NCBI GenBank assembly: GCA_031364845.1
Contig: JANLWX010000066.1
Location: 1 to 44,479 of the forward strand
Reading direction: 5' to 3'
DNA from: Candidatus Eiseniibacteriota bacterium
GTDB lineage: Bacteria; Eisenbacteria; RBG-16-71-46
DNA length: 44,479 nt
Of the stretch, positions 1 to 44,479 are shown piece after piece; the stretch's first letter is position 1; each line of letters begins with the position of its first letter. The position numbers and the translations under genes are program-made. A model generated the notes under the pieces. It ran no database searches, had not been told where the DNA came from, and saw only the letters and a program-made list of their open reading frames with translations.

Positions 1-21
1 CGACAGAGTCGGGGGAGCGGA

Positions 22-82
22 GCGCGACAGGAGGTCGCGCGCAGCGGGCGGCGCGGAGCGATCACCGCTCGAAGCCGCCCGC
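22..82. repeat. Two GC-rich hairpins (REP-like or terminator-like) downstream of the minus-strand operon
   Basis: GCGCGAC-aggag-GTCGCGC (22-40); GCGGGCGGC(44-52)...GCCGCCCGC(74-82) with an inner GAGCG/CGCTC stem; no U-tract. Confidence 0.4.
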
Positions 83-95
83 CTTCGCACTCTGC

Positions 96-130
96 CCACG
101 GCCTACGAACTACGGCCTACGAACTACGAA
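96..130. repeat. Heptamer tandem repeat, 5 copies of C(T/C)ACG(AA/GC)
   Basis: ccacggc ctacgaa ctacggc ctacgaa ctacgaa, read directly, just after the stop at 138. Confidence 0.85.
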
Positions 131-137
131 CGCGCTC

Positions 138-1733
138 CTACGTCCGCTGCTTCTTCTTCTCCGCGGCGGGGAACAGGACGTTGTTGAGGATCAGACGGTA
201 GCCGGGGGAGTGTTTGAAGCGGGAGAGTTCGGTGGGCGGATCGCCGACCATGTGCTGATAGTCCTCGGGATCGTGACCGCCGAGGAACGTGAAGGTGCCG
301 CGGCCGAATTGGCCGTGGAGGTACTTCACTTCGTCGGTGCCTTCGACTTCGCCTAGTGCCAGGATGCCGCTCTTGAGGCGTGCTTTGCGGAAGCCGGTGC
401 TCTGACCAAGGAACTCGGGGACGGCGTTCAGGTGGTTCTGGATCAACATGGTCGGGACCGGATCGTTCTTCGCCGAGAAGTCGAACAGCGTGAAGAACGT
501 GTTCGGGCCGCGCAGCGAGGCTTCCTGCGTGACGTCGATGTCCGAGAACTTGTAGACGAACGGGTCCAACTCGAGCCGGAAGTCCTTGAACGCGATCGTG
601 CGCGAGAAGTCGAGCTTGCGGTTCGCGAGCGGATCGGGCGGATCGCCGTCGTAGACGACGTCGGCGATATCGATGCCCTGGGATGCGAGCGCGATGTCGT
701 AGGTGTCGGTCGCCGAGCACATGCCGAACATGAATCCGCCGCGCGAGACGTAATCCTTGATCGTGAGTGCCACCGCCGCCTTCAACTGCGAGGGCTTGGC
801 GAAGCCGAGCTTGGTCGCCATCGCCTTCTGCACGCGCTCTTCCTCCTGATACCACGGGAAGTTGTGATAAGCCGCGTAGAACTTGCCGTGCTGCGCGGTG
901 AAGTCTTCGTGGTGCAGATGGAGCCAGTCGTACTTGGCAAGATCGCCGCGCACGACTTCCTCGTCCCACACGGTGGCATAGGCGATGTCGGCGTACTTGA
1001 GCGCCAGCGTCACGGCGTCGTCCCACGGCGGCGTGTTGGGCGGAATGTAGACGGCGACCTTGGGCGGCTTCTCGAGTGCGACGACTTCCATGTTGTTGTC
1101 TGCGATCTCCACCTTGATCGCGGCTTCGTCCGCGGTGCCGATCGGCTCGAGCGACACGCCGCGAATGTTCGCTTCGCGCGCGGTCTGCGGGTCGTCGGGC
1201 AGCAGGAACGATCCGCCACGATAGTTGAGCAGCCACTCGGCCTTGGCGCCGTGGCTCAGTACCCAGTACGTGAGCCCATAGGCCTTCAGATGATCGGTCT
1301 GGACGTCGTCCATCGGCACCAGCAGCTTCGCGTCGGCGATGGCCGGCATGAACGTCGTGGCGCCGGAGCCGAGCGCAAGCGCGAGCGCGATCGGCAGCGC
1401 CTCGAGCACCTCGGCGTGCGACCGCTCGCGGCGCGGAGTCGAAGGCGCTTCGGCGCCGGGCACCTCACGCTTGCGGCCGGGCGCGATCGGCGGCGGTGTT
1501 CCCCTTCCCGCACGGAACATCTTCACGCGTCCGCGCGAGAACAGCAGTGCGAGCCCTAGCGTCACGATCGCCGCGATCGCGATCGCCACGACGCCGGCGA
1601 TGGCGATCAATCCGCCGAGCGGCCCCATGCGCATCGGAGCGCCGGGCCGCATGGCCGGCCCGCGGGAGAACGGGTGCTGCCGGCCGAGGCGGCCGTGACC
1701 TCCGAGTAGCGGATTCGGACTGTGACCCTTCAT
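138..1733 (-). CDS. Conserved exported hypothetical protein (family often auto-labelled 'asparagine synthetase B'), class I glutamine-amidotransferase-like fold
   Basis: C-terminal part of the 1088-aa track ORF; start re-called at ATG 1733 (TGATG overlap with the upstream stop, GGAGG RBS at 1743-1739); mature region KLLVPMDDVQTDHLKAYG...WLLNYRGGSF...PWDDAVTL...HLHHEDF...GGFMFGMCSATD. Confidence 0.75.
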   Translation of the reverse strand: MKGHSPNPLLGGHGRLGRQHPFSRGPAMRPGAPMRMGPLGGLIAIAGVVAIAIAAIVTLGLALLFSRGRVKMFRAGRGTPPPIAPGRKREVPGAEAPSTPRRERSHAEVLEALPIALALALGSGATTFMPAIADAKLLVPMDDVQTDHLKAYGLTYWVLSHGAKAEWLLNYRGGSFLLPDDPQTAREANIRGVSLEPIGTADEAAIKVEIADNNMEVVALEKPPKVAVYIPPNTPPWDDAVTLALKYADIAYATVWDEEVVRGDLAKYDWLHLHHEDFTAQHGKFYAAYHNFPWYQEEERVQKAMATKLGFAKPSQLKAAVALTIKDYVSRGGFMFGMCSATDTYDIALASQGIDIADVVYDGDPPDPLANRKLDFSRTIAFKDFRLELDPFVYKFSDIDVTQEASLRGPNTFFTLFDFSAKNDPVPTMLIQNHLNAVPEFLGQSTGFRKARLKSGILALGEVEGTDEVKYLHGQFGRGTFTFLGGHDPEDYQHMVGDPPTELSRFKHSPGYRLILNNVLFPAAEKKKQRT

Positions 1734-3445
1734 CAGAACCTCCGATCGCGGCGCAATTGCTCGACGCGCCGGCGGACTTCGGCGGCGTTCCATGCACGCG
1801 GGTAGAGCGCGAGACATTCTTCGTACTGCGCGAGCGCTTTCGTGTCGTCCTTGAGCTTCACCCGGTAGAGATCGCCCGCCCGCTGGCGCGCGAGGGGCGC
1901 CAGCCGGTCGCCCGGCAGCGAGTCCGCGAGCGCCAGCAGAGGAGCGAGTGCCGCCTTCGCGTCGCCCGACGCTTCGCGGCGCGCGCTCAGTGCGATCGCG
2001 GCCTGCGCCCACAGCGGGCCGCGCGGCAGCCCATGATAGAGCGAATCCGCGATCGCGGCCGCCGCCGTGCCGTTGCCGCGCCAGTCTTCGTAGGCCAGCC
2101 GTCCGAAAGCCGGGAGTGCGCTCTTGGGCTGCGCGTCCTCGATCAGGTAGATGCGCTCGAGTGCCGCTCCCGCGAACGGACTCTGCGGTTGCTTCGACAC
2201 ATCCTGATATTTCGCGAGTGCCGAATCCGGCAGGCCTGAAAAGAACAGCGCCTCGGCGAAGCGATAGGTTCCTTCGTGCGACTCGCCGGCGGCCGTGAGC
2301 AGCGCGTCGAGCGCGCGCGCCGGAGGGCCTTCGCGCAGGTCGAGCAGCGCGCGTTCGAGCGACACCGTGTGGCGAAGGTTCGGATCGTCGCCGCGCGCGT
2401 TCAGCAGCGCGCGCGCGTCCTGGGTGAGTCCGGCCTTGCGCAATCCGCGCGATAGACCGACCAGGAGATCCGGATCCCATTGCGCCGGCGGCACGTCGGC
2501 GAGAGCCTTCTGCAGTCGCGGCGCGGCCGAAGCCTCGGCGTCGCGCTGGAGGGCGAGTTGCCACGCGCGCTTCGCACCGTGGACGCGCTCCGCAAGCACC
2601 TGGGCCTTGTCCTGCGCGAGCGCCACCAGCGCTTCGAGGGCGCCCGAACTGTCGCGCGCACCGCCGGTCGACAGCAGATCGTCGGCGAACATCGCGCGCC
2701 ACGATGGACGCCGCGGCGTGCGGTCGGCGGTCGCGAGCGCGCGCAGGGCGCCTTCGAGCGTTCCCTGATTCCATTCGACGCGCGCGAGTCCACGATGAAG
2801 ATCCGGCCGATCCGGGAAGCGCTCGGCCACCTTGCGCATCGCCTCGCGCACCGCGCGGGGATCGGTCGGCGCCAGCCGCAGCACGGTAGACGATGCCCAG
2901 TCGGCCTCGACCGGTGAGGCGGCCCACACTTCGAGCGCCACCTGTGCAGCGTCCCGCGGCTGTTCGAGCCGCTCGAGCGCGGTCGACAGCTCGCGTCCGA
3001 GGAGCAGCGAGTCGCGCGCCGCGAGACGCTCGGTGCGTCCGAGCTTCTCGACCGCCGTCCAGTTCTCGAGATCGAGCCACGTCTGTGCGAGTTCCGTGAG
3101 CACGAGCGGATGATGCGGAACCTCGCGGTCGAGTGCCACGAGCACATCGCGCGCGCGCTCGTGCAGTCCGTTCGCGCGGAAGTTCTGGGCATCGCGGAAG
3201 CGTCCGAGTTGTTCGGGCGTGAGGCGCGCCGGCGCGCGGCGCGAACTGGGCGGATCGGCGGGCAGCCGCACGAACAACGGGCGAGCGTTCACCGTGCCGC
3301 CCGTGGGTGGTGGTGCGTTCTGGGCGAGCAGCGGAGCGCCGGCGGCGGGCTCGAGCACGGCATGCGATGACTGCGCCGATCCCGACCCCGGCAACGTCAC
3401 GCACGCCACCAGCATCAGCACCGCGTGAGTGCGGCGTCGAGTCAT
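1733..3445 (-). CDS. Exported tetratricopeptide-repeat protein
   Basis: Signal peptide; helical TPR-like repeats (e.g. AGDLYRVKLKDDTKALAQYEECLALYP); ATGA overlap with the upstream gene. Confidence 0.75.
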   Translation of the reverse strand: MTRRRTHAVLMLVACVTLPGSGSAQSSHAVLEPAAGAPLLAQNAPPPTGGTVNARPLFVRLPADPPSSRRAPARLTPEQLGRFRDAQNFRANGLHERARDVLVALDREVPHHPLVLTELAQTWLDLENWTAVEKLGRTERLAARDSLLLGRELSTALERLEQPRDAAQVALEVWAASPVEADWASSTVLRLAPTDPRAVREAMRKVAERFPDRPDLHRGLARVEWNQGTLEGALRALATADRTPRRPSWRAMFADDLLSTGGARDSSGALEALVALAQDKAQVLAERVHGAKRAWQLALQRDAEASAAPRLQKALADVPPAQWDPDLLVGLSRGLRKAGLTQDARALLNARGDDPNLRHTVSLERALLDLREGPPARALDALLTAAGESHEGTYRFAEALFFSGLPDSALAKYQDVSKQPQSPFAGAALERIYLIEDAQPKSALPAFGRLAYEDWRGNGTAAAAIADSLYHGLPRGPLWAQAAIALSARREASGDAKAALAPLLALADSLPGDRLAPLARQRAGDLYRVKLKDDTKALAQYEECLALYPRAWNAAEVRRRVEQLRRDRRF

Positions 3446-6400
3446 CGGCGCTGCTCGTTCAGCGACTTGAGATATGCCTCGATGAATGCGCGGTACTGCG
3501 CCGGATAGCGATCGGCGTCGGCTTTGAGCAGGTCCGAGCGCAGCCGGTCGCTCTCGCGCATCATGTCGGCCGGAATCTCGGGCGCCGAGCGCAGCACCGT
3601 CTCGTTTCCCGTGCGCGCTTCACGCTCGGGATCGAAGTCGCGACGGTTGACCGAACGCTGGGCGTCGAGCAGGCGCGAGAGGATGCGGGTCTGCTTCTCC
3701 TCGAGATCGCCGCTCGCCGTACCCTGGCGCAGCGCTTCCTCCACTTCCTTCATTTCGCGCGCGGTCGCATCGAGCCGGCCGAGCAGCTCGCGGCGCGACT
3801 GGTCGTCGCGCTGGATCTGCTCGAGTTGTTCGCGCAGCCGCGCCTGCTCCTGTCCCATGCGCTGCATCTCGTCGCGGTCACCCGCCGACAGCCGCATCTG
3901 CTCGCTCAGACGCTGGGCGATGCTCTTCGAGCGCTGATTGAGCTGCGACTGCTGCTGCCCGAGCGAGGACATGCGCTGGCTCATGCCGGGCTGCTCGCCC
4001 TGGCCCTGGCCCGGCTGCTTGCACATCGAGGCTTCGGACAGCCGCAGTTCGAGGATCGCCTCGTTGAGCGCCGTGCTGCCATCGCGGCCGAGCTGGTCGC
4101 CGCGCGAACGATTGCCCGAACCCAGATCCTTGCCCGACTGCGACAGCTGATTCATCGCCTTGCCGAGCGATTCGCTCAGCTTGGGGCTCAGGAACGGCGT
4201 GTTCTTGGCGATCACGCCGAGCGAGTCCGCAACGCGTGCCACGCCTTCGGACAGATCGGTCTGGCGGTTCGCGCGCTCGGCGTTCGGGCGGCTCGCATCG
4301 AGATTGCCTTCGCTTTCACGCTGCAGCGACACGAGGTCCTGTGCGGCGCGCCTTACCGCGGCGAGGTCCGCGCCGTCGTTCTGCTGCTGACGCTGGCTCG
4401 CCATCTTCTGCATCTGCTGTGCCGCGCGCTGCAGAGCCTGGCTCGCCTTCTGACCGCTGAGCTTCGCCTGGCCGCTCTGCATCTTCTGCGCGGAGTTCGC
4501 CGCTTCCTTCTGCGGTTCCGCCGCCTCCTGCTTCAACTCCTCGGCGGTCTGCGCGAGCTGGCTCTGCTGATCCTGCTGCTCCATCTTCTGCGCCATTTCC
4601 TTTGCGTCCTGCGCGAGTTGCTCACTCTCCTGTGCCGCCTTCTGCTGTTCCTCGGCTCGTTGCTGCGCTTCCTTTGCCTGCTGCTCCGCGGACTTGCTGT
4701 CCTTGCCGGACTTGCCTTCTTTTCCGTCCTTCGCGTCCTGCCCGTCCTTGGCGTCCTTCGACTCGCGATTCTCCGCCGACTCGTGCTCCTTGTTGAGCTG
4801 GTCCTGGTTCGCCTTCAGCTCTTCCGCGCGCTTCGCCAGCGATTCCAACCGCTCTTCCTCGCGCAGTTTCTTCAGGAGATCCAGCGTGCGCTGGAGATTC
4901 TGGAGCATCTCCTTGTTGTTCTGCTTCCAGTCCGGGAGCTGGTTCTCGAGCGCCTGCTTGTCGAGGTTCTCCATCGCCTGCTGCATGCGCTTCATCGCTT
5001 CGCGGAAATCCTTCGACTGCACCTGCTCCATCAGCTCGGCCATCTCCTTCAGCTTGCGCTCCAGCTCGTCGTTGAATGCGTCGCGCTCGCCCGCCTTCTC
5101 GAGGCTTTCGCGCAGGCCTTCCGTCGCCTGATCGAGCTGCTTCGCGAGATCCTGCTGGCGTTCGAGATTGCTCTTCAGCTCCTCGCTGCGCTCGAACGCC
5201 GGGGACGCGGTCTGCGAGCGCGGCTGCTGGCGGCTGAGTTTGTCGAGCGACTTCTGCAGCTCCTTCGCCTGATCGGCGACCTTCTCGAGCGTCTTCTGCA
5301 CACCGCCCTGGGTCTCGTCGATCTGCTCGTAGAGATCGGCGAGCGAGGGGAAGCGCAGCTCGAACGCCTGACTCTCGGCGCGATTGCGGCCGTCGTCGAA
5401 CAGCACGAAGCGGAACGTCGCCGTCTCGCCGGGCAGCAGCCCCAGCGCCGAAGCATCCCAGCGCGCGCGCACCTCGGCCTCGCGCGGGCGGCCCGCGAAG
5501 CGCGCGAGCGGCGTGGTGGTCCAGGGTGCGGTGGGATCCTTGCGGAATTCCAGCTTGAGCTCGGTGAGGCCGAGATCGTCCTGGCCGATCACTTCGAGGG
5601 GCAGTTGCTGGCCGTTCGGCAGATCGACATCGCCTTCGGGCGTCCGCACCGCGATCACCGGCGGAGCGTCGGCGAGCGGCTGGATCCGATAGCGGAAGCG
5701 TCCTTCACCCGCACTCGCCACCGCGTGGAGTTCGTATTCGCCATCGCGCTCGAGCACCACATCGCCTTCCCACCGGCGCGCGGTGAGCGGCTTCCACGCC
5801 GCCGCCCGTCCGCCCGGCAGCGTGGCATCCAGTGCGGTGAGGTCGCGGTCGAACGTCACCGCGACGCGCGCGCGGGTGCCGCGCAGTGCGGTGAGATCCC
5901 CGCGCAGCGCGGAGCCGCGCTGAGTGGGAAGCCGCGCATAGTCGGGGGCGCGGTATTCGACCTCGAAGCTCACGGGAACCGGTTCACCGGCAAGCGTGAT
6001 CTGGTACTTCGGACTCTCGGTCGAGGCCACGCGCACCTGATAGTCCTGAGCGCGGGTGAGCTGGGCGAGATCGAAGCGCCACACCCGCGTGGTACCCGCT
6101 TCGCCGTCGGCGACGCCTTCGAGCGGCTTCTGACCTTCGCGGATCAGGCGCGGGGCGCGGTCGCTGCCGCTGACGCGCGCAAACACGGTGAGCGAGGCCC
6201 CGGGCGTGACCTTCACCGAGCCCGGTTCGACCGCGAGCGCCACGGGTGCGGCCGCTGCGGTCGGATTCCACATCGACGCCCACGAGCGCTGAACCGCGCG
6301 GGGGGCGAGCAGCGAGGCGACGACCACGATCGCGAGCCCCGCGCCGAGCGCCAGCGCCGGCTTCCGCACCGCGAGCGGCGGCGCGAGAGTCTCGAGCGGA

Positions 6401-6825
6401 AGCCCTTCGAGCTTCACGACGGTTTCGCGCGTGACCGCTTCGGCGAGTTCGCGCGAGGTGCCGGCGGCCGCGGCATCGGTGCGCGGGCTTGCGAAGTCGA
6501 TGGCGTTGCGCAGCCATGAGCGCACGTCGGGGAAACGGGACTCGACACGCTCGAGGTAGGTGTCGAATTTGGGTGCCGCGGCTGCGAAGCGCGCGACCGC
6601 CCACGCGATCGCGGCGACGCACGCGACACCGAGCATGACGAGACGCGCCCAGGCTCCGGTTTCGCCGAGGCCGATCAAAGCGCCGAGAACGACCGCGATC
6701 GCGATCGCAACCGCACCCGCCGCTCCCGCGCGCACCCCGAGCCGCAGCGCCAGCGCGCGGCGCAGCGACTGATGGCGGCGCCCGAGCGAGTTGCGGATCG
6801 ATCCTTCGGGAACGTGCAGGCTCAT
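3442..6825 (-). CDS. DUF4175-like membrane-anchored protein with Ig-like domains and a long Q/E/K-rich coiled coil
   Basis: Three N-terminal TM helices, beta-rich middle (D.PP.I, DDLGL), coiled-coil C-terminal half, ending ILSRLLDAQRS...YP.QYR..IEAY. Confidence 0.75.
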   Translation of the reverse strand: MSLHVPEGSIRNSLGRRHQSLRRALALRLGVRAGAAGAVAIAIAVVLGALIGLGETGAWARLVMLGVACVAAIAWAVARFAAAAPKFDTYLERVESRFPDVRSWLRNAIDFASPRTDAAAAGTSRELAEAVTRETVVKLEGLPLETLAPPLAVRKPALALGAGLAIVVVASLLAPRAVQRSWASMWNPTAAAAPVALAVEPGSVKVTPGASLTVFARVSGSDRAPRLIREGQKPLEGVADGEAGTTRVWRFDLAQLTRAQDYQVRVASTESPKYQITLAGEPVPVSFEVEYRAPDYARLPTQRGSALRGDLTALRGTRARVAVTFDRDLTALDATLPGGRAAAWKPLTARRWEGDVVLERDGEYELHAVASAGEGRFRYRIQPLADAPPVIAVRTPEGDVDLPNGQQLPLEVIGQDDLGLTELKLEFRKDPTAPWTTTPLARFAGRPREAEVRARWDASALGLLPGETATFRFVLFDDGRNRAESQAFELRFPSLADLYEQIDETQGGVQKTLEKVADQAKELQKSLDKLSRQQPRSQTASPAFERSEELKSNLERQQDLAKQLDQATEGLRESLEKAGERDAFNDELERKLKEMAELMEQVQSKDFREAMKRMQQAMENLDKQALENQLPDWKQNNKEMLQNLQRTLDLLKKLREEERLESLAKRAEELKANQDQLNKEHESAENRESKDAKDGQDAKDGKEGKSGKDSKSAEQQAKEAQQRAEEQQKAAQESEQLAQDAKEMAQKMEQQDQQSQLAQTAEELKQEAAEPQKEAANSAQKMQSGQAKLSGQKASQALQRAAQQMQKMASQRQQQNDGADLAAVRRAAQDLVSLQRESEGNLDASRPNAERANRQTDLSEGVARVADSLGVIAKNTPFLSPKLSESLGKAMNQLSQSGKDLGSGNRSRGDQLGRDGSTALNEAILELRLSEASMCKQPGQGQGEQPGMSQRMSSLGQQQSQLNQRSKSIAQRLSEQMRLSAGDRDEMQRMGQEQARLREQLEQIQRDDQSRRELLGRLDATAREMKEVEEALRQGTASGDLEEKQTRILSRLLDAQRSVNRRDFDPEREARTGNETVLRSAPEIPADMMRESDRLRSDLLKADADRYPAQYRAFIEAYLKSLNEQRR

Positions 6826-6859
6826 GGGGTCCTCAGTGGATCGTGTCGGTCGGTTCCGG

Positions 6860-7546
6860 TCAGTGCGTGAGCGCGTAGTGGACGATGTTGAGACCCATCT
6901 TCACCGCCGATTCGCGTGTGGCGGGCGGATCGTGGTGGACCTCTTCGTCTTCGAGTCCGTCCCCGAGGTCGGTGTCGAACGTGTAGAGCACGGCGAGGCG
7001 GCCGTCGTGAACGATTCCGAAGGCTTTGGGCGGTCCGCCACTGTGCTCATGTATTTTCGGCAATCCACCGGGAAAGTCGTAATGCCCGTGAAAAATGGGA
7101 TGGGAAAACGGCAGTTCGATGAGTTTGGCCTCGGGGAACACGCGCTGGGCTTCGCGGCGGAACGAGGCGTCGATGCCGAAGTCGTCGTCGATCCACAGGA
7201 ACCCGCCAGTCGTGAGGTAGCGGCGCAGATTGGCGACCTCGGCCGCGGTGAACTTGATGTTGCCGTGCCCGCACGCGAACGCCATCGGGAACTGGAACAG
7301 GGCGGCCGAGCCCGGTTCGACGATCGCCTCCTGGTCGCCGGCGATCCGAATGCCGAGCCGGTCGCGGGCCGCGCGCATGAGATTTCGCAGCGACGTGCGG
7401 TCCTCGTACCAGTCGCCGCCGCCGCCGTATTTGAGCCGCGCGATGCCGAACTCGCGCGCGCCGGGCGGAACCACCTGCGCCATCGCGCAGACGGCGGAGC
7501 AGGCGAGCACGATCGAAAGGATGGCAGCCGGGCGAAAGGGCGACAT
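6860..7546 (-). CDS. DUF4159 domain protein (exported)
   Basis: IARLKYGGGGDWY, GHGNI.F, LRRYL..GGFLWIDD, LPKIHEH, DLGDG.ED motifs; start re-called at ATG 7546 before the signal peptide. Confidence 0.85.
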   Translation of the reverse strand: MSPFRPAAILSIVLACSAVCAMAQVVPPGAREFGIARLKYGGGGDWYEDRTSLRNLMRAARDRLGIRIAGDQEAIVEPGSAALFQFPMAFACGHGNIKFTAAEVANLRRYLTTGGFLWIDDDFGIDASFRREAQRVFPEAKLIELPFSHPIFHGHYDFPGGLPKIHEHSGGPPKAFGIVHDGRLAVLYTFDTDLGDGLEDEEVHHDPPATRESAVKMGLNIVHYALTH

Positions 7547-7669
7547 GAACACTCCTGGATGCAGCACGGCACAGACCGGGTCTGGACGATATCGAGGGGT
7601 GACCATTGTACACCGGCCGCTCGCGCATCGCGCCCGCGCTGGTCCGGCGCGTGACGGCGCTGGTTCCGG

Positions 7670-10600
7670 TCAGCGAACGATCGCGACCCGCCGCCTGAGC
7701 GTGATGTTCCCGGCCTGGACCTGCGCCAGATAGATCCCGGCCCGAGCCCGCCTGCCCGAACGGGTCACCCCGGGCCAGCGAAGGTCGACGGTTCCCGCCG
7801 GCCAGCGCCGCGGCGGAGCGCGCCAGACGAGCCGTCCCTGAATGTCGAATACCGAGAATTCGACGTCCGTCTCGGCCGGAAGGGCGAGCCGCAGATCGAC
7901 CGAACCCGCACTCGGGTTCGGTGCCGGCCGCGAAAGCTCGAGCACCCGCGGCAAGGACTCCTCGGTGCCGGTTACGCTGGCGCGCGTGACGAAAGAATCG
8001 AGCGGCGCGACGGATCGATTGCCCGCGGAATCGGTCGCGGTCACGCGAAACCGGTAGGCACGACCGGGCGTGAGCCCGGTCAGATTGATCTGGTGCGCGG
8101 TCGCAGTTGGAGTCTCGAGCACGACCGAGTCCGCAGGCGAAGCGGTGGGCGCCCACCATACGCGCCCGGTCGCGGGCTCGTCGGTCTGCCAGTGCAGGAG
8201 GGCGTGAACGTTGTAGGCCGCGAGGTCGGGCGGACTCGTGAACACCGGTGGCACGGCATCGGGACGCGCGCTCTCGGGCAACAGCAGAACTTCGCTCGTG
8301 CCGGACAGTCCGCCCGAATCGGTCACGCGCAGAACCAGCCGCCATGTCCCGCCCCCCTCGGGATCGGCGAGCACCCAGCGGTCGTCGCGGAGTTCGCTCG
8401 TGTAGACGCCGAGGTCCTCGTGGTCGCCGTGCAGCAGGTCGCCGCGCCATTCGTGATGGAGCGACTCGATGCCTTCCTCTCCGTCCGCGGACGTCGAGTG
8501 GAATGACACCGTGTCCCCTGCGGAATGGTACGTGGCAGATCCGGTCTCGAAGCCCGCGAGCGGCGACAGGTTCGGTCCGGCAACGAAGGTGCCTCCGCCG
8601 AAGTCCTCGATACGCGAGCCGGTGGCGCCGGCGAAATTCACACCCACTCGGCCTCCGCTGCCATGGAATGACCAGGTGCCGATCAAGACCGAGCCGAGAC
8701 TCGAACCGTTCTTGAACACCTCGACGGTCCCGTCGCGCCGCGCGCGCGCGCCGAAGCGGTCGCCGTTCGCAAAGCTCACCGATCCGAGCGTGCCGCGCAG
8801 TTTGGCGCCGACTCCGGGCTGCTGCGTGGCGACCTGAATCGTCGAGAGCGTTCCGTCGTAGCGCACTTCGATCCCGCCCTGCGCGATCGAATCGCCCTGC
8901 ACCTTCAGCATCAGGCAGTACCGCCGGCACGCGGGAACGATCGTCGCGAACGTGAAGTACGCCTCCTGATCCGGGCCGAAGGAGAGGCCGCTCCAGACCG
9001 AGGACGGCGAAGGCGCTCCGTTCTGGCTGAGCGCACTGTCGGCGATCACCAGCGACGTGACGTTTCCGACCCATGAGCCGCCGGCACCACCATCCGGGCG
9101 ATCGAATGTATCCAGCACCCGCGTCGTCGGAAATTCAGGATCGGTGCTCAGCGTGCGCGAAGCCCGGTTGTTCGCTTCGTCGGTTTCATGCACGGCGCCG
9201 AGCGAGTCGACCATGATTCCGAGCGCATGCGCGCCCGTCGCGATGGGTCCCACGTCGCGGACGATCAGCACACTGTCGAGCGCCGGGACCACGGTGTCGC
9301 CTTCGGCGATCACCGTTCCATCGAGCGCGACCGCCCATCTGCTGAGCGGCGCCGGCATGCGGCCGTGGTTGGCGATCTGGAAGCGCAGTTCGAGGTTCGC
9401 GCCGGCGCCGGGGAGCGTGGTCGTCAGGGAAGCAGGCTCGAGGTCGACCTCCGGATACAGTTCCACCGACGCGGTGTCGCTCGCGCCCCCTAAGTCGGTG
9501 ACCCGCAACAGGACGGCGAGGTGCGTGCCCGTGCCGTCGTCATGATCCTCGCCGACGTAGGAAGTCGAACGTTCGTCGGACGTGAACACGGCCGGATGCG
9601 TGTGGTTGTTGTGGTGCTGATCGACCTGCCACTGGAAGGCGAGGAGACTCGGATCGTCCTCGACGTCGGTGCCCGCCGCGGACAGTGTGATCGGTTCGCC
9701 GGCCACGAAGAACGAGCCTTCGCCGGGCCGGAGGATGATCGCCTGCGGAACGCGGTTGAGACCGAGGTCCGCGGTGCCGCCACGGAAGTCGTCGAGGCGC
9801 GACGTCTTGTTGTTCTCGAGCGCGAGGCCGATCCGCCCTCCGCCGCTCGCATACGGCCAGCCGTCGATCGAGAACGTTCCGACCACTTCCTCGTTGCGGT
9901 AGACCTCGACGATGGCGTTCGCATACGCGCGGGCGCCGAAGCGGTCACCCGGATCGAACGTGAACGGCTCGAGCACGCCGTGAGTGACCCAGCCGGAGTT
10001 GGGTGTATAGGTCGCGACCGAGAGACGCCGGTCCCCGTGGTGGTAGCGTACCTGCACGTTTCCGGCTTGCGGATCGTCGCCCTGCACTTTGAGCAGGAGC
10101 GTGTGATGCGGAGACGGCGTCAGCGCGTGCAGCGTGATGCTCGCTTCCTGCATCGGGCCGAACCAGCCTTCACGCCACACAGGAGTCGCTAGCCCCGCCG
10201 ACTGAACCAGCGCGCTGTCGCGGATCGAAACACCGTCCAGCACGCTCTCCCACGCGCTTCCGAGCGCGCCATTTGCGCGGTTGAAGGAGTCGAGCACAGG
10301 CGTGGTCGGAAACGGGGCGCCATTCGTGGCGACGATCCCGATCGTGTCGCGCAGTTCGTTGCCGAGATCGTCGTTCACCGTGAGCACCGCCTGGTAGAAC
10401 CCGGGCGCGGCATAGGTGTGCTCGGGATGTCCCTGATGGTCGCCGCTGCCGTCGCCGAAGCTCCACGTGAACGTGAGCGGCCGCCCGATCGGCGAGAACG
10501 AACCCGCGCTCGAAAAGCCTACGGTGAGCGGCGCCGTACCGACGCGGCGGTCGGCCGACATCGACACACCCGGTTCATTCGCGCCCGACCCGACGTAGCG

Positions 10601-11950
10601 GATGCGTTCAACCTGCGCGGCCATGAGCGCCACGTAGCACAGGTCGCCGGTGACCGGATCGATCGCAAAGTCCACCGGCCCTTCGGCGCCGGTCGCGAAA
10701 TCCTGGATCGCGACCGCGCGGTCGTTCCCATCGAACGTGGCAACGCGGATCCAGTTGCCGCCGAAGTCGGCGAAGAACAGGCCGCCCTGGAACGGCGCGG
10801 GATAGCGCGATCCCGTGTAGAACGCGCCGACCATCGCGCAGTTGCCGATGAGTCCCGGCACCGGTGGGATCGCGACCGAAGCATCCGTGTGGTGCCAGGC
10901 GATGGTCGGCGCCGTGGGCTCGTCGAGAGGATCACAGCCGAGCCGCGAAGGTGTCGCGAGCGCGTACGAGTCCTGCGCCTGCGCTCCCTCGAAGCACGGC
11001 CAGCCGAAATCGTGTCCGCCTTCGCGGGCGACGTCCAGTTCCTCCCAGGTCACCCAGCCTACATCGCCGATGAACAAGGTCCCCGGCATGCCAAGCGCTG
11101 GATTCGAAGCACCGGTTCCCGGACGCACCGCCATGCGGAACGGATTGCGCATGCCGTACGCCCATACCCGCGAGCGCGCTGATCCGGGCGCTGCGGGATC
11201 GTAGAACGGATTGGACGGGAACCCGCGCCCGGTCGCCTTGTCGATCCTCAGGACTTTTCCGCTGAGGGACGACGGATCGCGTGCCCGGAACGCGCCGATA
11301 TCTTCCGCGGGATCGGTGCGCCCGGAACCGAAGCCCTCGGGATACATGCCGCCCGCGTCGGTCTCGTTGGAGTAGGCGCCATCGCCGATCGAGACCAGCA
11401 GGCTTCCGTCCACTCCAAAGCGCAGCGAGCCGACGCCGTGCGCCGACCCTGCGATCAGCGGGCCATGGGTCCAGTCCACCCCCATGAGAATCGTCCGTGA
11501 CGCGGCGATGGCCGTGGGGGCGACGAGGTCCGGGCTCAGCTGGTAGCGCGTGAGGCGGCCGAAGCTGAAGTCGCTCGATTCGACGCCGTTGCTGTCCGGA
11601 TCCACCGCGTAGAGGAGGTAGACGAACCGGTTGGTCGCGAACTGCGGATCGACCGCGATGCTCATCAGTCCGCAGTCCTGCGCGGCACCGACCTCCGGTT
11701 TTCCATCCCATACCGGCGCCGGCGCGCGCAGGCCATGATCGACGAGCCACACCCGGCCCTCCTTCTCCCCGACCAGCATGCGTCCATCGGGAAGGAACGC
11801 CAGACAGGTCGGGGTCGCCAAGCTCGCGTTCGTCACCGCCCGCTCGACGACGAACGACGAAGGCACCGCGGGTGCGGCGGACGCCGGCGTGGCCGCGGCG
11901 GCGGCGCACGCGGCGAGCGCGACGAGCCGCAAGAGACGGAATCCGGTCAC
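7670..11950 (-). CDS. Large secreted modular protein: PQQ-dependent sugar dehydrogenase (GSDH) propeller, PKD, duplicated beta-sandwich, CARDB, FN3-like, FlgD-Ig/T9SS-like CTD
   Basis: LAFLPDGRMLVGEK, G.L.FG.DG.L.VSIGDG, LSGKVLRI, AYGMRNPFR, GDVGW..WEE, FGWPCFEG; PKD WSFGDG...HTY..PG.Y; GTG start overlaps the upstream stop (GTGA). Confidence 0.85.
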   Translation of the reverse strand: MTGFRLLRLVALAACAAAAATPASAAPAVPSSFVVERAVTNASLATPTCLAFLPDGRMLVGEKEGRVWLVDHGLRAPAPVWDGKPEVGAAQDCGLMSIAVDPQFATNRFVYLLYAVDPDSNGVESSDFSFGRLTRYQLSPDLVAPTAIAASRTILMGVDWTHGPLIAGSAHGVGSLRFGVDGSLLVSIGDGAYSNETDAGGMYPEGFGSGRTDPAEDIGAFRARDPSSLSGKVLRIDKATGRGFPSNPFYDPAAPGSARSRVWAYGMRNPFRMAVRPGTGASNPALGMPGTLFIGDVGWVTWEELDVAREGGHDFGWPCFEGAQAQDSYALATPSRLGCDPLDEPTAPTIAWHHTDASVAIPPVPGLIGNCAMVGAFYTGSRYPAPFQGGLFFADFGGNWIRVATFDGNDRAVAIQDFATGAEGPVDFAIDPVTGDLCYVALMAAQVERIRYVGSGANEPGVSMSADRRVGTAPLTVGFSSAGSFSPIGRPLTFTWSFGDGSGDHQGHPEHTYAAPGFYQAVLTVNDDLGNELRDTIGIVATNGAPFPTTPVLDSFNRANGALGSAWESVLDGVSIRDSALVQSAGLATPVWREGWFGPMQEASITLHALTPSPHHTLLLKVQGDDPQAGNVQVRYHHGDRRLSVATYTPNSGWVTHGVLEPFTFDPGDRFGARAYANAIVEVYRNEEVVGTFSIDGWPYASGGGRIGLALENNKTSRLDDFRGGTADLGLNRVPQAIILRPGEGSFFVAGEPITLSAAGTDVEDDPSLLAFQWQVDQHHNNHTHPAVFTSDERSTSYVGEDHDDGTGTHLAVLLRVTDLGGASDTASVELYPEVDLEPASLTTTLPGAGANLELRFQIANHGRMPAPLSRWAVALDGTVIAEGDTVVPALDSVLIVRDVGPIATGAHALGIMVDSLGAVHETDEANNRASRTLSTDPEFPTTRVLDTFDRPDGGAGGSWVGNVTSLVIADSALSQNGAPSPSSVWSGLSFGPDQEAYFTFATIVPACRRYCLMLKVQGDSIAQGGIEVRYDGTLSTIQVATQQPGVGAKLRGTLGSVSFANGDRFGARARRDGTVEVFKNGSSLGSVLIGTWSFHGSGGRVGVNFAGATGSRIEDFGGGTFVAGPNLSPLAGFETGSATYHSAGDTVSFHSTSADGEEGIESLHHEWRGDLLHGDHEDLGVYTSELRDDRWVLADPEGGGTWRLVLRVTDSGGLSGTSEVLLLPESARPDAVPPVFTSPPDLAAYNVHALLHWQTDEPATGRVWWAPTASPADSVVLETPTATAHQINLTGLTPGRAYRFRVTATDSAGNRSVAPLDSFVTRASVTGTEESLPRVLELSRPAPNPSAGSVDLRLALPAETDVEFSVFDIQGRLVWRAPPRRWPAGTVDLRWPGVTRSGRRARAGIYLAQVQAGNITLRRRVAIVR

Positions 11951-12906
11951 CACCACCGGCTCGTCGCGGGCGGATCGCGAAACAACAGCGGCTGGAGGTG
12001 ACGCACGGCCTGCTCGATTCCTTCGATCGGCGCGAACGTCGGGTCCTCGTGCTCGATCGAGATCACGCCGCGGTAGCCCGAAGTCTGGAGCTCGGTGAGG
12101 ATCCGCTTCCACGACAGGTCGCCCCAGCCCGGCACGCGGAACCGAAACCCGCGTCCCGGCCGGTCCCACGCTCCGTGCGCCTGGAGTCCCGAGCGCGCGG
12201 CGTGGTGCGCCACCAGCTCACCGTCCTTCGCGTGGACGTGCACGATGCGATCGCCGAGTTCGGCGATGAACGCGACGGGATCGGTGCCGGCGATCATCAG
12301 ATTGGCGGGATCGAAGTTGAACGCGAGCGCGGGATGGTGGTCGACCGCTTCGAGCGCGAGCCGCGCGGTGTCGAGGTTGTAAGCGAACTGACGCGGATGG
12401 CATTCGATCGCGAACCGCACGCCGCGCCGCTGGAAATCGTCGAGCACGGGCATCATGCGCTCGCGGAACGCGGGCATCATGCGCTCGTAGCCGTCTTCGA
12501 CCGGCCACGGGAACCAGCGCGAATAGTCCTCGCACCCGGTGAAGCCGGACACGATGCCGACGCCCATCGCCTCCGCAAGCTCGGCGGTGAGCGCCAGGCG
12601 CTTGCGGGCGAATGCGATCTTCGCGGGCGCATCGCCTTCGAACATGACGTCGGTGTCGGCGCTATGAGGCCCGAAAAGCAGCTGGCCTTCGGCGTGGTTC
12701 GAGAGGGCGGAGATCGTGACGCCGGCCGTCGCGAAACTCCGCCGCAGGGCCTCGCCCCGGCCGGCCACGGCCGACTCGAGATCGACGAACGGGTTCGCCC
12801 GGTGAACCGGAAGCTCCATGGCCGAAAGACCGAGGGCGGCCACTTGTTTCAGCGCCGCATCGAGCGGCAGGTGATAAAATGCCTGGGCGCAGACGCCGAG
12901 TTTCAT
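11947..12906 (-). CDS. Sugar-phosphate isomerase/epimerase, xylose-isomerase-like TIM barrel (IolE/MocC-like)
   Basis: Metal-site motifs AIECHP, NFDPANL, HVHAKD, SIEHED; start re-called at ATG 12906 (MKLGV). Confidence 0.85.
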   Translation of the reverse strand: MKLGVCAQAFYHLPLDAALKQVAALGLSAMELPVHRANPFVDLESAVAGRGEALRRSFATAGVTISALSNHAEGQLLFGPHSADTDVMFEGDAPAKIAFARKRLALTAELAEAMGVGIVSGFTGCEDYSRWFPWPVEDGYERMMPAFRERMMPVLDDFQRRGVRFAIECHPRQFAYNLDTARLALEAVDHHPALAFNFDPANLMIAGTDPVAFIAELGDRIVHVHAKDGELVAHHAARSGLQAHGAWDRPGRGFRFRVPGWGDLSWKRILTELQTSGYRGVISIEHEDPTFAPIEGIEQAVRHLQPLLFRDPPATSRWW

Positions 12907-13174
12907 CGGACTCCGAGGGCTCGAAGCGTGGCATGAGGCAGGCGGGACTCGGGAGGCGGGACCCCGCACGCGGCAGAACCCAACCGGTAGCCGGCGCGCG
13001 GGCGCCCGAAACCGGTGACGGATTCTCTTACAGATTGCACAAGCTCAGTCGTTCCACGCAACCGGAAACGCCTCGACAGGCGCGGGACGAAGGTCGCATA
13101 GAGAGGGAGCCCGCTCGTTGCAATCGCGGCGATCCTGCGATGTCCGGTTTCGGATGTTGTCGTAACCGGCGAGA

Positions 13175-13190
13175 TGGTCCGACAATTGCC
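13175..13190 (+). promoter_or_regulatory. Putative sigma-54 -24/-12 promoter of the biosynthetic operon
   Basis: TGGTCCG-ACAA-TTGC, exact GG-N10-GC spacing, 50 bp upstream of the GTG at 13240; GGAGGA RBS follows. Confidence 0.55.
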
Positions 13191-13239
13191 CATGCGGTGG
13201 AGGGAACCCCGTCCATGACGTGTTCTGGAGGATACCTCC

Positions 13240-15402
13240 GTGCCGCGAACCGTTTTGATCACAGGAGCCCAGGGTTTCATCGGGCGCTATCTGGTCTCTC
13301 ATTGGCTGACGTCCTCACCCGGCGATCAGGTCATCGGGCTCGGTCGTTCACCGGGCAATCTCGAGCGCTTCACCCACTCCGTCACCTGGGGTGACGAGCG
13401 GGTCCCGGCCCCGCTGCCCGAGCCGCTGCGCGCGACGCTGAACGATGCGCGCTATCGCTATCACGCCGTGCCGCTCACCGATCGTGATGCGATGAAGGAC
13501 GTGCTCGAGCAGACGCGGCCCGACGTCGTCGTCCATCTGGCGGGCGCTCTGCGTGACGAAACCGCGGAGCATCTGTTCCGATCGAACGTGCTCGGGACCG
13601 AACAGCTTCTCGAGTGCATCGCGCTCGCAGGCATCGGCACGCCGCGCTTCATCCACGGATCGTCGGGCATCATCGGCGCCGATTCGAGCGGGAAACGGCT
13701 TCCGGTTGCGGACGATGCGATCGGATCGCCGGTCGATCTCTACACGGTCAGCAAGGCGGCGACCGAGCAGGTGGCGAGGATCGTGGCCGCGCGCCACGGA
13801 ATCCCGCTCGTGATCGCGCGGATCTTCAACGTCGTGGGTCCGGGTCAGGACGAGCGTCACATCTGCGGCTGGCTCGCGCGCCAGTGCGCGCACGTGATCA
13901 CAGGCCGCGCGGACGACACGATCCTGGTCGGACCGCGCGACACCACGCGTGACTTCGTCGATGTGCGCGATGTCGCCGCCGCGCTCCACCTGCTCGCCGA
14001 TCGAGGTGCCGCGGGCGAGACCTACAATGTCGCGACCGGCCGTGAGACCGCGATTGCCGAGGTCTTCGACGGTTTCATCGCACGGCTTCCGCGGCCGGTC
14101 ATGGTCACCGAACTGCCGGCGCGACCGAAAGACGTCATGCGTCACGTCGCCGACGTCTCGAAGATCGAAGCGCTCGGTCATCGGACCGCCGTGCCGCTCG
14201 CCGACAGCATCACCGAAACGCTGCAGTACTACCTCGACCTCGATGCGCGCGCGATCGCCCCGGCGCCGGCGCCCGATCGGGGTGCCGCCCAGTTCCTCGA
14301 AGTGGCGTTCCAACAGCGCCACGGCTACACGATTGAAGTCCGCAACGGACTGCTCACCGACCTTCCGGCCACGCTGCAGTGCGCGTTCCCCGACCGGCGC
14401 ATGGTCGTGCTGACTGACGACAAGGTGTCGGCGCTGGTGGGGCGCGACCTCACGGCGCGGATGCAGGGGTGCGGCATCTCGGCGGCCGAGATCGTGGTGC
14501 CCGAAGGCGAGCGTTCGAAGAGCTTCGAGACGCTGCGCGACGTCATCGCGCACATGTACGAACTCGGCTTCGATCGCCGCGCGCTGCTCGTCACGCTCGG
14601 CGGCGGGGTCATCATGGACCTCGGCGGTTTCGCCGCATCGTGCTACATGCGCGGCGTCGAATACGTGAATGTGCCGACCACGCTGCTCGCGCAGCACGAC
14701 GCCGCGATCGGCGGCAAGGTGGCGGTCAACGCGCCGTGGGCCAAGAATTTCGTGGGCGCATTCCATCACCCGCGCGCCGTCTATTGCGATCCCGCGGTGC
14801 TCACGTCGCTGCCGTTGCGCGATCTCAACGCCGGCATCGCGGAAGCCATCAAGGTCGGCCTGATCGCGGACGCGGCACTCATCCGTCTGCTCGAATCACA
14901 TGCGCATGCGATCCAGCACGATCGCGATCCGAAGCTGCTCGAAGAGATCGTGCTGCGTGCCGCGCGCGGCAAGGTCGACCTGCTCGCGCCGGATCCGCTC
15001 GAGACCGATCTGCGGCGGCCGCTCAATCTCGGTCACACGTTCGGCCACCCGCTGGAAACGCGGCTCGCGTATCAAGGACTGCTCCACGGTGAAGCGGTGG
15101 CGATGGGCATGGCGGTCGCGACCGCGGCCTCGGAGTCGATGGGGATCTGCGCGCCCGAGACCGCCGAGCGCATCTTCCGCCTGCTGCGCGCCTACGACCT
15201 GCCGCCCAAGATCGCTCTTTCGGATCTGCTCGCCGCGCGCGACAACGTGCGCGCGGTGCGGCTCGTGCGCGGCAATCGCCTGCACTTCGTGCTGCCCGCG
15301 GGCATCGGGTCGTACCGGATCGTTCCCGATCTGCCGGATCACGTGCTGACTGCGGCGATCGAGCACGTGGGCGCCCATCCGATGTTCTCGAGAGCTGTGT
15401 GA
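13240..15402 (+). CDS. Fusion: extended-SDR NAD-dependent epimerase/reductase (N-term) + DHQS-superfamily sugar-phosphate cyclase (C-term; 2-epi-valiolone-synthase-like candidate)
   Basis: N-term: ITGAQGFIG, YTVSK, RIFNVVGP, RDFVDVRD. C-term: GGGVIMD, YMRG, PTTLLAQHDAAIGGK, KNFVGAF, AEAIK, LNLGHTFGH, LHGEAVAMG. Confidence 0.9.
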   Translation: MPRTVLITGAQGFIGRYLVSHWLTSSPGDQVIGLGRSPGNLERFTHSVTWGDERVPAPLPEPLRATLNDARYRYHAVPLTDRDAMKDVLEQTRPDVVVHLAGALRDETAEHLFRSNVLGTEQLLECIALAGIGTPRFIHGSSGIIGADSSGKRLPVADDAIGSPVDLYTVSKAATEQVARIVAARHGIPLVIARIFNVVGPGQDERHICGWLARQCAHVITGRADDTILVGPRDTTRDFVDVRDVAAALHLLADRGAAGETYNVATGRETAIAEVFDGFIARLPRPVMVTELPARPKDVMRHVADVSKIEALGHRTAVPLADSITETLQYYLDLDARAIAPAPAPDRGAAQFLEVAFQQRHGYTIEVRNGLLTDLPATLQCAFPDRRMVVLTDDKVSALVGRDLTARMQGCGISAAEIVVPEGERSKSFETLRDVIAHMYELGFDRRALLVTLGGGVIMDLGGFAASCYMRGVEYVNVPTTLLAQHDAAIGGKVAVNAPWAKNFVGAFHHPRAVYCDPAVLTSLPLRDLNAGIAEAIKVGLIADAALIRLLESHAHAIQHDRDPKLLEEIVLRAARGKVDLLAPDPLETDLRRPLNLGHTFGHPLETRLAYQGLLHGEAVAMGMAVATAASESMGICAPETAERIFRLLRAYDLPPKIALSDLLAARDNVRAVRLVRGNRLHFVLPAGIGSYRIVPDLPDHVLTAAIEHVGAHPMFSRAV

Positions 15403-16292
15403 GCGTGAAAACGCTCGGGGTCGATCTCGGCGGCACGAAGGCGGCAGCCGGAATCGTGGATGGCGATGGCGCGCTCGAGTTGCGGGACACGACCGCGACC
15501 GGTGTTTCGTTCACACCCGCGATGCTGATCGACTTCATCGCCGCGGCCCGGGACGCGGCCGGCGGTTCGATCGAAACGATCGGCATCGGGTTTCCGGGGC
15601 TCGTCGAACCCGCGACCGGGCGCGTGTTGTCGTCGGTGATCATTCCGGGATGGGAGGGCGTCGAGTTGAGCGCGATGGTTCGGGATCGATTCGGCGTGCC
15701 GTGCGCGGTGGCGAACGACGTCGACAACGCCGCGCGCGGTGAAGCGCACGTGCGCGGACTGTCGCATGACGATCTGTTCTTCGTTTCGGTCGGCACCGGC
15801 ATCGGCGGTGCCTGGTGGTCGCGGGGATCGGTGCGCGGCGGCGCGTCGGGTCTCGCGGGAGAGATCGGCCACACCGTCGTGAGCGACCATCCGCGATGCG
15901 CGTGCGGCCGTCACGGATGTGTCGGCGCGCTCGCCTCGGGGCGCGCGATCGAGGCACGGCTCGGGCTCGAACGCGGCGGACTCGAAGCGCGCATGCGTGC
16001 CGCGTCGCCGGACGATCAGGCCGTCGTGCGCGAGGCGGGGAGCATGCTCGGACGCGCGCTTGCGAATCTGATCCATCTCCTGCATCCCGCGCTGGTCGTG
16101 ATCGGCGGCGGGGTTGCGCGGATACCGGGCTATGTCGAAGCCGCGGCCGCGAGCGCGGAGGCGGAAGTGATGGCCGACTTCCGTCCGCGCCTGCGCATCG
16201 AACGATCGCGCGCCGGCTGCGATGCCGGTGTGATCGGCAGCGCACTGCTCGGCCGATCGTGCGCCGGCGCTCGGGACGGGCTCCGCACATGA
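15399..16292 (+). CDS. ROK-family sugar/cyclitol kinase
   Basis: GVDLGGTK, GIGFPG, NDVDNAA, VGTGIGG, AGEIGH, CACGRHGC; no HTH; GTGA overlap. Confidence 0.9.
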   Translation: MSVKTLGVDLGGTKAAAGIVDGDGALELRDTTATGVSFTPAMLIDFIAAARDAAGGSIETIGIGFPGLVEPATGRVLSSVIIPGWEGVELSAMVRDRFGVPCAVANDVDNAARGEAHVRGLSHDDLFFVSVGTGIGGAWWSRGSVRGGASGLAGEIGHTVVSDHPRCACGRHGCVGALASGRAIEARLGLERGGLEARMRAASPDDQAVVREAGSMLGRALANLIHLLHPALVVIGGGVARIPGYVEAAAASAEAEVMADFRPRLRIERSRAGCDAGVIGSALLGRSCAGARDGLRT

Positions 16293-17188
16293 TCCGCCCG
16301 ATCGAGCGTGGGCGCTGCGTGCTGTGCGGAAGCTCGGATGGCGACGTCGTGCTCCAGGAAGCCGGCTGGTCCGGTCGCGAGTGCGCGTGCGGCGTGGTCT
16401 ACATCGATCCGCGGCCCGGCGAGCACGCGATCGATCCGACGCACGACATGCACGTCGACGACTACTACGAGCTTCCGTCGCGCGATCGCATGGACTGGAT
16501 CGCACACGCCCGCGGGCCGTGCCGCCTGCTCGAAGTGGGCGGAGGCAGCGGGCACCTGCTCCAGCGCGCGCGGGAGCGCGGCTATCAGGTGCAGGCGATC
16601 GAGCCCAACCCCGAGTGCGCGCGCGCACTCGAAGCACTCGGCATTCCGGTCGAGCGCCGGATCGTCGAGGAGTCGCAGTTGCCCGACGGTTCGGCCGACG
16701 TCGTGTTCCACGTCGATCTGCTGAGCCACTTCCCCGATCCGGTGCGCGCGCTCACGGCGATGAAGCGCATCGCAGGACCCAAGGGTCTGTTGTGCTTCGA
16801 GGTCGGAGTGTTCGGCGGGCTTTCGCGGGGCTGGTATCCGTGGATCGGGCGGCCGGGCTTTCCGGAACACCTGTGGTTCTACTCGGAGCCGGCGATCGAG
16901 AAGGTACTGGCGGGCGCCGGGCTCGAGATCGTGGAGCGCAAGCGCTTCGGACTGTTCCCCTCGACGATCCTGAGCTCGGTGGGCCGCAGGGTGTTCGGCC
17001 GGACGATGTCGCCGACCGCCACCGCGTCGTCCGCGGCGCCGCCCGGAGCCCCGGTCGCCTCATCGGGGATCGGACGCCACTACGGTCACCTCCAGTACCT
17101 GCTGCGCTACCGGTGGGGCGCGCGGATTCCCGCATGGGGGCCGCACGCATTGTTCGTCACCGCACGCGCCGGGAACGACGCTCGATGA
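16289..17188 (+). CDS. Class I SAM-dependent methyltransferase with N-terminal Cys (Zn-ribbon-like) motifs
   Basis: CVLC...CACG, LLEVGGGSG, DLLSHFPDP, PEHLWFY; start re-called at ATG 16289 (ATGA overlap). Confidence 0.85.
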   Translation: MIRPIERGRCVLCGSSDGDVVLQEAGWSGRECACGVVYIDPRPGEHAIDPTHDMHVDDYYELPSRDRMDWIAHARGPCRLLEVGGGSGHLLQRARERGYQVQAIEPNPECARALEALGIPVERRIVEESQLPDGSADVVFHVDLLSHFPDPVRALTAMKRIAGPKGLLCFEVGVFGGLSRGWYPWIGRPGFPEHLWFYSEPAIEKVLAGAGLEIVERKRFGLFPSTILSSVGRRVFGRTMSPTATASSAAPPGAPVASSGIGRHYGHLQYLLRYRWGARIPAWGPHALFVTARAGNDAR

Positions 17189-18462
17189 CGCCGAAGGCTG
17201 CGGCGCCCGAGGCGATGTTCTTCGTTCACATGCTGCCCCGGTTCGTCAGCGACTTCGCGATGCTCGCGAATCAGCTCGCGGAGTCCGGCGCGCGCGTCAC
17301 CGTGTTCGCGCCGGGCTCGGCGGCTCCGAGTCCGAAGCCCGCCACGCCGGCGACTCCCGCGGAAGGCACCGACGCCCCGTGGTGGAAGCGCCGCGAGGTC
17401 CTCGATGCCGCGCGCGCCCGGCTCGATCCGGCGATCGCAGTCGAGCGGCTTCCGCTCCAGCGCGACCGCGTGACGCCGTGGGCCGCGCTGTCGACCGCGC
17501 TGCTCGCGTGGCGGATGGGACGGCGGCATCCGGACGCGATGTTCTTCATGTGGACCGTCATTCCGTTCGTGCTCGCGGGCCTGCCGCTGCGGCTGCTCGG
17601 CCGGCGTTGCGTGTTCATGGTGACGGGACTCGGCACGGTGTTCGGGTCCGACGCGTGGCGCGTGCGAATGATCCGGCCGTTCGTCGTGCTGCTCTATGGT
17701 TACCTGTTTCGTGCGGCGAACAGCCGCGTGGTCGTCCACAACGGCGAGGACAAGGACTTCCTGGTCGCGCGCCTCGGACTGCGGTCCGAGCACGTGATGG
17801 TCACACCGGGATGCGGTGTCGATCCCGACGAGTATCCGTGGATCGAAGCCGCGCGCAATCCGCGGCCCGTGATCTACGCACCGGTGCGGCTCATTCCCGA
17901 AAAAGGCGTCGAGGACGCGGTCGAGGCATCGCGGATCCTTCACGAGCAGGGCGTGGAGCACGAACTGTGGTTCAGTTCCGAGATCGACCGCGGCAACCCG
18001 ATGGCGTTCCAGGATGGCGATGTCGCGCGCATGAAGGCGAAGAGCCCGTGTGTGCGTTTCCTCGGCCATCATCCGAGCGTGGTGCCGCTCTATCAGGCCT
18101 GCGATGTGATGTGCATGCCGACGTGCTATCGCGAAGGGCTCCCGACCGCGATCCTCGAATCGGCCGCGTGCGGCCGCGCGATGGTCGCGACCGACAACGT
18201 CGGCTGCCGCGAGTTCGTGTTCCACGAAGACACGGGTCTCATCGTTCCTCGCCACGACCCGGTCGCACTCGCGGCGGCGCTCGAGCGCATGTGCCAAGAT
18301 GCGGCACTCAGGGAGCGGCTGCGGCGCCGGGCATACGAGGCGTTCCGCGCACGATTCACCAAGCAGATCATGGTCGATCGCACCTGGACCCTGATCGAGA
18401 GTCTCGGCTGGCCGCTGCCGAACCCTCGTACGACCAGTACTACCGGCGCGGAGATCGCGTGA
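17185..18462 (+). CDS. GT4-family (GT-B) glycosyltransferase
   Basis: VTGLG.VF, HNGED, GCGVD, RLIPEKG, YREGLPTAILESAACGR, TDNVGCRE; start re-called at ATG 17185. Confidence 0.9.
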   Translation: MTPKAAAPEAMFFVHMLPRFVSDFAMLANQLAESGARVTVFAPGSAAPSPKPATPATPAEGTDAPWWKRREVLDAARARLDPAIAVERLPLQRDRVTPWAALSTALLAWRMGRRHPDAMFFMWTVIPFVLAGLPLRLLGRRCVFMVTGLGTVFGSDAWRVRMIRPFVVLLYGYLFRAANSRVVVHNGEDKDFLVARLGLRSEHVMVTPGCGVDPDEYPWIEAARNPRPVIYAPVRLIPEKGVEDAVEASRILHEQGVEHELWFSSEIDRGNPMAFQDGDVARMKAKSPCVRFLGHHPSVVPLYQACDVMCMPTCYREGLPTAILESAACGRAMVATDNVGCREFVFHEDTGLIVPRHDPVALAAALERMCQDAALRERLRRRAYEAFRARFTKQIMVDRTWTLIESLGWPLPNPRTTSTTGAEIA

Positions 18463-18821
18463 CACCGTTCGACCGATGCAACCTGGACGAACTGCCGTGG
18501 ACTTCGATCGTCGCCCACGGCGGCGAAGGGCACATCCGATTCCACCGCATCGCCGATGACGCGGCGACGAACGGAGCGTGCCACTTCATCGACGTGGCCG
18601 AGCTTCCGCCGGGTGCATCGATCGGCCGCCACGCGCACACCGAACACGAGGAGGAGTTCTACCTCGTGCTGTCGGGAAGCGGCGACATGTGGCGCGATGG
18701 CGAATCGTTTCCGGTGCGCGCGGGCGATGTGGTGCGCAATCGACCGGGCGGTGCGCATGGGCTCGTGAATTCCGGGTCGTCGCCGCTGCGGATCTTCGTC
18801 TTCGAAGTGCGGGTGCCATGA
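18459..18821 (+). CDS. Cupin-domain protein
   Basis: PGASIGRHAH..EEEFYLVLSG.G...GD......G..HGL.N; GTG start overlaps the GT stop. Confidence 0.85.
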   Translation: MTPFDRCNLDELPWTSIVAHGGEGHIRFHRIADDAATNGACHFIDVAELPPGASIGRHAHTEHEEEFYLVLSGSGDMWRDGESFPVRAGDVVRNRPGGAHGLVNSGSSPLRIFVFEVRVP

Positions 18822-19909
18822 GCGGTGCCGGGCTCACCGTCCTGATCATGGCCGGCGGCCGGGGCGAGCGTATGCTCGCCTCCGGTGTTCCGGTGACGAA
18901 GCCGCTCGTGCCCGTGCAGGGCGTGCCGTTGCTCGAGCGCAACCTGTGGTCGATCGCGCGCCTCGGTGTCGACCGCGTCGTGGTCTCGATTGCGCGCGGG
19001 GCCGATCCGATCGAAGCGTGCGCGCGCGAGGCGGGCGCTGCACTCGGCCGCGCGTCGTCATGGCCGCTGGAGGTGCTGGTCGAGGAGGCGCCGCTCGGCA
19101 ACATCGGCTGCGCGGGTGCCTTACGCGGTCGCGCGCGCGAGGTGCTGCTGCTCTACGCCGACAACCTGACGCTGCTGCCGCTCGACGATCTGCTCGCGCA
19201 CCATCGCGAATCCCGCGCCGATCTCACGCTCGCGACCCACCGCCAGACATTCCGCATGCCGTTCGGCGCGCTCGACCTCGCGCACGGGCGCGTGACCGGG
19301 TATCGGGAGAAGCCGGAGTCCGAGTACGTCGTGAGCAGTGCGGTGTGCGTGCTCGGTGCGGCGGCGCTCGACCGGCTCGAAGGACAGCCGGCCGGGCTCG
19401 CCGATCTCTCCGCGGCGTTGATCGGCGATGGAAACGTCGTGGTCGCGTACGAGCACGCGTCGCCGTGGATCGACGTCAACGACGCGGCCGGCGCGGCCGC
19501 CGCGGAGGCGATGGTGCGCGATCATCGCGCGGCGTTCGAATGCTGGGCGCCGCGCGTGGATGCCGCGCGCGCGCTGTGGATCGCGCGCGGGCCTTCGGGA
19601 TTCATCGCCGGGCATGGCGAAGGCGACGGCGTGCTGCCGGTCAAAGAGTGCGAGGATCGCGAGGACGCCGCGGCGCTGGTGGCGCGCATGCGCACCGCCG
19701 CGGGCCTTGCCGCCGTCTCTGAAACCGAGATCGTCGAGTTCGACGACGTGACTCCGGACGGACGCTTCGTGCGCACCTACGCTCACATCGACTCCGATCT
19801 GCCGCACGTTTCCCCGAAGCCCCCGTGGTCGTGGCGCTCCGAAGCGGGCGTCCTCCGTCAACCGGAGGCCGCGCGTGCGCTCGCGCGGGCGGGGCTTGGG
19901 AGTAGCTGA
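18818..19909 (+). CDS. Sugar-phosphate nucleotidyltransferase with a C-terminal extension (degenerate Nudix-like)
   Basis: IMAGGRGERM...KPLV, EEAPLGNIG, YADNL, YREKP, WIDVND; start re-called at ATG 18818. Confidence 0.85.
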   Translation: MSGAGLTVLIMAGGRGERMLASGVPVTKPLVPVQGVPLLERNLWSIARLGVDRVVVSIARGADPIEACAREAGAALGRASSWPLEVLVEEAPLGNIGCAGALRGRAREVLLLYADNLTLLPLDDLLAHHRESRADLTLATHRQTFRMPFGALDLAHGRVTGYREKPESEYVVSSAVCVLGAAALDRLEGQPAGLADLSAALIGDGNVVVAYEHASPWIDVNDAAGAAAAEAMVRDHRAAFECWAPRVDAARALWIARGPSGFIAGHGEGDGVLPVKECEDREDAAALVARMRTAAGLAAVSETEIVEFDDVTPDGRFVRTYAHIDSDLPHVSPKPPWSWRSEAGVLRQPEAARALARAGLGSS

Positions 19910-19931
19910 TCCGGTGACGCCCGCCGGACGC

Positions 19932-21134
19932 ATGCGGTGCGCGGTGTTCGGCGGCGGACCCTATGTCCTGCGCCTGCTCGCGCTGATGGCGCATGAGCGC
20001 GGTCTTCCGGCGATCGACTGGGCGCTGGTCGCCACACGGCCCGGCCCTCTGAAGACGGTGGCGGATCGCGCGCGGATGGATCTGCGCGTCACGCAACCGG
20101 AGTGGACGGTATTCGACACGCTCGATCCGGAGCGGGCGCTCGCGGGGGCCGATGCGATCGTCGTGCTCGTTCGCTCCGGCGGACTGAGCGCGCGCGAGTG
20201 GGACGAATCGTTTCCCGCGCGCCACGGACTCATCGGGGACGAAGGCGTCGGCATCGGCGGCATGGCAGACGCCTGGCGGACGCTGCCGATGTTCGATGAT
20301 CTCGCGCGCCGCATCCGCGCAAACGCGCCGCGCGCGTTTGTGTTCAATCTGACCGCGCCACTCGGGATCACGACCCGTGTCCTGCTCGATCACGAACTCG
20401 CGACGATCGGCGTCTGCGAACTGCCACAGACGACACGCGATCGGCTTGGCGGCGGGGATGAGGACCTCGAGTACGGCGGCCTCAACCACCTCGGATGGTT
20501 CTGGCCGCGCGCCGCCGCGGGACACGCGCTGCTCGAGGACGCGATCGATCGGGGGCTCGTCGAGCGCGCGACGTACGACCACTTCGGGGCGGCGCCGTTG
20601 TCCTACTACTACGACGTCTACGATCCCGCCGCGGCGGCGCGCCTCGGCCGGTCACGGCCGCCCGGTCGCGCGCAGGCGCTGGCGCGGCTCAAGGAAGGAA
20701 TCCATCACGCGCTGCGCGAACAGCCGGCCGCGGTGGCCGGCCGTATCGAGGAACGTGCGACGCCGTGGTTCGAACACGCGCTGGTTCCCGCACTCGCGGC
20801 GGCACTGCGCGGGGAGCCGCACGAGACCTTCGGGAATCTCGCGAACCTGGCGTCGTGGTCGGAACTCCCGCCGCGCGCGGTCGTCGAGCATCGACTGCGA
20901 ACCGGCCACGGCGCGGTGACCGGGATTCCGCCGGGCGCGCCGCCGCCGCGCGTCGCCGAATTCCTCGCCCGCGTTTCCGCGAGCGAGCAACTTCTCTACC
21001 GGGCGGCGCAGCAGCGCGATCACCGCCTCCTCGCGGAAGCGATCGCGGCTCAGCCGCTACCGATCCCCGCTGCGCGAATTCCCGAGATCCTCGCCGATCT
21101 CGTCGCCGCGCCGGGAGCGATCGGACCGTCGTAG
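19932..21134 (+). CDS. Glycoside hydrolase family 4-like NAD+/Mn2+-dependent enzyme (6-phospho-glucosidase-like, divergent)
   Basis: VFGGG, RSGGLSAREWDESFPARHGLIGDEGVGIGG..AWRTLP, NLTAP, GVCELP, GLNHLGW, LSYYY, AVVE. Confidence 0.85.
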   Translation: MRCAVFGGGPYVLRLLALMAHERGLPAIDWALVATRPGPLKTVADRARMDLRVTQPEWTVFDTLDPERALAGADAIVVLVRSGGLSAREWDESFPARHGLIGDEGVGIGGMADAWRTLPMFDDLARRIRANAPRAFVFNLTAPLGITTRVLLDHELATIGVCELPQTTRDRLGGGDEDLEYGGLNHLGWFWPRAAAGHALLEDAIDRGLVERATYDHFGAAPLSYYYDVYDPAAAARLGRSRPPGRAQALARLKEGIHHALREQPAAVAGRIEERATPWFEHALVPALAAALRGEPHETFGNLANLASWSELPPRAVVEHRLRTGHGAVTGIPPGAPPPRVAEFLARVSASEQLLYRAAQQRDHRLLAEAIAAQPLPIPAARIPEILADLVAAPGAIGPS

Positions 21135-21281
21135 GCGCCACCTCCGCGTGCATGCCGCAAGTGGTCCGCGTGCATCGTGCATGAAGGTGGCGCCACGCCC
21201 GCGCGCCGATTGCGGGTTCGGGACCACGCAACTCGAGCGATTCACGCGAGTTCCTCCAACCCCTCCGGATCGCGCCGTCCG

Positions 21282-21297
21282 CGGCCCGTCCAATGCA
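21282..21297 (+). promoter_or_regulatory. Possible sigma-54 promoter of the downstream secreted-protein gene
   Basis: CGGCCCG-TCCA-ATGC, GG-N10-GC; weaker match in a GC-rich background. Confidence 0.25.
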
Positions 21298-21433
21298 TTG
21301 CGCTGCGCGGCGCTCCGCCGCCGGGGATGATCCTTTCGGTCCGCACCTCGCTCACCCTCTCGAGGAACACCATGCCTGCTGTCGTGCACCGCCGTGCACC
21401 GCGACACGCGAGAATCCATACGTCGGTGGCCGC

Positions 21434-22867
21434 GTGAACGCGCTCGCCACGAACCCGCGCGCCCGGACGCTGGCCTTCGTGCTCGCGATCGCGGCCGGCC
21501 TCACGCCGGTGACCGCCTCGGCGCGCGTCCTGCCCGGCTTCATCGACATGATGACCGACTCCAACCGCATCGTGTCGCGGCCCTCGACGGTGCGTCCTTC
21601 GTATCTGATCCCGGTCACCGAGCCGACGTTCGGCACGCAACTGATGCGGATCGCCGGCAACACGGGGACCTCGATCGGCGGCGGGGTGTCGGGGACATGG
21701 GGCAGCGACGTGCGGCACCACTACTCGAAAGAACAGCCGTGGAACGCGGACGGCTCGCTGATGGCGATCTTCAACGGCAGCGACATCGTGTTCCTCGACG
21801 GTGAGACGTATCAGCCGAAGTTCGCACGCTGCGACAACTACCCGCAGAACGACGACCGCTGGCACCCGAGCCTCGCGCACAAGAACGAGCGCATCAACGT
21901 GCGCGGCACCCAGTTGATCTGGCACGACGTCGTGAATTGCGTGAGGACCCGCGAGTGGACGCTGCCGTTTTCCGTCAACGACTTCGGTCCGAGCGAAGGC
22001 AACACGTCGAACGACGGACGCTACATCGCGCTCACCGACGGCGCGCGGATGTTCGTGGTCGACATGGATCCGCAGGCACCACTGGCTCCCTATCCGTCAT
22101 CGCGCATCGGCCCTTCGGTCCGCATCGACGAATGCGGGTTGTCCGGCGGATGCCGGATCGACTGGATCTCGATGTCGGCATCCGGCAAGTACGTCGTCAT
22201 CAACTACAACGGCGACCATCCGCGCGTGTTCGATGTGAACCCGTCCACGCTCGAGCTCACGCCACGCGTGATGCCGTCGGGATCTCCGCGCTGTTCGGGC
22301 GGAGCGGCCGCCAAAGGCTTCATCTACGACGTCGGGCATTCCGACATGACGCTGAATCCGTTCGACGGCAACGAGGACGTGATCATCGGCCAGGAGCACT
22401 GCGGTAATCAGGGCAGCACCGTCAACGGACAGCTCATGGGCGGCGTGGCGATGGTCCGCCTCAAGGACGGCGTGGTCACCTCGCTGACGAATCCCGACCA
22501 GGAGGACAACCCGCACCACATCTCGACCCGCAACTACGACCGTCCCGGATGGGCCTATGTCGGTTATCGCGTCGACCACAACGGCAAGTACACCGACGAA
22601 ATCATCGCGGTGAAGATGGACGGCAGCAAGACCGTGCAGCGGTTCGCGCACAAGCACAGCGCGTTCGAATCCGACTACCGCAGCGAGTCGCACGCGGTGC
22701 CCTCGCGCGACGGGCGGCGTGTGGTGTTCGGAAGCAACTGGACCCGCAACTGTCTCTCGTGCGGTTCGTCCTCGGACATCAAGCCGTTCCTCGTCGACGC
22801 ACGGAGCGGTGTCGTCGTGCCCGACCTGATTCCCCCCGACGCGATCACGGACCTCGAGTTGCCCTGA
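21434..22867 (+). CDS. Secreted beta-propeller-like hypothetical protein
   Basis: Signal peptide (RTLAFVLAIAAGLTPVTASA); blade-like motifs YSKEQPWNADGS, SNDGRYIAL, MSASGKYV, HAVPSRDGRRVVFGSNW; start uncertain (GTG 21434). Confidence 0.7.
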   Translation: MNALATNPRARTLAFVLAIAAGLTPVTASARVLPGFIDMMTDSNRIVSRPSTVRPSYLIPVTEPTFGTQLMRIAGNTGTSIGGGVSGTWGSDVRHHYSKEQPWNADGSLMAIFNGSDIVFLDGETYQPKFARCDNYPQNDDRWHPSLAHKNERINVRGTQLIWHDVVNCVRTREWTLPFSVNDFGPSEGNTSNDGRYIALTDGARMFVVDMDPQAPLAPYPSSRIGPSVRIDECGLSGGCRIDWISMSASGKYVVINYNGDHPRVFDVNPSTLELTPRVMPSGSPRCSGGAAAKGFIYDVGHSDMTLNPFDGNEDVIIGQEHCGNQGSTVNGQLMGGVAMVRLKDGVVTSLTNPDQEDNPHHISTRNYDRPGWAYVGYRVDHNGKYTDEIIAVKMDGSKTVQRFAHKHSAFESDYRSESHAVPSRDGRRVVFGSNWTRNCLSCGSSSDIKPFLVDARSGVVVPDLIPPDAITDLELP

Positions 22868-22971
22868 GTCACGGGTGCGGCCGCTTGCCGGGCGTGCGCC
22901 GCGGGCGCTAGCGTTCGTGGTATGAGCCGCCCGTTCCCTCCTCCGTACCCGCAGGCGGCGGAGTGCGCCGC

Positions 22972-23715
22972 ATGCTGAGCATCGAGTTCGCCGGCTGCAC
23001 GGGGGCCGGCAAGACCACGCTCGCACGCGAGACGCGCGCCGCGATGGAGTCGCGCGGCATCCCGGTGTTCACGCCGTTCGAGCTGGTGTTCGGACGCCGC
23101 GCGCGGGCAATCGTCCGCGACGAACGGACGCAGAACCTGATGCTCGACGTCGTGTTGCTTCCGTTCGCGCTGGCGTTCTGCGTGAGGCACACGCCGGTCA
23201 CGTGGCTGCTGCTCTCCCATTTGCTGTGGCGCCCGCCGCCGCCGGTCCGCGCCGCGGCACGGCTGCGCAGCATCGTCGCCAAGATGGGGGTCCACACGCT
23301 GCACCGCGTGTTCCGGGCGCGGCCGGGCGTGGTGCTGATCGACGAGGGCATGCTGCACTCGGTCCATCATGTGTTCGTCTACACCGCAACGACCGCGACC
23401 GCGCCGACGCTCGAGGCGTTCGCATCGCGGGTCCCGCTGTGCGACCTCGTCGTCATCGTGAACGCCACGGTCGAGGAGATCGTGGCCACGACTGCGACAC
23501 GGCCCGACCCGCCCATTCGCAACGCGGAACCCGCGTGGGTCGCCGAGTCGGCACGCCGGGCGCTCGAGATGTTCGAAGTGCTCGGGCGCCACGAACGCAT
23601 TCGCCGCGTCTCCACCGATCTTCGCTTGAGTCCGGGCGGAGCCGCCCAGGCGGGAGCGGCAACGCTCGTGACGGATCGCGCTTCGGCGCTGCTGCGAGAG
23701 CGGCGCGGGCGCTGA
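22972..23715 (+). CDS. P-loop NTPase / nucleotide-kinase-like protein
   Basis: IEFAGCTGAGKTT Walker A, VVLIDEG Walker-B-like, DLVVIV; one hydrophobic stretch. Confidence 0.7.
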   Translation: MLSIEFAGCTGAGKTTLARETRAAMESRGIPVFTPFELVFGRRARAIVRDERTQNLMLDVVLLPFALAFCVRHTPVTWLLLSHLLWRPPPPVRAAARLRSIVAKMGVHTLHRVFRARPGVVLIDEGMLHSVHHVFVYTATTATAPTLEAFASRVPLCDLVVIVNATVEEIVATTATRPDPPIRNAEPAWVAESARRALEMFEVLGRHERIRRVSTDLRLSPGGAAQAGAATLVTDRASALLRERRGR

Positions 23716-23759
23716 GCGCGAATCGTGCGGCGGCTCGGCGGCCAGCGTGCGGACGATCG

Positions 23760-25565
23760 CTAGCGCATCACGATCAGTTTCAACACGCGCTCGGTGCCGC
23801 GGGCTCGCGCGCGGACGAGCACGATCCCCGAAGGCACATCACGGCCGGCCTCGTCGCGCCCGTCCCAGCGTACGGCCGCGCCGTTCGCCGGCAGCTCGAT
23901 CGTGCGCAGGCGCCGGCCGCTGAGATCGATCAGCACCAGCTCGTTCGAGCCCTCAGATCCCGGCCACGAGGCGGACAGATTCAGGCTTCCGCCGCGATAG
24001 GGAGTGGGCCACGCTCGGAGCGTGCCTGCCGCTGCAAGCTCCGGCACGGCGAGCGTGGCGTGAACCGGATGGATCATCCGGTACAGCACGTTGCGCATGA
24101 GCTGCTGCGCACCGAGATTCACCATCGGAACGTGATCCAGCACCCCCGGATGATCGTCGAGCGCCCAGCTCCACTGCAGCGTTCCGCTCGAGAACACGAT
24201 CGCGTTGTGGCGCGTGACGATCGCCATGTCGGAGTAGCCGCGAAGCAGGCCGCCGATCGTCACCGCAGAGCGTGCCAGGATCTCGGTCCAGTGGGGTGAG
24301 TCCAGATACAATCGATCGCATTCGTGTCCGAGCAGCCCGAACCAGTGCGTGCCCGCGGAGGCTCCGGTCGCATGAAACGCCCACTTCGGTTTGCCGGTGA
24401 CGACGAGATCCTGAGCCATCGAGATCTCGCCGTTGAACAGCGGGTCGAACTGGACTCCCATCATCCGTGCTTCCGGACGATTGACCCGCGGGTCGCGCCA
24501 CCAGGCCGTGATGAGCGAATCGTTCGAGGGATCGGAATCGAGAGCGAACGGATCGCGCGTCATGGCGGAGTGCTTGTATCCGACCAGCGTGCGGTTTTCG
24601 CGGCCGAGGCGATCGGGCTCGAGCCGCACCTGCCAGAACGACGACCCGCCTCCGAGAAACGCCGTGCTCACCGTGTCGGCCGACTGCTCGACGTGATCGC
24701 GCATCTGCGACGTCCAGTATTCGTCGTGGGCGGTCGACAGGAGCGCGCGATGGTTCGTGAGAAGCCCGCTGTCGGCGTGCAGATCCACGTTGGTGGCATA
24801 GCTGACGTCGTAGCCTTCGCGCTCCAGCCAGCGCACGAGCTGGATCTCGTAATAGAAGAAATCGCCCGCGCCGTGGGACTGTGTATAGGGCCGGTTGTAG
24901 GAGACTTTGACTGCGGGCTCGCAGTAGGTGCTGCTGAAGGCGTAGAGCGACTTTCCGCCCCAGCAGTTGTACGCCTGATAGGTGTGCGTGCTCAGGGTCA
25001 CAAGCAGATCGGAATGGCGCGCATCCTCGCGCACCACGAAGATCACGTAGTTCTGAGTGTTGGTCTGTCCGGAGGTGAGCACGGCCAGATAGACGCCGCT
25101 CACCCAGGTCCCGGGAACGGACATCTCGAACGGCTCGGACCATTCGCAATCCACGAGCCCCGTCAGCGGATCGGGGGGCGGCGATGGCTGCCGGCCGCCG
25201 GCGCGCAGGATCGGCCCGAACTGCAGGCGCGCTCCATCACCGTCGTACCAGCCGACCCGATAGATGCGTACCCGGTAGTCGGTCTCGTCGCAGCTCACGT
25301 AGATGCGAAGTGTGTCGCCCGCGACATAGCTGGTCCGTGACGCGTAGCCTTCGATCAGCCTCCGCGCACCGGTGTTGGACCCGCACCCGGCGGAGGGGCA
25401 TCCCCCGCCGGCACCTGCGTTCTGCAGCACCCAGGCCGTGGTGCCCGTGAGGCGATTCTCAGCCGCGGTCGGGTTGTCGGCAAAGGCGCACTGCGCGGTC
25501 ATCGCCAGCAGCAACAGGGCGATGGCCGTGCAGGCAGAGGGCGCGGTGCGGCACCGGGGAGTCAT
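23760..25565 (-). CDS. N,N-dimethylformamidase beta-subunit-like (DUF6605-type) secreted protein with FlgD-Ig/T9SS-like CTD
   Basis: ENRL.GT..W, IEGYA, W.SGVYLA, TYQAYN.WGGKSLY, VSYNRP, WLEREGYDV.Y, HDEYW; start 25565 or 25598. Confidence 0.8.
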   Translation of the reverse strand: MTPRCRTAPSACTAIALLLLAMTAQCAFADNPTAAENRLTGTTAWVLQNAGAGGGCPSAGCGSNTGARRLIEGYASRTSYVAGDTLRIYVSCDETDYRVRIYRVGWYDGDGARLQFGPILRAGGRQPSPPPDPLTGLVDCEWSEPFEMSVPGTWVSGVYLAVLTSGQTNTQNYVIFVVREDARHSDLLVTLSTHTYQAYNCWGGKSLYAFSSTYCEPAVKVSYNRPYTQSHGAGDFFYYEIQLVRWLEREGYDVSYATNVDLHADSGLLTNHRALLSTAHDEYWTSQMRDHVEQSADTVSTAFLGGGSSFWQVRLEPDRLGRENRTLVGYKHSAMTRDPFALDSDPSNDSLITAWWRDPRVNRPEARMMGVQFDPLFNGEISMAQDLVVTGKPKWAFHATGASAGTHWFGLLGHECDRLYLDSPHWTEILARSAVTIGGLLRGYSDMAIVTRHNAIVFSSGTLQWSWALDDHPGVLDHVPMVNLGAQQLMRNVLYRMIHPVHATLAVPELAAAGTLRAWPTPYRGGSLNLSASWPGSEGSNELVLIDLSGRRLRTIELPANGAAVRWDGRDEAGRDVPSGIVLVRARARGTERVLKLIVMR

Positions 25566-25610
25566 GGCAGCAGAAATGATCTCCCGCGTTGCGGACAATG
25601 TCCATGGCTA

Positions 25611-27920
25611 CTATCGCTGCCACGCGTACGAAATCTTCGTGAACCACTGGCGGGCCGAATTCTCGAGCTCATCGGTCGACTCGAGAAACGTCCGGTTGTC
25701 GCCGAATCCGGCGTACAACACGGTCTGCCAGTTGAGCTTGTAGGCGAACAGAGCCGAGGTGCTGAAGCTCGCGTCCTTCTCGCCGATCGCGAACGTGTAG
25801 AGCGACGTGTCACGCCGCGTCTGGACGTACTGCCCGATCACGCGCAGGAACGACCGCGAGTTGAAGGAATACGTCGCGCGCACGCGCTCGACTTCGGCGG
25901 TGAACAGCCGGCCCGATCGTCCGTCCGCGTTCACGTCGATGAAGCGGCGGCTCGCATCGCCGCGCAGTTCGAGGTGATCGCTCGGCCGCACCGACATGCT
26001 GCCGACCAGGGTGAGCCCGTGCGCCTTGCGCCCGTTCGCGAAGTCGATCTCCTCGCCCGCATACGCGTCGAGCGAAACGAAGTTGAGGATGCGCCCGGGG
26101 CTCGACTCGACGTAGAACCGCGGGCGGAACCGGTCGAGCACCTGATTGCCGACGCGGAAGTCGTCGCGATTGAGCTCGACGCGGATGAAGCTGTTGAGCT
26201 TGCCGTCCATTCCCGAGCCCACCGAAATTCTGCGGTTGAGCAGCCGCCCGTCCGGATCGCCGTCGAAGTAGTTGACCGTGAAGAAGCGCACGCGCGAGAG
26301 GAACTTGTCCTTGGGCCGGATCGTGTAGCCACCTTCGGCGTACGCTTCGCGATATCCCACGTTCGGCATGAAGCCGTTGTCGGCGCGGAAGTTCTTCCCG
26401 ATGTCCTGCACCTGGACGAACCAATCGGGATGTGGCGTCGAGTGCGACCAGTTGAGCGTGACGGCGTGGTCTTGAAGTCGACGCCGGTCCCACTCCGCCG
26501 CGAGGTCCGGACGATTCGGCGTGCGGCTGTCACTCCACAGCGCCTGCCCCGTGAAGGAATCGGACGGCCGCGGGCGCCACTGCGCGTCGGGCCCGAACAC
26601 CACGTTGTGTCCGCCACCGTCGACCTCGCGCCCGGTCACGAGGAAACTTCCGAACGAGTTGCCGCGATCCTGCCGCACACGCGCGACACCCACGCGCGAC
26701 TTGAAGTCCTGGAGCGCGAAATCCGACCCCTGCGGCCCCGGCAGGATCACGAGCCCGCCGCCGCGGTCCTCGGTGACGAGTGCGGTGTACGCGGTCGATC
26801 CGAACTTGCCGGTCGCTCGCAGCCCGGCGCGCGGCGCCGTGATCGTGCGCGTGTAGACCGCCTGCATCGGAGTCGAAAGCAGGTCGACGCCCTCGAGGAA
26901 GAACGGCCGCTTCTCCGCGAAGAACAGCGCGAAACGCTCGTTCGCCGTGATCTGTGCCGCGTCGGACTCGACCTGCGAGAAGTCCGGATTGAGCGTGCCG
27001 TCGATCGCGGTGTTCGCGAGCGGATTCCACTTCACGTCCACACCCGTGTCGGTCTCGATCTTGTCGTCCTCGAGCGGCGTGCCGAGCCCCTCGCGCGGCG
27101 CACTGTTGCGGCCGGCGGTTGCGAACGGCGCCACCACCAGGTGCTGGCCCTTCGGCAGATTCGAAAGTCCCTTGAGCGGGCTCGAGTTGCAGATGAAACA
27201 GTTCACATCGCGCGGCAGCCGGGTGCTGAAGAACTGATAGCGGCGATCGCGCGGGTAGTTGCGATAGAGCAGCACGCCCCACGTCGGCTCGGCGCCCTCG
27301 CTGTAGCGCAGTGACGAAAACGGAATGCGGATCTCGAGCGACCATCCGGTCGCGGTGATCCTGCCCGCGGACTCCCAGAAGAAATCGGGCGCGTTGTCTT
27401 CGCCCGAGACATCGCTGCTGATCGCGTCGTACTGCACGCCGTTCGGATTCGACAGGAACATCTGCGCGGTCTTGCCGTCGTTGCGGCTGTCGAGGATCAC
27501 GCCCGCGTAGTCGGTCGACGAGGGCACGGCGTCGTGATCGCCGATCGGCGCGCGCACCGCGCCCGGCGCCGGATCGTCGAACGCGAAACCCGCATAGAAG
27601 TATTTGTCGTCGTAGGCGAGGTAGGCGACGTTCTTCACCTGCGGCTCGACGTTGTCCCCGACCCGCGTTTCGTACCACTGCGTGATCGCGGGCACGGTCT
27701 GCCACGCGGCTTCGGTGAGGTCGCCGTCCACGGTGATCGGTCCTTGGATGCGCTGGATCGAGAGCGCTGGGCCGGGAGTCGGGGCGGCGGCGTTCGCGCG
27801 ACCCGCAGCCAGCGAGGCCAGCACCAGGATCGCGGCAACCACGAACCGGATCCGGGCCGCAGTGGAACCGGCAGCCGAGGAAGGGATCACGCGAATCAGC
27901 GAGATGTAGCGTTCATTCAT
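25611..27920 (-). CDS. CBM9-like sugar-binding domain + DUF5916 outer-membrane protein
   Basis: ITVDGDL.E..W, W..EIRIPFSSLRY, NPDFSQVESD, EKRPFFLEG, C-terminal KISYAW; GGAG RBS before ATG 27920. Confidence 0.85.
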   Translation of the reverse strand: MNERYISLIRVIPSSAAGSTAARIRFVVAAILVLASLAAGRANAAAPTPGPALSIQRIQGPITVDGDLTEAAWQTVPAITQWYETRVGDNVEPQVKNVAYLAYDDKYFYAGFAFDDPAPGAVRAPIGDHDAVPSSTDYAGVILDSRNDGKTAQMFLSNPNGVQYDAISSDVSGEDNAPDFFWESAGRITATGWSLEIRIPFSSLRYSEGAEPTWGVLLYRNYPRDRRYQFFSTRLPRDVNCFICNSSPLKGLSNLPKGQHLVVAPFATAGRNSAPREGLGTPLEDDKIETDTGVDVKWNPLANTAIDGTLNPDFSQVESDAAQITANERFALFFAEKRPFFLEGVDLLSTPMQAVYTRTITAPRAGLRATGKFGSTAYTALVTEDRGGGLVILPGPQGSDFALQDFKSRVGVARVRQDRGNSFGSFLVTGREVDGGGHNVVFGPDAQWRPRPSDSFTGQALWSDSRTPNRPDLAAEWDRRRLQDHAVTLNWSHSTPHPDWFVQVQDIGKNFRADNGFMPNVGYREAYAEGGYTIRPKDKFLSRVRFFTVNYFDGDPDGRLLNRRISVGSGMDGKLNSFIRVELNRDDFRVGNQVLDRFRPRFYVESSPGRILNFVSLDAYAGEEIDFANGRKAHGLTLVGSMSVRPSDHLELRGDASRRFIDVNADGRSGRLFTAEVERVRATYSFNSRSFLRVIGQYVQTRRDTSLYTFAIGEKDASFSTSALFAYKLNWQTVLYAGFGDNRTFLESTDELENSARQWFTKISYAWQR

Positions 27921-28142
27921 GGCGGCTCCATCGTGGCAGCGGTAGTGTCGGGTTTCGATCTCCACAGGCGAAGCATGCCAACACGCGCAGGGTCATGGGC
28001 GTGTCATGCCCGCCATAACCCCTCCCAGCGCGGCAAGTTGCGCTCATGGTCGCGGCAATTGTGCGGGCCGGATGCGTGCCGGTTCCGGCAAAGAAATCGC
28101 CCGCCTGGCGACGGCCGGGCGGGCGATGGAATCGAGCAGCGA

Positions 28143-29174
28143 TTAGTTGCGGCGGCGGCGCTCCGTGAAGTCGACGGATGCGGCTCCCGAAGGTCGTCCG
28201 AGCGACGCGCGTTCCGGGCCAGGGCCACCCTCGTCCACCACGACGACCGGCCGCGGGATGGTCGCCGCGCCGAGCGGGAACTTGCTGTACGTGAGGTCCG
28301 CGGCCTGAAAGCCTGAGTCACCGTAGCTGTAGGCGATCAGCTGACCCTGCGAGTCGATCGCCGCCACTCGGGCCAGATACGTTCCCTGCGTGAGGTCGCG
28401 CCGCGTGAGCACCAGTCCGGTAAACGTCTGGTTGCGGCCGAGTACCTGCGGCGTGGTCGTGAAGCCGAGGAAGAAGTCGCGCGAATAGCCCCGGTAGATC
28501 GGGGCGGGCACGCCGCTCAGGATGCGGTCCGCCGCCCCTGCGCCGCGCAGCTGATAGATGTGCGCGATGTAGTAGGACGCTCCGGCGACCGGTCCCCACG
28601 CCACCGTCGTGTCGGTCGGGAACGTGAACGGAATGTCGGCCACCGTCGGTGCGGCGAGCCGTGCCTCGTTGGACAGCGGCGAACTTTCCGTGACCCCGCC
28701 CGCGACCAGGCCACGGCCGATGTAGGAGGGCGAGGAGGTCGGCAGCGGATCCGCGAACTCGTAGACCTCCCACTTGCCGTCGAGCCAGCGGCGCGTCGAA
28801 TGCATCGCGAAGTCCGTGAGCTGGCGCAGTCCACCGTTGGACTCCCGGCGCAACACCTGGAACGCGCTCGCCGCGGTTCCGTCGAACACCATCCCGAGCA
28901 GCGAGCCGTCGGGCGCCCGGCGGAACGTTTCGTAGCGCAGGAACGTGTCTTCGGGGCCCGCGCCGATCGGCGCGACCTCGCGGTAGACCGCGGCGGTCGT
29001 CGGCAGTGCCGGCCACACCACCATCCGGGCGGCGCCCGAAGGACTGCCCTCCGGGGAGTCGAAGCTGGGGTCGACGCTCAGCGGCTTCTTGGAGCACGAA
29101 GCGACGAGCAGGGCCGAAGCGGCGAGCGCCGCGACGGCAACGAGCGCGTATCCGGGACGCGTGCTGGGTTTCAT
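28143..29174 (-). CDS. Hypothetical lipoprotein
   Basis: Lipobox LVAS-C after a hydrophobic core; AAGGGAG RBS at the secF stop. Confidence 0.75.
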   Translation of the reverse strand: MKPSTRPGYALVAVAALAASALLVASCSKKPLSVDPSFDSPEGSPSGAARMVVWPALPTTAAVYREVAPIGAGPEDTFLRYETFRRAPDGSLLGMVFDGTAASAFQVLRRESNGGLRQLTDFAMHSTRRWLDGKWEVYEFADPLPTSSPSYIGRGLVAGGVTESSPLSNEARLAAPTVADIPFTFPTDTTVAWGPVAGASYYIAHIYQLRGAGAADRILSGVPAPIYRGYSRDFFLGFTTTPQVLGRNQTFTGLVLTRRDLTQGTYLARVAAIDSQGQLIAYSYGDSGFQAADLTYSKFPLGAATIPRPVVVVDEGGPGPERASLGRPSGAASVDFTERRRRN

Positions 29175-29184
29175 GAAGCTCCCT

Positions 29185-30105
29185 TTATTCGGCCGAAACG
29201 CCCTTGCGGCGGTCGAGCCAGATCCAGATGTCGAGTGCGAGTCCGCTCGCGACATACACCGACGAGTACGTGCCGAACACGACGCCGACCAGCATCGCGA
29301 GCGAGAAGTCGCGCAGCACTTCACCGCCCCAGATGAACAGCGCCAGCGCGGTCAGCGCGACCGTCAGCGATGTGATCACGGTGCGCGACAACGTCTCATT
29401 CACCGCGATGTCCATGACCCGCGAATGTTTCTCCTTGCGCAGCGTTTTCGACCTTTCCCGGATGCGGTCGAAGACGACGATGGTGTCGTTGATCGAGAAG
29501 CCCGCGATCGTCAGCAGCGCGGCGATGACCGTCAGCGACACTTCGCGATTCAGGAAGCACAGCACGCCCAGCGTCACCAGCACGTCGTGAAACAACGCCG
29601 CGATGGCCCCGAAGGCGAATTTGAACTCATAGCGCAGACCTACGTAAAGCAAAATTCCGCCGAGGCTGCCGAGGATCGCCCAGAACGCCTTCGAGCGCAG
29701 CTCCTTGCCAACCTTGGGGCCGACCTGCTCGGTGCGACGCAGCTCCACCTGAACGCCAGGGTGCTGCTTCTCGATCGCCGACTTCACGATCGGAAACGGA
29801 TCGACTCGGTTCTCGTTCGGCGGGAGTCGCAGGATGTACTCGGAGTTGTTGTCCGCGGTCATCTGCTGCAGTTCGAATCCGCGCAGCCCACCTGCATCGA
29901 GTGCGGCGCGCACCTGATCCGCGGGCTGGACCTGGCTCAGCCGCACCTGGAGCAGCGTGCCGCCGGTGAAGTCGACGCTGTAGTGCGGCCCGCCGTGCAT
30001 CGCCAGCCACACGAGCGTGGCGAGCACCAGCGCGCTCGAGAAGATGTAGGCGTAGCGCCGGAACGCCATGAAGGGGATGTTGGTGTCGCGCAGCATCTGA
30101 ATCAT
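29185..30105 (-). CDS. secF: Protein translocase subunit SecF
   Basis: VDFTGG, VGPKVGKEL, HDV, LTIAGFSINDTIVVFDRIRE, TLSRT..TS, GTYSSVY. Confidence 0.97.
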   Translation of the reverse strand: MIQMLRDTNIPFMAFRRYAYIFSSALVLATLVWLAMHGGPHYSVDFTGGTLLQVRLSQVQPADQVRAALDAGGLRGFELQQMTADNNSEYILRLPPNENRVDPFPIVKSAIEKQHPGVQVELRRTEQVGPKVGKELRSKAFWAILGSLGGILLYVGLRYEFKFAFGAIAALFHDVLVTLGVLCFLNREVSLTVIAALLTIAGFSINDTIVVFDRIRERSKTLRKEKHSRVMDIAVNETLSRTVITSLTVALTALALFIWGGEVLRDFSLAMLVGVVFGTYSSVYVASGLALDIWIWLDRRKGVSAE

Positions 30106-30119
30106 GGAAGCAGCCTCGC

Positions 30120-31679
30120 CTAGATGCTGATCCGCTCGCGCTTGCCGCGGCTCAGCCAGAAGTCGTAGATCATGCGGGTGAACACCACCGCCGTGAACAT
30201 GTTCGCGATGAGACCGATCGAAAGCGTCACGGCGAAGCCCTTGATCGGGCCGGTGCCGAACTGGAACAGGAACAATGCGGAGATGAGCGTGGTCAAATGG
30301 GCGTCCACGATCGTCCGGAACGCGCGATCGTAGCCGAGCTCCACCGACTGGCGGACCGTCTTGCCATGGCGCAATTCCTCGCGGATGCGCTCGAAGATCA
30401 GCACGTTCGTGTCGACCGCCATGCCGACCGTGAGCACCAGTCCGGCGATGCCGGGCAGCGTGAGCGTCGCGCCGAATCCGGCGAGCGAAGCGATCACGTA
30501 GATGACGTTGAGAGCCAAGGCCGCGATCGCGACCAGCCCCGACAGCTGGTAGTAGACCGCCATGAACACCACGACCAGCAGCGTGCCGACCAGGCCCGCC
30601 GTCAGGCCCTGCTTGATCGAATCCGATCCGAGCGAAGGTCCGACCGAGCGCTCTTCGATGATCCTGACCGGCGCCGGCAGCGATCCCGCGCGCAGCACGA
30701 TCGCGAGATCCTTGGACGCGGCGATGTCGAAGCTGCCCGTGATCGAAGCGTCACCGGAAGGGATGCGCTCGCGGATGTTCGGAGCCGAACTCACGACGCC
30801 GTCGAGCACGACCGCGAGCTGGCGGCCGACGTTGTTGCCGGTCACGCGCGCGAAGTCTGCACGACCCTTGGGCGTCATCTTCATGCTCACGCCCCACGCG
30901 CCGGGATTGGTCTGCTCGAGTCCCACCCGGGCTTCGGCCGCGGCGACCGATCCGCCGCTCATCTCGGGCTCGCGCTTCACGACATACAGGTACTTGCCGG
31001 TCGTGCCCGAAGCACTTTCGTCGCCGCTCCACGCGAGTTGCGAGTCGGACGGGATGATCGAGTCTATGCCCGGCGTCGCGATGAGCTGCTGAACCACGGC
31101 GACATCCTGATCGCGCACGAACGCCGCGAAGCCTTCGAACCCGAGGAAGTGGCCGGAGAGCGGCGTGCTGCGCATCGCGGAGTCGACGACTCCCGCGGTG
31201 CCGCGCGAGGCGAGCCAGGCGTCGATGCGCTGGTACACGTTCTGGCTCTCTTCCGGCGTGCGCACCAGCTTGAACTCGAGCAGTGCGGTCTTGCCGATCA
31301 GTTCCACCGCGCGCTGGCGATCGGTGAGGCCCGGAAGCTGGACGGTGATGCGGTCTTCGCCTTCGCGCTGGATCAGAGGCTCGGCGACGCCGAACTGGTC
31401 GATGCGGTTGCGGATGATCTCCATCGCGCGGTCGGTCGCATCCTTCGCCTCGGCGGGGTTCAGCTTGGAGCGGTCGACTTCGAGCACCAGATGCATGCCG
31501 CCCTGGAGGTCGAGTCCCAGATGGATCGCCTTCTTGCGAAGTTCGGCGAGTTCCTGCGCGGGAAGTGCGGTGCGTTGCTGCGGGGTCAGCGAGTAGTAGC
31601 GGTATGAAGGATAGAGCAGATAGAGCGCTGCGGCGGTCACCAGCAGCACACCGAGCAGCTTCCACTGATCGCGGGTCAT
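30120..31679 (-). CDS. secD: Protein translocase subunit SecD
   Basis: LGLDLQGG, RIDQFGVAEP, VQLPG, LRAGSLP, VGPSLG.DSI, TLPGIAG, GMAVD.N.LIFERIREE, GTGPIKGFA; start re-called at ATG 31679. Confidence 0.97.
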   Translation of the reverse strand: MTRDQWKLLGVLLVTAAALYLLYPSYRYYSLTPQQRTALPAQELAELRKKAIHLGLDLQGGMHLVLEVDRSKLNPAEAKDATDRAMEIIRNRIDQFGVAEPLIQREGEDRITVQLPGLTDRQRAVELIGKTALLEFKLVRTPEESQNVYQRIDAWLASRGTAGVVDSAMRSTPLSGHFLGFEGFAAFVRDQDVAVVQQLIATPGIDSIIPSDSQLAWSGDESASGTTGKYLYVVKREPEMSGGSVAAAEARVGLEQTNPGAWGVSMKMTPKGRADFARVTGNNVGRQLAVVLDGVVSSAPNIRERIPSGDASITGSFDIAASKDLAIVLRAGSLPAPVRIIEERSVGPSLGSDSIKQGLTAGLVGTLLVVVFMAVYYQLSGLVAIAALALNVIYVIASLAGFGATLTLPGIAGLVLTVGMAVDTNVLIFERIREELRHGKTVRQSVELGYDRAFRTIVDAHLTTLISALFLFQFGTGPIKGFAVTLSIGLIANMFTAVVFTRMIYDFWLSRGKRERISI

Positions 31680-31780
31680 CAGGGTCTCCCAGAGCATTAT
31701 TGGAGCGGCGACACGGATGCGCGCGCCCGGCAACGAAGCAGGCAGGCGCGGCTAAGATGTTGAGGCAAAAAGAGACGCGC

Positions 31781-31810
31781 AGTCTACGGTTCGCGCGGAC
31801 GAAGTGTCAA
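31781..31810 (-). promoter_or_regulatory. Sigma-70-type promoter for secDF
   Basis: TTGACA (31810-31805), 18 bp spacer, TAGACT (31786-31781). Confidence 0.65.
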
Positions 31811-32272
31811 CGATGCACCTTACGAGGCCTCGCGGAAGCGCTCGCGGGCCGTGATGCCGGCGGAGCCGGGACAGGGGCCGGTTGGCAGCCGGCCCCGGCG
31901 GGATGAGATAGGTACTCGGAGGGTCGGGGTGAGGACGGAGCGGCGAGGAGTTCGAGGCGGGATCCCGGTCGCGGACGCGCCGGCACTGCAATGTCCGTCG
32001 TGTCCGCGGGTACTCAACCGCGCGATCGTTCTGCAACCTCTGTTCCACGGGCATGTGCGCCGGAAGTCGTTACAGGGTGGCGCCGGCCGGAAGTCGGCGC
32101 GTCGGAGCCCCGTCACCGCCGTCCGCAGACAGACGACGCCGGTGACGAATTTCGGGGCCGGAAGATTGCGCTCCGTGCCGGGGGCAGCACCGCCCGAGCC
32201 TGCCGCTTCAGGGGTCCGCCACCCGCGGATCGCGATCGGCGAACATAGGCTAGCGTGCAGTCGCAACGTGGT

Positions 32273-32301
32273 TTGACACCCCGGAACCCGCTGTCTATAG
32301 T
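32273..32301 (+). promoter_or_regulatory. Near-consensus sigma-70 promoter for the beta-barrel gene (and possibly guaB)
   Basis: TTGACA (32273-32278), 17 bp spacer, TATAGT (32296-32301); GAGGAG RBS downstream. Confidence 0.8.
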
Positions 32302-32364
32302 GCCGCGCTCATTCGCACCGGGCACAACCCATCTTCCGTTCAGGAAGAGGAGCTATCCCTTCGC

Positions 32365-33081
32365 ATGATTCCACGCGCCAGCTGGATGAGCGCCGCCCTC
32401 GGGGCGATGCTCTCGGTCGCCACGTTGTCCCACGCCCAGGAGGCCGGCTACGCCGCCGGCCGTGGCGGAGTGGGCGGGCAGATGGGCATGTCCCAGATCC
32501 TCGGTGAAGACGACTATTCGACGACCGCGCGGCCCCGGTTCTCGTTCTCGGGGCACTTCCGCTACGCGATCGCTCCGTGGCTGCGCTGGCAGATCTCCCC
32601 GGGCTTCACCTGGGCCGGCTATGACGACCAGGAACCGGCGCCGTTTCGCGATCCCAACTTCCCGAACGACAGCACCAAGGCCAACAACCTGACGCTGCTG
32701 CTTCCGATGTCCGCGCAGCTCCAGTTCACCGCGCGCAAGGGTGCGTGGCTGACTTACGCCGGTGCGGGGCCCGGAGTCTACCGGGTGTGGATCGAGAATC
32801 GGCGCAAGGTGCTCGAGGACCCCGTGAGCCGCAATCTGCATCGCGGGCTCTATCCCGGTGCGACGGCGCAAATCGGCATCGAGCGGTTCCTCAAGGGACT
32901 TCCGAACACCAGCATCGAATTGTCGGCCGACGCGCACTACGTGTTCGCGGAGCGCCCCGAACAGTTCCCTTCGGGATGGAACTCGAAGCTGCTGAACGCC
33001 GGAATTCGCATCGGCGGGAACTACTATTTCGTTCCCAATCCGCCGAAGAAGCCCGACGCGGGCCTACCGGGCACGCCCTAA
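32365..33081 (+). CDS. Small outer-membrane beta-barrel protein (OmpA-TM/OmpW-like)
   Basis: Signal peptide ending SHA; amphipathic strands, YAGAGPGVY, last strand GIRIGGNYYF followed by a Pro-rich tail. Confidence 0.7.
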   Translation: MIPRASWMSAALGAMLSVATLSHAQEAGYAAGRGGVGGQMGMSQILGEDDYSTTARPRFSFSGHFRYAIAPWLRWQISPGFTWAGYDDQEPAPFRDPNFPNDSTKANNLTLLLPMSAQLQFTARKGAWLTYAGAGPGVYRVWIENRRKVLEDPVSRNLHRGLYPGATAQIGIERFLKGLPNTSIELSADAHYVFAERPEQFPSGWNSKLLNAGIRIGGNYYFVPNPPKKPDAGLPGTP

Positions 33082-33202
33082 GCAGGCTGCTGAAGAAGCC
33101 GAGTGCAAGGCGCGAGGAAGTGATGAGCGAGGCGTATCCGCAGGATACGTCGCAGCGAAGAACGACTGAGCAACGCAGCAATCGGCTTCTTCAGCAGCCT
33201 GC
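33082..33202. mobile_element. 121-bp MITE-like element with perfect 21-bp terminal inverted repeats
   Basis: GCAGGCTGCTGAAGAAGCCGA (33082-33102) and its exact reverse complement (33182-33202); internal hairpin CGTATCC-gca-GGATACG (33133-33149); no transposase. Confidence 0.75.
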
Positions 33203-33275
33203 AGCGTTGATGGGGCCGCCGCCGGGAGCGTGATTCCCTGGTCTTCATCACCTGGGCCTGCAGTGGAGTTTCTCG

Positions 33276-34763
33276 GTGAAGGATCGCGTGCAGTGGGCTG
33301 ACAAAATCGGCCCCGTGGCACTGACGTTCGACGATGTGCTGCTCGTGCCCCGCCTCGCCAACGTGCATCCGCGCGACGTCGACATCCGCTCGCGCTTCAC
33401 GCGCAACATCACGATCAACATTCCGATCGTGAGTGCCGCTATGGACACGGTCACCGAATACGGGCTCGCGATCGCGCTCGCGCGCGAAGGCGGCATCGGC
33501 GTCATCCACAAGAACCTTCCGATCGACGAACAGGCCTCGCAGGTCGACCGCGTGAAGCGCTCCGAGAGCGGCATGATCGTGGACCCGGTGACGCTGCCGC
33601 CGTCGGCCACGGTGTCCGAAGCGCACGCGGTGTGCGCGCGCTTCCACATCTCGGGCGTTCCGATCACCGAGAACGGCAAGCTGGTCGGCATCCTCACCAA
33701 CCGCGACCTGCGCTTCGAGGACAATCCCGCGCGGCGCGTGTCGGAAGTGATGACGCGCGAAGGCCTCGTCACCGCGCCGGTCGGGACCACGCTCGAGCAG
33801 GCCCGCGCCACGCTCGCCAAGCATCGGATCGAGAAGCTGCCGGTCGTGGACGGAGAAGGCCGGCTGCAGGGGCTGATCACCGTCAAGGATATCGAGAAGC
33901 GCATCCGCCATCCGCACGCGTGCAAGGACGACCTCGGCCGCCTGCGCGTGGCGGCGGCGATCGGTGCGGCGGGCGACTTCATCGAGCGAGCCGTGGATCT
34001 GGTGAAGGCCGGCGTCGATGCACTGGTGGTCGACAGCGCGCATGCCCATTCGGCCGGCGTGCTCGAGGCGACACGCGCTGTGCGCGCGCGCTTCGCCGAC
34101 ATCGATCTGGTGGTCGGCAACATCGGCACCGCCGAGGGCGCGCGTGCGGTGGTCGATGCGGGCGCCGATGCGGTCAAAGTCGGCATGGGACCGGGTGCCA
34201 TCTGCACGACGCGCGTCGTGACCGGCGCCGGTGCGGCACAGATCTCGGCGGTGCTCGCCGCCGCGCAGGCGCTCGAGGGCACCGGGGTTCCGATCATCGC
34301 GGACGGCGGCATCAAGTACACCGGCGATCTCGTGAAGGCGATCGCCGCGGGCGCCCACTCGGTGATGATCGGCAGCCTGTTCGCCGGCACCGAGGAGAGC
34401 CCGGGCGAAGTCGTGCTGCTCGAGGGCCGCTCGTTCAAGGTCTATCGCGGCATGGGATCGCTGTCCGCGATGGCCGCCGCGCGCGGCAGCCGCGAACGCT
34501 ACTTCCAGGAGAGCGCCGACGAATTGTCGAAGCTGGTGCCCGAGGGAATCGAAGGCCGCGTGCCGTTCAAAGGCACGCTCGCCCAGTCGGTGTTCCAGAT
34601 GATCGGCGGCCTGCGCGCCGGGATGGGCTACTGCGGCGTCGCGAGCATCGAGGACATGCGCACGCAGACGCGATTCGCGCAGATCAGTTCGGCCGGACTG
34701 CGCGAGAGCCACCCGCACGACATCACGATCACGAAGGAAGCACCGAACTACGAAATCCGCTGA
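33276..34763 (+). CDS. guaB: Inosine-5'-monophosphate dehydrogenase with CBS pair
   Basis: [31 protein letters not shown] domains, [36 protein letters not shown]. Confidence 0.96.
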
Positions 34764-34787
34764 CGCGCGGCCCGCTCGGCCGCAGCG

Positions 34788-36596
34788 TCAGCGCAGCACG
34801 GCCATGCGGCGCGTGCCGCAGCCTGCCGAGGTCTCGATCCGCACGAAGTAGAGTCCCGGGCGCGCGCCCGCCACGCCGGGAACGGGCACGGTGTGTGAAC
34901 CCGCGGCGCGCGACTCCGAGACCGCCGCGATCATGCGGCCGCCGGCGTCGTGCACGGTGATGCGGACCTTTCCCGCCGCCGGCAGGTTGAAGCTCAGGCG
35001 CGCCGATCCGCGCGCCGGTTGCGGCGCGATCGCGAACTCCAGCGCGGAGACCACGCGTGCGGGCGCGGCGTCGAGCGTCGTCACGCCTTCCTTCAGATTC
35101 CAATAGCGGTCGCGCGCAACACCCGTGAGCACGTCGATGTTCCCGCTCGGCCATTCGACGCGCACGGTGTCGATCGCGGCGGCATCGCCGAGCCCGAAGT
35201 GCGCGGCGAGCATGTTCTGGCCTCCGTAGCCGGTCGAAGCCGAGATCTCGCGCAGCTGCCAGCGCGGCGTGCCGCCGATCACCGAGCGCACGCGCACCTT
35301 GGCGCCGATCCCGGACCGGTTGGAGGGATCGCCGCTCAGACGGAAGGTCACCCAGTGGGCGCCGCCCGCGAGGTCGTTGCGATACAGCAAGCCCGGACCT
35401 TCGCTGCGCGCGGTGGGTACAAACAGGTCGAGATCGCCGTCGCCGTCGTAGTCGCCGGCGGCCACACCGTAGTTCGAGCGCGCGGTCGTGACGAACACAC
35501 CGGCCGTGATCTTCGTGAACGTGCCGTTCCCGTTGTTGCGGTAATAGAGATCCAATTGCGAGTTGTCGCGCGCCACGTACACGTCGAGATCGCCGTCGTT
35601 GTCGTAGTCGCCCCACGCCACTCCGTGCGAGCCGGGCGCGGACGCCACGATCGCTCCGCTCGTGATCTTCGTGAACGCGGCGCCATCGTTGCGATAGAGC
35701 TGGTTCCCCACACTCGTGTAGTTGATCGCGTAGCAGTCCAGATCGCCGTCGTTGTCGTAGTCGGCAAAGCTCAGCACCTGCGAATCGCGCGCGTCGGTGG
35801 CAAGCACGCCGGTCGTGATCGGCGTGAACGTGGCGCTCGCGGTCTCGGTGAGCTGGTTGCGGTACATCTTGTCCGGCCCGGTCGAGCCCACGTTGCCCGA
35901 TGCGACGAACAGATCGAGGTCGCCGTCGCCGTCGAAGTCGGACCAGGTCGGATGGTGGTGGAATCCCGGCGACGTCACGACCGGCCCGCTCACGACTTCG
36001 GTGAACGTCCCGTCGCCGTTGTTGTGGAACAGCCGGTCGGCGGTCGTCATGCCGAGTGCGCCGTTCAGCACGGTCAGCATCAGGTCGACGTGTCCGTCGT
36101 TGTCGTAGTCTCCCCACGCGCAACCGGTGCCCTTTACGGCGAGATCGGTCAGCGTCGAGGCGCCGTCGACCGACCACACACCCGCCGCCGAGCGGTAGAG
36201 GGTGCCGCCGTCGGCATCGAGGCCCGAGACGAATGCGTCGAGATCGCCGTCGTTGTCGGCGTCGGCCCACGTGCTGCACACGGTCTCGGCACCATCTTCG
36301 GTGAGCGGATTGAACACGCGCGTGAACGTGTCACCGCCGTCGTTGCGAAACAGTGCGTTGTCGTTGTTGGCGCTGAACGCCGTGACCACGAACAGATCGA
36401 GATCTCCGTCGAGATCGTAGTCGACCCACGCGGCACCGGTCGCGAACGCGACGTGGTCGTCGATCGCGGCCGAGACGACCGGGACGAAGCTCTGGGCGGC
36501 AGCACGGCCGGCGTGGCCGAGGCTCGAGAGCGCAACGGCCAGCAGGACGGCGCGTGCGACGCGGAACTCGCGCCGGAGTTCGAAGAGCCGGATCAT
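34788..36596 (-). CDS. Secreted FG-GAP/VCBS-repeat (CRTAC1-like) + ASPIC/UnbV protein with T9SS-CTD-like tail
   Basis: About 7 W/F.DYDNDGDLD repeats, SNRSGIGAKV, HFGLG, V.WPSG; AAGGAG RBS before ATG 36596. Confidence 0.9.
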   Translation of the reverse strand: MIRLFELRREFRVARAVLLAVALSSLGHAGRAAAQSFVPVVSAAIDDHVAFATGAAWVDYDLDGDLDLFVVTAFSANNDNALFRNDGGDTFTRVFNPLTEDGAETVCSTWADADNDGDLDAFVSGLDADGGTLYRSAAGVWSVDGASTLTDLAVKGTGCAWGDYDNDGHVDLMLTVLNGALGMTTADRLFHNNGDGTFTEVVSGPVVTSPGFHHHPTWSDFDGDGDLDLFVASGNVGSTGPDKMYRNQLTETASATFTPITTGVLATDARDSQVLSFADYDNDGDLDCYAINYTSVGNQLYRNDGAAFTKITSGAIVASAPGSHGVAWGDYDNDGDLDVYVARDNSQLDLYYRNNGNGTFTKITAGVFVTTARSNYGVAAGDYDGDGDLDLFVPTARSEGPGLLYRNDLAGGAHWVTFRLSGDPSNRSGIGAKVRVRSVIGGTPRWQLREISASTGYGGQNMLAAHFGLGDAAAIDTVRVEWPSGNIDVLTGVARDRYWNLKEGVTTLDAAPARVVSALEFAIAPQPARGSARLSFNLPAAGKVRITVHDAGGRMIAAVSESRAAGSHTVPVPGVAGARPGLYFVRIETSAGCGTRRMAVLR

Positions 36597-36672
36597 GAAA
36601 GTCTCCTTGCAGGCGGTGGCATGGGGGTCGGCTCCAGTGTGCCGCAGGCCGGCCGTCGCGGGCACGCGCGAT

Positions 36673-36701
36673 GGGACGGGCTGCAACCTTGGGGGACGGG
36701 C
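36673..36701 (-). promoter_or_regulatory. Candidate LytTR binding site (9-bp direct repeat)
   Basis: GGGACGGGC at 36673-36681 and 36693-36701 (period 20), between the LytTR gene and the FG-GAP gene. Confidence 0.45.
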
Positions 36702-36715
36702 CGAACCCGCGTCAC

Positions 36716-37468
36716 TCAAACCCGCGGAAGCAAGGCGTCGCGATAGTTGCGGCTCATCTGCAGCACGGTTCCGTCGTCCAAGGACACATCGAAGTCGCCG
36801 TTGCCGCTCGGCGCCACCGACGCGACGCGCTCGATGTTCACGATCCACGAGCGGTGGATGCGGGCGAAACGCTGCGGGTCGAGCTGGCGCAGCACCTCGG
36901 CCATCGTGCTGCGCAACAGATGCGTGCGACCGTCGGCATGCAGTTCGACGTAGTTGCCCGCCGCCTCGATGCTGCGGATCCGTTCGCACGGCACCAGCAC
37001 GTAGCGATCGCGCTCGCGCACCGCGAACCGGCGCGGGAGTTCCGACGGGCGCGGATCACCGCTGTCGAGCAGTCGCGCCAGCGCCTGGGCACCCGCGCGA
37101 ACTTCAGAAGCGAGTTCGATGCGCACGCGCCGCAAGCACTCCGCCAGGCGCTCGGGCACCACCGGTTTCAGAAGGTAATCGAGCGCGTGAACGTCGAACG
37201 CGCGGATCGCGAACTGATCGTGGGCCGAGACGAACACCACCACCGGCAGATGCGTTTCCGCGATGCCGCGCAGAACTTCGAAGCCGTCGCCGCCCGGCAT
37301 CTGCACATCGAGCATCACGAGCTGCGGCCGTGCCGCCGTGATGAGCGCCACGGCCGCAGCGCCGTCCTCGGCCTCGCCGACGATCTCGATGTCGGGCTCG
37401 GCCTCCATCAGCACTCGCAATCCCGCGCGGGCGAGCGGCTCGTCGTCGACGATCACGGTGCGGATCAC
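36716..37468 (-). CDS. LytTR-family response regulator
   Basis: IVDDEPLAR, LDVQMP, AFDVHALDYLLKP, EAAGNYV, F.RIHRS.IVN, SRNY; GTG start at 37468. Confidence 0.93.
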   Translation of the reverse strand: MIRTVIVDDEPLARAGLRVLMEAEPDIEIVGEAEDGAAAVALITAARPQLVMLDVQMPGGDGFEVLRGIAETHLPVVVFVSAHDQFAIRAFDVHALDYLLKPVVPERLAECLRRVRIELASEVRAGAQALARLLDSGDPRPSELPRRFAVRERDRYVLVPCERIRSIEAAGNYVELHADGRTHLLRSTMAEVLRQLDPQRFARIHRSWIVNIERVASVAPSGNGDFDVSLDDGTVLQMSRNYRDALLPRV

Positions 37469-38667
37469 GAAGCCCCGCCTGTTGCCGGCACGTGTGCCGC
37501 GGGCCGGCGGGATTCGACGACGACTGCGGAATGCGCCTCGGTGACAGGCGGTGCCGCAACATTCCACGGCAGCCGCACGGTCACTCGAGCGCCTCCGCCG
37601 GCGCGGTCCTCGCACGTCAGGCTCGCCGCGGTGCCGTAAAGGTGTTCGAGGCGCATGCGCGTGTTCTCGAGCCCGAGCCCATGGCCTTCCGAGCGTTCGC
37701 CGCCCGTCACGAATCCGGGGCCCGTGTCCTCGACCCGCAGTTCGAGCACGTCGCCGTCGCGCATCGCCCGGATCGCGACGCGTCCAGGTCCCGCGCGCCG
37801 GCCGATGCCGTGCTCGAGCGCGTTCTCCACCAGCGGCTGCAGGATCAGGCTCGGCACCCGGGCTGCGAGCACTTCGCCCGGAACCTCGCGCTCGATCGTG
37901 AGCCGGGCGCCGAAGCGCACCTGCTGGATCTCGAAGTAGCGGTCGAGGAAGCGCATCTCGGACTCCACCGTGCCCTGATCGCCCGGCGTTTCGTCGAGCA
38001 CGATGCGCAGCAGTTCGCTCAACGCGCGGATGGTCGTGAGCAGCTGCTCGCGGTCGCCGGTGAGCGCCAGCGCGTGCACGGCGTTCAGTGTGTTGAACAG
38101 GAAGTGCGGATGGAGCTGGGCCTTCAGCGCCTGCAGCCGCGCCTCGGCGAGCCCCGCGCGCAGCTCCGACTCCGCGCGTTCACGCGCCCGCAGTTCGTCC
38201 TGGTGGCGCGCGAAGTGCGCGACGCCGACCAGCCCGCCGAACAGCAGGAAGTCGGCGACCGCGTGGCGCATCAGGAAGTAGCGGAAGTAGCGTTCGAGCG
38301 TGCTGCCGGGATGCCTCAGGGTCTCGGCGAGCGCCGAGCTGCCGAGATGCAGCACGACGAACACGACCCCGGCCACAACGTAGAGCGGGATGGCGTGACG
38401 CGCGCGGTGGCGATCGAGACGCACCGCCCGGGAGAACGCGAACACCAGCGGCACCAGGATGCTGAACGCGAGCCACGAGGGCAGCGTGCGCGCGAACGCC
38501 TCCGGCCAGAACAGGAAGCCCGGCATGTTGCCGTAATAGAAGCGGCCCTGGGCCGCTTCGAGGATGGCGAGGCCGAGGGCAATGGCGAGCACCAGCAGCG
38601 CGCGCTTGAGGCGGCGGGCGCGTGGCGGAGGCTCGGAGGCGGCCAGGTACGGAGTGGGATCGGGCAC
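37465..38667 (-). CDS. LytS/YehU-type membrane sensor histidine kinase
   Basis: Four TM helices, LKAQLHPHFLFNTLN, RFG.RL, LQPLVENALEHG, DTGPG, GLGLEN. Confidence 0.93.
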   Translation of the reverse strand: MPDPTPYLAASEPPPRARRLKRALLVLAIALGLAILEAAQGRFYYGNMPGFLFWPEAFARTLPSWLAFSILVPLVFAFSRAVRLDRHRARHAIPLYVVAGVVFVVLHLGSSALAETLRHPGSTLERYFRYFLMRHAVADFLLFGGLVGVAHFARHQDELRARERAESELRAGLAEARLQALKAQLHPHFLFNTLNAVHALALTGDREQLLTTIRALSELLRIVLDETPGDQGTVESEMRFLDRYFEIQQVRFGARLTIEREVPGEVLAARVPSLILQPLVENALEHGIGRRAGPGRVAIRAMRDGDVLELRVEDTGPGFVTGGERSEGHGLGLENTRMRLEHLYGTAASLTCEDRAGGGARVTVRLPWNVAAPPVTEAHSAVVVESRRPAAHVPATGGAS

Positions 38668-38871
38668 GGTCCAAGTGTCGCACGGCCCGAAGCCTCAGCG
38701 CATGCGCTTCGTCACCGCGGATTGCGGGCGGTCACGCGCGGTCGCGGCGGCCGGATACACGTACGCCCCCGCCGGACAAGGCCGGAACGGGGGCGACGCA
38801 TGCCACGCAGAACATCGCGCGCGGCTTTTCCAAGGTGGCGTGCCGAAGGTATCGGCGGCTCGCCGGAGCTT

Positions 38872-39636
38872 CTAGAGCTTCGGGAGTTGAAACTTGAAGT
38901 CGGGGTTCAGCTGGCGGATCTCGCCGACCACGCGTTCGAGGTTCTGCTCCGCCTCGCGCGTCGGCTCGGACTTCCACACGCTGTAGAGCTCGAGCAGTTC
39001 GTCCTGCTTCACGCGCAGCATTTCCTGCTGCTGGTGCTCGTCGATCGAGCGCTCGAGGTGATAGACCTCGCCGCTCGACAGCCGCTTCATGAGATCGAGG
39101 TACTCGCCGCGCATGTGCGAGAGGATCTTGATGTACTTCTCGAATCCCACCGACAGCTTTTCGAGCACTTCCGAGACGCCCACGTTCTTGCGGTGCATCT
39201 GCTGACTGTAGGAGTAGGCGAAGTGGTAGTACGTCTTGCCGCGGCCGATGTAAGCCTCTTCGCTCGGCTGATGCTTCGGGCGGTGCGACTCGGCCGCGTT
39301 CGCGTTGTCGAAGATCCCGATCGAGACCAGCAGGAAGTCCGCGTTGGTCTTGTAGATCAGGTACTTGAGACGCGCGTCGTCGGAGTTCGACAGCCGGCGG
39401 AAGACGTCGGTGTCGTACTTCGAGAGGAACTTCTTCGACTGCTCGACATAGTCGGGGTTGATGAACGAGTGCAGCAGGTGCGCCAGATACACGTTCACGT
39501 CTTCGTCGTAGAAATCCTGATTCGAGACGAGTCCGGTTTCCATCCTGCTGTAGAGCAGGCAGTTGATCATGAAGTAGTACGTGGGCTGCAGCTCGCGGCT
39601 CGTGTCCTTCAGATCTACGTAATGACGCGGATTCAT
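38872..39636 (-). CDS. Conserved hypothetical all-helical cytoplasmic protein
   Basis: Strong GC3 coding pattern; VYLAHLL, ADFLLVSIGIF, YIGRGKTYY; start re-called at ATG 39636. Confidence 0.8.
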   Translation of the reverse strand: MNPRHYVDLKDTSRELQPTYYFMINCLLYSRMETGLVSNQDFYDEDVNVYLAHLLHSFINPDYVEQSKKFLSKYDTDVFRRLSNSDDARLKYLIYKTNADFLLVSIGIFDNANAAESHRPKHQPSEEAYIGRGKTYYHFAYSYSQQMHRKNVGVSEVLEKLSVGFEKYIKILSHMRGEYLDLMKRLSSGEVYHLERSIDEHQQQEMLRVKQDELLELYSVWKSEPTREAEQNLERVVGEIRQLNPDFKFQLPKL

Positions 39637-39702
39637 GAGGCACCCTCTTCTACGTCGCCGTTCCGGCCGCGAGATGCGGGCCGGGCTGTCGCAGACGATG
39701 AG

Positions 39703-39718
39703 AGCATCGCGCGTGCCA
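39703..39718 (-). promoter_or_regulatory. Putative sigma-54 promoter
   Basis: TGGCACG-CGCG-ATGCT on the minus strand, about 67 bp upstream of ATG 39636. Confidence 0.6.
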
Positions 39719-40108
39719 TGGGTCGCGATTTCCCCCAAGTGCGTGCCAGCCGCACGATGGCACGTAGCTGCCGGCGTTACGGGCCAATCGCGAACCTCCG
39801 TTTTGGCTGTGACTTGGTGTCGGCTGACTCAGGCGCCGGGTTGCCCGACCCGATTCCAGGGGACGTGCGAAGGGGTTGTCCGGCATGGCCCGGAGACCCT
39901 CACCAGCGTCGCCCCGACGCGCCAACTCGCAATGGGTTTGTGCGGGAGTCGCGACGGTGTGTGGCGTCCGTGCGTTGCAGCGCCATTGATGCCAGTCGAA
40001 TAGCGGTGGAAGGGCGAAACGCGATCGGCGTTGCGGACTGCATGCCGCCCGTGTTCCTCTGGGGACGCGTCGCCACCCGCCGCCGCCCGCGAGCGGGTAT
40101 CACCTCCG

Positions 40109-40124
40109 GGGCATGTGTCTTGCG
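40109..40124 (+). promoter_or_regulatory. Putative sigma-54 promoter of the chemosensory-like operon
   Basis: GGGCATG-TGTC-TTGCG, GG-N10-GC, about 66 bp upstream of ATG 40190. Confidence 0.5.
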
Positions 40125-40189
40125 AAACCACCAACCGTGAAGCCATTCCGAGCAGCATCCCGCGCCGCACTCCATTCGTCCTTCGCCAC

Positions 40190-41668
40190 ATGACCGATTC
40201 CACGGGTACGAGCCGCGTCCCCAGGGAACCGGACACGCGTTCGCGCGGCGGACTCCGGTCACGTCTGTGGATCGGAGCGCTGGGCGGGGTCGTGGTCGCC
40301 GTGGGCGGGCTCGCATGGGTGCTCCTGAGTCCGGACCGCGAGCGTGTTCCCATCGGGGCCACGCTCGAGCTTCGCCTGGGGCTCGTCGCCCTGGCCGCGA
40401 CGGTGGTGTCGATCTGGCTCGGATGGTGGCTCGATCGTGGCATCGTCGCCCGTGTGCGGCGCGTGACCGCAAGTGTTCGCGCGAACGACGCGACGGCGCT
40501 GCATGACCCACACGCAGGGACGGGTTGGGGTGAACTTGCCGATCTCAGAAACCACGTGAGCGCTTTGATCACCCGCTACCGCCAGGCCGCGCGCGCCGCC
40601 GACCAGCTCCAGATCTCGGAGCGCCAGGCCGACTCCGCGCGCCAGACCATCCTCCATTGGATCGAGACCGAACGCTGGGCGGCGCTGCCTCCGGGCATCG
40701 GCGCGCTCCACGGACTGTCCGAGGCGCTCAACCGCGGCTTCCAGCGCCAGATCGAAGTGCACGAGCAGAATCAGGAAGCCGCGCGCCAGGTGCAGGCCGA
40801 ACTCGCGACCGCGGCGACCGATGCCCGCGAGTCCGCCGAGCAGGCCGAGCGCGGTTTCGTCGAGGCGACGTCGCTGCTCACGACGGTGCGCGAGCTGGAG
40901 CGGCTCGGCGGCGAACTGACACTGACGCTCGGTGCGCGGGCCGCGACCGAACGCGACACCGCGGCCGCGCGAGAATGGGTGCAGCCGGTGTCCGAGGCGA
41001 TCCGCGAGCTGGTCGATGCCGCGACGAGCACGGTCGACGATCTCGCGACGAGCCTCGATCAGGTCCAGGAGCTTTCCGATCAGGTGCAGGTGCTCGGCAA
41101 TCGCGCGACCATGATCGCGCTGAATGCCGTGCTCGCCGCGCGGCGCTCCGAAGGCGGTCCCGCGCCCGCCGAAGACTTGAAGCCGCTCGCGCGTGAAGCG
41201 CGGATTGCGACCGACCGCGCGCAGGTGCTCGCCCGCGAAGTGCAGGCCCGCGTGGCCTCCGCCCATGAGCGCATGAAGGGCGTGCGCGAACGCGTCGCCG
41301 AACGCCTCGCGCGCCTCGATGTTCCGCGCGCCACCGAAACGCCGTTCAGTCCCGACATGCTGCGCGCGCTCGATCGCGTGCGCGAGATGGTCACCGACGC
41401 CGCGCGCAAAGCCGAACGCCTCTCGGCGGCCGGCGAGCGTTCGTCACGCGCGGCCGATCGCCTGGTGCGCCGGCTCGAAGATGAAGTCCGCGATGTCGAA
41501 GGTCTGGTCGTGCGTCTGTCGCCGCCGCCGAGCGGGGATTCGCGTTCGGGCAGCCGCTACGACCATCCCGGGCCGCTACGGTTGGACGTAATCGATTTGG
41601 ACGCTTCCGCGCATCACCATGACTTGGACCTCGATGCGCGCCGGGACACCGGCGAGGAGCGCTCGTGA
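40190..41668 (+). CDS. Degenerate methyl-accepting chemotaxis-like membrane protein
   Basis: Two TM helices with a very short loop, HAMP-like segment, long coiled coil, eroded tip motif LGNRATMIALNAVLAARR; start re-called at ATG 40190. Confidence 0.65.
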   Translation: MTDSTGTSRVPREPDTRSRGGLRSRLWIGALGGVVVAVGGLAWVLLSPDRERVPIGATLELRLGLVALAATVVSIWLGWWLDRGIVARVRRVTASVRANDATALHDPHAGTGWGELADLRNHVSALITRYRQAARAADQLQISERQADSARQTILHWIETERWAALPPGIGALHGLSEALNRGFQRQIEVHEQNQEAARQVQAELATAATDARESAEQAERGFVEATSLLTTVRELERLGGELTLTLGARAATERDTAAAREWVQPVSEAIRELVDAATSTVDDLATSLDQVQELSDQVQVLGNRATMIALNAVLAARRSEGGPAPAEDLKPLAREARIATDRAQVLAREVQARVASAHERMKGVRERVAERLARLDVPRATETPFSPDMLRALDRVREMVTDAARKAERLSAAGERSSRAADRLVRRLEDEVRDVEGLVVRLSPPPSGDSRSGSRYDHPGPLRLDVIDLDASAHHHDLDLDARRDTGEERS

Positions 41669-43275
41669 ACCCGCAGCCGCCTGCCAACGAGATCGTCCGC
41701 ATGCTCACGATCGCGGTGCGCCACGCGCTCGAGCCCACGAATGCCCTGGGCATTCCGGCCGCGCGCGACGTCGCCCAGATCCTCGGATTCGACGGACTCG
41801 ACCGCGCGCTCAGCGTGTGGCGCGCGAAGGATCCCGGCACCGAAGCGATCGCCGCGCGACTTCAGATGTTGTGCGAGCGCAGCGAATCCGAAGGCACGAT
41901 CGAACCCTTCATCGCCGCCGACGCCGATCTCGGCCGGCTGGCTGTGGAATGCGGTTCGGTGGTCGAAGGCGAACCCGGACTTCCCGCTGAAGGCACACTC
42001 GGCGCGATCGATGCGCTCGGCGATCTGCGGCTGGACGACGACGCCTCGCGCGCCGCCGCGAGCCGGGTGCGGTTGTCGCCGCAGGTGTCGGCGGCGTTGC
42101 GTGCCGCGATCGACTGGCTGTGCGAAGGCGGAGAACAGCCGGGCGGCGCGCGACTGCGCACCGAAGACTCGGCACTCGAACTGACGTGTCCGAACGTGAA
42201 CCCCGCCGGCCTCGCCGCCGCGGGCAAAGTGCTGGCCGCCGTCGGTGGCAATCTTGGTCCCGCGGGTTCGCCGCGCGGTGGCGCGGGAGCGTGGGTGATG
42301 CGCGTGCCGATCGTCACCACGCGCGAGACGTTCCTCATGGTTTCGCAGGGCGGGCTCGATCTCGCGCTGCCGTGGCATGCCGTGCTGCGCGTGACGATGG
42401 CGTCGCGCGCGACGTTCGATGCGAGCGTCGGCACGCTGGGTCATCCGGTCATTGCTCCGATGGCGCCGCTCTCGAGCGCCGAGACCGAATATCCGATCAT
42501 TCTCGTTGCCCACGGATTGCGGCGCGCGTACTTCGTCGCCGATCGTCTGGTGTGGCGCCTGCCGGCTGAAACGATCGAACACGGTCCCGACCCGCGAGCG
42601 CCCGGTCATTCACGTTGTGTGCGCACCGAAGGTGGCGCGATCTATCGTGTCGCCGATCCCGCGCGGATGCTGGAAAACGTTCCGCCGATCGCGCTGCCCG
42701 AGTTCGAGCCGGTGGCGGCAGCCGTTCACGACGATATTCCGGTGAGCCAACCGACGAAGGATGCGCACGAACCCGCGCCCGCGATGCACTCGGGAGCGAC
42801 GGCCACGGCGCTCGCCGAAGACACCGTCTTCGAAGCGGCTCCGCACGCCGAGCCCGTCTCAACCCCGATGCTCGATGCCGCACGCGTAATGCCGCTGCCG
42901 TTGCGCGCGCTGATCGCGGAGGACTCGATCTCGGCGCGCCTCGGACTCGCTCAGATGCTCGAAGGACACGGTCTCGAAGTGCACGCGGTCGGCACCGCCG
43001 CGGAATTGTTCGAAGCGCTCGAAAACGGGCCGTGGGCGATCGTGTGCGTCGATGCGGAACTGCCCGACGGCCATGGCGTCGAATTGCTGAGCGAGGCGCG
43101 CGACCGCGCCCGCGAACTGGATGAAGGCGTCGAGATCGTGGCGCTCGTGCGCGACGGGGCCGAAGAAGCGCTCGCGATCGAGGCGCTGATCGTGCGCTCG
43201 CTCCACAAACCTTGCAGCCGTACGGCGGTCGCGCGACTGGTCGCGGACCTCGGTCTCGAATCGGAGAACTCATGA
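41665..43275 (+). CDS. Degenerate CheA-like hybrid (eroded Hpt/HATPase, CheW-like domain, C-terminal receiver)
   Basis: A..LGF..L, VGGNL...GAWVMRVPI, FLMVSQGGLDLALPWHAV...YFVADRLV, REC ALIAEDS...VCVDAELPDGHG...HKP. Confidence 0.65.
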   Translation: MNPQPPANEIVRMLTIAVRHALEPTNALGIPAARDVAQILGFDGLDRALSVWRAKDPGTEAIAARLQMLCERSESEGTIEPFIAADADLGRLAVECGSVVEGEPGLPAEGTLGAIDALGDLRLDDDASRAAASRVRLSPQVSAALRAAIDWLCEGGEQPGGARLRTEDSALELTCPNVNPAGLAAAGKVLAAVGGNLGPAGSPRGGAGAWVMRVPIVTTRETFLMVSQGGLDLALPWHAVLRVTMASRATFDASVGTLGHPVIAPMAPLSSAETEYPIILVAHGLRRAYFVADRLVWRLPAETIEHGPDPRAPGHSRCVRTEGGAIYRVADPARMLENVPPIALPEFEPVAAAVHDDIPVSQPTKDAHEPAPAMHSGATATALAEDTVFEAAPHAEPVSTPMLDAARVMPLPLRALIAEDSISARLGLAQMLEGHGLEVHAVGTAAELFEALENGPWAIVCVDAELPDGHGVELLSEARDRARELDEGVEIVALVRDGAEEALAIEALIVRSLHKPCSRTAVARLVADLGLESENS

Positions 43276-44479
43276 CGCTGCCCATCGCCCGCGCCGAAGC
43301 CGAGCCGCTGATCCTGGTCGTCGACGACGACCGCCGCGTGCGTGAACTGCTCGAGATCGCCTTCACCGCCCACGGCTACCGTGTCATCACCGCGAGCGAC
43401 GGCGAAGAAGCCGTGCGCCGGGCACTCGCCGAGCGTCCCGACCTGGTCGTGCTCGACGTGCGACTGCCGAAGCGCAGCGGACTCGAAGTGTGCGAAGCGC
43501 TGCGCAATGATCCGGCCGGCGCACAGATTCCGATTGTGCTGGTGTCGGCGGCGGTCGAGAACGAAACGCGCCTGCAGGGATTCACGCGCGGCGCGGACGA
43601 CTACCTCGTGAAGCCGTTCTCGCCCCGCGAATTGCTCGCGCGCGTGAAACGCCTGCTCGCCCGCTCCAAGGACCTTCGCACCACGCGCGACCGTCTCGAT
43701 GAAGTCGAACATTCGCTGGCGCGCGCGAACGAAGATTCGCGCCGCGCGCAACTCGAAGCCGACCGCGCGCGCGAACTGCGGGATCTGGCGATGCGTCTCG
43801 GCTCCGATCTCCATAGAACGCGCGACCTCGACGCGCTCGCCGAGCGGCTGCTGCGCGCGGTGCAAGCCCAGGTCCAGGTACCGGTGATGGCGCTGCTCAT
43901 GCGTGACGGTGACGGCCTCGTGCCCTACGCCGTGCGTGGCGATCAGTTCGATCGCGTCGCAGGGCTCGGCGTGAAGGCCGGCGGCGAACTCGGTCGGATG
44001 CTCGCCGCACTCGCCCGGCCCGCCTACCGCCATCAGCTCGAGCGCCTGCCCGAATTGACGGACGAACTGCGCGCCTTCGGCGCCGCGCGCTTCGACCTGC
44101 TGATCCCGGTGCGCGGCGAACACGGGCTCGAAGCGCTGGTAGTACTGGAAGAACTTCACGGCCAGGCGCCGCCCAACCGCGCGGCCATCGAATCGCTCGA
44201 AGCGCTGTGCAGCATCGCCGCGATCGCGGTGGCACACGCGGTGCGCGATCGCGCGACCGCGGCACTCTCGGTTCAGTTCGCCGCCGGCCCCGCGACTCCG
44301 GCAGCAGTCGAAGCCGCCGAAATTCTCTCTCGCGCCGTCCGGTTCGTTCCGTTGCCGCCGCGCTTCGAAAGCATGGTCCGCATCGCCGTACGAATGGGCC
44401 GCCGCGAGCCCGAAGCTCAGGCCGCGCTGTTCGAGCAGGTCACGGCACTCGATGCGACCGGATTCGTCGCCGACCTCGA
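43272..44479 (+). CDS. Response regulator (REC + coiled coil + GAF-like), truncated by the window end
   Basis: Absent from the ORF track because there is no stop in the window; translates MTLPIARAEAEPLILVVDDD...LVVLDVRLPKRSG...GADDYLVKPF; ATGA overlap with the upstream gene. Confidence 0.85.
   Translation, partial: MTLPIARAEAEPLILVVDDDRRVRELLEIAFTAHGYRVITASDGEEAVRRALAERPDLVVLDVRLPKRSGLEVCEALRNDPAGAQIPIVLVSAAVENETRLQGFTRGADDYLVKPFSPRELLARVKRLLARSKDLRTTRDRLDEVEHSLARANEDSRRAQLEADRARELRDLAMRLGSDLHRTRDLDALAERLLRAVQAQVQVPVMALLMRDGDGLVPYAVRGDQFDRVAGLGVKAGGELGRMLAALARPAYRHQLERLPELTDELRAFGAARFDLLIPVRGEHGLEALVVLEELHGQAPPNRAAIESLEALCSIAAIAVAHAVRDRATAALSVQFAAGPATPAAVEAAEILSRAVRFVPLPPRFESMVRIAVRMGRREPEAQAALFEQVTALDATGFVADL

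What the first reader, a model, noticed from the sequence alone, without database searches (positions are those of the whole stretch)
11947..23715. Candidate undescribed C7-cyclitol (carbasugar) or pseudo-glycoside biosynthetic gene cluster
Seen: six genes joined by 4-bp ATGA/GTGA overlaps (SDR::cyclase, ROK kinase, methyltransferase, GT4, cupin, nucleotidyltransferase), a GH4-like gene 22 bp further on, then a secreted propeller and a P-loop kinase. A TIM-barrel sugar-phosphate epimerase is transcribed divergently. Known: acarbose and validamycin pathways combine a sedoheptulose-7-phosphate cyclase (AcbC/ValA), a ROK cyclitol kinase (AcbM/ValC), an epimerase, a nucleotidyltransferase (AcbR/ValB) and a GT-B (pseudo)glycosyltransferase. 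Inference: this locus makes an NDP-activated carbasugar and transfers it to an acceptor. There is no aminotransferase, so the product would be N-free and possibly O-methylated, either a small molecule or a surface-glycan decoration. The cupin, GH4 and SDR fusion differ from the actinomycete clusters as I know them.
Basis: partly seen in the sequence, partly recalled or inferred. Interest (0 to 1): 0.88.

Follow-up and report, generated by a model that had tools for sequence, protein, structure and literature searches.

The report
Nitrogen-free EVS-type carbasugar gene cassette
Eight neighbouring genes, kept together in shuffled order in many uncultured bacteria, likely turn sedoheptulose 7-phosphate into a nitrogen-free seven-carbon ring sugar mimic, which would then be nucleotide-activated and attached to an unknown acceptor; the ring-forming enzyme likely belongs to a type for which no end product was found in the papers searched.

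Summary
In detail: five 4-bp overlaps, a 22-bp gap and all domain calls check out. Its motifs match 2-epi-valiolone synthase (EVS), though a tree does not join it firmly to the characterised EVS lineages. The cassette is conserved: in 15 well-covered related loci ROK, cupin and the GH4-like gene occur in 15, and TIM barrel, nucleotidyltransferase and a GT4 in 14 each. The propeller and P-loop genes occur in only 1 and are probably not part of it. An aminotransferase/radical-SAM/kinase-like module is present in 11 of 15 and absent here; the 4 loci without it all carry the RMD-like reductase fusion, so this is the nitrogen-free branch. Best reading (0.5): an NDP-, probably GDP-linked carbasugar donor for the GT4. 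Main rival (0.3): the cyclitol is the acceptor of an ordinary sugar. No step is tested. This scan noted a probably related aminated planctomycete operon before on other DNA (e1-2105770). New variant of a known kind; interest 0.6.

The parts
11947..12906 (-). TIM-barrel (AP_endonuc_2) enzyme; predicted keto-cyclitol dehydratase or epimerase; core gene
   Evidence: PF01261 E 3e-34; PDB hits 2zds, 8ro4 2-hydroxy-3-keto-glucal hydratase, IolE, Art22; orthologue in 14 of 15 well-covered loci, on another contig in G133
13240..14250 (+). N-terminal extended SDR domain of the fusion, RMD-like; predicted NADPH ketoreductase
   Evidence: Best PDB hits are two GDP-6-deoxy-4-hexulose reductases, 2pk3 and 6x3b; S141, Y168, K172 kept in 111, 106, 104 of 120 family members; fused in 8 of 15 well-covered loci
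14290..15402 (+). C-terminal sugar-phosphate cyclase domain, EVS-like (2-epi-valiolone synthase type)
   Evidence: Motifs match Amir_2000 and Staur_3140 as printed in PMC4426668 supplement 1; outside DHQS (100/98) and EEVS (100/100) groups; 8 of 14 diagnostic positions EVS-like, 3 aroB-like
15399..16292 (+). ROK kinase; predicted cyclitol 7-kinase; core gene
   Evidence: PF00480 E 8e-56; in 25 of 27 related loci, the 2 misses end within 200 bp of the cyclase
16289..17188 (+). Class I SAM methyltransferase; variable tailoring gene
   Evidence: PF13489; in 4 of 15 well-covered loci
17185..18462 (+). GT4 glycosyltransferase, PglA-like subtype
   Evidence: PF00534/PF13692; three best PDB rows are PglA, E about 1e-16; this subtype in 2 of 15 loci, some GT4 in 14 of 15
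18459..18821 (+). Cupin; predicted cyclitol-phosphate epimerase or isomerase; core gene
   Evidence: PF07883; 15 of 15 well-covered loci; best of 13 plasmid matches (50%) lies directly behind a sedoheptulose 7-phosphate cyclase
18818..19909 (+). Sugar-1-phosphate nucleotidyltransferase with an eroded C-terminal NUDIX domain (from about 19544)
   Evidence: PF00483/PF12804; weak best hits to MurU and mannose-1-phosphate guanylyltransferases; intact NUDIX in relatives, remnant here; 14 of 15 loci
19932..21134 (+). Divergent GH4 (6-phospho-glycosidase-like) NAD+/metal enzyme; core gene
   Evidence: PF02056/PF11975; family profile hits 6-phospho-glucosidases at E 1e-48; C162, E163, H186, Y225, R81, R275 invariant in 11 of 11 aligned members; 15 of 15 loci
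21434..22867 (+). Putative secreted protein of a multi-copy family; neighbour, probably not part of the cassette (start uncertain)
   Evidence: 7 matching copies in the genome; near the cassette in 1 of 15 loci, the same-genus G133
22972..23715 (+). P-loop (AAA_33/thymidylate-kinase-like) protein; doubtful member
   Evidence: ESM Atlas 0.97 to AAA_33-bearing clusters; homologue only in G133, split over two frames; no significant likeness to the thymidylate-kinase-domain protein of aminated loci (best E 0.28)

Best explanation
The eight genes from 11947 to 21134 form a conserved cassette that likely cyclises sedoheptulose 7-phosphate to 2-epi-valiolone, likely phosphorylates, dehydrates and reduces it to a nitrogen-free carbasugar phosphate, and would activate this as a nucleotide diphosphate (probably GDP) for transfer by the GT4 to an unknown acceptor. 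Proposed order, every step inferred: cyclase domain makes the ring; ROK adds the 7-phosphate; cupin epimerises or isomerises the C1-C2 ketol; the TIM barrel removes the C5 hydroxyl to give an enone; the fused RMD-like SDR reduces the ketone that the DegT enzyme aminates in sister clusters; a host phosphohexomutase moves the phosphate to C1; the nucleotidyltransferase makes the NDP-carbasugar; GT4 transfers it and the methyltransferase caps a hydroxyl. The GH4-like enzyme most likely uses its NAD+/metal oxidation-elimination chemistry on a 7-phosphorylated cyclitol, to set stereochemistry or to cleave a pseudo-glycoside. Shown: gene content, conservation, residue patterns. Acceptor: a lipid-linked or surface glycan is slightly favoured over a secreted small molecule.
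For: Separate aroB beside aroQ on C67. EVS-type motifs and residues; P0167, used as stand-in, is a Stigmatella aurantiaca protein of the same length and motifs as Staur_3140. Core genes in 14-15 of 15 well-covered loci, in several different gene orders. G133 keeps a 68% identical TIM orthologue on another contig. Cupin sits directly before the nucleotidyltransferase in 14 of the 14 well-covered loci that have both. All 7 loci without the SDR fusion have DegT+rSAM+kinase-like genes; all 4 without those genes have the fusion. Precedent: GDP-valienol in acarbose (PMC9200736); PgmA plus ValB make GDP-valienol from the 7-phosphate, and ValL forms C-O pseudo-glycosides (PMC12041759). Host has 2 phosphohexomutase-family genes and a transaldolase. 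GT4 is closest to PglA.
Against: The cyclase passes the NCBIfam aroB cut-off (311.6 against 305) and its best PDB hits are DHQS. The tree leaves the family in an unresolved fork with EVS-motif proteins, at 39-41% identity to the two stand-ins. G1009, a single-contig genome, has the cassette without the nucleotidyltransferase and none was found with an orthologue query. Three non-orthologous GT4 subtypes replace one another, and the known pseudo-glycosyltransferase ValL is GT20. RMD-type SDRs act on NDP-bound ketones, so the proposed step order may be wrong. No conserved 1-kinase lies in this branch. The loci are not independent (the four Myxococcota loci are one class).
Confidence: 0.5

Rival explanations
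1. The cyclitol is the acceptor, not the donor: the EVS branch makes a cyclitol phosphate, the nucleotidyltransferase and SDRs make an ordinary deoxy or amino NDP-sugar, GT4 joins them to a small glycosyl-cyclitol (streptol-glucoside- or aminoglycoside-like), and the GH4 enzyme releases or recycles the cyclitol from the phosphorylated glycoside.
For: SDR is RMD-like and the second SDR of relatives is LegB/4,6-dehydratase-like; G1009 lacks the nucleotidyltransferase but keeps a GT4; GH4 keeps the 6-phospho-glycosidase residue set; streptol glucoside is a known product type (PMC12904256 section 14); GT4 enzymes with cyclitol acceptors such as MshA and BtrM are recalled.
Against: This copy has no 4,6-dehydratase in the cassette to feed an RMD; the SDR is fused to the cyclase in 115 of the 120 best hits (length filter favours fusions); no transporter was recognised among the window's genes scanned, whereas both EEVS control clusters have one.
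Confidence: 0.3
2. The cyclase is a new sugar-phosphate cyclase with another substrate or product than EVS, and the cassette builds a different carbocycle.
For: The family is its own clade (100/98) not joined to the EVS stand-ins; EboD was predicted to use sedoheptulose 7-phosphate (PMC5133447) and later shown to use mannose 6-phosphate (PMC12904256).
Against: At the 16 listed catalytic and motif positions the window equals P0167 in 16 and P0155 in 15.
Confidence: 0.12
3. The cyclase is an EEVS as in acarbose and validamycin.
For: Same superfamily; ValA 4p53 hit at E 8e-43; the cupin also occurs beside an EEVS-like gene.
Against: K578, L595, N596, H603 where three EEVS-type controls have M, V, D and N/P/P; EEVS group separate at 100/100.
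Confidence: 0.03
4. A second aroB that happens to lie among sugar-catabolic and surface-glycan genes.
For: TIGR01357 score just above cut-off; ROK, GH4 and TIM barrels are common in sugar catabolism (established knowledge).
Against: Lacks the aroB DKK motif (D91%, K98% in 80 aroB-type loci; V-R-L here); outside the DHQS group; co-conserved with biosynthetic genes in several orders.
Confidence: 0.03

Closest known systems
2-epi-valiolone synthase (EVS): Amir_2000 (Actinosynnema mirum), Staur_3140 (Stigmatella aurantiaca)
   Same: DP(Y/F/L)ExDLRRxLNxGH and RxxR..G motifs, GGKV, DHQS-like K/N/H catalytic set without DKK.
   Different: 39-41% identity to the stand-ins; own clade; fused to an RMD-like SDR. 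The neighbourhoods of the two characterised genes were not seen (primary papers not held or not looked up).
GDP-valienol branch of acarbose (AcbC, AcbM, AcbO, AcbL, AcbN, AcbU, AcbJ, AcbR, AcbS) and validamycin (ValA, ValC, PgmA, ValB, ValL)
   Same: Cyclase, 7-kinase, epimerase/dehydratase, reductase, nucleotidyltransferase, GT-B transferase logic (PMC9200736 part 1 of 8; PMC12041759 passages).
   Different: EVS-like not EEVS; GT4 not GT20; cupin, GH4-like and NUDIX parts; no aminotransferase, no AcbU/AcbJ pair, no transporter recognised.
GDP-D-rhamnose / GDP-linked deoxy-amino-sugar pathways (ManC, Gmd, Rmd, Gmm, LegB, DegT enzymes)
   Same: RMD-like SDR, guanylyltransferase-like enzyme with adjacent cupin, NUDIX fusion, LegB-like second SDR and DegT in relatives; the manno configuration of the 2-epi cyclitol is inferred from its name and established chemistry.
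   Different: No member passes a curated cut-off for these families; they travel with a cyclase, ROK, GH4 and TIM barrel.
GH4 6-phospho-glucosidases (GlvA, BglT, 5c3m/1s6y)
   Same: Full-length profile match; metal Cys/His, Tyr and phosphate-binding Arg positions kept (residue roles recalled).
   Different: NP motif is AP, GGGS has lost Ser in this branch, GQET is GDEG; lies in a biosynthetic cassette without PTS genes.
Kirkamide and streptol-glucoside clusters of Burkholderia leaf symbionts
   Same: Sugar-phosphate cyclase plus ROK core (bioRxiv 2022.09.27.509721 passages).
   Different: EEVS-based with HAD hydrolase and aminotransferases; their gene tables are images and could not be read, so overlap in cupin or GH4 genes is untested (recalled as possible).

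Membership tests
[quoted passage not shown]
   equal to P0167 and P0155 at all of these positions.
EVS (2-epi-valiolone synthase) | DPxE/DLRR and RxxR motifs in place of the aroB DExE and DKK motifs | tested here: met
   P586 120/120, R674 119/120, R677 120/120 in the family. Motifs taken by eye from the printed sequences, not from the published fingerprint table.
EVS (2-epi-valiolone synthase) | One clade with the characterised EVS enzymes | tested here: inconclusive
   unresolved fork; P0155 is only a motif-based stand-in for Amir_2000.
EVS (2-epi-valiolone synthase) | Converts sedoheptulose 7-phosphate to 2-epi-valiolone | not testable with these tools
   Needs enzyme assay.
EEVS (AcbC/ValA) | Met, Asp and His replacements (MLEEL..NLxE, DF/YGH, RHR.G) | tested here: not met
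   K578, N596, L595, H603; separate branch 100/100.
DHQS (AroB) | NCBIfam TIGR01357 above cut-off | tested here: met
   311.6 against 305.
DHQS (AroB) | DKK motif and place in the DHQS clade | tested here: not met
EboD / DEIS | TIGR04425 cut-off and ebo gene context | tested here: not met
   190.7 against 400 (that this model is EboD is recalled); no UbiA or TatD neighbour.
Acarbose/validamycin-type pseudo-glycoside cluster | Cyclase, kinase, nucleotidyltransferase and GT-B together | tested here: met
Acarbose/validamycin-type pseudo-glycoside cluster | EEVS start, aminotransferase and C-N pseudo-glycosyltransferase | tested here: not met
   EVS-like; no DegT or rSAM orthologue in the cassette, rSAM orthologue not found in G000 or G133; GT4 subtype PglA-like.
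GH4 6-phospho-glycosidase | NAD-binding fold with Cys/His metal ligands, Tyr base, Arg phosphate ligands | tested here: met
   by alignment; no structure model obtained.
GH4 6-phospho-glycosidase | Conserved NP sugar-binding motif and hydrolysis of a 6-phospho-glycoside | tested here: inconclusive
   Asn is Ala in 11 of 11 aligned members; activity untested.

The most novel reading that the evidence does not exclude
A GDP-mannose-type toolkit (guanylyltransferase, cupin, NUDIX, RMD-like reductase) has been re-aimed at an EVS-made ring to give a GDP-carba-mannose-type donor, which a PglA-like GT4 builds into a lipid-linked surface glycan through a glycosidase-proof C-O pseudo-glycosidic bond, while the GH4-like enzyme is a redox-elimination pseudo-glycosidase; the SDR fusion versus the DegT module switches the cassette between hydroxy and amino products. 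This would be the first defined fate of 2-epi-valiolone.
Probability: 0.2. Interest if true: 0.85.

Novelty: new variant of a known kind. Interest (0 to 1): 0.6.

Why it matters
EVS products were described as uncharacterised in 2016 (PMC5133447), and none of the four library papers that name 2-epi-valiolone assigns it an end product in the passages read. This cassette is compact, soluble by prediction, recurs in several phyla, and is the simplest branch of its family, so it makes that question testable in vitro or in E. coli. It also offers a GH4 fold in a biosynthetic role and a natural hydroxy/amino switch on a glycosidase-inhibitor-type scaffold. It is not a new kind of system: C7-cyclitol clusters with NDP activation are known.

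Tried and rejected
Genome-contig scan with the cyclase domain: all 80 loci kept were 33-42% aroB-type hits; used only as the aroB comparison set. Plasmid searches: no orthologue of the GH4-like gene or TIM barrel (best identities under 40%); the EVS-motif cyclase on a Streptomyces plasmid has a different context. Viral contigs: 0 matches to the family pattern. Promoter/terminator scan: 0 promoter-like and 4 terminator-like sites, at chance level. No RNA holder listed. A fold of the GH4 alignment had not finished at the last look; no model is used, so the active-site geometry is open. The propeller fold was not modelled. Window P-loop as orthologue of the relatives' kinase-like gene: rejected. 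L142 (G732) was a borderline cyclase hit with no cassette genes and was left out of the counts. One search resampled the same phylum as and added nothing. Papers not held: 10.1021/bi5003508, 10.1021/acschembio.7b00066, 10.1038/ismej.2016.27, 10.1111/1462-2920.16292. Searches without useful result. Findings look-ups were empty.


Full report
Observation. Pfam confirms SDR plus dehydroquinate-synthase domains in one 720-residue protein, ROK, methyltransferase, GT4, cupin, nucleotidyltransferase, GH4 and AP_endonuc_2; the P-loop gene has one sub-threshold hit and the 'propeller' none. GC is 0.66-0.72 in 1-kb steps against 0.663 for the genome, and third-position GC 0.79-0.86 against 0.87-0.88 for three housekeeping genes of the window, so there is no strong compositional break.

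The cyclase is not the housekeeping aroB. The 97% complete genome has two PF01761 matches. The other, on C67, has the DKK motif and is followed by a type II dehydroquinase-like gene (that label is read from the sequence and recalled). Against this: the window's cyclase scores 311.6 on the aroB model (cut-off 305) and its best PDB hits are DHQS enzymes. PMC5133447 (passages) warns that EVS enzymes look like DHQS on such evidence.

The cyclase is EVS-like, not EEVS. Supplement 1 of PMC4426668 (search and part 10 of 14) prints Amir_2000 and Staur_3140, with DP(Y/F)E.DLRR.LN.GH and R..R.G motifs, and AcbC, with MLEEL..NLWE and DYGH. The window follows the first pattern. I used two tool-given stand-ins: P0167, a Stigmatella aurantiaca protein with the length and motifs of Staur_3140, and P0155, Amir_2000-like by motif only. 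At 14 columns where 80 aroB-type loci are at least 80% conserved and both stand-ins differ, the window matches a stand-in at 8, aroB at 3 and neither at 3; the C67 copy gives 2, 9 and 3. In a 44-row IQ-TREE tree the family (100/98), the DHQS group (100/98) and three EEVS-type controls (100/100) are each one side of a branch, but the family sits in an unresolved fork with the EVS-motif proteins (groups were labelled by motif beforehand, 44 of 371 domains used). Identity to the stand-ins is 39-41%. So EEVS and DHQS are excluded; EVS activity is likely, not shown. The published fingerprint papers were not held.

The cassette is conserved. Of the 120 best protein hits, 115 carry the same SDR-cyclase fusion (the length filter favours fusions); labelled ones are Gemmatimonadales, Polarisedimenticolia and Kofleriaceae. 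Orthologues were found in 2 of 206 genomes of the window's phylum (G000, G133), 4 of 401 sampled Myxococcota (all one class), 6 of 401 sampled Planctomycetota with cassette genes (7 hits, one without) and 16 metagenome stretches; none in viral contigs. Of these 27 loci, 15 have at least 2.7 kb upstream and 7 kb downstream of the cyclase. In them: ROK 15, cupin 15, GH4-like 15, TIM 14, nucleotidyltransferase 14, some GT4 14, fused SDR 8, methyltransferase 4, propeller 1, P-loop 1. The 12 shorter loci were left out of this count; they show no conflicting order. Misses: G133 keeps its TIM orthologue (68%) on another contig, a few genes from WecA-like, GT4 and O-antigen-ligase-like genes; G1009 has no nucleotidyltransferase with an orthologue query; L141 is cut before its likely GT4. 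The propeller family has 7 copies in the genome and the P-loop homologue in G133 is split over two frames, so both are treated as neighbours.

Two branches. DegT aminotransferase, radical SAM/SPASM enzyme and a thymidylate-kinase-domain protein occur together in 11 of the 15 loci and are all absent from 4 and from the window; none of the 15 has only part of the set. All 7 loci without the SDR fusion have the set; all 4 without it have the fusion; 4 have both. The rSAM orthologue was not found anywhere in G000 or G133. The simplest reading (inference; lineages are few and related) is that SDR and DegT offer alternative fates, hydroxyl or amine, for one ketone, and that the window holds the nitrogen-free branch.

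The enzymes. The SDR's best solved relatives are RMD enzymes; it keeps S, Y and K of the triad and lacks the acid that follows Ser/Thr in 4,6-dehydratases (role recalled). The TIM barrel is nearest to 2zds, a 2-hydroxy-3-keto-glucal hydratase, IolE and Art22, all keto-sugar or keto-cyclitol enzymes as far as named or recalled. The cupin's best plasmid match lies directly behind a sedoheptulose 7-phosphate cyclase. The nucleotidyltransferase hits MurU and mannose-1-phosphate guanylyltransferases weakly, so GTP is a guess; relatives have an intact NUDIX tail and the window a remnant. The GH4-like family keeps Cys, Glu, His, Tyr and two Arg positions in 11 of 11 aligned members but has Ala for the Asn of the NP motif. 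The GT4 is nearest to PglA, but two other GT4 subtypes stand in elsewhere.

Mechanism. By analogy with acarbose (PMC9200736, part 1 of 8) and validamycin (PMC12041759, passages), I propose ring formation, 7-phosphorylation, epimerisation and dehydration, reduction, phosphate shift by a host mutase (two candidates; transaldolase present), NDP activation and transfer (0.5). The second paper notes that the olefin of GDP-valienol may enable pseudo-glycosyl transfer, which fits a dehydratase in the core. The main rival has the cyclitol as acceptor of an ordinary NDP-sugar and GH4 as releasing enzyme (0.3); the G1009 loss and the RMD likeness support it. A different cyclase product (0.12) has the EboD precedent. 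No transporter was recognised among the window genes scanned or the relatives' neighbours scanned (not exhaustive), while both EEVS control clusters have one; with the PglA likeness this tilts slightly to a cell-associated product.

Novelty. Searches for 2-epi-valiolone (4 papers), Amir_2000/Staur_3140 (1 paper), cyclitol+cupin+valiolone+epimerase, carbasugar clusters and kirkamide clusters listed no description of this gene set. The library lacks most subscription papers, including the primary EVS papers and kirkamide gene tables (bioRxiv tables are images, supplements closed), so the claim is limited. PMC12904256 (abstract, passages, section 14) and bioRxiv 2022.09.27.509721 (passages) give the known product types. 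This scan earlier noted a planctomycete EVS operon (e1-2105770); loci L138-L141 look like it and share the core, though I could not confirm they are the same operon. The unpublished genome G073 enters only the tally. Verdict: a real, mobile, modular C7-cyclitol cassette; new variant of a known kind; interest 0.6.

Noticed in passing
window 21434-22867; genome C80, C95 (two), C198, C174, C28; L098, L124: A family of about 430-residue domains without Pfam match, 7 copies in the genome, standalone or inside very large putative secreted proteins; ESM Atlas finds only unnamed clusters (0.97) with lead-level likeness to TolB/oligogalacturonate-lyase propellers.
   Followed up: partly
window 7670-12169(-), 23760-25598(-), 25611-27965(-): The cassette is flanked by large putative secreted proteins (sorbosone-dehydrogenase/PKD/CARDB; dimethylformamidase-beta-like; DUF5916), two with FlgD-type tails; this style is recalled as typical of Eisenbacteria-like genomes.
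   Followed up: no
L101:6590-8497, L104, L120-L123, L136-L141: A conserved protein of about 600 residues with a central thymidylate-kinase-like domain and unannotated flanks always follows the TIM gene in aminated loci; a candidate cyclitol 1-kinase.
   Followed up: partly
L125 (NZ_CP109456.1, around 207610-214846): A Streptomyces plasmid carries an EVS-motif cyclase with NRPS condensation and adenylation genes, an NDP-sugar synthase, a thiamine enzyme, a BadF kinase and an inositol monophosphatase: a separate EVS cluster type.
   Followed up: no
P0138 (2653 aa): A very large protein that contains an EEVS-type cyclase domain.
   Followed up: no
L098:5238-5866: The G133 homologue of the window's P-loop gene is split over two reading frames (decay or assembly error).
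   Followed up: partly
L128:7192-8151 (G133:C6): G133's TIM orthologue lies apart from its cassette, a few genes from WecA-like, GT4 and O-antigen-ligase-like genes.
   Followed up: partly
genome C67:14697-15929: A PilT-like ATPase gene near aroB appears as two consecutive ORFs (257 and 141 aa).
   Followed up: no
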